Assembly (NCBI RefSeq): GCF_035084215.1
Contig: NC_090336.1
Location: 53,754,001 to 53,818,000 of the forward strand
Source: Heptranchias perlo
Lineage: Eukaryota
DNA length: 64,000 bases
Direction: 5' to 3'
Numbering within the stretch: position 1 is the stretch's first letter; every line of letters starts with the position of its first letter. Below are positions 1 through 64,000 of this stretch, in pieces. Both the position numbers and the translations under genes were made by a program. The notes beneath the pieces are model-generated. The model had not been told where the DNA came from. It did no database searches and was given only the letters and a program-made list of their open reading frames with translations.

Positions 1-395
1 ACTTTCCCTCCCATCTTTGTATCATCTGCAAATTTTGATATGTTGCACTCGGTCCCCTCCTCCAAATCGTTAATATAGATTGTAAAGAGTTGGGGACCCA
101 GCACCGACCCCTGTGGAACACCACTGGTTACTGGTTGCCAGTCCGAAAATGAACCATTTATCCCAACTCTCTGCTTCCTGTTCGATAACCAATCCTCCAC
201 CCATGCCAGAATATTACCCCCAATCCCGTGATTTTTTATCTTAAGTAATAATTTTTTATGTGGCACCTTGTCGAATGCCTTCTGGAAGTCTAAATACACT
301 ACGTCCACTGGTTCCCCTTTATCCACCCTATACGTTATATCCTCGAAGAACTCAAGCAAATTTGTCAGACATGACTTCCCCTTCATAAAGCCATG
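1..395 (-). mobile_element. CR1 LINE reverse-transcriptase fragment
   Basis: Minus strand reads [45 protein letters not shown], typical CR1 RT motifs. Confidence 0.9.
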
Positions 396-731
396 TAGAT
401 AGAGAGAAACTGTTCCTATTGGCGAAAGGGTCAAGAACCTAAGGACACAGATTTAAGGTGATTGGCAAAAGAACCAAAGACGATATGAGGAAAATCTTTT
501 TTACACAGCGAGTGATTGTGATCTGGAACGGACTGCCAGAGTGGATGGTGGAGGCTGATTCAATCATGGCTTTCAAAAGGGAACTGAATAAGTACTTGAA
601 ACGAAAAAATTTGCAGGGCTACAAGGATAGGGCGGGGGAGCGGGACTAACTAGATTGCTCTTGCATAGAGCTGCCATGGACTCGATGGGCCGAATGGCCT
701 ACTTCCGAGCTGGAACCATTATGATTCTATG
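396..731 (+). mobile_element. CR1 LINE 3' end
   Basis: FFTQRV..WN.LP C-terminal ORF2 motif, then GGGCCGAATGGCCT 3' hairpin and ATTCTATG tail. Confidence 0.85.
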
Positions 732-878
732 AATAGGCTTAACTATCCTCCGCGGCAGACAGAAAATAAGCAAGCAAAACAGCAATGTAAGTTGTCCTGG
801 AGACAGGACCCCTGAACATTAATCTTTACAGGGTAGTTTGTTGTTGACTGTGAACTCTGGTCTATCTCTCTCAATTAC

Positions 879-1052
879 AAGCTTTCGGAGGCTTCCTCCT
901 TCGTCAGGTAAGTGTGGAATCCCACACTCACCTGACGAAGGAGGAAGCCTCCGAAAGCTTGTGATTTCAAATAAACCTGTTGGACTATAACCTGGTGTTG
1001 TAAGAGTCCTTACATTTGTCCACCCCAGTCCATCACCGGCATCTCCACATTA
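879..1052 (+). mobile_element. Short fold-back Penelope-like element with hammerhead-like core
   Basis: Inverted arms AAGCTTTCGGAGGCTTCCTCCTTCGTCAGGT / ACCTGACGAAGGAGGAAGCCTCCGAAAGCTT; flanking direct repeat TCTCTCAATTAC at 867-878 and 1053-1064. Confidence 0.7.
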
Positions 1053-1228
1053 TCTCTCAATTACGGCTTCAGACTGACTATTAAATTAAAAGACAGGCTG
1101 AGAAATCTGTAGCAAATTTTACCAGGATAAAAGAAAATTTAAAATATGTGTCTCAAACTCAAGAAGAGCTGCCAATCAAACATACATACAAACAAAACCG
1201 AGGAAATGCTTGTATTTAAATTGGCCTT

Positions 1229-1966
1229 GTATAAATGGTAAAAAGTTAAAAACAGTGGATGTCCAAAGGGACCTAGGGGTCCAGGTTCATAGATCATTGA
1301 AGTGTCATGAACAGGTGCAGAAAATAATCAATAAGGCTAATGGAATGCTGGACTTTATATCTAGAGGACTAGAGTATAGGGGGGCAGAAGTTATGCTGCA
1401 GCGATACAAAACCCTGGTTAGACCGCACCTGGAGTACTGTGAGCAGTTCTGGGCACTGCACCTTCGGAAGGACATAATGGCCTTGGAGGGAGTGCAGCAT
1501 AGGTTTACTAGAATGATACCTGGACTTCAAGGGTTGTTACAAGGAGAGATTACACAAATTGGGGTTGTATTCTCTGGAGTTTCAAAGGTTAAGAGGTGAT
1601 CTGATTGAAGTTTATAAGATATTAAGGGGAACGGATAGAGTGGATAGAGAGAAACTATTTCCGCTGGTTGGGGATTCGAGGAGTCGGGGGCACAGTCTAA
1701 AAATTAGAGCCAGACCTTTCAGGAGCGAGATTAGAAAACATTTCTACACACAAAGGGTGGTAGAAGTTTGGAACTCTCTTCCGCAAACGGCACTTGATAC
1801 TAGCTGAATTGCTAAATTTAAATCTGAGATAGATAGCTTTTCGGCAATCAAAGGTATTAAGGAATATGGGCCAAAGGCAGATATATGGAGTTAGATCACA
1901 GATCAGCCATGATCTTATCAAATGGCGGAGCAGGCACGAGGGGCTGATGGCCTACTCCTGTTCCTA
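1229..1966 (+). mobile_element. CR1 LINE, 5'-truncated
   Basis: RDLGV..LVRPHLEYC..RLRGDLIEVYKI; nearly the same sequence as 44715-45455. Confidence 0.92.
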
Positions 1967-1995
1967 TAACATTTATACTCTGGGGTTACTATGTT

Positions 1996-2051
1996 TCAAA
2001 ACAAGGTGGGCCAATTTCTGTGAGTGAACCTAGTTTTTAACTCCATGTGGA
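1996..2051 (-). CDS. Candidate terminal coding exon of the PRDM-like gene
   Basis: Strong acceptor ttttttctttctgtcacag; in phase 1 it reads (V)HMELKTRFTHRNWPTLF-stop; no homology support. Confidence 0.3.
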
Positions 2052-2337
2052 CTGTGACAGAAAGAAAAAAGCCATGGACAGTAATGCTTCATTTTTGTCA
2101 CAATATGAGGAAATCACTATTTAAAATTTTTGCTTGTGAGGACCACAAAAACCAGATAACATGAACGTGGTTATCAGTTTCACGTTCAAAGTGTTTTCAC
2201 TCTCATGTTCAAAACTTAAATGCTGGAAAACTAAAGCATGAAAAATTCAATCGAACCTGACAACAATATTAATGTGCAAAGGAGATTCCACATAAATGCC
2301 AGTATATTTTCAGAAGCTACCTCCACAGGTTATAACA

Positions 2338-2455
2338 AAAGCAAAATACTGCAGATGCTGGAAAGGTCATTGACTTGAATAAACATTAACACTATTTCTT
2401 TCTCCACAGATGCTGCCGGCCTTGCTGAGTATTTCCAGCATTTTCTGTTTCTATT
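2338..2455. mobile_element. Penelope-type terminal remnant
   Basis: CAGATGCTGGAAA..TCTCCACAGATGCTGCC..GCTGAGTATTTCCAGCATTTTCTG; same family as 46945-47075. Confidence 0.5.
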
Positions 2456-2525
2456 CCCCAGGTTATAAATTGCACTGCATTATGCCTCTGCATCTACAAT
2501 GTATTTCCCACAGTCAGCACCTTAC

Positions 2526-3095
2526 CTGAAGGAATCCGCTTGTGCCTCTGAAGAGATGAAGAATCCACGAATGTTTGATGGCAGTTATCGCATTTATAGG
2601 GTTTCTCTCCAGTATGACGACGGAGGTGCACCTTCAGATGGGAACTGCGATAAAATGCTTTGCCACAAAAATTGCACGAATAAGGCCGTATACCCGTATG
2701 AGTGCGGCGGTGCTCGTTGAGGTTCGACTTCTCTGCAAATGCCCGTCCGCACTCCTCACATGCAAAGGGCTTCTCCCCCGTGTGTGTGCGGCGGTGCATC
2801 GTTAACTGTTCTTTACGAACAAATCTCTTTTCACAATAGTCACAGTTAAAACACTTCTCTTTATCGCGGACCGGTGAACTGGGATTCAGCATCATTTTAT
2901 TCTTATCACCGAGTCTACTTTCTACTTTATAGCTCCCAAAGTTTAACAGGTGCTTGAAGATGCCAGGTTTATCTTGGGATAGAGTACTGTTCCACTGTTT
3001 CAAACCATTAACCAAAACATCCCCAGGCAGAGTCTCTCCTTCATTATCTCGACAAGGCTTTGGAAGATCGTAACCACTATCTTCATTGATTAAAA
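2526..3095 (-). CDS. PRDM-like gene: zinc-finger exon copy B (linker + 4 C2H2 fingers), phase 1-1
   Basis: Acceptor tcttttttatccag-like polypyrimidine tract, donor G|gtaag, 570 bp open frame; CDYC..HRRTH-TGEKP-CEEC..H-TGIRP-CNFC..H-TGEKP-CDNC..HKRIP. Confidence 0.9.
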
Positions 3096-3266
3096 CTGGA
3101 TAAAAAGACAAAAGGAAAAAGATAAGATGATCAACAATCCCCACAGAAATACATGGATAGGAGTGGAGAATAAGCAGTTTACTAGTGGATGACAGGAAGA
3201 TTTCCAATGGTTTGTATCATCAGTGATCGCTGATTTGACATCAATTATGGTAGCCTGGTGCAGCTT

Positions 3267-4060
3267 TGTAAGAAAAGCACTGTACAAACTTCTGAATTAT
3301 TATAAACCTTAGCACTACACAAGCTTTCTTCATTATTATAAAACTTTTGTTCAAGTAAAATACATGATAGTTTAACTATGAACAGAGAAGGGCTGTCTAT
3401 CTTTATCAAAACAAGCTTTTTACAACCTTGTGAAAGAGAAGGTTCCTTTAGCAATTAAGCACCTGGCGCCATCCTTGTTTATCAGTTCGGAAGGGGAGTC
3501 ATCCCTAGCTATGTTATGCTTTGCTTGAATATGAGGGTTAGTGCCACCGTAGAGGCCACTAATCATTAGAGAGGTGGTAGCATCAATGGTGGAAAGCACA
3601 AGGGAGTCACCCAGAGGTTTATCATACTTGGGGTTGAAGATAAGGGCTCATCAATAGAGGGTTGTTCGTGTTACCTGAGGAATCCAGGAAGTAGAGGCTT
3701 ATAGCAGTCCCTTTTGAGACAGAGGAGATGATTGATGGGAAGCTTATACAGGCATACAGAGCTTATTGTCTCTGAAATATATATAAGTGAGGTGCTTTTT
3801 GGTATCTAACCAGAACATTCTCAGGGCGAGGCTGGCGCCCATTGACATGTTTGGGGGTCTGTGCTTACGTGAACAATAAGTCAGGTTGTATCAATCTAAC
3901 CAGCATACTTAATTGTACTCTTGTATTTTAAACATCTTTGTTACTTGTTATAATTTCTTAATAAAGATATTATACTTTGGAACCAACAGCTTCACGGCCT
4001 TTATTAAGGACAAGAACAGTTTAAGTAAAAGACACATTGGTATATATATTTTTATTCACA
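3267..4060 (+). mobile_element. Solo LTR related to the LTRs at 21808 and 36066
   Basis: Starts TGTAAGAAAAGCACT; shares GGGGAGTCATCCCTAGC, GTCAGGTTGTATCAAT, AATAAAG and TTGGAACCAAC blocks; 3' boundary approximate. Confidence 0.8.
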
Positions 4061-4556
4061 ACTTTTAAAGAGTTCGAAGTTTGCATTCTTCTTCTCAACT
4101 GCTTAAATATAAATGATATTCCCTCTCCTTTTAGGTTTCCAACTGCCTAAGTCATGTACCATTTCCCAATTGGGCCTCTACCATTCTGCAGGCCAATAGG
4201 AAGTACATATGAATGCGGCCCTCACCTCTCAGCAGACAGGCCAACTCTGACCAAGAGCTCACAGTGTAGAGAAATGGTACGGGGAGATTCTACCTCCTAC
4301 CATTCTGCAGTACAGCATGTCAATGCACAACCCTTTCTACTGCAGAAATTACTCTAACATACTGGACTGGAGCACAAATGTGTTGACACTCAGTTTCAAT
4401 CCTCTATTTCTTTAAATATTTCTTGCTCTCTTGTTCCTTTCAGTCTTGTATTTGTCTCTCTGTTGCTTCCAATTTTTGCTTTGTCCCCTCTAGTTCTCTG
4501 TAACTCAGTTTCTTTTTCCTCCAGCAATGCTTGCTAGTCAGGGAATGTGCTATGCA

Positions 4557-5380
4557 CATAGAATCACACAGCACAGAAAGAGGCCATTCGGCTCATCGTC
4601 CCTGTGCCAGCTCTTTGAAAGAGCTCTCCAATTAGTCCCATTCCTCTGCTCTATTAAATCTCCCCTTAACTTTCTCTGCTCTGAGGAGAACAACCCCAGC
4701 TTCTCTAGTCTCTCCACATAATTGAAGTCCTGCATTCCTGGTACCTTTCCAGTAAATCTCCTCTGCATCCTCTCAAGGCCTTGACATCCTTCCTTAAGAG
4801 TGGTACTCAGAATTGGACACAATGTTCCAGCTGCGGCCTAACCAGTGATTTATAAATGTTTAGCATAGCTTCCTTCCTCTAGTACATTCTGCCTCTGTTT
4901 ATAAAGCCAAGGATACTGTCTGCTTTTTAACAGCCTTCTCAACTTGTCCTGCCACCTTCAAAGATTTGTGTACATACACACCTAGGTCTCTCTGTTCCTG
5001 CACCAGCTTTAAAATTGTACCATTTAGTTTATATTGCCTCTCTTCATTCTTCCTACCAAAATGCATCACTTCACAGCCTTAAATTGCATTTGCCATGTCT
5101 ATGTCCTTCTGAAATCTATTATTATCCTCCTCACTGTTTACTACATTTCTGAGTTTTGTGTCATCTGCAAACTTCGAAATTATGCCCTGTATACCCAAGT
5201 CCAAATCATTAATATATATCGAAAAGAGCAGTAGTCCTAATACCGACCCCTGGGGAACACCACTGCACACTTCCCTCCAGTCTGAAAAACAACCGTTCAC
5301 CACTACTCTCTGCTTTCTGTCTCTTAGCCAATTTCATATCCATGCTGCCACTGCCCTTTAAAGTCATGGGCTTCAATTTA
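4557..5380 (-). mobile_element. CR1 LINE fragment with internal deletions
   Basis: [18 protein letters not shown] and RKLRGDLIE motifs on the minus strand. Confidence 0.88.
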
Positions 5381-5679
5381 ATGCTGTTTGCTGAATTCTT
5401 CCTTCACCTCCCCCCTCCATTCTCTCTCACTGTATCTTTAAAATAAATAAAATGTAAACAGCTTTTCCAATCCACGTCTCTTGCGTCCCACTGTCCATTT
5501 TAGAGATGGGAACCATAATGAGAAAATTGGCCACTGATTGTGGCTGAAAATAAACTGTCTCCAAAGGACAGTTCCTTAGCCAATCCTAAAGAATCACATC
5601 AGGCCAAGTTCTTACATAATTTAAAGCACCAATCCAGGAAGTAATACTGTAAGACAAGTTATATTGTCTGTGGTGATAG

Positions 5680-6425
5680 ATTGGGGAATGTTGATGTACA
5701 AAGGGACCTGGGTGTTTCTTGTCCACCAGTCACTGAAAGCAAATATGCAGGTGCAGCAAGCAGTTAGGAAGGCAAATGGTATGTTGGCCTTTATTGCAAG
5801 AGGATTTGAATACTGGAGCAAGGATGATGTCTTACAGCAGTTATACAGGGACTTGGTGAAACCACACCTGGAGTATTGTGGGCAGTTTTGGTCTCCTTAC
5901 CTAAGAAAGGATATACTTGCCATAGAGGAGTGCAGCGAAGGTTCACCAGACTGATTCCTGGGATGGCAGGACTGTCGTATGAGGAGAGATTGGGTCCACT
6001 CGACCTGTATTCACTCAAGTTTAGAAGAGTGAGAGGGGATCTCATTGAAACATATAAAATTCTGACAGGGCTAGACAGACTGGATGCAGGGAGAATGTTT
6101 CCCCTGGCTGGGGGGTCCAGAACGAGGGGTCATAGTCTCAGGATACGGGGTAGGACATTTAGGACTGAGAAGAGGAGAAATTTCTTTACTCAGAGGGTAG
6201 TGAACCTGTGGAATTATCTACCACAGAAGGCTGTGGAGGCCAAGTCACTGAATATATTTAAGATGGAGCTAGATAGATTTCTAGACACAAAAGGCATCAA
6301 GGGGTATGGGGAGAGAGCGGGAATATGGTATTGAGATAGAGGATCAGCCATGATCATATTGAATGGTGGAGCAGGCTCGAAGGGCCGAATGGCCTACTCC
6401 TGCTCCTATTTTCTATGTTTCTATG
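5680..6425 (+). mobile_element. CR1 LINE, 5'-truncated
   Basis: PHLEYC, RGDLIETYKI, FFTQRVVNLWN; tail (TTTCTATG)2. Confidence 0.92.
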
Positions 6426-6499
6426 GTGCAAGCATCCCAGTGGTATGCAGTGTGCTGTGGTTGAATTAAGTATTGGACTTCGAAAATGTTGACAATAAA

Positions 6500-6955
6500 A
6501 TAAAACTTGCATTTATATAGCGCCTTTCACGACCTCAGGACGTCCCAAGGCGCTTTACAGCCAATGAAGTACTTTTGAAGTGTAGTCACTATTGTACTGT
6601 AAGAAACGCGGCAACCAATTTGCGCACAGCAAAGTCCCCCAAACAGCACTGTGATAATGACCAGATAATCTGTTTTAATTATATTGGCTGAGGGATAAAT
6701 ATTGGCCAGAACACCGGGGAGCACTCCCCTGCTCTACTTTGAATAGCGTCATGGGATCTTTTACATTCACCTGAGGGAGCAGACTGGGCCTGGGTTTAAC
6801 GTCTCATCTGGAAGATGGCACCTCCAACAGTGCGGCACTCTCTCAGTACTCGCACTGGAGCGTCAACCTAGATTATGTGCTCAAATCTCTGGAGTGGGAC
6901 TTGAACCTACAACCTTCTGACTCAGAGGCGAGAGTGCTACCAACTGAGCCACATC
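6500..6955 (-). mobile_element. tRNA-derived SINE (Deu-core/SacSINE1-like) with L2-type tail
   Basis: Minus strand: GTGGCTCAGTTGG A-box, GGTTCAAGTCCC B-box, tail AGGCGCTATATAAATGCAAG. Confidence 0.75.
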
Positions 6956-7274
6956 TGAATTAGCACAATAATATTGTTATAATAGTATTAGTTTTAGTGA
7001 TTGATTCCTGAAATGTTTGTGATATTTATAGAGTTACAAAGAAATTTCAGAGGTTTATCTTCTTGGACATTTTACCAGTTATTATTCACCTGCCTTGGGG
7101 GATTGAATAATTGAGTCTACAACAGGGTAAACTGTACAAGAAAAAACAGGATAGATGTGCCAAATGGCCGTACCACATTCAATATTTTATGTTTCATATC
7201 TGTCTTATATTTCCTACCATATAGATGAAATACACAAGATACGACTTTTTATTTTCATCTCAACCTTGCCACTG

Positions 7275-7577
7275 TACTAGAGGACATAGATTTAAGCTGA
7301 TTGGCAGAAGGATTAGAGGGGACATGAGGAAAAAACTTTTTTACCCAGAGGGTGGTGGGAGTATGGAATTTGCTGCCCGAATTGGTGGTAGAGGCAGGGA
7401 CCCTCAACTCTTTTAAAAAGTACCTGGACCTGCACCTAAAGTGCTGTAAGTTGCAGGGCTACGGACCGGGTGCTGGAAGGTGGGATTAGAATGGTCACCT
7501 AGTTGTTCTTCGAGCCTGCGTGGACACAATGGGCCGAATGGCCCCCTTCTGTGCTGTATCTTTTCTATGGTTCTATG
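7275..7577 (+). mobile_element. CR1 LINE 3' end
   Basis: TRGHRFKL..; GGGCCGAATGGCC hairpin; TTCTATGG tail. Confidence 0.85.
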
Positions 7578-7639
7578 GTACAAAAGCAGTATGCAAAGGC
7601 CGGTGAAGTGCTAAGCAAATACCTGGTGGATCTCAATAA

Positions 7640-7935
7640 CTTGCATTTAAGGAGCTTCTCAGGAACATTATCAAACAAAATTTGACACCAAGCCACAGAA
7701 AGCGATTTTAGGGCAGGTGATCAAAAGCTTGGGCAAAGAGGTAGGTTTTAAGAAGCGACTTAAAAGAAAGCGTGGCGGAGAGGTTTAGGGAGGGAATTCC
7801 AGAGCTTGGGGTCTCGGCAGCTGAAGGGACGGCCGCCAATGGTGGAGCGATTAAAATCAGAGATGCGCAAGATGCCAGAATTGAAGGAGCGCAGAGATCT
7901 CTGAGGGTTGTTGGGCTGAAGGAGGATACAGAGAA
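7640..7935 (-). mobile_element. L2-type LINE 3' fragment
   Basis: RSLRS..TIGGRPFS..PKLWNSLP motif (ORF 7760-7945). Confidence 0.7.
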
Positions 7936-8429
7936 AAGCAGTCACTTTCGTTTTATCAGCCAGTTTCAGAGTGGCCTAGACAGATGCATAGAAGCCCACT
8001 GTCCACCCACTTTCTCCACCAAGGATGATATATGGGGTTCGAGAAAAACAGCAAGCATGACGAAGGGAAGGATGTAATTTAAAATGATTGTGCTGGTTCA
8101 ATGGGAGAATCCTTCAGGCAGGAAAGTGAAAACATGGCTTACACTGTGGCCAGTAGATGGCATCTGTGAGCTAATTTCTTTGAAATTATACTTTACAGTT
8201 ATAATAGAATGTAAAATATTTATATGGTATATCAAGAACACATGGCATAACACTTATGAGAGTAGGTCCTATAACTTACTCATGCATCCAGTGCTCAGGA
8301 GTTATTGAAAATGGTATGGAAAAGGGAGATTTGGAAAATTACTCTGCAAGATTAGGACAAGGGGAACAGAGGTTCAGACTAGTACAAGACAAATTTCAGA
8401 CTGGCATCAGGAAGTCTTTTTGACAGAGT

Positions 8430-9005
8430 GATTCCTATGCCAGGATCACCCTGGAGAGCAAAGATAAACCCCAGCTTCTTTTCTCTATTCCTAACCTCCT
8501 TAAACCTCTATTCCTCCTTAAACCCCTTAGCCCTGCCAAAACCAAACTCTATGCCAGAATCATCCTGGAGAGCAAAGATAACCACCAGCATTTTTTCTCC
8601 ACTTCCAACCATCTCCTTACAACCCTCTGCCCTGCCCTGCCCTGTCCACCCTTACCTCCAACAAAAAGTGCAAGGAGCACGTGAATTTTGTCACTAAGAT
8701 TGAGACCACCCTTTCAGCTGCCACTGTTGCTACCCCCCACCTCCCTTCTCCTTGCCCCAACATGCCAAACCTTCTCCCAGGCACTCCCCTGCCCAAGTCC
8801 TGATCCCGCATCTTTCTCTAGTTTCTACCCCATCATGCCCCCTCCAAGCGAGTCTTGTCCATGAGATCTATCTCCAGCTCCCTTAACCTATTCCCACTAA
8901 ACCGCTGCCCAGCCAACTTCCGTTCCTGGCCTCCATGCTAGCTGACATTGCAAACAGTTCCCTCTGCTCAAGTATGGTCCCCCTCCCTTTCAAATCTGCC
9001 ATCAT
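8430..9005 (+). mobile_element. Decayed L2-type LINE internal fragment
   Basis: C/T-rich strand with L2-like remnants (RII.ESKDNP, FVTKIET, LASMLADIAN); short local duplication at 8436/8549. Confidence 0.55.
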
Positions 9006-10135
9006 CTAAGCGATCAGATGTCCGCCCTGGAGTGATACTACTGGTCTCCGGGCCATTGGATTGCATGCACGCTGAGGGGGAAGGAGGAGGGGAAATCAGC
9101 CAGGTTTCTGCCTCTTATGGCTATCCAGAGATCCCTGCTGGAAAATACATATGTGGGTAAAGACAAAATTGGGCAAGGTTGTGATATCAACAGAGCTATG
9201 ATTGAGTACCCTGCCAATGCTCACACTTGAAGAAAGGGCACTTCGTGAGGGTCCTAAAGTCAATTACTAGCCACAGACCCCCTCATAAGCCAATGCCTTT
9301 AGGAGAAGAGGGAGAAAATTGGGGCAGGGGTAAGGAGAAGCCTGAAAAATGTCTCCATGTGTGAAGCTGGTCGAAGGCTGTTTGCAGCTTTTTTCATTTA
9401 TAAGTTATAGTCATCTCATGAAATTGCCTTGACCTGCACAAAACAGCCTCTGAGTTTTTACACTATGCCAAATATCCCATTACTTCTCTGTATGGTGTAT
9501 TATTTTAAATCAGGTTCATCACATTACAAACCAGTATTACGTGTTTACAACCCAATGTTTGTTTGTTTAGTTTTTGTTTGATATAGTAGGGTAAATAACA
9601 ACAGCTTTTTTCCCCAAGTTCCAACTCCAGTGATTTCCTTTTGAAAGGATAAAATTGGACCTCCCATTAATGGCCGAGTGAGTCAATGCGTTATAGTAAT
9701 GAGCCTGGAAATATCAGGTTTGATCCATGGTCTGCGCTGAGTAAGCATGGGGCAATACACAAGGCTTCATTGTCTCCTAAGCGAAGAAGGGATCACTGCC
9801 AATCACTATCCACGGATCTCTGCTAAAAACGTGCATGTTTGGATGTTAGAGGAGCACAGGATCGGGCTCAGCCATAATACCGAAATGGGCTGCTGACACT
9901 TGCTGCCTAGGTTCACATATGAAGACCGGTTAACTGGGTGAAGTATCAGGGAACTTCTGTGCCCATGGATCTGAACCACATCTTCAGGAGAGAAGGGGGA
10001 TAAAAATACAAGGATTATTTATTTGTAACTTAAGTCAATGAAATCATTCTTTGAATCCTTTAACATAAACATGTAGCAAAGCACTGGATTCACTGCTTAG
10101 CAGTCAAATTATTCAGTTTACCAAAAGATTGTTAC

Positions 10136-10264
10136 CTTTATTTTCTGATGGGTTTAACTGCTTGCTGCCAATGTTAGTTCCATCACAATTGCCTGACTCT
10201 CGTTTTTCCACTGGTTCCGTCCCCTCTGAATGTATTAACATTGTATACTTGGGTTTAGAGCACG
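10136..10264 (-). CDS. PRDM-like gene: spacer exon between the two zinc-finger exons, phase 1-1
   Basis: Acceptor gtatttttcttag, donor AAG|gtaac, 129 bp open in the required phase: (A)CSKPKYTMLIHSEGTEPVEKRESGNCDGTNIGSKQLNPSENK. Confidence 0.6.
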
Positions 10265-11002
10265 CTAAGAAAAATACACAAACTGGATTAAGGCTGTAAT
10301 ATGTTCACAGTTACACACCGTGCATCAAAAGTGGTCAGTTAAGAGGTAGATACACCGACTGCAGCTACATACTTAACACTCAGCAGCAAATATTACAGCT
10401 TGGCTATCCAGAGCTGCCACATTAGAGGATGCAAAACTACCATAAGGATATGCTGATAGGGTTAAATGAAGAGGGGTGGGAGGAGGCTCGTGTAGAGCAT
10501 AAACGCCGGCATAGACCAGTTGAGCCAAGTAACCTGTTTCTGTGCTGTAGACTACATGTAATTCTATGTAATTTGACTGACATGAGTGACAAGTCATATT
10601 GTAAAACACAGACATGGTTTAAAAAGAAGCCGTCTTATAATTGCAGAGAGGGCAAAGAGGTAGAACAACTGCATGCACTTCTGTTACAGTGATTCAAAAT
10701 TATAATATTCCATTGGGCATTTGGCAAATAAAGGTTTGCAATCACTTTTAGAAGGGTGGTTCTAAGTCTTCCACAGACATGAAGTGACAAGATAACGTGT
10801 AGGTAGCTCAGTTTCACATGGAAAGCCTTTTCATTAAACAATCAATTATAAAAATTGCAACATTAACTTCAGGTTTAATATTATCTAATAAGCATTTGTG
10901 TGCAAAAAGCTCCCACACAAATGTTGCAGAAGGTGCCTCTACATGTTTGCACTGTAATATGCTTCCATACTTGGAACACCGTTTCCACAGTCAGCACCTT
11001 AC

Positions 11003-11590
11003 CTGAAGGAATCCGCTTGTGCCTCTGAAGAGATGAAGAATCCACGAATGTTTGATGGCAGTTATCGCATTTATAGGGTTTCTCTCCAGTATGACGACAG
11101 AGGTGCACCTTCAGATGGGAACTGCGATAAAATGCTTTGCCACAAAAATTGCACGAATAAGGCCGTATACCCGTATGAGTGCGGCGGTGCTCGTTGAGGT
11201 TCGACTTCTCTGCAAATGCCCGTCCGCACTCCTCACATGCAAAGGGCTTCTCCCCTGTGTGTGTGCGGCGGTGCATCGTTAACTGTTCTTTACGAACAAA
11301 TCTCTTTTCACAATAGTCACAGTTAAAACACTTCTCTTTATCGCGGACCGGTGAACTGGGATTCAGCATCATTTTATTCTTATCACCGAGTCTACTTTGT
11401 ATTTTGTCGCTCTCAAAGTTTAACAGATGCTTAGGTTTATCTTGGGATAGAGTACTGTTCCACTGTTTCAAACCATTAACCAAAACATCCCCAGGCAGAG
11501 TCTCTCCTTCATTATCTCGACAGTCATTCTCAAGCCAAGGCTTTTGAGGGTCACAAATTTCACCTTTTGGAAGAACACCATTAACTGAAT
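11003..11590 (-). CDS. PRDM-like gene: zinc-finger exon copy A (linker + 4 C2H2 fingers), phase 1-1
   Basis: Acceptor tttttataacacag, donor G|gtaag, 588 bp open frame; fingers match copy B except LCR vs LRR. Confidence 0.9.
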
Positions 11591-11864
11591 CTGTGTTATA
11601 AAAATAAATAAGTTTATAAAGGTCCACTGATGGGATTCATAAAGAACTTGCCTAATCAGTGTATACCAAGATTTGGAACTCATGTGAATCTATGCAAAGG
11701 AGCTTCCACAGAAATGTTAGCGCAGTTTCAGCCATTTCTTTCTTCCAAGCAAACAAATGTTAATGTTGTAACATAGTAGCAATGTCATTTAACTTTTCAA
11801 CAGAAGGTCACTAGTCCTTACAAAAAAATCCAAGAATAAAATTCAATTTCAAGGAGTCAGGTAT

Positions 11865-12060
11865 CTTACGAGAAGAGTTGATCTATTTTACTAAGTCTTG
11901 AGAGGCGAGCAATTCACAAATACTTTATCAGTCATTACATTTATATGGATCTTCTCCCTTGTGGCAGCAGATATGCATTTCCGACTACAGCGATAAAATG
12001 CTTTCACAGGAATAATACACATGCAGGAGGGATACTCATCTGTGTTAATGGATCCAATCA
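11865..12060 (-). pseudogene. Dead third copy of the zinc-finger exon (3' part)
   Basis: AAAGCATTTTATCGC shared exactly with copies A/B; frameshifted KAFYR..MHICCHKGEDPYKCND..VFVNCS vs KAFYR..VHLCRHTGEKPYKCDN..TFVDSS; ends in gtaag. Confidence 0.7.
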
Positions 12061-12069
12061 TCCTTAGAT

Positions 12070-13240
12070 ACAGGGGTGGTGCCAGTGGACTGGGGAATTG
12101 CAAATGTTACACCATTGCTCAAAAAAGGGTGTAAGGATAAACTCAGCATCTACAGGCCAGTCAGTTTAATCTCAGTGGTGGGGAAACTTTTAGAAACAAT
12201 AATCCGGGTCAAAATTAACAGTCACTTGGACAAGTGGGGATTAATTAAGGAAAGCCAACATGGATTTGTTAAAGGCAAATCGTGTTTAACTAACTTGATA
12301 GAGTTTTTTGATGAGGTAACAGAGAGGGTCGATAAGGGCAATATGGTTGATATAGTGTATATGGACTTCCAAAAGGCGTTTGATTAAGTGCCACATAATA
12401 GGCTTGTCATCAAAGTTGAAGCCCATGGAATAAAAGGGGTAGTGGCAACATGGATACAAAATTTGCTAAGTGACAGGAAACAGAGAGTAGCGGTGAACGG
12501 TTGTTTTTCAGACTGAAGGAAGGTATACAGTGGTGGTCCCCGGGGGTCGGTACGAGGACCATTGCTTTTTTGATATATATTAATGACTTGGACTTGGGTG
12601 GACAGGGCACAATTTCAAAATTTGCAGATGATAGAAAACTTGGAAGTGCAGTGAACAGTGAGGAGGATAGTGATGGACTTCAAGAGAATCTAGTCAGGCT
12701 GGTGAAATGGGCAGACATGTGGCAGATGAAATTTAATGCAGAAAATTCAGAAGTGATACATTTTGGTAGGAAGAACGAAGAGAGGCAATATAAACTAACG
12801 GGTACAATTCTAAAAGGGGTTCAGGAACAGAGAGATCTGGGGGTATATGTGCACAAATCGTTGAAGGTGGCAGGGCAGGTTGAGAAAGCGGTTAAAAAAG
12901 CATACAGGATCCTGGGCTTTCTAAATAGAGGCATAGAGTACAAAAGCAAGGAAGTCATGATGAACCTTTATAAAACACTGGTTCGGCCACAACTGGGGTA
13001 TCGTGTCCAGTTCTGGGCACCGCACTTCAGGAAAGATGTGAAGGCTTTAAAGAGGGTGCAGAAGAGATTTACTAGAATGGTTCCAGGGATGAAGGACTTC
13101 AATTACATGGATAGACTGAAGAAGCTGGGGTTGTTCTCCTTACAGCAGAGAAGGTTGAGAGGAGATTTGGTAGAGGTATTCAAAATCATGAAGGGTCTAG
13201 ACAGAGTAGATAGAGAGAAACTGTTTCCATTGGCAGAAGG
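12070..13240 (+). mobile_element. CR1 LINE RT region
   Basis: YRPVSLISVVGKLLE, YMDFQKAFD, SKFADD, RLRGDL motifs with stops and frameshifts. Confidence 0.92.
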
Positions 13241-14015
13241 TGATGCATGTTGGTTAAAAAATAAAAGCAGCAATTATGCTCTAAATGGAAGTAGGCTAGG
13301 TAGAAGAGCAGAGGGATTTAGGGGTACAGGTTCACAGTACATTAAAGGCAGCAGCTCAAATTGATAAGGCCATAAAAAATCTAATGGCATTCTGCGTTTA
13401 ATCAGAAGAGGTTTAGAATTTTAAAGCCAAGAGGAAACAATGAGCCTATATAAAACCTTAAGACCTCAATCAGAGTACTGTGTGCAGTGTTGGGCTCCGC
13501 ACTATCGGAAGGATATTGAAGTTTTAGAGAGGGTACAGTGAAGATTCACTAGGACGCTGCCAGGTATGAGGAAAAAGAAATACGAAGAAAGAATTGAAAA
13601 ATTGGGTCTTTTATCGTTGTAACAACGCAGGTTACGAAGCGATATGATAGAAATATTTACAATTATGAAAGGATGGGACAAGGTAGATAGAAACAGACTG
13701 TTTCCAGTAATTGAGGAGCCTCGAACGAGGGGCCATAGATATAAGATAACATGTAAGGTTTAGAACAGAGGATAGGAGAAACCTCTTTACTACAGAATTG
13801 TGAGGCTCTGGAATTCACTTCCAGGATTAGTAATTGAGATAGAAACTATATCAATGTTCAAGATTAGATTGGATAGCTGGATGAAGGGATATGGGAACAG
13901 GGTGGGTGAATAAGATTAGGACTATTTCCTCGCATGGAAAGTAACCACCAACATGAACTGGATGAGTTGAATGGCTTGTTTCCATTTGTAACTTCTATGT
14001 ATCATGCTATCTATG
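13241..14015 (+). mobile_element. Older CR1 LINE 3' fragment
   Basis: Second decayed copy of the RDLGV..EYCVQ..WNSLP region with a different tail. Confidence 0.75.
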
Positions 14016-14499
14016 ATTTTTTTTCCAACTTCCCCTTTAGTTCGTTTTCTGGTATGTTAAATTTGTGCCCTCTCACTACCATCATGTCAATACAGGGAAA
14101 ATAGTGAGGACCAATGCAATCAGAGTTATAAGGATTTTGACCTTTTAAGTCACTAGGACATGGGAGGGTGGGGGGTGGGGGTGATGCAATTTAATTTAGA
14201 TAGGTGTAAATTAATTATAATGGGATCAAGGATCCAAAAGAGTACGTGTTAAATGGAACAGTGGTCCTGCATGCTGATCATGAGAAATCTATAGCAGATA
14301 AATCTATAAAATTGTGAGCAAGAGTCCTTAATTGCAGTAGAAAGGGCAAGTAAGGTCCTGGGGTGCAATTGCAGGGTGATGGATTTTTGCTTTATAAAGT
14401 GTTGATCAGATTTCATCTGGATTACAGTGTGCAGTTCCGGTCACCATGGGAAATATATTGGGCTGGAAAATAACGACACACACTGTTATTAATGTGGAA

Positions 14500-14735
14500 T
14501 CATTTTTTTACGCAGCGAGTTGTAACGATCTGGCATGCACTGTCTGAAAGGGTGGTGGAAGCAGATTCAATAATAACTTTCAAAAGGGAACTGGGTAAAT
14601 ACTTGAAGGGAAAAACTATACAGGGCCGTGGGGAAAGAGCAGGGGGATGGGACTAGTTGGATAGCTCTTTCAAAGAGCCGGCACATGCACGATGGGCCGA
14701 ATGGCCTCCTCCTGTGCTGTACTATGATACTATGA
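14500..14735 (+). mobile_element. CR1 LINE 3' end
   Basis: FFTQRVV..W.AL; GGGCCGAATGGCCTCCT; (TACTATGA)2 tail. Confidence 0.8.
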
Positions 14736-15672
14736 AATCAGCCTGCAAGTTCAGGGGATTAGGAGATACGCCGGTCGCTTTACTTGCTGGTCGATTTACG
14801 CTGCTCCACCGATTGCTTCACACAAACAGCATCTCGCCCTTAGCCTCCCCGTTATTTTTAAGAACTTGCTGGATTTGCACATTTATTGCCCATTAAACTC
14901 GCTGCAGAAAGTTAGGGCTGGAACTTAACAGCTTAAGTACCCTTTTAACGATGTGATAATTGTTAAAGCAATGCCAATCAACCTCTCTGGCCCAGAAAGG
15001 GAAAAATTTAACTGTTCAATCTCATTCCTGCATGAAGTAAATTGTTGTTAGAGATTTTAAAAATGTTAAATTTTAAATGTTTTAATTTTTTTTCTTACTT
15101 TTCCTTTCTGACTCTTCTCTCCCTCTTAATCCAATCTTTCTTTCCCTCTCGTGATTTCTCTTTCTGTACCTGATTTGACTCAAATTCACCCTCCTTCTCC
15201 ATCATTGCTCTGTTTCTTTCTCAATCCTTAAATCTCATTGGTTAAGGAGATACCCTTTCGGTTCCGCATTCACCAAGATCCCAGATGCCCCGTTGCCCTC
15301 CCCGTAATCAGCTCGCATTTCCAGCAAGTTACGGCGGAAAAATATTTTGAGCTGAAGAGGGCAGGAAAAAGTCGAACTAACGCGCACACCACGAGATGTC
15401 CCGCTCCAGCAATATCTGGCCCATTATCGCTCAAGGGACGAGGGAGGCAGGCAACAAAGGTGATTCTAGGTCTCAGGAATTTAAGTTACGAATAAAAATT
15501 AAAATAAGAGGTTATATATAATTGAAAGTTTTCAAGGTTACGAAGTGAACTGACAAAACTGATCCAGGCAAATGGTTTACTATGGTGAAGGGTTCAAAAG
15601 TCAGAAAATACAAATTAAAAATTAGAAAATTAGGAATAAGAAAGGAAGTTAGGAGCAACTTTTTCCACCCAC

Positions 15673-15947
15673 CTTGGTCTGTCTCCTCCTCAGTTTTTGT
15701 TCCTTGCTGTTTCTGTTGCACAGAATATTTCCCAGCCACCTCTATTCTGTTATAAGTGCAAAAATGTTCATGTTCCACTGTGAGCGATTTCCTTTTATGC
15801 ACAGGCCTGTTGATTTCATCATCCCCGAGCCAGATGAACAGTTCATGTGCTGGTTCAATTGAGCGGCACACTCTATAATAGATCTTTCCACTGCACTGGG
15901 AAAGGGTCAGATTTTGCTCTGCGGGTGTCTTGGCAAGATTCACAAAC
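15673..15947 (-). CDS. PRDM-like gene: PR/SET C-terminal exon (phase 2-1)
   Basis: Acceptor tttatccag; (R)FVNLAKTPAEQNLTLSQCSGKIYYRVCRSIEPAHELFIWLGDDE..; donor CAAG|gtgggt joins exon 11590 in frame. Confidence 0.85.
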
Positions 15948-17353
15948 CTGGATAAAGTACAGAATTTTTATATCGCATGGGTCACATTTCAATGTTTCCA
16001 CTAGTTATCAGAAAAGTATTCTACCTATTTTTTCTTCTATCTTCTGCTCTAGTGCTTAATTACTTCTAGTAGCATTTATCCAACAAACGCATAATAACAA
16101 TAGGTTGTTATGCAGTAATGAGGGGCTGAAAATCTTAGTGTTCCTTTTCTTTAGCAGGGAAGTGGGAAGAAAATAATCAACGAAAAGTCTGAAGGTACTC
16201 TTGGAAAACAGTGGCGAATTCATGGTGCAAAAATAGTTTTGACCACTGGAGGCTATGACAACATCTACATAACTTACCGAGCATGACAAGACCAAAGTAC
16301 AGGAGTATAGTACTGTGTGGGCTGGCCTGGCACGGAATCAAAATGCCAGCATTTCAAAAAAACACAGACCAATTGCAGCGGACAGGATGGGGTGGGTGAG
16401 CTTCTCACTATTCCCTAGCCTTAGCTGGGTGACAGGAATTGTGTTAAGAGCAGCTGAGGAATGACGCCCCCTCCCATTTTCCCTCTTCTTCATGGGGGAT
16501 GCACCAATCTTACTCTCAACTGTTTTCCTACCCAATTGCTGAAAATAGAAACACCGTCAGAAGTGAACTTGAATTGCGTTCCACCACTGCAACCACAGTT
16601 GCCATTAAAAAGTAGAACTTTTAATTTTGATTTAATTAAACAATAAGACTGTTACTAATTGCTTCCTCAAAGACTTGTGAAGTCTTTCCAGTGAGCAGCT
16701 GAGCACATAAAACTGGTAAAGCCTGTGATTTGATCCCTGGCTTGAGCTGAGTTAGCAGTTCTAAGCAGAGGCATCTGTGGGGTGCTACAATTGGCCTCAG
16801 TGCCTCCAGGTAAGAGAAAGGAAAGTTGACCATTGGTTTTCATTGATCGCTATCCAGTCACTCCAGTCACTCCTGGAATGGTGGATGTGCACGTTGGATA
16901 AGGGCAGGGTTGGACTGAGTTGTGATCGCCTCCCCATGATTGAGTAACTTGCAGACCCTCTACTTTCAACACTTACACGTTAATAATGGTCACTTGGGTG
17001 AGGTACTGGACAACAACCAGCAAAAGAATAGAAAATTGCAAAGAAAAAAAACTGAGGAAGAATCATTAAATTTAGCAGAATATAAAAGGGAGCCATGAAC
17101 ATATTTATGGGCTTAAGTTAACACTATTTATCTTTGGAAAACTTAATTGAAAAGCAGAATAAACCAGTAAATAGTTACACTGTAAAGTCAGGAAATATAC
17201 TCCCCCTAGAGCAATAAAATCACAGGTCTAAAAATGGAGAACGCGCTTTTGGGGAAATCCATATTATTTATGGGACAATAAGCAGAAAATTGCATCTACG
17301 AAGCGAAGCATTAAATATACGATGTGATAAAGAGGGACTAACTGACAACTCAC

Positions 17354-17415
17354 CTCATCCAGTTGGATTTAGTTTCATCAAAGGCATGCAGATTGACCAA
17401 ATTTCTCTCCTGCAC
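17354..17415 (-). CDS. PRDM-like gene: short PR/SET middle exon (phase 0-2)
   Basis: ttcacag|VQERNLVNLHAFDETKSNWM(R)|gtgagt; NWMR is the PR-domain signature. Confidence 0.88.
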
Positions 17416-17593
17416 CTGTGAATTAAAAAACATTTTTTGTGCTGGTGTATTTATAATGGAAGATATATGCTTTGAAGAACGTAACATCTAATGTATCTCA
17501 GGCACTTTTTACAATGAACTCGATAGAGAATCCTGTTCTTGACAAAACAAGTCTCCAGCTGAATTTTACGACCGTGATATAGAAGCATCGAGT

Positions 17594-19215
17594 AGAATCA
17601 TAGAATCTTACAGTACAAGAGGAGGCCATTTAGCCCATCGTGCTTATGCCAGGTCTTTGGAAGAGTCGTCCAATTTAGTTCCACACCCCAGTTTTTTCTC
17701 TATAACCCTGCAAATTAGTTCTCTTCAAGTACATGTCCAATTGCCTTTTGAAAGTTCCCATGGAATCTGCTTCCATCACCCTTTCAGGTAGTACGTTCCA
17801 GATCTTAACAACCCTCTGTTAAGATCTCCTCATTTCCCCTCTAGCTCTTTTATCAATTATTATAAATCTATGATCTCTGGTTACCAACACATTTTCCAGA
17901 GGAAACAGTTTCTCCCTACTTGCTCTATCAAAACCTCTCATAATTTTGAACACCTCTATTAAATCTCCCCTTAACCTTCTCTATTCTAAGGAGAACAATC
18001 TCAGCGTCTCTAATCTCTCCAAATAACTGAAATCCCTCATCCCTGGTATCATCCTGGTAAACCTCCTCTGTACCCTCTCCAAGGCCTTGACAACCTTCCT
18101 GAAGTGTGGTGCCCAGAATTGTACACAATACTCCAGCTGAGGCCTAACCAGAGGTTTGTAAAAGTTTAGCACGGCTTCCTTGTTTTTGTATTCAATGCCC
18201 CTATTTACAAAGCCAAGTATCCCATATGCTTTCTTAACCACCTTATCAACTTGCCCTGCCACCTTCAAAGAATTGTGAATATGTACCCCCAGGTCCCTCT
18301 GCTCTTGCACCCCCCTCAAAATGGTACCATTTAGATTATACTGCCTCTCCATATTGTTCCTCTCAAAGTGCATCACTTCACACTTTCCTGCATTAAATTG
18401 CATCTGCCATCTGTCTGCCCATTTCACCAGTCTGTCTATGTCCTCCTGAACTCTGCTACTATCCTCCTCACTATTTACTACTTTGCCAAGTTTTGTATCA
18501 TCCGCAACCTTCGAAATTGTACTCCTTATACCCAAGTCCAGGTCATTTATATATATAAACAAGAAAAGCAATGGTCCTAAAGCTGACCCCTGGGGGACCC
18601 CACTGCATACGTCTCTCCAGTCAGAAAAACATCCATTTACCACTACTCTCTGCCTCCTATCCCATAGCCAATTACGAATCCAAGTTACAACCGTCCCTTT
18701 AACCCCATGTGCTTCTATTTTCCGAATAAGTCTGTTATGTGGTACTTTATCAAATGCCTTTTGAAAGTCCATACATACAACATCTACTGCACTACCTTCA
18801 TCAACCCACTCTGTTACTTCATCAAAGAACACAATCAGGTTAGTCAGACATGATTTTCCTTTAACAAATCCATGCTGGCTGTCCCTTATTAACCCATGCT
18901 TCTCCAAGTGAGAATTAATTTTGTCCTTGACAATGGTCTCTAATAGTTTTCCCACCACTGACGTTTAACTGGCTTACCTGTAGTTACCAGGTTTATCCCT
19001 CTCCCCTTTTTTGAACAGGAGTGTAACATTTGCAATCCTCCAGTCCTCTGGCACCACTCCCATATCCAAGGAGGATTGAAAAAATGTGGTTAGAGCTTCT
19101 GTTACCTCCACCCTTGCTTCCCTCAGCAACCTAGGATGCATCCCATCTGTGCCAGGTGACTTGTTAACTTTGAGTGATGCCAACCTATTTAGCAACTCCT
19201 TTCTATCTATTTTTA
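17594..19215 (-). mobile_element. CR1 LINE, 5'-truncated
   Basis: 325-aa RT ORF 17981-18958 plus KSPGTDGMHPRLL upstream and 3' tail. Confidence 0.93.
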
Positions 19216-19456
19216 ATCTTATCTATGTGACAAAAACTTCAAAAGCAACACCCGGCTGCTTATTGCACTTGTATTCTGATCATTGCAATACTAGCTGCTG
19301 TGGAGTAAAATGGCCATCATAATGCATCAAGCTCGCTGACACTCTACCAACTAAAGAAACAGGTTTGTTGATAAAAAAAAATTCTAGCGTGGGGGGGTGG
19401 GGGAGGGGTGGAATTAGCAATAATAAAAACATGAACAAAAAATAAACTATACATAC

Positions 19457-19728
19457 CATCTGGGAATATAGGTTTTCTGTTGGACCTTGTTCAACTGCAA
19501 TCTGGCCTTCATATGGTCCAAAAAGGACTCCTTTAGGTATGGTCTTCGCAGTGCACCATACTCCAAGCCCTCCCTCTCGATTCCCTGATGGTCCCACTGC
19601 AAGCCCCTGAGGAATGGTGTAAAATGCTCTCGAATGGGTGCCAAACTCAACAGATGTGTCCATGACAAAAACCGGTAGTCCAGCAGCAACAGATCCACCC
19701 ACAAAATACTCCTGACAGTCTTCAAAGA
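19457..19728 (-). CDS. PRDM-like gene: degenerate zinc-knuckle + PR/SET N-terminal exon (phase 1-0)
   Basis: tttttcttag|(F)FEDCQEYFV..PVFVMDT..TIPQGLAVGPS..GLGVWC..IPKGVLFGPYEGQI..YSQM|gtatgt; 272 bp. Confidence 0.9.
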
Positions 19729-19969
19729 CTAAGAAAAACAACAAAAAACAAACTTTACTTTAACAAGGAGCTTTTCTGTCATTTGAGAAAGAACTAAACA
19801 TTCCTCTAGTAGTTTTTCCCAATAACAAGCTTTTAATCAAATTTAAAGGCAAAATCTGTTAATTTAACTTGCACAGAAAGAGTTATAAATTATGAATCTG
19901 CTGATACTCAAAGTTAAAGGGGCACCTCTATTAAAATTGGAGGAGTAGCTTGTGCCACATTTGGCTACA

Positions 19970-20410
19970 TCGAGTCTACAGCACAGAAACAGGCCATTCG
20001 GCCCAACTGATCTATGCCGGCATTTATGCTCCACACGAGCCTCCTCCCTCCCTACTTCATCTAACCCTATCAGCATACCCTTCTATTCATTATCCAGCTT
20101 CCCTTTAAATACATCTATGCTATTTGCCTCAACTACTCCTTGTGGTAATGCATTCCACATTCTTACCACTCTTTGGGTAAAGAAGCTTCTCCTGAATACC
20201 CTATTGGATTTATTAGTGACTATCTTATATTTATGACCTCTAGTTTTGGATTCCCCACAAGTGGAAACATTTTCTCTACCTCCACCCTATCAAACCCTTT
20301 CATTATCTTGAAGACCTCGATCAGTCACCCCTCAGCCTTCTTTTTTCTAGAGAAAAGAGCCCCAGCCTGTTCAGCCTTTCCTGATAAGTATATCCTCTCA
20401 GTTCTGTTAT
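19970..20410 (-). mobile_element. CR1 LINE 3' end
   Basis: Minus-strand FFTQRVVRMWNALP and GGGCCGAATGGCCT hairpin. Confidence 0.8.
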
Positions 20411-21190
20411 CATCCATGTGCTACTTTAGAAACGGAAGGAATACCATGTGGAAATAAGCAGTTTTGGAAGACAGATAAAGAGGAAAAGTAGGACATGTAC
20501 TAATTACAAATAAATTGTACATCTCTGTGGTGTTGCTCACAAGTAGTGTGGTACCTGGGGTACAGTTTCTGATGTTTACTGCTGTCCTGCTGCATCTTAA
20601 GCATGCAGTGGTTCACTCACCACTGTACCAGCGCAAATGTACTGAAGCAATACATCACATGACTAACACAAAGTAAAACTATTATACAGCTTGTGGATAT
20701 GCAAGATCTAATATTTGTAATAATATATTGAAAAAGAAGAATGTTACGGGAAAGGGCAGAAGAATGGGACTGTCTGGGCAGATTCAGGTGAAGTCCCAGG
20801 TCATGACAGAAGTTTTAAATGGCTACTTTGCATCAGCCTTCACTCCAGTAGACGATGCTCAGTTACCATTAAAGTTCTAAGTGTCAAAGTAGATGCAGAT
20901 ATAATCCTGGATTGAAAAAAAGGGTCTCAAAACAGATCCTGACTGCATTCACCCGAGAGTGCTCGCTGAAAACTTTCTGCAATTTAATCGATTTGCTTGA
21001 GTAGGTTGCTGGCTCGTGATCAGTAGCTTTTCCTGCCTGTCTATATTTGAGTGTTTCAGGTAGTAGTTTTGCGCTATTGATGCGCATGAGACGAAGACTT
21101 TAATTACTCAATTTTTAAAAATTCATAATGATGTAACAAAAACTGAACTCAATTCAATACTGCAATTGTCCAAAATTAAGATTTACTTAC

Positions 21191-21314
21191 ACGAGTTAAC
21201 ATTTTCACTACTGCTTTTTAGAGGGGTGTTGCTGTCTTTTGTTAGCTCCCTCAGAGATGGTGCTTGCACCTCCATTGATTGGTTTGAGACCATGTTTCCA
21301 CCAAGTATCACTTC
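21191..21314 (-). CDS. PRDM-like gene: probable first coding exon (ATG at 21293)
   Basis: ttcttgcag|EVILGGN-MVSNQSMEVQAPSLRELTKDSNTPLKSSSENVNS|gtaagt; phase 1 fits the next exon; AACATGG Kozak context. Confidence 0.7.
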
Positions 21315-21807
21315 CTGCAAGAACAAATTGAGTTAAGTTTATCAAAAGGGGAAAGAGGCATGCAAATCTCACAATAGTTAGTGCCCATTCCCAGATACTC
21401 AACCACCAGTTGACAAATCTACAAACACACCAAAGAAATAAATAATGATTTTCAACTTTTGTGGCCATAAAAGCAGCTTGGAGCCGTGGCTGGTTACGAT
21501 CTTATTTTGTTTACAAACTGTCCTGGAGTATCGGGGCTGGGATCCAGCCAGGACTATAAAACACGCTGTTCTCTGCTAGACATAGGATTGCTAGCCAAGG
21601 ACAGGCCTGCCACGTCATCCCTATGGTGTTTTCCACAACATACCCAACGTACTTCTCCAGCAGGCGGCTTTGTAGCTCCAATAAACTGGCGATTCTCCTG
21701 TTGGGATAAATTATTGGGCTTTTAAAAATAAAATGGTGCTTTTAGGGATCAGGGAGTATTTCAGGTTACATTTTTTTCAAATGGAAAGAATTCACCACCA
21801 TCACCTT

Positions 21808-22458
21808 TGTAAGAAAAGCACTATACAAGCTTTCTTTATAATATTGTAAACCTTGTTAAGGAAAAGCAGTATGTCAGCTTTGCTGTGAACAAAGGCTTTC
21901 TGTCTGTCCAAACAAGCTGTTTTAACGACCTTGTGAAAGAGAAGGCCTCCATGGGCAATTAAACATTTGGGCACCAATCGTGTTTATCAGTTAAAAGGGG
22001 AGTCATCCCTAGCCTTGTTACGATTTCCTTGAAGATGGAGTTTGTACCATCCTGAAGGCCACTAATCATTAGCGAGTTGTTAGTTCCAAAATGTTGTGTT
22101 CCTAAGGGAGAAGACTGATAGCAGCCTCATGGGACAGAGGGGATGATTGATGGGAGACACATACAGAACTAAATGTCTAAAATCTGTATAAAGTTGGCTG
22201 CGTTTCCACACATTTCTCAGAGTGCTCTCAGGGCAGGACTCGACTGCTCAAGTAATCAAGAAGTGCACTTCGAAGCCTTGGAAAGTGATCAACTTTGTGT
22301 CAGGTTGTATCAATGTGACCAGCATCTTTGATTGCACTCTTGTATTTTAATCTCTTTGTTACTTGTTATAACTTCTTAATAAAGCCATTATATTTTGGAA
22401 CCAACCACCTTACGACCTTTTGATTAAGGATTCGAACAGTAAAAGTATTTTACTTACA
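21808..22458 (+). repeat. 5' LTR
   Basis: TGTAAG..CTTACA (inverted termini); TATA-like GTATAAAG; AATAAA at 22378; direct repeat of 36066-36712. Confidence 0.93.
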
Positions 22459-22461
22459 TGC

Positions 22462-22479
22462 TGGTGTTCCAGCGTAGGG
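22462..22479 (+). promoter_or_regulatory. Primer-binding-site-like sequence
   Basis: TGGTGTTCCAGCGTAGGG 3 nt after the 5' LTR; TGG pairs with tRNA CCA; cognate tRNA not certain. Confidence 0.65.
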
Positions 22480-22680
22480 CGTGAGGTTTTATTTGGTACA
22501 AACTATAGGTATTTGGGTTATTATGCGAAGTATAAGCATTTGGGTCGTTGTACTTGGTAAATGGGCAAAAGTTGAGATCACAGTTTGGGTCGTGGGAGAT
22601 CTATATAATTGTCCAGTGGTGGTACCGGGGTGAGTTGGTTACCCACGGTTGTGAGTTGATAACATGCTGATCACACGGAC

Positions 22681-23454
22681 TTATGGTGGGCTGGTGCGCT
22701 CACGGTCCGAGTGAGGTGGGCTGGTGCGCTCACGGTCTGAGTGAGGTGGGCTGGTGCGCTCACGGTCTGAGTGAGGTGGGCTGGTGCGCTCACGGTCCGA
22801 GTGAGGTGGGCTGGTGCGCTCACGGTCTGAGTGAGGTGGGCTGGTGCGCTCACGGTCTGTGTGAGGTGGGCTGGTGCGCTCACGGTCCGAGTGAGGTGGG
22901 CTGGTGCGCTCACGGTCCGAGTGAGGTGGGCTGGTGCGCTCACGGTCCGAGTGAGGTGGGCTGGTGCGCTCACGGTCCGAGTGAGGTGGGCTGGTGCGCT
23001 CACGGTCCGAGTGAGGTGGGCTGGTGCGCTCACGGTCCGAGTGAGGTGGGCTGGTGCGCTCACGGTCCGTGTGAGGTGGGCTGGTGCGCTCACGGTCCGT
23101 GTGAGGTGGGCTGGTGCGCTCACGGTCCGTGTGAGGTGGGCTGGTGCGCTCACGGTCTGAGTGAGGTGGGCTGGTGCGCTCACGGTCTGAGTGAGGTGGG
23201 CTGGTGCGCTCACGGTCTGAGTGAGGTGGGCTGGTGCGCTCACGGTCTGAGTGAGGTGGGCTGGTGCGCTCACGGTCTGAGTGAGGTGGGCTGGTGCGCT
23301 CACGGTCTGAGTGAGGTGGGCTGGTGCGCTCACGGTCCGAGTGAGGTGGGCTGGTGCGCTCACGGTCCGAGTGAGGTGGGCTGGTGCACTCTCGGTCTGA
23401 GTGAGGTGGGCTGGTGCGCTCACGGTCCGAGTGAGGTGGGCTGGTGCGCTCACG
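22681..23454. repeat. 30-bp minisatellite, ~26 copies
   Basis: Unit GTGAGGTGGGCTGGTGCGCTCACGGTCYGW, head-to-tail with no spacers. Confidence 0.98.
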
Positions 23455-23589
23455 TTTTTTGGGAGGAGGAAGTGAGTTGGTTAACGTGGCGAGAGATATC
23501 CTCGCACGGACTCACTGTTCGTTTTAATTTTTTTTTTTAAAAAGGGGAGTGTTTACCCATGTCAGAGGAGATTAATAATTGCGCAAATA

Positions 23590-24445
23590 TGGAAGAGCCA
23601 CCAGTAAAAACAACTCTAGTAGATAAGACAAATAAACATATTCAGAAGTAGCTAGGAACTTGTACTTTATTAGTTAAAAACTGTCAAACTTTGTGTGAGG
23701 TTGAGGATCGAGAGAAGGAGTTAACTAAGGAAGAAAGGATCAAAGGTGATGGCTGGAAAGCAGGGATGCTGCTTTTTCAGCTTCAGGAGGTGGAAAGGTT
23801 AAAGGATGAACTGCAGGCGGTTCAGACTAAATATAAAATGCTGAAAGATAAAGCACAGAAAGAGGAGGAAGAGCATAGCAAGATGGACTATGAAAATAGA
23901 AAATGTACAGAGATGCTGCAGGGATCAGTGGCATACATGCAAACGCAGGTAGCAACAAAACACGAGGTTACTCAAAGACAGGCAGAGTCAGAGGAACTTA
24001 AATATAAGTTAGAAAAATCAATGGCTAAAACAAATGAATTGACTGCAGCCACTAAAACTATGGCTGATATTACGAGGAAAGCAAAAGAGACGACCCAAAA
24101 GGGGCCTGATCATGATAGATGTAATACAGAGAGAAAAGCTTAAACAACAGGTGAAATCCCACAGTGGGATGGTACATGTCCTAAGTCAGTGTGGTGTAAC
24201 TGAGGAGATGATAGTGGGAACGAAGGTATAGACTGGGATAACCTCACAGAAAGGGCAGAGTATTACTGGAAAGGGGATGATGACCGAGATCATCATCATG
24301 ATTGAGGTCCGGGGGACCCGAAACCCGGAATGACCCCCACATGTGCGGTCAAACGAGAGGTCAGAAGAGTTAGGGTCGAGGGTGAAGCTCAACTACCAGA
24401 GGATGAAGCTGCAGATGTTGAAAACGCTGAAGGGAACGTGACACA
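23590..24445 (+). pseudogene. LTR element ORF1 N-terminal part: coiled-coil / gag remnant
   Basis: E/K/Q-rich helical ORF 23691-24143 (EVERLKDELQAVQTKYKMLKDK..); ORF from 24330 continues in frame at 30405 once the CR1 is removed. Confidence 0.7.
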
Positions 24446-25323
24446 TAAGAACATAAGAAATAGGAGCAGGAGTAGGCCATATGGCCCCTCGAGCCTGCTC
24501 TGCCATTCAATAAGATCATGGCTGATCTTCGACCTCAACTCCACTTTCCTGCTGATTCCCCATATCCCTTTATTCCCCGAGAGTCCATAAATCTATCGAT
24601 CTCATCCTTGAATATACTCAATGACTGAGCATTCACAGCTCTCTGGGGTAGAAAATTCCAAATATTCACAACCCACTGAATGAAGAAATTCTTCCTCATC
24701 TCAGTCCTAAATGTCCGACCCTTATCCTGAAAATAAGTCCCCTGGTTCTAGACTCTCTAGCCAGGGGAAACATCCTCTCAGCATCTGCCCTGTCAAGCCC
24801 TCTTAGAATCTTATATGTTTCAATTAGATCACCTCTCATTCTTCTAAACTCCAGAAAGTATAGGCCCAATCTAGTCAATCTTTCCTCATAGGACAACCCT
24901 CTCACCCCAGGAATCAATCTACTGAATCTTCATTGCACCGCCTCCAAGGCATGTATATCCTTCCTTAGGCAAGGAGCCCGAAATTGTACACAGTAGTCCA
25001 GGTGTGGTCTCACCAAAGCCCTGTACACTTGCAGCAAGACTTCCTTATTCTTGTACTCCAACTCCTTTCCAATAAAGGCCAATATACCATTTGCCTTCCT
25101 AACTGCTTGCTGTACCTGCATGTTAACTTTCTGTGTTGTATGTACAAGATCACTCAAATCGCTCTGAACACCAACATTTCATATTTTCTCACCATTTAAA
25201 AAAATATTCTGTTTTTCTATTTTTCCTACCAAAGTGAATAACCTCACATTTCCCAACATTATATTCCATCTGTCACCTTCTTGCCCACTCACTTAACTTG
25301 TCAATACCCTTTGCAGACTCTTT

Positions 25324-27374
25324 GGGCTCGATTTTAGGGTCGGGTTTCCTGCGGATTTCCAGCAGGGGGGCCCCGAAAGTCCCGATATGAGGTCACGTGA
25401 CCGGATCGCACCGCGATCCCGACCACTTCCGGGTTCCCCGATGACGTGCGGGGCTGCATGCATGGCCCCCGCTGGTGGGAATCCCGCAGGCAATTAAAGC
25501 CAGCGGGGTTCCACTTGAGAGTACTTACCTTGCTTGTTGAGGTCAGTTAATGAGCTGAATCTGCTGTCAAAAGAGGAAGTGTGGGATTTTACCTGCATCG
25601 CAGACTGTTTCACACACTGGGGGAAACAGTCTCTCTCCAACCAGGCGTGTTGCAGCCAGCAGCCTGTGGCAGCTGCCAAGGTGCACTCCACGGGGGCGAG
25701 CCCTCACCCACGCAGGAGGCCACCGCGTCACATAGGGCAACCCCTGCCCCCCACCACCCCCCGCCAAGCCAGAGGACAGACCGACACGAAACCGCAGCCC
25801 CAGTCCGAGGAACCACCCACCTACCCTGCACAACCCCTCAGACCAACACCTGCCAGATGGGTGGTGCGTGGACACCCTCGGAGGACGAACAGCATGACCA
25901 GCACCAGCAGCCTCGCAGTCCACGCGGTCCACCGCAGAGACGTGGAGCCCCCCAACACGGTGTTGTTGCACGCCCACCTGCACAGCAGGAGGGAGGGCTA
26001 CCGCAGAGAGAGACGCATCGCAGAGGGCACTACCCTCGCCACATGGTCCACAAACCGAGGCGAAGCTCCCCGGACCTCTCCGAGCAGCAGTGCACAGGGA
26101 GGCGCAGATTCGCTCGACATGTAGTCGTGGAGATCTGCAGGCTCTTTCATGCCGAGCTGCTCCTGGCTGGCCCCAGCACCAAGTGCTTACCTGTCGCTGC
26201 CAAAGTCACCACTGCCCTCCACAACTTCTCCTCCGCATCCTTCCAGGGTGCAGCCGGCTACACCGCCGATGTCTCTCAGTGGTCTGCGCGGAAGAGCCCT
26301 GCAAATACACCTGCACCTACTCTGCAGTAACACGATGGGTGGCATCAGTGGTGGGTCCTCATAGTGATACCCAGGAGCGGGCATTATTGGACACAACAGA
26401 CAGGATTCGCGGAGACATGGCAGTGGTGGTGCCAATATAATGTGTGCTGTTTGTTGCTCTGAAATTCAATATAGGTAACACCCATGGCAAACCCTCAGAC
26501 ACCCTTGTGCACCCCCTTCATGCTCACAAAACATTTGCCTTACGCTGCCTACTGCACATATGTGATGCATGCCCTGTGGCTGCAGCACAGGTGGTGGCAG
26601 GTTGAGTGAGGCTGGCCGTGAGGGAGATGCACGAGAGGGTGAGTATGGGATAGAGCCATGAGATTGTATGAGGATTGGGTTGCGTGTTAGTGGCAGGATG
26701 AGTACTGGCGAGGTGAGTAGGTGGAGGTAAGATGAGGATGGGGTTTGAGTGGGTATGAGGGGTGATGTGACAGAGTAGTGTTGGCGGTGCCGAAGGAGAT
26801 GTGGGGTTGGGGCAGTGTTGTGGCAGACGGAGTGTAGGGGAAAGACTTCGTGTTCTCACTGTGGCTGACCTACTGAGGTCATTGCAGCGCCTCCTGCACT
26901 GTCTGCAGGTGGGCGATATGTTGGTTGCGCAGGTGACCCCCTCTGCCACCTCGAGCCAGGCCTTCTTGGTGGCAGAGGCTGGCCGCTTCCTCCCGCCCGC
27001 CGGGTGGAAGATCTCTGTCTTCGCCCTCCTCCTCACCCCATCTGATGATACCTGGGGTGAGGCATCATTAAACTGGGAACAGCCTTCCCCCTGGGCTGCT
27101 CCATGCTGAAATTTGTTCCATTGGTTGCAGCATCTGTCAGTGGAGGACTGCCCCTTTAACTAGAGAGCCTCCAGCTGACAGATCGTACTGCGCATGCGCA
27201 GCCCGCCCGACGCGCAGACCAGCAGCGTGGACCCCGGAGGAGCAGGTAATTGATTCCTCTTAGTGTGTTGCCTGCTACGATCGCGCGGGCAACCCACTAA
27301 TTTCACCGAGCGTGTTGACCACGCTCCCGAAACCCAACCCGCCGGAAACCCGCAGGCCTGGTAACATCGAGCCC
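25324..27374. mobile_element. PIF/Harbinger DNA transposon, internally deleted
   Basis: TIR GGGCTCGATKTTA at both ends, 3-bp TSD TTT inside the CR1; transposase N-terminus on + (LPVAAKVTTAL..SASFQ..DVSQ); Myb/SANT-like remnant on - (KKAWLEVA..QCRRRCNDL). Confidence 0.88.
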
Positions 27375-27516
27375 TTTGTGTCTGCCTCACACCTTATTTT
27401 CCCACCTAGCTTTGTATCGTCAGCAAACTTGGATACGTTACACTTGGTCCCTTCATCTAAGTCATTAATATAGATTGTAAATGGCTGAGGCCCAAACATC
27501 GATCCGACCAAAGAAT

Positions 27517-28351
27517 TGTTTTTACGCAATGTATGTATCATGAAATACATTTAGCATGTAACCACACATATTGTACCAATTATAAGCCTGTTTCAGGGAC
27601 TTTTACCGGGGACAGCCACAGATACCCAGTATATTAAAGTGATCAGCAGGGGAGATATATATTGTAGAGACACAGCTCATCCATTGTTTGAGATGACTGG
27701 GAATGGGTGGGCCGCCTTCTCCCAGAAAGATAACAGCCCATCTCCTCTTGATGAGGTTGAGTACCTCGCCATTGTCCCATGTCATTAGCAGCATCAAGCC
27801 TTCTCCTCCTGATGAGGTTGAATGTCTCGCCATTGTCTCAGCAAGTCAAGATCCTTTTGTCAAGCTGGTGAACTACGTTTGCCTCATTTGTCCTGCCTCA
27901 CTATCTGGACTGGGGATGTTAAGTCAGCTCACCACAGGACTTCCTGCTACACCGTGAATAAAGACACAGCTCAAACCAAGGTCCAGCGTAGAGGATCCCT
28001 CCAGGAACAGCAGGCTAGGTTTGTTAAGGCGGACATGCTGGCAGTAGCCCACGACTGGTTGGAAGAAGGAAAGAAGTCTGCAGAAGGCAGGATCGGTGGG
28101 ATCCAAGAGGGTGGGGCCGTGAGGACCGTGAAAAGCGAGAGGCCAAAGCGCGAGCTCTATCCAGAGTGGAAGCAGGTAACATATCTCCAGTTTCCATCCT
28201 GTAAACTGCTACTTAAATACTGCGTGTACTAAACTGTTCTTCGTATTAAAGTACTTGCCACCATAACCAACTGGGGTCGACTCGAATCTTTTGGAACCGG
28301 GAAGTGAGTAGTGGACAAGGGCTCCCGAAGACTATATATATAGTCCCAACA
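27517..28351 (+). mobile_element. Probable solo LTR of a second family, inside the CR1
   Basis: TGTT..AACA ends, ~40-bp direct repeat at 27740 and 27802, ATTAAA near the 3' end; no clean TSD. Confidence 0.5.
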
Positions 28352-29392
28352 AATTATCTTGTGTAACAACCTTTTATGTGGCACCTTATCGAATACCTTT
28401 TGAAAATCCAAATATACACATCCACTGGTTCCACTTTATCTACCCTGCTAGTTACATCCTCAAAAAACTCTAATAAATTGGTCAAACACGATTTCCCTTT
28501 CATAAAACCATGCTGACTCTGCCTAATCATATTATGATTTTCGAGGTGCCGTGTTACCACTTCATTAATAATGGATTCCAGATTTTTTTGTGACGACCGA
28601 TGTCAGGCTAACTGGACTTCAGTTCCCTGTTTACTCTCTTCCTCCTTTCTTGAATATTTGCTACCTTCCAATCCATTGGGACCGTTCTTGAATCTAGGGA
28701 ATTTTGAAAGATCACAACCAATGCATCCACTATCTCTGCAGCCACCTCTTTTAGAACCCTAAGATGTAGGTCATCAGGTCTGGGGGATTTGTTGGCTTTT
28801 AATCCCTTTAATTTCTCCAGTACTTTTTCTTTACTAACATTAATTACTTTTAGTTTATCACTCGCATTAGACCCTTGGTTCCCCAATATTATTGGTATCC
28901 TTTTTGTGTCTTCTACTGTGACAACAGATACAAAATATTTGTTTAACGTCTCTGCCATTTCCTTATTCCCCATTATGATTTCTCTTGTCTCAGCCTCTAA
29001 GGGGCCCACGTTTACTTTCGCTACTCTCTTCCTTTTTACATACTTGTAGAAGCTCTTACAATCTGTTTTTATATTTCTTGATAGTTTATTCTCATTCTAT
29101 TTTCTCCCTTTTCATCAATTTTTTGGTCATCCTTCGCTGGTTTCTAAAACTCTCCCAATCCTCAGGCTTACCACACTTCTTGGCAACATTATAAGCCTCT
29201 TCTTTTAATCTAATACTATCCTTAACTTCTTTAGTTAGCCACTTTTCCCATGGAGTTTTTATTTCTCAATGGAATGTACGTTCGTTGACTATTTTGAAAT
29301 TTTTTTTTAATGTTTGCCATTGCTTATCTACCGTCATACCTTTTGATCTAATTTCCCAATCTACCTGAGCCAACTCGCCCCTCATACCTATG

Positions 29393-29493
29393 TAACTAGG
29401 ATTGTAGATAAGGCTTTTATGGGGATGGGGGAGGGATCAGGTGTGGGGAAATTTAGAAATCTGAAGAGAAAAGTCAAAGCATTACAGCAGTGT
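29393..29493. repeat. Exact 101-bp inverted copy of 30274-30374
   Basis: Base-by-base reverse complement. Confidence 0.95.
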
Positions 29494-30404
29494 TCATTTA
29501 AGTTTAAGATTCTAGTTTCGGACTTAAGTATGTCACTCTTGAACTCAATGTGAAATTCTATTATATTATGATCACTCTTCCCCAGAGGATCCTTTACCAT
29601 GAGATTACTAATTTACCCTGTCTCATTACTCAAGACAAGATCTAAAATAGCTTGTTCCCTGGTTGGTTCCACAATGCATTGTTCTAGGAAACTGTCTTGA
29701 ATGCATTCCAAGAACTCATCCTCCAAATTACCTTTGCCAATTTGATTTGTCCAGTCGATATGAAGACTGAAGTCCCCCACGATTATCGCATTACCTTTGT
29801 TACAAGCTCCTATTATTTCTTGATTAATGCTCTAATAGTATAGCTACTGTTAGGGGGCATATAAATTACTCCCACCAGTGTTTTCTGCCCCTTGTTATTT
29901 CTCCACCCATACTGATTCTACTTCCTGATCTCCCGAGCCAAGATCCTTTCCCACTACTGTCCTTATGTCATTCTTTATTATCAGGGCTACCCCCCTCCTT
30001 TTTCAATTTGTCTGTCTTTTCCAAACATTAAGTATCCTGGAATATTTAGTTCCCAACCTTGGTCACCTTGCAACCACGTCCCGGTAATGGCTACTAGATC
30101 AAACCCATTTATCTCTATTCGTCTATCTTGTTACAAATGCTTCGTACATTCAGATAAAGCGCTTTTAATTTTTTTACCCTTTTTCCCTGCTTTGACGTTA
30201 TTCGCTGATGCTCCATTACCATTAAACTCTCTGTCCCTTCCTGTCACCCTCTGTTTATCTTACCCAAATCGTTACACTGCTGTAATGCTTTGACTTTTCT
30301 CTTCAGATTTCTAAATTTCCCCACACCTGATCCCTCCCCCATCCCCATAAAAGCCTTATCTACAATCCTAGTTATTCGATTCACCAGGACACTGGTCCCA
30401 GCCC

Positions 30405-30870
30405 TGACACAGACTATCGAGATCCCCTATACGAGTATGCAATTACAGGAATTAGTGAAAACTATTCCTAACATAAAAGTCAGAGAAGACCCAGTAGCTT
30501 CAATAGCAGGAATAGATCAAACTGCTGAATTGAACGACTGTGACGACAGAGAGAAGGAGCGAATGGTACTATGTGCCTGTATCCCCAATGTATTCAAGTG
30601 TCTGCCAGCAGGGATACGAGAAGGCAGGCAGAAATAGGCGGATACTGTAGCTGCAGTCTGGAAAGCAGTGGGGATAGGAGGTAGTGGAGGTCAGGCTGCC
30701 TTGCAAGCTTTGATGAATTGTAAGCAAGAGAAAGATGGAGGGACCTTCACCACACCAGGCTTGGGTGAGGACACAGACTGTGAGTTTGAAACTTTGAGTT
30801 CGTGCAGAATGGGGTTAAGTCACAAACATCAGAAATTGAAATACGGTTTAAGTAGAAAAGGGTAGTCTAT
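30405..30870 (+). pseudogene. gag capsid-like remnant
   Basis: TQTIEIPYTSMQLQELVKTIP..ELNDCDDRE..ALQALMNCKQEKD; position between the coiled coil and integrase. Confidence 0.6.
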
Positions 30871-30964
30871 GGTGGAATCAAGGAGAAAAGGAGAGTGTTA
30901 CAAACAACACAATGTGTTCTTTTGTTTTCAGTGTACTGTCTCTTTAAAATGCCTATCCTAATTG

Positions 30965-31172
30965 CCATGATGTGGAGATGCCGGTGATGGACTGGGGTTG
31001 ACAATTGTAAACAATTTTACAACACCAAGTTATAGTCCAACAATTTTATTTTTAATCCCACAAGCTTTCGGAGGCTCCACACCACCTGAGGAAGGGGGAA
31101 GCCTCCGAAAGCTTGTGGGATTAAAAATAAAATTGTTGGACTATAACTTGGTGTTGTAAAATTGTTTACAAT
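30965..31172 (-). mobile_element. Short fold-back Penelope-like element
   Basis: Perfect ~73-bp inverted arms around CTGAGGAAGGGGGAAGCCTCCGAAAGCTT; TSD TATCCTAATTG at 30954-30964 and 31173-31183; same family as 879-1052. Confidence 0.75.
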
Positions 31173-32102
31173 TATCCTAATTGTGCGTGCTTTCTTTTCG
31201 CTGTTGCGGGCTACACCCCTTTTTAATGCTTGTTATGTGTTTTTCTCTTTTGCGTTGAGTAATGATGAGCATGAATTGATGTCTTAAAATTTTGACATTG
31301 GAGGTTATTCTATTCGTTTAATGATATTGGTTGTATTGGAAAGTGATGGCTGTTGGCAAACTGACAGCATAACTTTTGATCCTGTGATCAGAAAAAAAGC
31401 GACCGACAAAAAGGAAAAGAATGAATAAGACAACAATCTGGAGATGTCTTGTGATTGTACTATCATAGAATCATAGAATGGTTACAGCACAGAAGGAGGC
31501 CACTTAGCCCATCGAGTCCGCACCTTATGCAAGAACAATCCAGCTCATCCCACTCCCCTGCCCTTTCCCCATACCTAAATACTAAATACTTTAAATTGAG
31601 ATTTCATTGTAGGGAAAAAGATAAAATGCAGCTTTAAAGAATTACAAGTTACAGCTGCAGGCTGGTCTCTGGTTATAAATTAATTTGAACTTCTTCGAAG
31701 CACTTTGTGCTATTGTGATTGACTCCTCCCCCACTCTCTTAAGGTTTTGACAAACAAGAAGTAATTAACCCTTACTTCTGTATTGTTGAAGTATTTGGAC
31801 AGTACTAGTTTTTTTTTAAGAAGTTGGCCTGACAACTTTTGAGCTTCCAGCATTTCAATCTCAAGTCACAGTTTTCTGAAGTGGAAAGAGCAGTTACTAA
31901 ACAAACAGTTTTATTGTTTCACCCCCTTCCTTCATGGGTGCATGGTGAGGATCCTTGGATTAAATCAGGTGAGGCAGCGCCCTCCCTGGACCTCAACACG
32001 AGAGTGTGACCATGGACAGGTTTACTCAAGTACCGCCCTACCAATTGGCCACAATAATAAGTGCCGCCACAAGTTTGGTCCTGATGTAAAGGGTCTTGAA
32101 GT

Positions 32103-32262
32103 GGGGACAAGGTGATGGTGAAACTGAACAATGTCACAGGAAAGTGGGCAAAGAGATTTGAAGAACCCTTCTCGACGATAGACAAATTGAATAATAATAT
32201 GTACAAAATTCAGACTGATAAAAAGCATAGGTAGGTACATATTAACCAGATAAAGAAGTGGC
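32103..32262 (+). pseudogene. Integrase C-terminal (GPY/F-type) remnant
   Basis: GDKVMVKLNNVTGKWAKRFEEPFSTIDKLNNNMYKIQTDKKHR*VHINQIKKW. Confidence 0.75.
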
Positions 32263-33489
32263 AGGGACATCGAAATGGTACATGCCATCATTCCTATAAT
32301 CCTTTTATGGTTTATGGACAATGACAATATGCAAGAATGAGGAGGACGAGACCGCCTCCACCGACTCCAGAAGGACATTTCCAGGCTATGAGCCTTTAAT
32401 AACATGGGATGGGGAGTGGAAGCTCGAACATTCTGAACCCTCCTTATCTGAGGGAATAAATGAAATCAATCAAAGACAGAAAGAGAAAGACTTAGAGTTG
32501 GCAATTCCAAAGTCAGCCGTCCTAGGTATATCTGAGAGTGGGAGAGACACGGTTAATTTCAGACAGGCTGCAAGCTCCAGAGAGAGAGAGAGAGAGAGGA
32601 CAGAGAAGCTCGGCCGTCTCTCGTGTTTGTTTTTCTGGATTTGTTTCTGTTAAAGGGATTATTCTTTAAAAAAATGAATTGACGAATTACCCCTTAGGCT
32701 CTCAAGAAGAGCTACAATAATGGATTTTTGTTTTTCTTTCCTTTTAAAGCAGGAGACTGGTTTTCAGGACTCGTATGAATGTTGATGGTGCAGGATTACC
32801 AAGAGTAGTTCTTTGACATAAAAGTGGCTTCACAAAGTTACGGAGCAATCTAGTGGTGTGAAGAATTTAAGACCTTAACTGCAGACATCGGCAGATATCA
32901 AATGTCACAACATAGTGACGTTTTGGACTAAGACTTGGATTTCGAACATTCAAAATTACTAGAGAAGGAAAAGAAATCATCAGCCTTGAGCCAAGCTGCT
33001 ATTCCTCTTTTGAAAACACTTGGAGTTGTTTTGCTTTAACCTCTTTGTTTTCTGAGACCAAGTGCTTAAAGGTGGGGAAGGTATATCCAAAAGTAATTAC
33101 AAGCACTTCTGTCTCTACTGTAAAACCACAAAGCCTGGACATAATTTGTTTATGAAATTGATATGATAAATTGATATAAGTTGCTATTCAAGCACTCGAG
33201 TGGGGAAAATTTACCTGTAATTTAAAGGGATAATCAAATTATATTTTAAAATAAAAAAAAGTCCAGTCTAAATGGTTCCTATCCAATGCTGTGTATCAAG
33301 GAATAAAATTGTACATCGACAAGTCCTGTCAGTGCAACAATATTGTTTTTTAATTGGGATAATGAAAAGCAGTTCAAGAAGTTAAGTAAAATAAACAAAA
33401 AATGTTTTGATTTTGGACTCGACTGTAAATATTGTATTGGACAGTAAAGTTCCTCCAGGGTTCATGAATGGTAATATAATGGGATGGGT

Positions 33490-34158
33490 AAAAGTCAACA
33501 TACAGGTGCAGCAGGTAATCCAGAAGGCAAACGGAATATTGGCCTTTATTTCTAGGGGGATGGAGTATAAAAGCAGGGAAGTCATGCTGCAACTGTACAG
33601 GGTGCTGCTGAGACCACACCTGGAGTACTGCGTACAGTTCTGGTGCCCTTATTTAAGGAAGGACATACTTGCATGGGAGGCAGTTCAGAGAAGGTTCACT
33701 CGGTTGGAAGGGTTGTCTTTTGAGGAAAGACTGAACAGGTTGAGTCTATACTCATTGGAGTTTAGAAGAATGAGAGGAGGTCTTATTGAAACATACAAGA
33801 TTCTGAAGGGACTCGATAGGTTAGATGCTGAGAGGATGTTACCCCTCATGGGGGAATCTAAAACTGGGGGGCATAGTCTCAGAATAAGGGGTCGTTTAAG
33901 ATGGAAATGAGGAGGAATTTCTTCTCCCAGAGGGTCGAGAATCTTTGGAATTCTTTACCCCGAAAAGCTGTGGAGGCTGAGTCATTGACTACATTCAAGG
34001 CTGAGTTAGACAAATTTTTGATCAGCAAGGGAGTCAAAGGATATGGGGAAAAGGCAGGGAAGTGGAGTTGAGGTAAAAATCAGATCAGCCATGATCTCAT
34101 TGAATGGCGGAGCAGGCTCGAGGGGCAGAATGGCCTATTTCTGCTCCTATCTCTCATG
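33490..34158 (+). mobile_element. CR1 LINE, 5'-truncated, inside the LTR element
   Basis: KANGILAFI..RPHLEYCVQFW..LIETYKI and 3' tail. Confidence 0.9.
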
Positions 34159-34578
34159 GATGAGAGGAAGTGGTTGAGGATATAAGATAGAAACAAGGAA
34201 ATTACACCACCAAATGGGAATTTTTCTAAGGTCATTGCCCCAGATGGTTATGGGTGAATTTCAGGAACCAAACCAAAAGGATTAGGGAAAGATATATGAG
34301 TGCATCCATGAGTAACATAAATCCCTGGGCATGATTTACCAAAGATGTCAATCTGGTATAAATGTACAATCTAGTGAAAGTCAGGAAAGAGTAGTTGAGA
34401 ATAGTTAATTGATAACATTCTCTTGGAGATGTTTGTGTCCATGCCTATAATGAACAATGAAAAAAACTGCATTTGATAGCCTGGCCACGACCTGAGACAT
34501 CAGGACCAAGCAGGGGAAGATAAGCAAAGACCTCCAGACACCCCCGATCTTTTGATATCATAACCTGAAAGCCTAAGA

Positions 34579-34835
34579 ATGGCTACAGTGGACATGAAAG
34601 ATACAAATGTATGTCGCCATTGGAAACGGAGACCAGGATGAAGGACGTGATTACAAAGGCCTACAGCCTGGTGAGCTATTGGAACCACTCTTCCAACAGA
34701 GCAGTTGCTCTTACAGGATTGAATCTTACTGGACATATGAAGTGTGCCATGGAAAACACATTCACCAGTACTTTGAGGAAGAAGAAACTGGCCAGCAGAA
34801 AGTTAATATTCAAGAACATTACCTGTGATATGTTG
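34579..34835 (+). pseudogene. ERLEC1: Intron-less ERLEC1 (XTP3-B) coding fragment, first MRH domain region
   Basis: [64 protein letters not shown] matches recalled vertebrate ERLEC1 [45 protein letters not shown]; frameshifts at the 5' part. Confidence 0.88.
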
Positions 34836-35773
34836 CGTGTGAGGCAACTAGCATGCAGAAGTGCTTGATGAAGATGCACTGAAGAATGGGTCTCAGACAC
34901 GCTCAGTTACTTGACAACAGCATGACATGAAAAGGTTAATGTGGCCCAGGAGAGTGAGAAATCCTTTTATGCAAGGCACTGACACACACTCCACAGAGAA
35001 ACCGACTAATTAATGAAACAATCAGGAAACACTGGTACCAACCAGAGGGATTGAAATTGTAGTAAAGAGGGACATAGTAATTTGGATTTCCAAAATTTAG
35101 GGTTAGGTTCCTTTGAGTTAACTATGAAACTGACTGAAATAATACTTAGAAAATATCCACAAGATGGAAATCAGTAAAAGGAGAGCTGGAGAATCTTTTA
35201 AGTCTATGATTTCTTGGTATTATGATATACGTTAGGTTTCAGTATTAACCAAATGAAACTTAGGAGCAATATGTATATGTCTATGTGTGTTTATGTAAAC
35301 ATAATGTTAATAAAATTTAACTCAAGGTGATCTTAGACAAGACCAAGAAGAAAGTTATGGGGTAAGGTGAAAATTGACCCAGAGTGGTTTCATTCAGGTT
35401 GGAGATGTAGGAATATGGTTTAAACTCAACATAGTAAATTATCCCATCCCATGTAGCGTCTGGACATTTAGCAAGAGGGTGGTGCTGGTGGAGACAAGGA
35501 TGCTGTTCAAGAGTCAACACGGGGGTGAGATAATTTACAGCTAGGAAAGAAGACCAGAGATGCGTACGTGCAGCCCCAACAGCTGAATATTATAAAGATA
35601 GGACACTTTGCACCCAAAAGTAGGAGCTCTTGGGACAGTCAGAAGTCCACAGCCCACTTAGATCAGAAGACCAAATGGGTCCGATAGGCATGTGATGCTG
35701 ACAAGATGAAAACATTAGATAAGGCCATGTGAGGTCACCAGGGGCTGTTGGAGATTAAGATTCAAAGACTGAA

Positions 35774-35968
35774 ATGAAACAACACTTTGCTGACATTGGA
35801 AAGAAAACATCTACCCTTTCAAATCATGCGTGGTGGGAAACTATATATAATGACAGACAACATCCTTGGGCTAGAATTCTCTCTCAGGTTTTAATCCTTG
35901 CTCAGTTTGTTTTTACTGTAATTGCTATCATAATGCTTCATTTAGTATTCTCAATGTATAAAAGCTGA
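35774..35968 (+). pseudogene. Envelope-like C-terminus (Trp-rich segment + transmembrane helix)
   Basis: HAWWETIYNDRQHPWARILSQVLILAQFVFTVIAIIMLHLVF, ~100 bp before the PPT and 3' LTR. Confidence 0.6.
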
Positions 35969-36053
35969 ACAGGCAAATGGATGTAGTGCGCTACCAAGCC
36001 GTGAGCTAAAGATGGGACAGGAGTATGAGCCTAAAGATTTTTCCTGTAGGCTC

Positions 36054-36065
36054 AGAGGAAGGGAA
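36054..36065 (+). promoter_or_regulatory. Polypurine tract
   Basis: AGAGGAAGGGAA directly abutting the TG of the 3' LTR. Confidence 0.85.
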
Positions 36066-36712
36066 TGTTAAAAAAAGCACTATACAAGCTTTCTTTATAA
36101 TATTGTAAACCTTGTTAAGGAAAAGCAGTATGTCAGCTTTGCTGTGAACAAAGGCTTTCTGTCTGTCCAAACAAGCTGTTTTTATGACCTTGTGAAATAG
36201 AAGGCCTCCATGGGCACTTAAACATTTGGGCACCATCTGTGTTTATCAGTTAGAAGGGGAGTCATCCCTAGCCTTGTTACAGTTTCCTTGAAGATGGAGT
36301 TCATAGCATCTTGAAGACAACTAATCATTAGGGAGTTATTAGAAGCAAAATGTTGCGTTCTTAAGAGAGAAGACTGATAGCAGCCTCATGGACAGAAGAG
36401 ATGATTGATGGGACTAAATGTCTAAAATCTGTATAAAGTTGGCTGCTTTTCCACACGTTTCTCAGAGTGCTCGCGGGGAAGGTCTGGACTGCTCAAGTAA
36501 TCAAGACCTTTGAAAGTGCACATTGAAGCCTTGGAAAGTGATCAACTTTGTGTCAGGTTGTATCAATGTGACCAGCATCTTTGATTGTACTCTTTGTCTT
36601 TTAACCTCTTCGTTAGTTGTTATAACTTCTTGATAAAGCCATTATACTTTGGAACCAACCACCTTGCGATCTTTTGATTAAGGACTCGAACGGTAAAGGT
36701 ATTTTACTTACA
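36066..36712 (+). repeat. 3' LTR
   Basis: Direct repeat of 21808-22458 with scattered substitutions and small indels; ends CTTACA. Confidence 0.93.
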
Positions 36713-37129
36713 GCCTTCAAAGCCAGTTGTTTTTGATGCAGAACTAACCTTTATGGACCGAGTGTGGGAGGCAGAAGCACCTGAATCTGTTGTCTAAGTG
36801 CCAAAACAAGAGCTGCTCTTAAGTAGATGGATTAAAGTAAATATTTGTATACGTGTTTTGATAAATCTCATTTAAACAAAAGGTTCCATTATACTGTGAG
36901 ATTTATCACATGGAGCAAATGTCTCTAAATTTACATAGTTCTGAACAGAATTTAGTATATTTGCTGCTTGATGTGTGTTAGTTAGTGCATCAGAAAAAAA
37001 ATACCCAATTCCATTCCCCTGCTCTATTACTGTCAGTGCAGGAATATGCTGCTGGGGAGGCAGTCACTCAAAAACAAATGTCTACAACACATACAGTGTC
37101 ATCTACTGTTACCGACCCGCCACTGGCAG

Positions 37130-37410
37130 GATGGTCGCTAACCAGAGGACACAGATTTAAGGTAATTGGCTAAAAAATCCAAAGGAGAGATGAGGAGAAC
37201 ATTTTTACGCAGCAAATTGTTATGGTCTGGAATGCACTGCCTGAAAAGGTGGTGGAAGCAGATTCAATAGTAACTTTCAAAAGGGAATTGGATCTCTACT
37301 TAAAAAGGAAAACAATTGCAGGGCTATGGGGAAAGAGCAGGGGAGTGGGACTCGTTGGTAGCTCTTTCAGAGAGCCAAATGGCCTCCTCTGTGCTGTATG
37401 ATTCTATGAT
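37130..37410 (+). mobile_element. CR1 LINE 3' end
   Basis: [23 protein letters not shown] tail. Confidence 0.8.
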
Positions 37411-37723
37411 CAGATATCATTGTCAGTGTACGGGCCTTCGGCAGTCGCATAAATTAGATCTTGTTAGAGGTTATACAGCCATGGTGCTACTCTACTCCCA
37501 TCTGCAACAAACAAACTTTGCCTATACATGTGGCAAACTGCTCAGCGTTGATAGTTGAGTTGAGCCCTTCCGCTAACAAAGGATTGCATAGCCATTAACC
37601 TGACACGATCCTGTGCGAAACGTTGGCACTATGAGAAAATATAATCCAGTAAGAGTAGAGGGGGAAAAAAGAGAGACATTCTGGTAATGTCCACAAACAA
37701 GATGCAAAATGTTAATCACATAC

Positions 37724-37926
37724 TTAGGGAAGTTTATAGACTTGTTTGTAAACACATCCCACATTAGAAACATCCAAACACGAGTGAGATTAATCATCCT
37801 GATACCACAATTTCTGGATTGGAGAAACAAATATTCTAGGTCAGTACAGAAGTAATTGAACAAGCTCAGTATTTTGGGTATTTGGATGTTTATATTCCAC
37901 ACCACAGCAGCAATGATGCTCGCACT
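37724..37926 (-). other. Candidate 5'-UTR exon of the PRDM-like gene
   Basis: Acceptor ttcttatttcag and donor gtatgt in unique sequence; no other support. Confidence 0.25.
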
Positions 37927-38856
37927 CTGAAATAAGAATTAATAGTTTTCCCAATTGGGAATTCAGGAGATATAAAACAAAAGCAATTTACATGTTTGTT
38001 AAGTTAGGCTGGTATCTGGGAGAACAGATTTACTGTGTGTAACGCTGTAGATTCAAACACAGTTTGAGATCTTAGTTTTTGACATCTGTAATACAAATGA
38101 CAGTGGGAATTATAATTGCATAAATAAATGCCAATTTCTATTATTACATCTGCCAATGTTCTGGCTACAATTTAGTTAAATGACCTAAACATTCTTTGTT
38201 CACAGACCTCATTTTTTTAAAAAACATTATTCAAAGGATTTTTAATGTGGTACTAAGAAATAACAATACTGATCTTTTGTTAAGTTTGCAGAGTAAATAT
38301 TAGATACCTGTAATTACTTATACAATCATAACCCCAATGAAATTGATGAAACATTAAAACATCTTTTTGTTTGGTATTATTCTGGTATAACTTCTGTTAC
38401 TTCCACTGACCCGCCCCGCACACAAACCTCAAATCTCACTATGTAGGACACACATTTATAATATGCTGTATGTTTCACTAAACATTCTCGACAGTGTGAA
38501 GATTTTTCAGGATGCTTACGTGCACTTCAATATACAATGGTAGTGAATTTGACACAGAAAGCTCAAAAATGTTTCAAGCTTCTTACATTTATTTTCAAGC
38601 CAGTCTATTTACCATCTTGCAAATGTTTCAAAGGACGTTTTAAAAAAATTAAGCTGTCACCATACGAGTTGTTTCTCACCGCAATGGCAAATCGTGAAAA
38701 ATTCAAATATTACCAGAGTGACATGAAATATATGGCAAAAGGATAATAGGTCAGACATTTATCAAAAATTATGGAGCTCTGCTTATTTTGCCAGTATCCT
38801 ACAACAAAAATTAATGCATTTAAATGCAACTTCAAAGGCCTGAAGTGAAAGAGGAT

Positions 38857-39270
38857 TTGCATTCATGCAGCACCACATCATGCCATCAGGACGTCCCAAA
38901 GCACTTCACATCGAATGAACTACTTTTGAATCGTCACTGCTGTTAGATAAATATGGCAGCCAACTTGCAGCAAATTTCACAAAGATGAATGACCAATTTG
39001 ATCTGTTTTTGGTGGTTTTGGTTGAAGGAGGAATATTGACGAGATCAGTGAGAAAACTCCCTGCCCTTCTTCAAATAGTGCCATGGGATCTTTTACATCC
39101 AAGTAAACAGCCAGACAGGGTCTCAATTTAACATCTCATCTGAAAGATGACAACACATCTCTGCCTTGGTACTGTACTATAGTATCAGCCCACACTACAT
39201 GCTCAGGTTCTGGAGTAGGGCTTGAACCCAGATTGAGAGACAAGAGTGCTACCAACTAAGCCAAGCTGAT
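38857..39270 (-). mobile_element. Deu-type SINE, older copy
   Basis: Colinear with 6500-6955 (GGACGTCCCAA, GCCATGGGATCTTTTAC, GAGTGCTACCAACT). Confidence 0.7.
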
Positions 39271-40279
39271 AACCAAAATCATAAAAAATGAAGACCTCTT
39301 TTTCTAGACAAAATGGTAGCTTTGATCCTTACTGGGAAGGTGCACATGTGGATACCATGAGGACAGGGTCAGGTTGGGCTAAGATGTCCAACACCATCAA
39401 AAAAATTACAGAATGCTCTCCTCCAAAAGGCTGCGGCTGCTGGGACAGTTGGAGCTTTCAAAACTGAGACTGATAGATTTTTGTTAGGGAAGGGTTTCAA
39501 GGGATATGAAGCAAAGGCAGGTAAACGGGGTTGAGGTGCAGATCAACCACAATCTAATTGAATGGTGGAGCAGGCTGGAGTAGGGTTGCCAACCGTCCAG
39601 GATTGTCCTGGAGTCTTCAGGAATTAACGTTTAATCTCCAGGACACTGTTGCAAGAAAAAAATCACAGCCGCATGAAAAAAACTGTTTTTTTTTTCCATT
39701 GTCTTTGAACACTTTCATTTATTAGTTTTAAAAATATTGGAGATGGAACAAAGTGTGAACTGCTGAGAGTTTGGTAAGTGTGGGAGTTTAAGGGTTAATC
39801 TCTTTAAAATCTAGTGTATATTGCTTTCAACTGTTGAAGTTCAATTTTAAAGTTTAAATTTTTAAGTTTCTGTCAGGCTTCAGCAGAGAGAGCTGCTGTA
39901 GTAAGTTAATTAGTTAGCTAGATTAAACTGGTACCTGAAGGTGGGGCAGGCCTGACTCATCTGAGTCACAAACTGTAGAAATACAGGGGCCTGTCAGTGA
40001 AACAGCACGGTGTGCGGACAACACAGTGTGAACTGTTGAGAGTTTGGTAAGTGTGGGAGTTGGAGGAAGGAGGTGCTGCTTTGCCTTGCTTTTCCTAACT
40101 TTTTCCACAGAGCGGCAGTGGACCTGAGCGTAGAAGACTGAGATTGGGGAATAAAAGCAGCAGCAGACCTGCAACAAGAGAAAACTACTGTGTGATGTCA
40201 CAGGTGAGTCCGAGAGGGGAGCACAGTATAAAAGGAGAGACCTCGAGCGGGAGGAGAGTCTGAGAGTCTCAGGCAAGTC

Positions 40280-41200
40280 ATGGCAGCACAGCTCGCACCC
40301 ATGATATGCTCCTCCTGCACTATGTGGGAAGTCATGGACATTACCAGTGTCCCTGGCGACCATGTGTGCAGGAAGTGTGTCCAGCTGCAGCTACTGGCTA
40401 ACCGTATTTCGGAGCTGGAGCTGCGGGTGGATTCGCTGTGGAGCATCCGCGATGCTGAGACTATCGTGGATAGCACGTTCAGTGAGGTGGTCACACCGCA
40501 GGTAAAGATTACGCAGGCAGAAAGGAAACGGGTGACCGCCAGGCAGACTAAAAGGACTAGGCAGGTAGAGCAGGAGTCCCCTGGGGCCATCTCCCTCTCA
40601 AACAGATATTCTGCTTCAGATACTGTTGGGGGAGATGGCTTATCAGGGGAAAGCAGCAAGAGCCAAGTGCGGGGCTCCACAGGTGGCTCTGCTGCACAGG
40701 AGGGAAGGAAGAGGAGTGGCAGGGCTACAGTGATAGGGGATTCAATTGTAAGGGGAACAGATAGGCGTTTCTGCGGCAGCAAACGTGACTCCAGGATTGT
40801 ATGTTGCCTCCCTGGTGCTCGGGTCAAGGATGTCACGGAGCGGCTGCAGGGCATTCTGGAGTGGGAGGGTGAACAGCCAGTAGTCGTGGTCCATATTGGT
40901 ACCAACGACATAGGTAAACAAAAGGGATGAGGTCCTGCAAGGTGAATTTAAGGAGTTAAGAGATAAATTAAAAAGCAGGATTACTACCAGTGCCACGTGC
41001 TAGTGAGTATAGGAACAGGAGAAAAGACAGGACGAATGCGTGATTGCAGGGATGGAGTAGGAGGGTGGGATTTAGATTCCTGGGACATTGGGACCGGTTC
41101 TGGGGAAGGTGGGACCTGTACAAGCGTGACGGGTTACACCCGAGCAGAACCGGGACCAATGTCCTCGCGGGGATGTTTGCTAGTGCTGTTGGGGAAGCTT
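40280..41200 (+). pseudogene. CR1 ORF1 (zinc finger/leucine zipper + SGNH esterase), frameshifted
   Basis: CSSC..CRKC, then VIGDSIVRG, CCLPGARV, VHIGTND. Confidence 0.9.
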
Positions 41201-42332
41201 TAAACTAGAGTGACAGGGGGATGGGAACCTGAGCGGGGAGTCAGAAGGGAGTAAAGTTGAGAGCAGCAAGAAAGGGGAAGACCCAGAGGAAATCTACAAT
41301 ACAAATAGTACAAACAGTTGTTCAAGAACAAGTGAAAGGAAAAGCGTAGAGCAGCGGAAAGAAAGTGTACTTTAGGCACGACAGATAAAATAAAAACTAG
41401 AAGGCGTAAGGCGATTAACCCAGCATCAAAGCTGAAAGTCAGGCTAGGGTGCGTGGCCCCAACTAAGAGTTCTATATACAAATGCATGGAGTAGAAGGAA
41501 TAAATTAAATTAACTACAGGTTCAAATTCAAATTGGAGGGTATGACATGACAGCTATTACTGAGACTTGGCTGCAGGATGGTCAGGATTGGGAACTAATT
41601 ATACCGGGTTATAAGGTCGACAGGAGAGATAGGGAAAATGGAAGAGGGGGAGGAGTAGCCTTAATGATTAGAGATGAAATCACTTAAATGATAAAGGGGG
41701 ATATAATGAGAGGTAAGCAGCCAACAGAGACCTTGTGGGTTGAATTGAGAAATAGGAAAGGATCTAAGACTATAGTGGGAGTTGTATATAGGAGCCCTGG
41801 CAGCAGCTCTGAAGTGCTAGATTGTATAAATGCAGAGATTAGACAGGCGTGTAAGAAAGGCATAGTGGTCTTAATGGGGGACTTTAACATTCACATCGAT
41901 TGGGAAAAGCAGACGAGCAACTGTCAGAAAGGTAGTGAATTTCTTGAGTGTGTCCGGGATAGTTTTCTGCAGCAGTATGTCCTAGAGGCAACAAGGGGGC
42001 AAGCCATACTAGATTTAGTAATGAGTAATGAACCAGATTTAGTTAACGGCTTAACTGTGCGTGAACATCTATCCAATAGTGATCATAACATGATCGAGTT
42101 CAATGTAGTGTTTGAAAGGGAAAAAAGTGAATCAGCTGCTAAGATTCTAGACTTGGGTAAGGCCGACTTCAATGGGATGAGACAGAGACTGTCCACAGTA
42201 AACTGGGCAAATCTGTTAATGGGTAAAACGACTGATGATCAGTGGGAAATGTTTAAAGAAACATTTAATGTGATACAGAATCCGTTTATACCCGAGGGGC
42301 AAGAACTCTACTTGCCAAAAAAAAACAGCCAC

Positions 42333-43453
42333 GGACAGCCATGGAATCCAGGGTGCCTTGGCACTTTGGATACAAAACTGGCTTAGTGGCAGAAGGCAGA
42401 GGGTGATGGTCGAAGGTTGTTTTTGTGACTGGAAGCCTGTGGCCAGTGGGGTACCACAGGGATCGGTGCTGGGTCCCTTGCTGTTTGTGGTCTACATTAA
42501 CGACTTGGATATGAATGTAAAAGGTATGATCAGTAAGTTCGCTGATGATACAAAAATTGGTAGGGTGGTAAATAGAGAGGAGGATAGCCTCAGTCTGCAG
42601 GACGATATAGATGGGTTGGTCAGATGGGCGGAACAGAGGCAAATAGAATTTAACCCGGAAAAGTGCGAGGTGATGCACTTTGGAGGGACTAACAAGGCAA
42701 GGGAATACACAATGAATGGGAGGACCCTAGGCAAGACAGAGGGTCAGAGGGATCTTGGTGTGCAAGTTCACAGATCCCTGAAGGCGGCGGAACAGGTAGA
42801 TAAGGTGGTAAAGAAGGCATATGGGATACTTGCCTTTATTAGCCGAGGCATAGAATATAAGAGCAAGGAGGTTATGATGGAGCTGTATAAAACACTGGTT
42901 AGGCCACAGCTGGAGTACTGTGTGCAGTTCTGGTCGCCACACTACAGGAAGGATGTGATCGCTTTGGAGAGGGTGCAGAGGAGATTCACCAGGATGTTAC
43001 CAGGGCTGGAGCGCTTCAGCTATGAAGAGAGACTGGGTAAAATTGGGTTTGTTTTCCTTGGAGCAGAGGAGGCTGAGGGGGGACATGATTGAGGTGTACA
43101 AAATTATGAGGGGCACAGATAGGATGGATACTAAGGAGCTTTTTCCCTTCGTTGAGGGTTCTATAACAAGGGGGCATAGATTCAAGGTAAAAGGCGGGAG
43201 GTTTAGAGGGGATTTGAGAAAGAACTTTTTCACCCAGAGGGTGGTTGGAGTCTGGAACTCACTGCCTGAAAGGGTTGTGGAGGCAGGAACCCTCACAACA
43301 TTCAAGAAGCATTTGGATGAGCACTTGAAATGCCATAGCATACAAGGCTACGGACTAAATGCTGGAATATGGGATTAGATTAGACAGGGCTTGATGGCCG
43401 GCGCGGACACGATGGGCCGAAGGGCCTCTATCCGTGCTGTATAACTCTATGAC
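42333..43453 (+). mobile_element. Second CR1 subfamily nested in ORF2 of the full-length CR1
   Basis: RT 3' half with its own tail (ATAACTCTATGAC) interrupts the host PW|LTKEV motif. Confidence 0.9.
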
Positions 43454-45599
43454 GCTAACTAAAGAGGTAAGCGACAATATAAAACATAAGGAAAGGGCAT
43501 ACAAAAAGGCAAAAAATGGCACAGATCCTGGCGAATGGGAAAGATACAAAGATCAACAAAGGGTCACAAAACAGATAGTAAGGGCTACAAAAAGAGAGTA
43601 TGAAAAGAAAGTCGCAAGGGATATCAAAACCAATACAAAGAACTTTTATAGTTATATTAGGAAAAAGAGGGTGGTCAGGAGCAGTGTTGGCTCCTTAAAA
43701 ACTGAAAGTGGGGATATTGTCATTGACAATGGGGAAATGGCAGACATGTTGAACAATTACTTTGCATCAGTATTTACAGTCGAAAAAGAGGATAGCATGC
43801 CGGAAATCCCAAGAAAACTTCTACTGAATTGGGGACAGCGACTCGATAAAATTAACATAGGTAAAGCAACAGTAATGAAGAAAATAATAGCACTAAAGAG
43901 TGACAAATTCCCAGGACCAGATGGTTTCCATCCCAGTGTTTTAAAGGAAGTAGGTGAGCACATTGTGGATGCCCTAACTATAATCTTTCAAAGTTCTCTA
44001 GATTCAGGAACTGTCCTTCTAGATTCGAAAATTGCATGTCACTCCGCTTTTTAAGAAAGGAGAGGGAAACCGGGGAATTATAGACCAGTTAGCCGAACAT
44101 CTGTTGTGGGGAAAATGCTGGAGTCTATAATTAAGGATAGGGTGACTGAACACCACGAGAATTTTCAGTTAATCAGAGAGAGCCAGCATGGATTTGTGAA
44201 AGGTAGGTCGTGCCTGACAAACCTGATTGAATTTTTTGAAGAGGTGTAAAGTAGTGGACAGGGGAATGCCAATGGATGTTATTTATATGGACTTCCAGAA
44301 GGCATTTGATAAGGTCCCACATAAGAGACTGTTAGCTAAGATAGAAGCCCATGGAATCGAGGGAAAAGTATGGACTTGGTTAGGAAGTTGGCTGAGCGAA
44401 AGGCGACAGAGAGTAGGGATAATGGGAAGGTACTCACATTGGCAGGATGTGACTAGTGGAATCCCACAGGGATCTGTCTTGGGGCCTCAATTATTCACAA
44501 TATTTATTAACGACTCAGATGAAGGCATAGAAAGTCTCATATCTAAGTTTGCCGATGACACAAAGATTGATGGCATTGTAGATGAAAACATAAAATTACA
44601 AAGCGATATTGATCGATTAGGTGAATGGGCAAAACTGTGGCAAATGGAATTCAATATAGACAAATGTGAGGTCATCCACTTTGGATCAAAAAAAGGATAG
44701 AACAGGGTACTTTCTAAATGGTAAAAAGTTAAAAACAGTGGATGTCCAAAGAGACTTAGGGGTTCAGGTACATAGATCATTGAAGTGTCATGAACAGGTG
44801 CACAAAATAATCAAGAAGGCTAATGGAATGATGGCCTTTATATCTGGAGGACTAGAGTACAAGGGGGCAGACGTTATGCTGTAGCTATACAAAACCCTGG
44901 TTAGACCGCACGTGGAGTACTGTGAGCAGTTCTGGGCACTGCACCTTCGGAAGGACATATTGGCCTTGGAGGGAGTGCAGCGTAGGTGCACTAGAATGAT
45001 ACCCGGACTTAAAGGGTTAAGTTACGAGGAGAGATTACACAAATTGGGGTTGTATTCTCTAGAGTTTAGAAGGTTAAGAGGTGATCTGATTGAAGTTCAT
45101 CAGATATTAAGGGGAACAGATAGGGTGGATAGAGAAACTATTTCCACTGGTTGGGGATTCTAGGAGTAGGGGGCACAGTCTAAAAATTAGAGCCAGACCT
45201 TTCAGGAGTGAGATTAGAAAACATTTCTACACACAATGGGTGGTCGAAGTTTGGAACTCTCTTCCGCAAACGGCAATTGATACTAGCTCAATTGCTAAAT
45301 TTAAATGTGAGATAGATAGCTTTTTGGCAACCAAAGGTATTAAGGGATATGGGCCAAAGGCAGGTATATGGAGTTAGATCACAGATCAGCCATGATCTTA
45401 TCAAATGGCGGAGCAGGCACGAGGGGCTAAATGGCCTACTCCTGTTCCTATGTTCCTGAAGGCTTTTAGACCAGGCAGGGCAGTTGGAGGTAGGATGCAA
45501 TGAAACCTCCAAGAATACATCCAACCAGAGTTAGCAACCCTAGGTTGAGGTGCAGATCAGCCACTGAATTGCAGAGCAGGCTGAATGGCCTTCTGCTGT

Positions 45600-46260
45600 C
45601 CCATTCAATGAGATCATGGTTGATCTGTATCCTAACTGCATTTACTTGCCTTGGTTCTGTATCCCTTAATACCCTTGGCTAGCAAAAATCTATCAATTTC
45701 AGATTTAAAGATATCAATTGAGCTAGCAACTACTGCTTTTTGTGGTAGAGCACCACACTTCTATCACCCTTTGTGCAAAGTCCTAACTTCCTTCCTAAAT
45801 GGCCTGGCTCTGATTTTAAGATTTTGTCCCACTTATCCTGGACTTCCCTCACGAGCAGAAAAAGCTTCTCTTCACCTATCCTATCAATTCCTTTCAAAAT
45901 CCTAAACACCTCAAATCATCCCTTCGTCCTCAACATTCCAGGGAATACAAGCCTAGTGTTTGTAATCTCGCCTCACAATTTAACCCTTGGAGCCCTGGTA
46001 ACATTGTGGTGAATACGCACTGCACACCTTCCAAGGCCAACATATCCTCTCAGGTCTCAGTGCCCTGAACTGAACACAGTACTCCAGATGTGGTCTGACC
46101 AGGGCTTTGCACAGCTGTAGCAAAACATCCCCCCCCCCCCCCCTCCCTTTTATAGTCTAGCCCTCTGGATATAAAAGGTTAACCTTCCATTAGCCTTTTT
46201 GAATTTTTTTTTTGTACCTGACCACTACATTTCAGTGAACCTGCAGCCTTTGCTTTTCGG
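45600..46260 (-). mobile_element. Decayed CR1 3' fragment
   Basis: Minus-strand ALVRPHLEYCVQF and CR1 tail features. Confidence 0.75.
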
Positions 46261-46479
46261 ATCTCTGAAATCTCCACCGTTGCGATGGTCCTGCAGCCTC
46301 CACAGCCCTGCTCCCCTGCCCCGAGGTCCCTCAATAACTCCTCCATCAACCAGGCTCACGCTGACTGTGGGCAACCAAGTGGTGCCAGGGAGATCAGTCA
46401 GAGCTCGACACACAAGGCCGCCACCATCCCACCACCCTTTCCTTTCCTTTACCCCGACCTTGGGAAGGGATCCAAGCCC

Positions 46480-46860
46480 CACCCTCCTCAGCCCCGCTCT
46501 CAAACACCGTGCGGGCCCAGCGCGCTATACGTCACCTCCCTCCATTGATCAACCGCCTTCGTCACGTGCGCCGCTCCGTCCGTCCGCCCGCCGCCGCGCG
46601 GGGTGAGGGAAGCGACGACGTCACTGCCAGTCGAACCCTTTCGCGTGGCGTGGCGTGACGTGACTCACGTGAGGCCCGCATGCGCGCGCTGGGAGAGCAG
46701 GACGAGAAGGGGAGGAGGAGGAGGGGGGGGGGGGGGGGGGAGGAAAAGAGCGACGCCCCAGATTGCGAGCACCGCGCAGGCGCGGATTCCCCATGCGCCG
46801 CCACCCCCTTCCCCCCCTCCTCCGCACGTGGCGGCCGGCAGCGTGCGCGCGGATCTGGAG
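46480..46860 (-). promoter_or_regulatory. CpG island; probable promoter and first exon of the PRDM-like gene
   Basis: Only CpG-dense non-repeat segment; E-box, CRE-like and NRF1-like motifs; minus-strand donor GAG|gtgacg at 46536/46535. Confidence 0.75.
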
Positions 46861-46944
46861 CAGAATTGGGTTTTTTTTTCAGGTAGTTTCAAGGCTCCTT
46901 CAACTCAGCTTGTGCAGCTGCCGAAAACAAATATTGTTTTCGAA

Positions 46945-47075
46945 AGCAAAATGCTGCGGATGCTGGAAATTCCAAATAAAAACCAGAAAATGCTGGAAAC
47001 ACTCAGCAAGTCAGGCGGCATCTGTGCAGAGAGAAACAGAGTTAATGTTTCAGGTCGATGACCCTTGGTCAGAAC
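46945..47075 (-). mobile_element. Penelope-type terminal remnant with decayed hammerhead motif
   Basis: Minus strand CTGACCAAGGGTCATCGACCTGAAACATTA followed by CAGATGCCGCCTGACTTGCTGAG. Confidence 0.5.
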
Positions 47076-47469
47076 AAATATTGTTTTGACTGGTTTGCAC
47101 CTCGTGCAGGCTGGAGAAAAGTTGGACGCAACCAGAGCCTCACACCCACCTCTGCCCCACCACTTTTCTGCTATCAGGTGCATCAGGCAGACCGAACATG
47201 ATCACCTTAATGTGGCCGCTTCTGCCACTCAAATCTTAACACAGACGCGAACCTCCCCACCCCAGCCTTCCCAACAACCTCTGCTGCCCTTGACTTCTCC
47301 CTGTTGCTCCTGTCCTTGCTCTTAATTGTTTTAGTAGGTTGCTTATCCCATAGTGTTATTGCCGTATATAAATAATTTACAAAGCTTAGATGATACTGTC
47401 ACCTTACTCTGAGACCAAGTTACTTTAAATAAACCGATCTTTTCCATTCTTAGCCAATACTGAGTTGTG

Positions 47470-47780
47470 GGAGATGCTGTCTTTCACATGAGATGTTAAA
47501 TTAGGACTGGTCTAACCTCAGGTGCATGTAAACAATCCCGAGGCACTATTTAAAGGAGAGCAGGGGTGTTGTCCTGGCCAATATTTATCCCAAATACAAC
47601 ACTACCAAAATAGATTAACAAGTGATTCATCTCACTGCTGTTTGTGGAATCTTACAGTGTGAATATTGGCTGCTAATTTGTCTACAAAACAACATTAATT
47701 GCATCTCAAATCTAATTAATTGGCTGTAAAGCAAATTAGAGCATCCTGAAGATGTAAAAGGTGCGATATAAATGCAAGTA
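47470..47780 (+). mobile_element. Deu-type SINE, 5'-truncated
   Basis: GCTGTCTTTCACATGAGATGTTAAA..GGCCAATATTTATCCC..TATAAATGCAAG. Confidence 0.7.
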
Positions 47781-50092
47781 TTTTCTTCCTTCTATATCTC
47801 TGGGGCTCAGTATTGGTTAATAAGAGAATCAAAAAATCATATACATGTACCCACTAGGTACTTGCATTCAGCCCCCTTTGCATTAGTATATATTTATTAT
47901 ACTGTCTTGATAGACCTCCATAATTGATATCATGTCTTATACTTATATTTAGTTTTATATGAAATAATACTTCAATATTTATATTTAGTTTTATTATATT
48001 TATGTCTCATACTTTTCATTCTCCCTTATTGCATGTATTTAGATATGCAGGTTATATTATAAATGGTGTTATATTTATCTCAGTCCCCCTTTCATTCTCC
48101 AATATTGTAATATATTTATTGTATGAGGTGCTGTATTTATTTTTTTATGTTTTGCATTGTGGAAGGTGAGTGGGACATCCTTCGGCCTGCCAAAACTCCA
48201 CCCGGCAGCAGGATGAAACATTACAAGATCATCCACGGGTAAATGGGAAAGGCTGAGGGCAACAAAGAGATGGTGAGCTGGAGGGAGAGGGGACAGCTTC
48301 CGTTGGCTGAAAATGGAACTGTATGCAGGAAAGCAACGCTGGGGCAAAGCATTGCAGGAGGGAGATGGGCCAAGGGCTGAAAAATTAAAAGGAGAGGATT
48401 CAAAACATTAAAAAAATATCAAGGAGTATTTAAAAATAAAGCAGAGCATGGTGAGTGTGAGCAGGACAGCCATAGGCCTGCTTAAAGTTGGTAAAGATAC
48501 TTGTGAAACTGTTGTGATTTATCTACAAAAAACTATTTTAATTTATATTAAGATTCTACAGATAGGAAGACATGCAAAAACCTTCAAAAATATTGAAACC
48601 ATGCAAATTGAAAGGCGACAAACTTTATTTTGTGCAAAGATAAATATGAAGGAATAAATCCACAAGTAAAAACCTTAGCAATTAAAAAGTATCACAGAAA
48701 CAGCACAAAGCCAACTGAGACTAACTATATTTCAACAAACTGACCATATATACCAGAACATTAGCACCTATTGTACGGGTCATACAAACATGAGTAATTC
48801 TGTGACAGACAAGGTGTGACCTATAGCACTGATAACTCATATCACAGCAACATCTACAGATTCAACAGGTATTTATAATGAGTTTTTCCATCGGAGTAAG
48901 GTTGACAGGAGATTTCAATGAAACGCGTACCCCATTTAATATGTAATACATGGTAGGCACACTCCTATGCTGTATATAAATAATAAGTATTCACTATATA
49001 CTTGGACTACTTTATTCTTTACTCCAGATAAAATAGTTTACATTCAACTCTCTGTTTAAATTGCCTACAGGTTTGATATTTACTGTGCTTTCCCTCTTTG
49101 CTGCTACCTAGAATTTCTGTCTTCCACTCATTTCGAATTTTGGTTCAGTAATTTTTTTTCCTTTCCCTGGAGAATAATGATCTACGACGTCATTAAATGA
49201 AGAGGCACAAATTGTGGCGACAACTTTCAAACTGAAGTACAATGTAATCATGTAAAATGGGAGGGGAATGATTGACAGGAAACAAATTAAACAGCATGAA
49301 TAGCTTTAAGTAGAAATGCAAATAAAATTGAAATACAAGAAAAATAGGTTTTAAGCAAAATAGCAGATAAAGTATAAAAAAGCAAAATACAAGATATGAA
49401 CATACTAGGAGCCCATTAGTAGGGCTACATTGGTAGCTTTAATCCTAAAAGTGGCAGCCAATAGTGTCTCCTGGGCTGAGATGTCTCTGAAAGCTCAAAC
49501 TGAAGGTGAAAGGCTTGCGTTGCTCCAGCAAAGTGAACTGGGAACAGCACAACGAGGAAGGCGAATTGTGGACAGACCAGAACTGTGTTGAAAGTAGTCA
49601 CCAATTTAAATGTATCCATCTAACCTCTCGGACATGAATTTATTCCACTAATGTTTCAAACTCTCTTGTAAATTATTTATTAAAGGGATTTGATATTTCT
49701 TTCTGATGTATTGTCAAAACCAGTCTTTATTCATTAAGGTGTGGTGTCAATCCATGGCTAAACCATCAAGTAGGGATTAAATCCCTGAAGTAAGGTGCTA
49801 GTATTGAGGCCACTCATTTAATAAAGCTTTTTTTGAAAAAATAAGCAATTGGATAAAGGGAATGTAGTAGATATGGTGTGTGTGGATTTTCAGAAAGCAT
49901 TTGATAGGGTGTCTCATAGGAGGCTTAAAATCAGACGTATGGCATAAGACGATAGAAAGTTGGTTGATAGACAGGAAAACAAGGGGCTAGCCTTATTGAG
50001 TGTTGATTGGATAAGAGAAAGGTTGGACGCGAAGGTCAGTGATGCATTCACTTTTGACGTCGGTATATATGGATGATTTCAACTTGAGCAAT

Positions 50093-52540
50093 TTTTTTTA
50101 TTCTTTCATGGGATGAGGGCGTCGCTGGCAAGGCCAGCATTTATTGCCCATCCCTAATTGCCCTTGAGAAGGTGGTGGTGAGCCGCGTCTTAAACTGCTG
50201 CAGTGTGTGTGCTGAAGGAAACCAGTATTAGTAAGAAAATAGTGCTATGGAAATTAATGGGGCTAAAGACTAACAAATCCCCAGGGCCTGATAATCTGCA
50301 TCCCAGAGTACTAAAGGAAGTGGCCCTGGAAATAGTGGATGCATTGGTCATCATCTTCCAAAATTCTATAGACTCTGGAACAGTTCCTACAGATTGGAGG
50401 GTGGCAAATGTAACCCCACTATTTAAAAAAGGAGGGAGAGAAAAAAAAAGGAATTACAGACCAGTTAGCCTAATATCAGTAGTGGGGAAAATGCTAGAGT
50501 CTATTATATAAGATGTGATAACAGAACACTTGGATGGCATTAACGGGATTGGACAAAGTCAGCATGGGTTTATGAAAGGGAAATCATGCTTAACAAAACT
50601 ACTGGAGTTTTTTGAGGATGTAACTAGTAGAATAGATAGGGAAGAACCAGTGGATGTGTATTTGGATTTTCAGAAGGCTTGTGATAAGGTCCCACACAAG
50701 AGGTTAGTGTGCAAAATTAAAGCACATGGAATTGGGGGGATTATACTGGCATGGATTGAGAATTGGTTGACAGACAGGAAACAGAAAGTAGGAATAAATG
50801 GGTCTTTTTCCGGGTGGCAGGCAGTGACTAGTGGGGTACCGCAGGGATCAGTGCTTGGGCCCCAGCTATTCACAATATATATCAATGATTTGGATGAGGG
50901 AACTAAATGTAACATTTCCAAGTTTGCAGACGACACAAAGCTGGAGTGAAATGTGAGCTGTGAGGAGGATGCAAAGAGGCTCCAATGTGATTTAGACAAG
51001 TTGGGTGAGTGGGTAAGAACATGGCAGATGCAGTATTACGTGGATAAATGTGAGGTTATCCACTTTGGTTGAAAAAACAGCAAGGCAGATTATTACCTGA
51101 ATGGTGATAGATTGGGAACAGGGAAGGTGGAACGAGACCTGGGTGTCCTTGTACACCAGTCGCTAAAAGCGAGCATTCAGGTGCAGCAAGTGGTTCAGAA
51201 GGCAAGTGGTATGTTGGCCTTCATTGCAAGAGGATTTGAGTACAGGAGCAGGGATGTCTTACTGCAGTTATACAGGGCCTTGGCGAGACCACATCTGGAG
51301 TATCGTGTGCAGTTTCGGTCTCCTTATCTGAGGAAAGATGTCCTTGCCATGGAGGGAATGCAATGAGGGTTTACCAGACTGATTCCTGGGATGGCAGGAC
51401 TGATGTATCAGGAGAGATTGGGTCAACTAGGCCTATATTCACTAGAGTTTGGAAGAATGAGAGGTGATCTCATTGAAACATATAGAATTCTAACAGGACT
51501 AGACAGACTAGATGCAGGGAGGATATTCCCGATGGCTGGGGAGTCCAGAACCAGGGGTCACAGTCTCAGGATACGGGGTATGCCATTTAGAACCGAGATA
51601 AGGAGAAATTTCTTCACTCAGAGGGTGGTGAACCTGTGGAATTCTCTACCACAGAAGGCAGTGGAGGCTAAGTCATTAGATGTATCCAAGAAGGAGATGG
51701 ATATATTTCTTAATGCTAAAGGGATCAAGGGAAATGAGGAAAAAGCGGGAACAGGGTACTGAGTTAGACGATCAGCCATGATCATTTTGAATGGTGGAGC
51801 AGGCCCGAAGGGCTGAATGGCCTGCTCTTGCTCCTATTTTCTTTGTTTCTATGTATCTATGTTCTCCCACAGTGCTGTTAGGAAGGGAGTTCCAGGATTT
51901 TGACCCAGCGACGATGAAGGAACGGCGATATATTTCCAAGTCGGGATGGTGTGTGACTTGAAGGGGAACGTGCAGGTGGTGTTGTTCCCATGTGCCTGTT
52001 GCCCTTGTCCTTCTAGGTGGTAGAGGTCGCGGGTTTGGGAGGTGCTGTCAAAGAAGCCTGGGTGAGTGATGCAGTGCATCCTGTAGATGGTACACACTGC
52101 AGCCATGATGCGCTGGTGGTGAAGGGAGTGAATGTTTACTGTGGTGGATGGGGTACCAATCAAGCGGGCTGCTTTGTCCTTGATGGTGTCGAGCTTCTTG
52201 AGTGTTGTTGGAGCTGCACTCATCCAGGCCAGTGGAGAGTATTCCATCACACTCCTGACTTGTGCCTTGTAGATGGTGGATAGGCTTTGGGGAGTCAGGA
52301 GGTGAGTCACTCGCCGCAGAATACGCAGCCTCTGACCTGCTCTTGTAGCCACAGTATTTAAGTGGCTGGTCCAGTTAAGTTTCTGATCAATGGTGACCCC
52401 CAGGATGTTGATGGTGGGGGATCCGGTGATGGTAATGCCATTGAATGTCAAGGAGAGGTGGTTAGACTCTCTCTTGTTGGAGATGGTCATTGCCTGGCAC
52501 TTGTCTGGCGCGAATGTTACTTGCCACTTATCAGCCCACG
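50093..52540 (-). mobile_element. Second LINE family (CR1/L2 superclade), 3' part, split by a CR1
   Basis: WADKWQVTFAPDKC..ILGVTID..YKAQVRSVMEY; A-rich tail; same family as 55157-56495. Confidence 0.85.
50219..51860 (+). mobile_element. CR1 LINE nested in the second LINE family
   Basis: KSPGPD..YRPVSL..DFQKA..ADDTKL..tail; host sequence TGAAGG|TTCTCCCAC resumes after it. Confidence 0.93.
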
Positions 52541-54600
52541 TTGACTGCCTGGCCGTCGGAGATGGTGAGACTGGGAACATGCAGACAGCTGGTGACAGAA
52601 CTTTAACATCCTTCACACACATCATGAATTGATATTGTCAATGTTTGATCTGTTGTACACCCCAGTATGCTCAATGGAAACTAACTTCTGTGATGATTTT
52701 TTAATACTGCTTTATGTTCTCTTCCAGGGCCTTTACAGATTGATGAGGAGGTCGGGGCCATGGAAGAGGAGCTCAGTTCCTCTGAGGGCACACCATCACC
52801 AGCCATGCACCAGCGCAGATACTCACACCTCGGTGCATCCTGTTAGCCAGATAGTTGGATTGTCACCTGGTGATTCACTCACAAGTGAGCAGACACAGGT
52901 GGCAGGGGCAGCTGCGAAGAGTCCGTGCAGGGGGGGTGCACTCCTCTCCAAGCTCTGCTCAGTGGATACAGATGCTGAACCCTGGGGGACATCGTTGAGA
53001 GTGAGAATGATAAGAGGTACAGCTGCACCTTTGTGAGGTAATGGAAAAGGTGTCACACACTCTCCACAATGGCGGATAAGATGGAGGAGTCTAAATCCAT
53101 CGCTAGTGGTTTAATGTCGCAGGTAAGTGAGGGAATGGCAGCCCTCATTGAGCTTCAAGCACGGCTCTCAAATGAGTCCATGCAGGCCATGACAATGGCC
53201 GTGTGGACTCTGGATACAAACATGTCTGCTGCCTTAAACAGACAGCCAGAAACTTCATCCGTGGCCTTAGAAAGCGCCAAATATCCTCACCAGCCTGCTA
53301 GCCAGCAGAGCGGTGGGAGTGATGTTGTGCCGGACCAGGAAAGGGATGATGGCAAAAGGGGACATGGAAGTGGGGACTCCACCCAAAGCGCTCCCACATC
53401 TCACCTGTTGGCCCCCTCAACCAGTACCCACAATACTGTCTCCTCTCCCGACGGCCGAGTCTGCCCCTACACAGGTGCAGGTGGAGCAGTCTTTGTCGGT
53501 GCCCACACGGGCTCCAAAACCCAGAGGTCGTAGGCTGAAAGCATCTCATCAGTCAGGGCAGGGATCTGAGCAACCTGCCACTACCTCTGCTGAAGCCACA
53601 GGGGATGCACCACATAGAAGCACTAGAAAGACTAATGTTTTGTAATTACCAAGGGCATGCACAACGGTGCCAGACTGAAAGTCATGTTTTTCATTTATAT
53701 TTGTTTTTGTTAAATGCACATTAAATGTTATAATTCTCATCACCACTGCCACGTCTTGCCCATTCGAGTCCCTTTTGTGAAATCGGCCTTTCATGAATGC
53801 CAAAACGTGATGGGTGGGTGTATAATGGGTGCATGCGTGGTTGAAGGACTGTTTTGTACAAACGGAGGGGCTGGTGCTGGTGCTGGTGCTGATGGTTGTT
53901 CCAGGCAGCCCGAGTACTTCGCGATCTTCAGTTGCGATTTCATTATCAGAACCTGTTAGATATGAGTGCATCCATGGCATCACGGGCAGCCATGTGCGCT
54001 GCTGCTCTGGTGATGTGTTGTCCATCTTCACCCTCCTCTTCTTCCATGTTGCCGGCAGATGCAGATGCTTCATGAGCACATTCGAGCTCCTCCACCTGTA
54101 ACCCTCTCTGCTGAGCGACGTTGTGCAGGACACAACAGATGACTATTATTCTGCATAACCTCACTGGTGAGTACTGAAGGGCTCCCCCAGATCGATCCAG
54201 GTACCTGAAGCGCATCTTCAGCATTCCTATGGCTTGTTCAATGACAGGCCTGGTGGTGATGTGACTGTCGTCGTATCGTTGCTGTGCCTCATGAGTGGAA
54301 TTTCTCACAAGTGTCATTAGCCATGTCTGCAGGTCTCCAAGGAGCCAGCCCTTAAGTCTGTATTGTGCATGGAAGAGGTCCGGGATGTTGGACTCACGCA
54401 GAATAAAGGAATCATGGTAGCTGCCACGGAATCTGGCACACACCTGCGGAAACCTCCTCCGATGGTGGCACAGCAGCTGTGCATTGATGGAGTGATATCC
54501 CTTTCAGTTTATGAACAGTCTTGGTTGATGTGGAGATTCTCATATTGCTACTGCACCCGTGGGAAGCTAGCCGGAGTGCTGAAACCCACTGCCCTCTCAT
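52541..54600. mobile_element. PIF/Harbinger transposon internal remnant (convergent genes)
   Basis: HARBI1-like DDE C-terminus on - (GSYHDSFIL..WLLGD..IEQAIGMLKMRFR.LD..CCVLHN, 53946-54443); low-complexity second-ORF tail on +. Confidence 0.85.
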
Positions 54601-54602
54601 TA

Positions 54603-55155
54603 GAACATAGGAAATAGGAGCAGGAGTAAGCCATTCGGCCCCTCGATCCTATTCCACCATTCAATAAGATCATGGCTGATCTTCGACCTCAACTCCACTT
54701 TCCCATCCAATCCCCATATCCCTTGATTCCCTGAGTGTCCAAATATCCATCAATCTCAGTCTTGAACATACTCAACAACTGAGCATCCACAGCCCTATGG
54801 GGAGCGAATTCCAAAGATTCACAACCCTCAGGGTGAAGAAATTTTTCCTCTTCTCGGTCCTAAATGCCCGATCCCTTATCTTGAGACTATGAACCCTAGT
54901 TCTAGAGTCCCCAGCCAGGGGAAACAGCCTTTCAGCATCCACCCTAACAATTTTATACGTTTCAATGAGATCACCTCTCATTCTTCTAAACTCCAGAGAA
55001 TATAGGCCCATTCCACTCAATCTCTCCTCATGTGACATCCCAAGAATCAGTTTGGTGAACCTTCATTGCACCCCCTCCAAGGCAAGTATATCTTTCCTTA
55101 GGTAAGGAGGCCAAAACTGTACACAGTATATCAGGTGTGGTCTCACCAGCACCCT
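54603..55155 (-). mobile_element. CR1 LINE 3' end
   Basis: RMRGDLIETYKI, FFTLRVVNLWNSL. Confidence 0.88.
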
Positions 55156-55156
55156 A

Positions 55157-56495
55157 TTTTCTTTTTTTATTCGTTCATGGGAAGTGGGCGTCGCTGGCGA
55201 GGCCAGCATTTATTGCCCATCCCAAATTGCCCTTGAGAAGGTGGTGGTGAGCCGCCTTCTTGAACCGCTGCAGTCCGTGTGGTGAAGGTTCTCCCACAGT
55301 GCTGTTAGGAAGGGAGTTCCAGGATTTTCACCCAGCGACGATGAAGGAACGGCGATATATTTCCAAGTCGGGATGGTGTGTGACTTGGAGGGGAATGTGC
55401 AGGTGGTGTTGTTCCCATGTGCCTGCTGCTCTTGTCCTTCTAGGTGGTAGAGGTCGCGGGTTTGGGAGGTGATGTCGAAGAAGCCTTGGCGAGTTGCTGC
55501 AGTGCATCCTGTGGATGGTACACACTGCAGCCACAGTGTACCGGTGGTGAAGGGAGTGAATGTTTTGGGTGGTGGACGGGGTGCCAATCAAGTGGGCTGC
55601 TTTGTCCTGGATGGTTTCGAGCTTCTTGAGTGTTGTTGGAGCTGCACTCATTCAAGCAAGTGGAGAGTATTCCATCACACTCCTGACTTGTGCCTTATAG
55701 ATGGTGGAAAGGCTTTGGGGAGTCAGGAGGTGAGTCACTCGCCACAGAATACCCAGCCTCTGACCTGCTTTTGTATCCACAGTATTTATATGGCTGGTCC
55801 AGTTATGTTTCTGGTCAATGGTGACCCCCAGGATGTTGATGGTGGGGGATTCAGCGATGGTAATGTCGTTGAATGTCAAGGGGAGGTGGTTAGACTCTCT
55901 CTTGTTGGAGATGGTCATTGCCTGACACTTGTCTGGCACGAATGTTACTTGCCATTTATGAGCCCAAGCCTGGATGTTGTCCGGGTCTTGCTGCATGCAG
56001 GCACGGACCGCTTCATTATCTGAGGGGTTGCGAATGGAACTGAACACTGTGCAGTCATCAGCGAACATCCCCATTTCTGACATTATGATGGAGGGAAGGT
56101 CATTGATGAAGCAGCTGAAGATGGTTGGGCCTAGGACACTGCCCTGAGGAACTGCTGCAGCAATGCCCTAGGGCTGAGATGATTGGCCTCCAACAACTAC
56201 TACCATCTTCCTTTGTGCTAGGTATGACTCCAGACACTGGAGAGTTTTCCCCCTGATTCCCATTGACTTCAATTTTACTAGGGCTCCTTGGTGCCACACT
56301 CAGTCAAATGCTGCCCTGATGTCAAGCGCAGTCATTCTCATTTTACCTCTGGAATTCAGCTCTTTTGTCCATGTTTGGACCAAGGCTGTAATGAGGTCTG
56401 GAACCGAGTGGTCCTGGCAGAACCCAAACTGAGCATCGGTGAGTAGGTTATTGGTAAGTGCCACTTGATAGCACTCTCGGCGACACCTTCCATCG
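55157..56495 (-). mobile_element. Second LINE family, RT and 3' end
   Basis: [27 protein letters not shown]; tail CCCATGAACGAATAAAAAA. Confidence 0.88.
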
Positions 56496-58459
56496 TAGGG
56501 AACACAATATTGAAATTTGTCAATTACACAAAATAGGGGGATTGGCAAACAGTAAAGAGGACTGTAAAAGACTCTAGTAAGACATAGAGGTTAGCAGAAT
56601 GGGCAGACAGATGGCAAATTCAAATTAATGTTGATAAGTGCAAAGTAATATATTTTAAGTAAAAACAAGGAATGGGCAGTTGAAACCAAACGCATCTCTA
56701 CTCCTTTTTCCTCTGCCCTTACGCACGGGGAATGCTCCGTAAAGTTCTATCTGCTAATTTTACTAAAACATCAAGATAATGAAAGTAGTGAAATAAGACA
56801 TTTCACTTGTGTCTTTTTCACAAACATCAGCAGGCAAGAATTTCATCTCTATTTGATGTATAATATATGCTGTGGTGTTCCTGTGAAGATATAATTCAGC
56901 TTGCATCTATCATTTTACCCTGTGGAGGATACTATAACAAATGGCAAGTCAGTGCATTCATGCAGTTGATGTGGGAATAACAATTGTCATTATCATTGCA
57001 GTTTATCAAGTTATAATGTCCAGTTCATTCCTGACAAATAACACACTTTGTATGCATTGTTATTGCAAATTTCCTCCTTTTTTTAAAAAACAAATTCCTT
57101 CTCCACCCCTTGCAATACACTACCACTTGCTTAAGAGCGGTCAGGTGGCCGAGCCTCTGCCAATGTTGTGCTGTTTCTACCAACCTGAAAAGAGTGCAAG
57201 AGCAAACGGAGGTGATGTGCTTTCCCAGAAGCACAGATTACTGACTAAGAAAACTGGGTAGTTTCACAAACAGTATTTGGCGTACTATGGAATTTTAATA
57301 TGACTCATTTGACTTGCACATTGGATATCAAAGTAACTATCTGCATATTCCATCATTACCAAGAAACGAGACTTAATCTATTTAATGTTTCATATTATAA
57401 AGTGTTCACGTGACCTTGAAGAATGACAATAAAAAACAAAGGAACTTCTTTATACTTCCGAGTTTTGCATGTAATTTCACATATATGCACACAATATATA
57501 ATGGGTAGGTTTCATTGAGTCAATATCTATTGAAGTAGTGTTTTACTAGTATTCCTTGCCTTTTTAAAGCAAGATCTAATTAGACATATTTGACTATGGT
57601 GATGCCAACAAAGGGCAGAAGTATAAACAGAACCCTTGGAAGTGAATGTTGTCAACGGAAAGTATGATGTAATGAAACAGAATCCCATCTTATTAATGTC
57701 TGCAAAGCACACGTTTTATTTACTGCATACAACTATTCAACAATTAAAAACAAGTCAGAAGTGAATTAGAAGGCAGTTCTAATTTGCACAGTACTAATAT
57801 CTTTATGCAAATTAATAAAGATGCTGTAAACTGCATAAAGATGTTTGTATAGAACATATATGAAATTCAGCAGTCCATAAAAAACTGGAAAACTTGGCTT
57901 TCTTCTTTTCCTCCTCTGTACTTTTAGAGAGTGTGTGTGTGACAGTTTAATTATTTACATCGAAAATAGAATCACAGTTTGAAATCAAGAGTAACATTTT
58001 CCAGGAATTATAAATCTCACAAACAAACTACATTTTTAATTAATAAAAATGAACATACACAATACTTTGTGAAACACATTTATTATTTTGACAGTATTTC
58101 TTAGGGTGGGTCTCTTTAATTAGTTAACCTTGCAGTCATATAAAATCTGGTTTGCATTTGCTTGGATCCAACATGCAAATTTAATTCAGTCAAAAAACCA
58201 AACCCAACAGTCTGACGCGTTGGATCATATCTAACACTGAGGGCTTCTGATCCCATGAGAAAATGTTATAGCGGTTAACCATTGAATACGGCCAGTAAAA
58301 AGTTAAGTTTTCAATATTTGAAATATTAAGGCAGTTTTAAGATTCTTCAGCAACCTACTCCCATCCTACACATAGAACAGTAGAAGAAAGGTTTGATTTC
58401 TTCCTTTGAATTAGAATGTCTAGAAACATTCCCTAAAATAATGTACTATGAATAAATAA

Positions 58460-59140
58460 ACCGGAATTTACTGGAAAGTTTCAGCGTAACTACGGCATAA
58501 AAGCGGAGTTGTGCCATTTTCCTTCTCCCAAGAAAATTCACATGTAACTGATTTATGCCGAAACAATGCTACGTGTGAAATTCCTCAATCGTTTGCGCCA
58601 CTCCCGACTTATATCCGCCGAAAACGCACCATCCATTGTCATAGCCCCGTCCCCCATGCAAAAGACCAAAGTATGCGGGTTTCCTGCACTTATGCCAATT
58701 ATGAACCCCAAATTTTGTGCTGCAGGACTCAGTCATATTTCTGGTGTTTTGGGTGACTTCTTTTATTTCTCCTTACAGAGATTTGCACTGTACTTTTGAT
58801 TGTTTTTTACAGCACCAGAATCGGTTACCTTAAAAAGAGAATAGCTTCCACAATTGTCTTTTCTTAATATGCGTAAGTCTTGGTTTGATGGCATCATTTT
58901 TTAAAAAATGACATCAATAAGATAAAGAGGGACTTAGAGAAGGAAGATGTTCTGCCCTCCCTCGGGTGCAAATTATTTATACGGATTTCTGCTTGTTTTA
59001 CGGAGTTTTCTTTATGTTCAGGCTATGATGAGACTCTCAGGAAATTACAGTGTAAGTTGCCGTTGGCAAAATCGGCGTACAAACCAGCCGTAAAATTTCA
59101 GCGTAATTTTGGTGCATATCAGATCGAGGAAATTCCGGTC
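58460..59140. mobile_element. MITE-like insertion
   Basis: ACCGGAATTT / AAATTCCGGT inverted ends; CpG-richer subtermini in AT-rich DNA. Confidence 0.45.
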
Positions 59141-60138
59141 CATGTATGTTTAATATTAAGGGGCATTTTCAGTGCAAGTTTAGCATTAGTGCGAAGAGAT
59201 TTCCATCCTGTATCCAGGCACAGCCACAACGCTCGTTTGCAAGTCTGTTACAATTCCAGCCAGTCAAAGCAAACACAGTTCTGCCTGGCTGGAACTTGAG
59301 ATACAGCAACTAGTCTCAGGCTGGTATTTGCAATCTAAATGCACCTCAAGGCCATTTCCTTGTCAATCTTGTTTGCAACTCCAAATGCCACGGATAAAGT
59401 GATGGCTGAACGAATAATGGAAAAAAAAATCCAGCAAACTACTTTTAAATGCTTGACTCAATGAATGTGTCCACAATCGCCTAGGTGCTTGATTTCTTTT
59501 AGTAGCACACCGATTAACACAAAACTCTGCCCTGTGCTGCTCGGACACAATCATGAACTCATTTAAAACAAATGGTTCAACAACTGCATTAAAATAGCAC
59601 AGGAAGAAATTTTATGCATACACGTCAAGCAGAAAATTAAACTCCATTGTCTTATTTGGGAATCATATCCAAAGTAGCATTTTAAAAATGAAATTAAAAT
59701 ATGTATTTGGTACAGTTGGGCACATAATATTCAGAGACGCACAGATTAATACATGCCATTATATGCAATATATTAACCCCAACAGGAACGTGCTAGTATT
59801 TACCACTTTCATCACAATCGATTTGGAGAAATTTAACGCAACACTAAAGTTAAGCAGACACATTTCTGAATGACTCAAATAGAAATCTCTTGACTTAGCC
59901 AGTCTCGTAACTTTGGCCAGTTTGCGCAGAAATCCCAGACTTTTTGTTAAAAATGGGTGTCTCACTTTTGTAAATGTGACCTTATTTCTTTTATATTTAG
60001 ATTCCATAGGGCGTCCTCCTCTTTTTAATAAAATGTTCTGTCAAAACGTTTACTTGCAAATCAGAATTTGTAATGGCAAATTTTCTTTGACTTAAGAAAA
60101 TTAAGCCTCTGAAAACTACATTAATGATATAAACCATC

Positions 60139-60603
60139 CTAAAACACTCCAGGTACAAGGCGGTAAGCCACTGCATCCGTATAACGCTTCCAGTCCTTGC
60201 CATATTTGTTTAAGCAACGATGCTCATCCCTGATACAGCGATGGACCAGCAAAATTGTCATGTAGATGATGTAGAAGTATGGCAGGAGGTGTCCGAATCC
60301 ACAGGCCAGGCAGTAGGAAAGGGAGCCAATAAGATCCCCGGTGTAGTTAAAATGGCGAGCCACCCCCCAGAATCCAGAGACCATCAGCTTACTGTAGTGC
60401 TTTTTACCATCAATGGACACATAGGAACATTCAATATACGCAGGAATCCTGCCCCAGATCTTGCAGTTTCCATCTGTGCGCCGGAAGAGATCTTTCTGGT
60501 GGTTTGTCATTCTGAAAATGTAATAGCCAACCAGCCCCAAGAGAAGGACACCGACGACATTGGCTGTCGATAGTTGTACTGGGTTGTAGACTAGGTACAG
60601 GCC
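60139..60603 (-). CDS. DHCR7: 7-dehydrocholesterol reductase, last coding exon
   Basis: tctcag|[67 protein letters not shown]. Confidence 0.97.
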
Positions 60604-61004
60604 CTGAGACATTGAAGAGAACATTAGCTTCCAATTTAAGAATGGTAATATCATGAATATTTAGTAGCAGTCTTTTTTAAAACCTAATTTATTTGTAAGA
60701 ATAATACTCTATAAAATTACAGAATTAACAAGTGTGAAATACATATTCCCTCCTCCCGCAATGAGTGAGTTGTGAAAGGGCTTCCTCAGAAATGAAATAA
60801 ATGGAACACTTTACAGTTCTGATTCGGCCTTCAAAGTGAGGAAGATTCTAGCAATCTGTGGCGAGACATTAGCTGACATTCAGTCCATGTCGGTGAAACA
60901 TGCAGCCTCCCTCAGTTGAGCAGCTAAATTGGAATCTCGCCACGTCAGAAAATCTGAGGCACAAAACGGATAGCACTTGTTCCTCAAGGACTTGAACAAA
61001 TAAA

Positions 61005-61315
61005 CTAGGCTAACACTCCAGTGCAACACTGAGGGAGGCTGAATTGTTGGCGGTGCCATTTTATGGATGAGAGGTTAAACCAAGGCCCCATCTGCCTGTT
61101 CTAGTGGATGCCAAAGATTGGATAGTATTACTTAGAAGAAGAGCAGGAAGTTCTCCCAGAGCTGGACAACATTTTTCCTTCAACCACACCTCCAAAAACA
61201 GATAAACTGGTGATTCATCTCATTGCTGATCTTGTACCAGAATTCATTGCTTACGAAGCTCTTTGAGATATTTCCGAGAGAAGTGATAAGGCACTATATG
61301 AACGCACATCTCTTT
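61005..61315 (+). mobile_element. Deu-type SINE remnant in DHCR7 intron
   Basis: GGCTAACACTCCAGTGCAACACTGAGGGAG..GGATGAGAGGTTAAAC. Confidence 0.6.
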
Positions 61316-61839
61316 CTTAACATCCGATTCCCATAACTCTCTATACTGGGTTAAGTGCCATGCTAACGCTGCCATTTCCCATTGCAGAGGTATCGTGCAG
61401 GCGTTGGACACACGGCTTTAAGACCAGGAAGTCTCTTCTCTTGCCAGTAAGCCCATTTATGACCTTGCACTATTGGAACAAATCAGTGGAAAATGAAGGG
61501 CCTGCTTGTATTTACATATTTTTTGAAGGCCTACTGATGCTCATGCAACCTCGTGTCACATGCCTCCTGCTCCCCCCGTGTTGCCTGGTTGGAAAATACC
61601 AGGCTGTGAGCTTGTGGTGGATTTCCGGTACTCAACATCCAATTTTCTGCCCCCACTCCTATCCCTGCCTGTGTCACCAGTGCATGGTAGCAGAAAATCT
61701 CTCCTCACGTTGAGCTTTCCTCTGGGATCTGCTCCACATTATTATTCTTTAAAGAAACAACTTGTACCATCATCACACCCCCATCAAAGTGAACAGAGAA
61801 CAAATCTGAAAGTGAAGTATTTATTGGTATAACAGTTTA

Positions 61840-61983
<144 letters not shown>

Positions 61984-62949
61984 CTAAAAATACAGTCAGT
62001 GACTTTACAGTGATCACATGAAAAGCTAATCAACATTTGTAGAGACATTGTATATGTATCATTAACATTCTCCGCCCCAGCATAGGTTCCCCAATGCTGC
62101 CTGCCAGAATCATAATTTTGCAGCACAGAAAGAGGCTGTTCAGCCCATCGTGACTGTGCCAGTTCTCTGAAAGAACTATCCTCTTAGTTCCATTCCACTG
62201 CCCCTTTCTCATACTTTTTTCAAAATATTTATCTACCTCCCTTTTAAAACCTATTATGGGTTCTGTTTCCAGCACTATTTCTGGTAGGGTATTCCGCTGT
62301 GCAAAAGAAACATGTACAAACCTTTCCCTTTGATCTTTTGGTGCCCTCTAGTTAGCAACTCACTGACCAGTGGAAATGTACTCCTTCATTGGCTAACTGA
62401 AGCCGCTTTTACATAGCATCTGACCTTAAAAGATAACCTTAGAGCCTAGCATTTGTGAATCAGTTTGTGGCATTATGCTGTTAATTGTGCCAGTCTACAG
62501 AAACTGGATTTAACAACAAACATTGGAAGCCAGCTAACAGATGCCAGGCGTTTGGAATCCAGCTTAAAAGGCCAATACAAAAGCACTCTTCTGCCCCTAT
62601 ATACCCTCAGTTCATGCGGGTACTGCCTCCCATCCTTGTACACCTGTATTCTTCTCCCCATTACATCCAGTTCACACTGGCACTCATGCCCCACTCACTT
62701 CCCCCTCGATTCAAATTGGCACTCTTCTCCTGTTCTCTTCTCAGTTCAAGTTGGCACTCGTCGCCCTTCCCTCCCCAGTTCGTGCCTGCACGTTTAAAAT
62801 GAACTCATTTAGAGTTTATCATTCAAATCAGAACATTTAAAACAGCAATTACTTCATTAGTGCCTACCAATGTTGTCATCCATTGCAGTGCTCTGAGGCT
62901 CTTTCCAATGAATTTTTAACATTTCCGAGGAAACAGAAACATACTGTAC

Positions 62950-63154
62950 CTGCAGCACATTCACCAAGATCATGGAATTGGTCACTTGACCATAGAGCTC
63001 TTGCTGTTTGGCAGCAAAGGAAAGGTTAATAAGGGTCCATGCCACAATACCAGGACGACCATTAAAGAACAGCTTCAAGTCAAACCACTTTCCTATCCGT
63101 GGGTTAAATTCAATTCCCATCATGTAGTCGTAGAAAAAATTGTCAGTAAATTTG
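62950..63154 (-). CDS. DHCR7: 7-dehydrocholesterol reductase, internal exon
   Basis: ctttag|[50 protein letters not shown]|gtacag; 205 bp. Confidence 0.97.
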
Positions 63155-63364
63155 CTAAAGAAAGGGAATAAACAAGTAAATATTGTACTTCAGCTTTAAT
63201 AAAGTAATTAGCAATGCTAATATTTTTAAACTGTACTTTGTTCTCTTTATTCAGTTGTTTGTGGGCTACTCCATTACAGAAGGGTGGATCTATCCACTAG
63301 GCTTCTGCTCACCAAGGCCACCAATTTGCAGTTTTCAACAACAGTCCCAACAACAACAGCAACA

Positions 63365-64000
63365 ACATGCATTTACATAGTGCCTTTATTGTAGAAAAAT
63401 GCCCTAAGGTGCTTGAAAAGTTGTGATTGCATGGCCAAAGAAGGGAACATCAGGAGAGGTGATTAAAAGTTTGGTCAAAGAGGTAGGTTCTAAGTAGGGT
63501 TGTAAAAGAGGTGAAAAAGCAGAAAGGTTTAGGGAGGGAATTGCAAAGCGTATGGCCAAGGTGACTAAAGGTACGGCTATGAAGGGTGAGGCGAAGGGGA
63601 GGAGGGAGATGCATAACATGTCAGAGGAACTGAGAGTTTGGAGGGGGGTGGGGGTGGAGGGTGTAGTGCTGGAGAATGTTTCAGATAATGAGGGCTGAGG
63701 CTATGGACTGATTTAAACGAATAGAGGAGAATTTTAAATTTGAATCATTGGGAAACTGGGAGCCCAAGTAAGTCAGCAAGATAAAAGGTAATGTGCATGA
63801 TAGGTTTCAGGCTGCAGAGTTTTGGATGAGCTGAAGTTTTTTTTATATATTCGTTCATGGAATGTGGGTGTCGCTGGCAAGGCCAGCATTTACTGCCCAT
63901 CCTTAATGGAGGGTGAAGGATGGGAAGCCAGCCAGGAGATCATTGGAATAGTTGAGTCTGGAAACAATAACGGTATGGATGAAGGTTTCAGCAGCAGTTG
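63365..64000 (-). mobile_element. L2-type LINE 3' remnant with a short piece of the second LINE family
   Basis: CATTTACATAGTGCCTT tail, TTGGTCAAAGAGGTAGGTT block; GTCGCTGGCAAGGCCAGCATTT at ~63870. Confidence 0.6.

Follow-up and report, generated by a model that had tools for sequence, protein, structure and literature searches.

How can two exons of a single gene, separated by 8,477 bp, remain almost identical while the introns around them do not align? This question is raised by a 64,000-nucleotide stretch of the Heptranchias perlo genome (the window), in which an initial annotation had recognized two phase 1-1 exons about 8 kb apart encoding the same zinc-finger module. Both exons, M1 (11003..11590; 588 bp) and M2 (2526..3095; 570 bp), are indeed phase 1-1, possess AG/GT ends, encode a linker followed by four fingers, and are exons of one gene on the minus strand. 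When its exons are joined by coordinate, the reading frame stays open for 673 codons and equals RefSeq isoform X1 (P0126), and the predicted protein matches H. perlo XP_067850216 residue for residue. The gene begins with an N-terminal coding exon (21191..21314), supported by the joined open frame and tblastn, followed by three PR/SET exons: the first (19457..19728) is identified by Pfam PRDM2_PR (E=1e-7) and by alignment to PRDM9 and PRDM11 structures, the second (17354..17415) by exon joining and tblastn, and the third (15673..15947) by PRDM2_PR (E=7e-14). Between M1 and M2 lies a 129-bp, phase 1-1 spacer exon, S1 (10136..10264), encoding 43 aa, and past the window's start the gene runs on through a second spacer (S2), a third module (M3) and the C-terminus. 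A 37-aa exon that precedes M1 in other sharks was not found in the Heptranchias window. The finger exons had thus been correctly recognized initially, but the spacer exon, third module and PR/SET domain were missed.

At the DNA level, compared in H. perlo alone (synonymous sites included), M1 and M2 form a mosaic of homogenised and divergent segments with sharp limits. A 414-bp tract comprising the distal linker, the four fingers and the first 18 bp of the downstream intron (2508..2921 in M2, 10985..11398 in M1) contains exactly two differences, both CpG transitions: a synonymous ACG/ACA difference at 2779/11256, and a CGT/TGT difference at 2622/11099 that changes Arg to Cys in M1 finger 3. 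Among silent sites of this tract, 1/52 four-fold and 0/74 two- or three-fold sites differ. The adjoining patch (2922-2964 in M2, 11399..11432 in M1) holds six substitutions and a 9-bp indel, assigned to a deletion in M1 as the three residues are present in every other shark copy. Next comes a 90-bp block without a single difference (2965..3054 and 11433..11522), and finally 5' ends that remain unconverted (3055..3095 in M2, from DNA alignment and trees; 11523..11590 in M1, which clusters with M1 from other sharks). The M2 90-bp block bears M1-type residues, which suggests that M1 was the source of at least part of it. Differences between the exons are clustered along their length (0/10,000 permutations). 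The initial description of some 400 bp with two CpG-type transitions, a divergent patch with a 9-bp indel and differing acceptors was accurate; the identical block and the early end of similarity in the downstream intron also stand, but at 90 bp rather than ~95 and 18 bp rather than ~15.

Outside the exons, the upstream introns of M1 and M2 do not align (147/200 shuffles reached the same score), and past +18 the downstream introns yield just a marginal, off-register 47-bp match (3/200 shuffles). Recent segmental duplication is ruled out because the introns are unalignable; equally similar introns, which the initial annotation had named as evidence against its reading, were not found. GC4 is 0.55 in the tract, compared with 0.40 in the PR exons of this gene and a range of 0.45-0.58 in DHCR7. 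Neither GC3 nor GC4 is clearly raised, only CpG sites are enriched (12/30 vs 17/138, p=0.0009), and non-CpG C is not, so the usual signature of biased conversion is not apparent. No general GC increase was seen in the tract.

The M1 and M2 pair was found in all 11 sharks analysed, with exactly two copies in ten of them, and comparisons among orthologues were run on protein sequences. In trees of 23 copies from the 11 sharks, columns 2-35 (the 5' ends) separate M1 from M2 with support of 98/96, whereas the linker and fingers cluster by lineage and not by position (AU p ≤ 3e-4). M1 monophyly is rejected with p-AU values of 1e-10 for the linker, 3e-4 for the distal linker plus fingers and 2e-25 for the fingers. 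The eight position-diagnostic columns all lie at or before column 23, and the 44 columns with lineage-specific residues common to both copies all lie at or beyond column 37. Among ten sharks, 25 of 29 minority finger states of M2 are mirrored in M1 of the same species, and 24 of 33 M1 states are mirrored in M2; as a control, just 1/29 M2 states is found in M3, whose fingers are 71-81% identical to those of M2. Private states shared by both copies occur in S. canicula (three columns), C. plagiosum (one) and Hemiscyllium (one), pointing to exchange that is recent and repeated. Homogenisation is incomplete: nine of the 33 M1 states are unmirrored, and position still determines how the proximal linker clusters among lamniforms and catsharks. 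Species-wise grouping, orthology-grouped parts, and silent-site identity beside divergent flanks, three hallmarks of concerted evolution, are present. The clustering of orthologues by species that had been proposed as a test was obtained for linker and fingers, and the suggestion of an old duplication whose copies stay nearly alike through conversion limited to the exon agrees with lineage grouping in these regions and position grouping at the 5' ends across the 11 sharks.

M1 and M2 are very likely the product of long-running concerted evolution by ectopic recombination. A single duplication, probably of a unit of finger exon and spacer exon, would have given rise to both before the squalomorph/galeomorph split, which we take to have occurred over 200 My ago. 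Thereafter, ~550 bp of homology 8.5 kb apart would have been a repeated substrate for non-allelic homologous recombination, with most events ending as gene conversion in either direction and occasional ones as unequal crossover. Conversion would thus be the main route, and purifying selection on the fingers would keep the copies similar enough for continued recombination. Tracts span the fingers, reach variably into the linker, and end at heterologies such as the 5' indels and intron position +18, so that a new mutation would either be lost or end up in both modules; M3, the older copy, would have escaped from exchange long ago. M1/M2 exchange probably spans the entire shark radiation, and is presumably about twice as old as exchange in gene pairs of ~100 My. 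For three of the four Callorhinchus copies the M1 5' profile gives the higher score, although M2 is matched as well, and the first copy matches neither; since these copies are not traceable to both M1 and M2, the shark crown is the sole bound on the age of the pair. Bony-vertebrate modules have no resolved placement among M1-M3 in the module tree.

Selection for the lockstep itself, a matter of why rather than how, would apply if M1 and M2 read the same motif, such as a direct repeat or two bridged sites, but we consider this rather doubtful. Two copies are maintained in 10/11 sharks, and changes from Gln to His at finger 1 position +3 and from Ser to Trp at finger 2 position +2 occur in both copies of most galeomorphs (Trp is found in M1 only in Heterodontus and in both copies in the other galeomorphs). 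Passive conversion between constrained neighbours makes the same prediction, however, and contact differences between M1 and M2 are tolerated by Heterodontus and S. canicula, the coelacanth modules have diverged from each other at contact positions, and sturgeons possess a single module. As for how, cycles of expansion and contraction through unequal crossover in the homologous tract are unlikely to be the main homogeniser in place of non-crossover conversion. Mustelus has three copies with a duplicated spacer (M1-S1-M2-S1'-M2-S2), Callorhinchus has four, Rhinatrema carries a 184-aa duplicate with two differences, and such a model has been put forward for the piccolo b finger exons (PMC3484663). 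Against this, 10/11 sharks retain exactly two copies, and short mosaic patches, including the 90-bp block and single mirrored residues, would take two crossovers but one conversion. Because Mustelus shows the predicted three-copy product, unequal crossover may nonetheless be part of the process; it is not fully separable from conversion, and expansion-contraction cycles are expected to leave the same sequence pattern.

An assembly or polishing artefact, in which reads of one copy overwrote the other, is highly improbable. Two older annotations (P0053, P0121) have lost or truncated their finger modules, so the repeat does trouble assemblers, but near-identical copies are already a prerequisite for cross-mapping, copy-specific differences are kept (some common to genera, as in M1 of Cetorhinus and Carcharodon), and M1 agrees between two C. 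punctatum assemblies. This objection, also anticipated initially, does not hold at the assembly level, the architecture and pattern being common to 11 species. Birth and death, with a separate recent duplication in each lineage and no later exchange, is scarcely credible: it would account for species-wise grouping over most of the exon, and modules were newly duplicated in Mustelus and probably Rhinatrema, but it is contradicted by the positional grouping of the 5' ends (98/96), by an S1 that differs from S2 and is orthologous across sharks, and by introns that do not align. Least probable is that purifying selection together with parallel substitutions sufficed to preserve the likeness of ancient duplicates: the fingers are indeed strongly conserved (7/16 contact columns invariant across 38 modules), but near-identity extends to synonymous sites, shared changes sit in the predicted disordered linker, and the equally constrained M3 mirrors so few states.

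Gene conversion among paralogous exons of one locus has precedents in dumpy and nebulin, and likewise, in what is described of them, in the clustered protocadherin variable exons. Protocadherin variable exons are used as alternatives, whereas M1 and M2 share an annotated transcript. In PRDM9, single 84-bp fingers are repeated within one exon; here, the homogenised unit is a whole four-finger exon that lies 8.5 kb from its twin. Tandem Repeats Finder detected no array within the finger exons, which are therefore not a PRDM9-like minisatellite. The two systems are alike in having a related PR/SET domain, fingers of the C2H2 type, and repeats coding for fingers that evolve in concert (for PRDM9, PMC5519329). 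DNA contacts are diversifying in PRDM9 and conserved in the present gene, with a contact heterozygosity of 0.21 vs 0.17 elsewhere (38 modules), a statistic not identical to Baker's. Teleost piccolo b (PMC3484663) likewise has a symmetric zinc-binding-domain exon amplified within one gene, a finger split over an exon boundary, and copy number altered by homologous exchange; however, the module is not a DNA-binding C2H2 module, it exists in 8-16 copies, and the author prefers unequal crossover with repeat divergence, whereas here two fixed copies stay near-identical. The gene pairs BMP8A/B, DDX19A/B and TUBG1/2 also combine an old duplication with regions that group by orthology or by species, but they are separate genes of ~100 My with tracts over exons and introns and raised GC3 (PMC2720389), whereas here two exons of one gene exchange no more than an exon segment and 18 bp of intron. 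Mosaic concerted evolution over hundreds of My is described as very rare in PMC6053082. The mechanism is already known and no new one is revealed; the novelty lies in how long the exchange has lasted, in a whole module as its unit, and in the gene itself. The locus provides a clean natural experiment in how a DNA-binding domain evolves in concert within one gene; the unconverted 5' ends, the escaped M3 and the diverged coelacanth modules serve as internal controls, and a change in a binding residue can be copied at once into both modules of a transcription factor.

The gene has both features of the PRDM family, C2H2 fingers and an N-terminal PR/SET domain; in P0126 the latter scores 112 bits with PRDM2_PR, where 27 is the cut-off, and it is present in 7/7 full-length proteins scanned. 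KRAB was found in 0/7 of these proteins and in 0/53 filtered upstream minus-strand frames (repeat-overlapping and short frames excluded), and SSXRD, a short motif of which a weak copy could escape, in none of the same proteins and frames. In Heptranchias, the first PR/SET exon encodes a degenerate zinc knuckle and a GPYEG motif with the Y276 equivalent, and the third retains the Y341 equivalent and has Leu at that of Y357. The Y357 equivalent is Leu, His or Gln in 11/11 sharks and Leu or His in 5/5 bony vertebrates, the chimaera orthologue retains Y357 with Ile at 276, and all three tyrosines are retained in 0/17 proteins. PRDM9 identity was rejected on the grounds of no KRAB or SSXRD, loss of Y357, and fingers in separate four-finger exons; elephant-shark PRDM9, by comparison, is a KRAB-SET protein with Y/Y/Y in Baker et al. 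2017 (PMC5519329), and differs from the chimaera orthologue in its Y276. The initial annotation cited PRDM9 only as a contrast and overlooked the PRDM9/11/ZNF408-type PR domain. PR-domain scores are 140 bits for shark ZNF408, 130 for PRDM9 structures and 126 for human PRDM11. The family groups with ZNF408 in the PR tree (91/87), and in the rooted tree, from which PRDM9 is absent, ZNF408 and three subclades of the family meet at an unresolved fork. By score, ZNF408/PRDM17 is the nearest named PR domain, and it too lacks Y357 (Vervoort et al. 2016, PMC4760075). ZNF408 itself was rejected, as sharks possess a separate ZNF408 with other finger contacts and layout; in sharks and coelacanth it has a different 10-finger array without the C-terminal Y.LIS..G.Y motif of the present gene, and both genes are present in Heterodontus as well as in Latimeria. 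PRDM11, which has no C2H2 array (PMC4760075), does not fit a Heptranchias protein with 12 zf-C2H2 stretches.

The gene appears to represent an uncatalogued jawed-vertebrate PRDM lineage close to ZNF408, judging from these sequence comparisons, with members in sharks, chimaera, sturgeons, coelacanth and caecilians. In the portion of the Vervoort supplement (PMC4760075) covered, 0/17 Callorhinchus entries start like the present protein. Among the matches listed, none was a named orthologue from a ray, skate, teleost, frog or amniote, and four new ones of 150 unnamed matches were examined; whale shark and zebra shark orthologues were likewise not among them, so absence elsewhere is weak evidence of loss. 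Databases label the lineage 'PRDM9-like', and such labels can mislead surveys of PRDM9 presence and absence.

At the protein level, the finger regions of M1 and M2 differ by one residue, and the exon does not encode the second His of the module's finger 4. The first full codon of S1 (10262-10260) encodes a conserved Cys that probably completes this finger as H-x6-C. The claim of the same linker and four fingers thus holds for the modules, but not for a complete fourth finger or full identity; similarly, the two identical DNA-reading modules proposed at the outset are near-identical, but the protein has three. AlphaFold (14-sequence alignment) gave a pTM of 0.23, low confidence for the PR domain, pLDDT below 50 for the linkers and ~80 for finger islands, which makes structural constraint an unlikely cause of the linker identity. 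The predicted function of the protein is most likely that of a transcription factor, with a putatively catalytically impaired PR domain and three four-finger islands, presumed to bind DNA, on flexible linkers; the islands most likely have similar predicted specificity. A bolder synthesis, possible but improbable, would make the lineage an uncatalogued sister of ZNF408, PRDM9 and PRDM11, its shark modules selected in lockstep for a paired or repeated motif, with a terminal C2HC finger to which the following exon contributes the last ligand, and with CpGs that may be restored by conversion. If true, PRDM9-type recombination would serve the opposite end, a coherent specificity across modules that shifts in single concerted steps.

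Use of the two exons was also addressed through isoform models. The possibility that M2 belongs to another transcript does not hold, with both exons in 5/5 Heptranchias RefSeq isoforms; the same is true of 6/6 Pristiophorus and 10/11 S. canicula models. Mutually exclusive use, as once suggested, is unsupported by these models. The remaining catshark model omits the spacer and M2, and could be a read-mapping artefact; exons of this kind collapse in short-read assemblies and may yield false exon-skipping isoforms.

The sole non-transposon duplicate in the window, as revealed by self-comparison (2505-3054 vs 10982-11522), involves two phase 1-1 exons on the minus strand, M1 (11590-11003) and M2 (3095-2526), each of which encodes a linker and four zinc fingers. 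M1 is a 100% match to the Heptranchias perlo "zinc finger protein 665-like" in a protein search, and seven exons of the window, once joined, form an open frame of 673 codons that agrees exactly with isoform X1 of this PRDM-type gene. Specifically, an N-terminal exon and three PR/SET exons are followed by M1, the 129-bp spacer exon S1, and M2; past the window start, the gene goes on with spacer S2, a third module (M3), and the C-terminus. The arrangement M1-S1-M2-M3 is present in all five Heptranchias isoform models. Profile comparison shows weak homology among the spacers S1, S2, and S3 (E 3e-4 to 1e-3, probability 20-39%), and for this reason the duplicated unit was probably a finger exon plus its spacer. 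A 37-aa exon precedes M1 in five other sharks and is duplicated in S. canicula; it was not found in the corresponding Heptranchias intron (11590-15673). Isoform models that skip one repeat unit (P0122 and P0005) are annotated in S. canicula (X10) and Callorhinchus (X6), and could be real or a mapping artefact, with short reads crossing exon ends of identical sequence.

M1 and M2 share a 3' tract of 414 bp, 18 bp of it intronic, with two differences, both of them CpG transitions in which M1 carries the decayed base; one replaces Arg with Cys in finger 3 of M1. On the 5' side of this tract is a patch in which six bases are substituted and M1 has lost 9 bp, beyond which 90 bp are identical before the 5' ends become unrelated. 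The initial annotation had described these duplicate exons, and alignment of both copies showed it to be right to within a few bases. No alignment links the two upstream introns, for which 147 of 200 shuffles did as well; between the downstream introns there is no more than a marginal match, out of register, which 3 of 200 shuffles equalled.

Orthologues carrying both exons were compared in 11 sharks from six orders. In alignment columns 1-35 of the M1/M2 proteins, mean identity is about 0.6-0.7 for the same position between species, as against 0.27-0.46 for M1 vs M2 within one species; from column 71 onwards, copies of the same species are 0.95-1.00 identical, and values between species go down to 0.68. 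The 5' tree splits M1 from M2 (98/96), and a constraint keeping M1 together was rejected for the linker (p-AU 1e-10), the distal linker plus fingers (3e-4), and the fingers (2e-25), with groups set by position in advance and segment limits chosen after viewing the alignment. Lineage-specific residues common to both copies occupy 44 columns, all at or after column 37, and the eight position-diagnostic columns all lie at or before column 23. Among the 10 three-module sharks (a count that leaves out Mustelus, where no M3 is annotated), 25 of 29 minority finger states of M2 are mirrored in M1 and 1 of 29 in M3; in the reverse direction, M2 mirrors 24 of 33 from M1. M3 groups by orthology, chimaera included (89/86). 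The initial reading of an old duplication followed by conversion thus stands in large part: M1 and M2 group by lineage in the linker and fingers, and by position 5'.

Exchange between M1 and M2 is episodic. Shared states private to one species occur in S. canicula (three columns), C. plagiosum (one), and Hemiscyllium (one), M1-specific residues are still present in Cetorhinus and Carcharodon, and lamniform and catshark copies sort by position in the proximal linker. Trp at position +2 of finger 2 is confined to M1 in Heterodontus and found in both copies in the other galeomorphs.

Taken as a whole, one old duplication followed by recurrent non-allelic recombination, mostly conversion, is very likely. 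A single old event would have yielded M1 and M2, and recurrent recombination between them, mainly conversion, would have been sustained because selection holds the fingers similar; heterologies would set the limits of exchange, and M3 would have left it through divergence. Cycles of unequal crossover would leave the same sequence pattern, and unequal crossover happened at least once; as the source of homogenisation, such cycles are improbable. Mustelus has the order M1-S1-M2-S1'-M2-S2, the product expected from an M1 x M2 crossover, and Callorhinchus has four copies with fingers 95-99% identical. Independent duplications in each lineage are contradicted. Selection alone as the force keeping the copies alike is likewise contradicted; M1 and M2 differ at 1 of 52 four-fold and 0 of 74 two/three-fold sites (130 codons). 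An assembly artefact is also contradicted.

In the converted tract (2527-2919, 11004-11396), CpG observed/expected is ~1.0-1.1 vs 0.24 in the PR exons, and synonymous CpGs are kept at 12/30 vs 17/138 in control exons (p=0.0009, post hoc test); silent-site GC in the tract shows no general rise. Hypomethylation and CpG-restoring mismatch repair are the candidate causes of this retention.

The fourth finger has only C-C-H within its exon, and the next exon supplies a Cys (10260-10262 in S1) seven residues past the His (H-x6-C). All 23 shark M1/M2 copies have this Cys, as do 35 of 45 fourth fingers detected by script, coelacanth and caecilians among them; the search pattern missed the two Scyliorhinus M3 fingers. 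In the AlphaFold model, each of the three modules keeps a pLDDT above 50 to just past the Cys, and the linkers have low values. With the H-x6-C ending, finger 4 would probably be of C2HC type and interrupted by an intron.

An exhaustive search with PR exon 1, plus a follow-up search, found closer relatives with one module in Acipenser and Polyodon, three diverged modules in Latimeria, two in Microcaecilia, and three in Rhinatrema, the first two with identical fingers; the shark gene and all of these relatives have the four-finger module in common. In Rhinatrema bivittatum (P0170), residues 259-442 and 482-665 form a 184-aa duplicate whose fingers are identical and which differs at two residues. 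Microcaecilia lacks it, and it reflects either a duplication that arose in parallel or an error of assembly. PR domain scores were 140 bits for shark ZNF408, 130 for PRDM9, and 126 for PRDM11. Identity with PRDM9 was rejected, with KRAB and SSXRD in 0/7 proteins and 0/53 upstream frames, and all three catalytic tyrosines kept in 0/17 family proteins; the published elephant-shark PRDM9 (PMC5519329) is instead KRAB-SET with Y/Y/Y. Identity with ZNF408 was also rejected, as a separate ZNF408 exists in the same species. A C-terminal Y.LIS..G.Y-type motif occurs in 16/17 family members and is lacking in ZNF408. The family groups with ZNF408 in the PR tree (91/87), and the rooted PR tree, built without PRDM9, did not resolve its monophyly. 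In Heterodontus francisci, the orthologue (P0009) and ZNF408 (P0305) both list a longest contig of 111,694,027, suggesting the same chromosome; the family possibly arose locally from a ZNF408-like ancestor.

The probable role of the protein is that of a transcription factor whose PR domain would be impaired and whose three four-finger islands have similar contacts; 7/16 contact columns are invariant across 38 chondrichthyan modules. M1/M2 identity is likely a by-product rather than selected, because coelacanth modules have diverged, sturgeons have a single module, and some sharks tolerate M1/M2 contact differences.

The finger-exon feature is real. Duplicated exons are already known to undergo conversion; the novelty here lies in how long the process has lasted within a single gene, in a unit that comprises a whole module of a DNA-binding domain, in the internal controls, and in what appears to be an uncatalogued PRDM lineage. 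The gene or its concerted evolution appeared in no title or abstract opening found, in a search that covered few subscription journals, and none of the 17 Callorhinchus Prdm entries in the searched part of the PMC4760075 supplement starts like the present protein. The shark-chimaera split is placed at 400 My in PMC5519329. Comparison papers cover mosaic concerted gene pairs (PMC2720389), piccolo b exon amplification (PMC3484663), and concerted-evolution duration (PMC6053082); protocadherin counts among the precedents.

Upstream on the same strand are two exons of an ERG4/ERG24-family sterol reductase (Pfam; 60142-63189, minus), which from its sequence we take to be DHCR7 and which serves as a synteny marker. 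A CpG-island-like stretch (46001-47000; GC 0.58, CpG o/e 0.75) that precedes the first coding exon by 25 kb may represent a promoter or an exon of the 5' UTR, and a 30-bp minisatellite (22685-23454; 25.7 copies, 97% match) also lies upstream of that coding exon. The introns are packed with many LINE reverse-transcriptase fragments. Finally, the window holds a DDE_Tnp_4 transposase fragment (53949-54503, minus), a perfect 101-bp inverted repeat (29393-29493/30274-30374, spanning 29393-30374), and three copies of a non-LINE interspersed element (3311-4027, 21810-22458, and 36069-36712), the last two 89% identical.

Follow-up and report, generated by a model that had tools for sequence, protein, structure and literature searches.

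Within a 64,000-nt stretch of the genome of the cartilaginous fish Heptranchias perlo (hereafter the window), we find a real processed fossil of ERLEC1, lodged inside a defective LTR element and consistent with a known kind of gene capture. The piece is an internal stretch of coding sequence, in sense with the element, and template switching during reverse transcription (LTR-mediated retroposition) is the explanation that accounts for it best and the probable one.

Identity of the fragment and its origin in a spliced mRNA

The fragment is ~240–255 bp long and has the following limits and content, together with a possible outlier upstream.

34585–34825 (outer limits 34579–34835), plus strand: processed ERLEC1 mRNA fragment, from PDB, Pfam, database and tblastn matches; it would hold two complete exons (81 and 78 nt), preceded by the end of another and followed by the start of the next
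34476–34496, plus strand: possible extra 21-nt ERLEC1-like patch, from tblastn

The stretch 34598–34825 matches the human ERLEC1 chain 8KES_E in the PDB with E=5.9e-39, whereas its match to OS-9 is much weaker (E=3e-6), which rules out OS-9 as the source in this search. A Pfam match to the MRH domain (PF07915, E=5e-9) covers profile positions 2–36 of 74. The top two of 320 database matches are elasmobranch ERLEC1 proteins, and the highest identities (83–86%) are likewise elasmobranch. Among the ERLEC1 proteins of 17 elasmobranchs, that of Heptranchias perlo itself lies nearest, being identical at 69 of 81 codons and separated from the fragment by a minimum of 13 nucleotide changes, against 16–22 for the other 16.

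The core at 34585–34825 is firm, the first two codons (34579–84) are both unlike ERLEC1, and the final ~10 nt are doubtful. An extension of the match downstream of the core was rejected, its score being equalled by 105 of 697 random segments. The patch at 34476–34496 lies ~90 nt upstream of the core, is more diverged than it, and resembles the ERLEC1 sequence that precedes the captured part. Its score is equalled by five of 697 random segments, and it ranks 1–11 among ~128,000 positions with lengths chosen post hoc; it may be chance or the trace of extra template switches. A tblastn search with seven full-length proteins found no other ERLEC1 exon in the 64-kb window, and this, together with the three exon borders that the fragment crosses, rules out a genuine exon of the host gene. 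The window holds no second copy of the insert, and no close short ERLEC1-like protein was found among 12 matches, all of them distant (43–64% identity), in a class of sequence where pseudogenes are rarely annotated.

Exon borders were inferred from proteins, 272 records that bear the ERLEC1 name (those without a name were omitted), and not from an alignment to the host gene; the available part of PMC9917206 gives no exon coordinates for ERLEC1. Exactly 27 residues are missing in four of the 272 proteins, the adjoining 26 are missing in one, and a break or short extension marks the third border in six. All 12 elasmobranch isoform pairs differ by a single Gln at this third border, a difference that has the pattern of a putative tandem splice acceptor. 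Transferred to the fragment, the borders fall at 34636/37, 34717/18 and 34795/96, with an intron at none of them, and the fragment carries the longer of the two forms, in which the additional Gln is present. Because three inferred borders are crossed without an intron, the fragment derives from a spliced ERLEC1 mRNA, and the statement in the first-pass annotation that the stretch spans several exons is borne out by these exon-skipping and tandem-acceptor isoforms. Each end of the fragment lies within an exon, and both are a long way short of the 3′ end of this 484-aa gene.

The carrier LTR element and its surroundings

The fragment lies inside one LTR pair with intact ends, which bounds a carrier element at 21808–36712. 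This carrier is an old, defective LTR element with several nested insertions, and its features are as follows.

21803–21807: left target-site duplication (TSD), 5 bp, matching 36713–36717 at 4 of 5 positions
21808–22458, plus strand: 5′ LTR, TG...CA, 89.2% identical to the 3′ LTR with gaps
22462–22479, plus strand: PBS-like motif in the sequence, 3 nt past the LTR and beginning with TGG
22685–23454: tandem array of a 30-bp unit in the leader (25.7 copies with 97% matches)
23559–24440, plus strand: broken, coiled-coil-looking ORF, possibly gag N-terminal or accessory (translation; sub-threshold Pfam matches only)
24440–30374, minus strand: nested CR1-like LINE pieces, recognized by matches to other LINE copies; they break up the gag region and are interrupted in turn
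25324–27374: Harbinger-like element (a lead only) that has TIRs at its ends and a 3-bp duplication
30374–30860, plus strand: broken gag capsid-like segment, a lead (Atlas feature score 0.93 to the DUF7041 cluster, 142 shared features)
32100–32260, plus strand: integrase C-terminal SH3-like piece (PF24626, E=5e-4; PF22938, E=0.074; both under the cut-off)
32275–35965, plus strand: env-like region with many stops and frameshifts and a hydrophobic start (position, hydropathy)
33490–34158, plus strand: 3′ fragment of a CR1-like LINE, inserted in the env-like region; its end lies ~420 nt short of the ERLEC1 piece
36054–36065, plus strand: polypurine tract (PPT), from sequence
36066–36712, plus strand: 3′ LTR
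36713–36717: right target-site duplication

The LINE pieces are provisionally labelled CR1-like, and the TIR element Harbinger-like. The nested LINE block at 24440–30374 contains an endonuclease match (PF14529, E=1e-4) and also ~850 bp (27505–28354) that match nothing else in the window and look by eye like the solo LTR of another family. Pfam gave no match on the TIR element's own ORFs; close to a DDE_Tnp_4 ORF at ~53.6–54.5 kb lies a stretch that matches the element at 75%. For the gag capsid-like segment Pfam is blank and the best PDB match has E=0.56. Since only ~1.2 kb separates this segment from the integrase piece, most of pol is gone from the carrier, and in the forward frames scanned this ~1.2 kb gave no match to RT. 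A small palindromic insertion (30967–31177, 92.7% self-complementary), with a relative at ~877–1053, lies in the gap of the missing pol. A related solitary LTR at ~3265–4033 is 75–84% identical in parts to the carrier LTRs and has no evident TSD; the carrier family has other members.

The regions flanking the fragment may be env. One pointer is a terminal TM-like segment (35891–35947), whose mean hydropathy of 2.61 is the highest of the region and which lies ~100 nt before the PPT. Searches for env homologs gave no match by any of five routes: a word search with the TM piece returned 21 candidates, none of which scored; Pfam on 19 frames returned nothing beyond the integrase tail and some coiled-coil matches that fell below threshold; a full HMMER search of one frame gave two matches, both on the off-frame ERLEC1 reading; the best PDB match had E=0.66; and Atlas gave no usable match. 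The first-pass annotation had described ~255 bp of ERLEC1, in sense, between the integrase tail and the env TM. Its ERLEC1 identity, orientation and position stand, and its env is softened here to env-like, a term that reflects position and hydropathy.

The window as a whole is vertebrate DNA rich in repeats, LINE fragments being numerous. On its minus strand, 2497–3216, 10884–11636, 15515–15967 and 19283–19759 are occupied by PR/SET-domain exons (PF21549) and by two exons for C2H2 zinc fingers, the latter 96.7% identical over 550 nt. They appear to belong to a PRDM-family gene with a recently duplicated zinc-finger exon that starts near the carrier 5′ LTR and is possibly PRDM9-like. An uninterrupted 173-aa sterol-reductase C-terminus at 60142–60660 (minus strand; PF01222, E=2.7e-48, with a PDB match too) is presumably the large last exon of DHCR7. 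A 679-nt direct repeat (51861–52538 and 55288–55966, 92.8% identical) has a DDE_Tnp_4 ORF together with a LINE piece between its two copies.

Age, junctions and probable route of capture

Across 636 aligned sites the two LTRs differ by 49 substitutions (K2P 0.082), which gives a per-LTR divergence of 49/1272=0.039. Of the fragment's 81 codons, 12 encode a residue other than that of the Heptranchias protein, and the nonsynonymous divergence is at least 13/197=0.066 (95% CI 0.036–0.11), or 11/192 (0.057) without the doubtful first two codons. Fisher tests of these values against the per-LTR divergence give p=0.085 and 0.24, respectively, and the wide confidence interval includes the LTR value. 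No sign of an age below that of the element can be seen in the fragment, whose coding sites have changed no more slowly than the LTRs. Its presence at integration fits, because a divergence of 0.057–0.066 is no lower than that of each LTR.

No poly(A) follows the fragment: over the following 100 nt the longest run of A is 2. The longest words common to its flanks are of 5 nt (34563/34821 and 34474/34826), and shared words at least as long turn up in 689 of 1000 random pairs; the word at 34563 and 34821 could be a very short TSD. The absence of poly(A) and of an evident TSD, remarked on at first reading, is thus confirmed, and the hallmarks of a LINE-made processed pseudogene, an mRNA 3′ end with poly(A) and a flanking TSD, are not those of this fragment. 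A LINE–mRNA chimera was discarded because the closest LINE end lies ~420 nt from the fragment. Pack-TIR capture was likewise discarded, the inverted repeats around the fragment being short, imperfect and at chance level.

Template switching fits because the piece is internal, in sense, tail-less and at least as diverged as the LTRs. A spliced ERLEC1 mRNA of the long form, with the extra Gln, would have been co-packaged with the element RNA. The reverse transcriptase would then have jumped onto the ERLEC1 mRNA, copied an internal coding stretch of ~250 nt and returned to the element RNA, yielding a chimeric, defective LTR element that would have integrated with the fragment already present and decayed thereafter. 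The established parts of this sequence of events are the mRNA origin, the sense orientation, the place within one LTR pair, the lack of a tail and the decay. The same anatomy (internal, tail-less, without a TSD, between LTR sequences) characterizes the cases described in PMC5131818. Against template switching, the several later insertions in the element create a real prior for later arrival, sense orientation has even odds by chance, and the repeated 5-nt word (34563, 34821), at chance level, may be read as a short TSD. The original preference for template switching over LINE retroposition survives in its multi-exon, tail-less form without an above-chance TSD, and loses its hint of function and its identification of env.

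The main rival, a serious possibility that we nevertheless rate as unlikely, is insertion after integration, in which a LINE reverse transcriptase delivered a piece of ERLEC1 cDNA by internal priming or as the patch of a DNA break. LINE activity is abundant in the window, the carrier has accepted several nested insertions, and 5-nt words are repeated at the junctions; that no second copy appears in the window or among short proteins points the same way, weakly, as pseudogenes are rarely annotated. CR1-type LINEs, however, generally need their own 3′ tail, and the fragment has no poly(A) or A-rich end, is an internal piece truncated on both sides and shows a divergence no lower than that of the LTRs. 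Were divergence somewhat over the LTR value to be given weight, a transfer at the DNA level, by recombination or gene conversion from an older processed ERLEC1 pseudogene, would explain it and perhaps also the more diverged patch at 34476–34496. Such a transfer demands an extra event, though, while the window contains no other ERLEC1 sequence and we know of no older processed ERLEC1 pseudogene here, and we consider it highly improbable.

Decay of the captured sequence

Whether it arrived by template switching, as we favour, or later, the captured frame is now broken, as the first-pass annotation had stated: two frameshifts, near 34594 and near 34617, divide the core into three reading blocks, and a stop follows at 34826. 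In the host protein the first MRH domain comprises residues 105–197, and the fragment holds about half of one MRH profile, probably too little for a folded lectin. Seven of the 12 changed residues hit positions that are invariant in 17 elasmobranchs, where 63 of the 81 positions are invariant. Given these changes, the frameshifts and the stop, the captured ORF is not intact and shows no sign of purifying selection, nor is there any sign that the fragment functioned as a protein at any time. It is a fossil and not a working lectin; the earlier hint of a functional lectin beside env finds no support, only part of the first MRH domain being present and no selection signal seen.

A selected transduction would require that a family carrying an Env–MRH fusion, or an ERLEC1 decoy, altered the ER quality control of Env and spread. 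The fragment does lie within the env-like region, ERAD is described as acting on viral glycoproteins, and captured genes in the crocodilian ERVs of PMC4299795 are kept under purifying selection. What remains of the first MRH domain (profile positions 2–36 of 74), the substitutions at invariant sites, the internal frameshifts with a stop directly after, and the lack of any fusion among the 120 longer matches listed all speak against it, and we would be surprised if it were correct. The same strong doubt applies to a fuller scenario, in which a chondrichthyan retrovirus-like family, possibly outside the described classes, would have taken up part of the ER quality-control lectin ERLEC1 within env and multiplied the chimera, whether as a fusion with Env, as a decoy or as an RNA directed at host ERLEC1, with the upstream patch as a record of several template switches.

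Comparison with known captures

Tan et al. 2016 (PMC5131818) describe LTR-mediated retroposition in fly, mosquito, zebrafish (5/7), chicken (4/10), mouse and human, with junction microsimilarity and replacement of part of the element as hallmarks. The ERLEC1 copy resembles the cases described there as an internal, partial mRNA copy between LTR-element sequences with no poly(A) or TSD. Those cases are young, with microsimilarity and replaced sequence demonstrated, whereas the ERLEC1 copy is old, known from one element copy alone and hosted by a cartilaginous fish, a group absent from the six species of that account. FAM8A1, captured by HERV-K (Jamain et al. 2001, as cited in PMC5131818), is similarly a processed host sequence within an ERV that is now a pseudogene, but it is another gene, in a primate, with microsimilarity shown. 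Among the crocodilian ERVs described in PMC4299795, nectin3 replaces env in CrocERV31 and KIT-ligand lies between pol and env in CrocERV29; as with ERLEC1, a host mRNA occupies or adjoins the env position of a non-mammalian ERV. In contrast to the ~80-codon broken piece seen once here, the nectin3 and KIT-ligand captures are reported to have ORFs of almost full length and copy numbers of six and nine, and to evolve under purifying selection.

The carrier has a 5-bp TSD, as do ERV3/ERV4 (PMC4299795, Table 1), but also an SH3-like integrase tail, and ERV3/ERV4 are said to be without a GPY/F equivalent. Its coiled-coil-looking ORF recalls the optional smc gene of lokiretroviruses, as does its long env-like region (PMC7947760). 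The carrier is without an RT to place it, and its likeness to the lokiretroviruses lies in the TSD, the ORF and the env-like region only. The five host classes listed for lokiretroviruses in PMC7947760 omit cartilaginous fishes.

Significance

A search of titles and the openings of abstracts in the open-access literature found no report of an ERLEC1 retrocopy or of its capture by an endogenous retrovirus. The mechanism itself is already well documented by the reported FAM8A1, crocodilian KIT-ligand and nectin3, and zebrafish precedents, and the insert would carry greater weight only if it were family-wide and selected, which the present evidence does not suggest. If the template-switch reading is true, LTR-mediated retroposition would be extended to cartilaginous fishes. 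The fragment is also a clean molecular record, a fossil that keeps a minor-looking tandem-acceptor splice form common to living sharks and rays.
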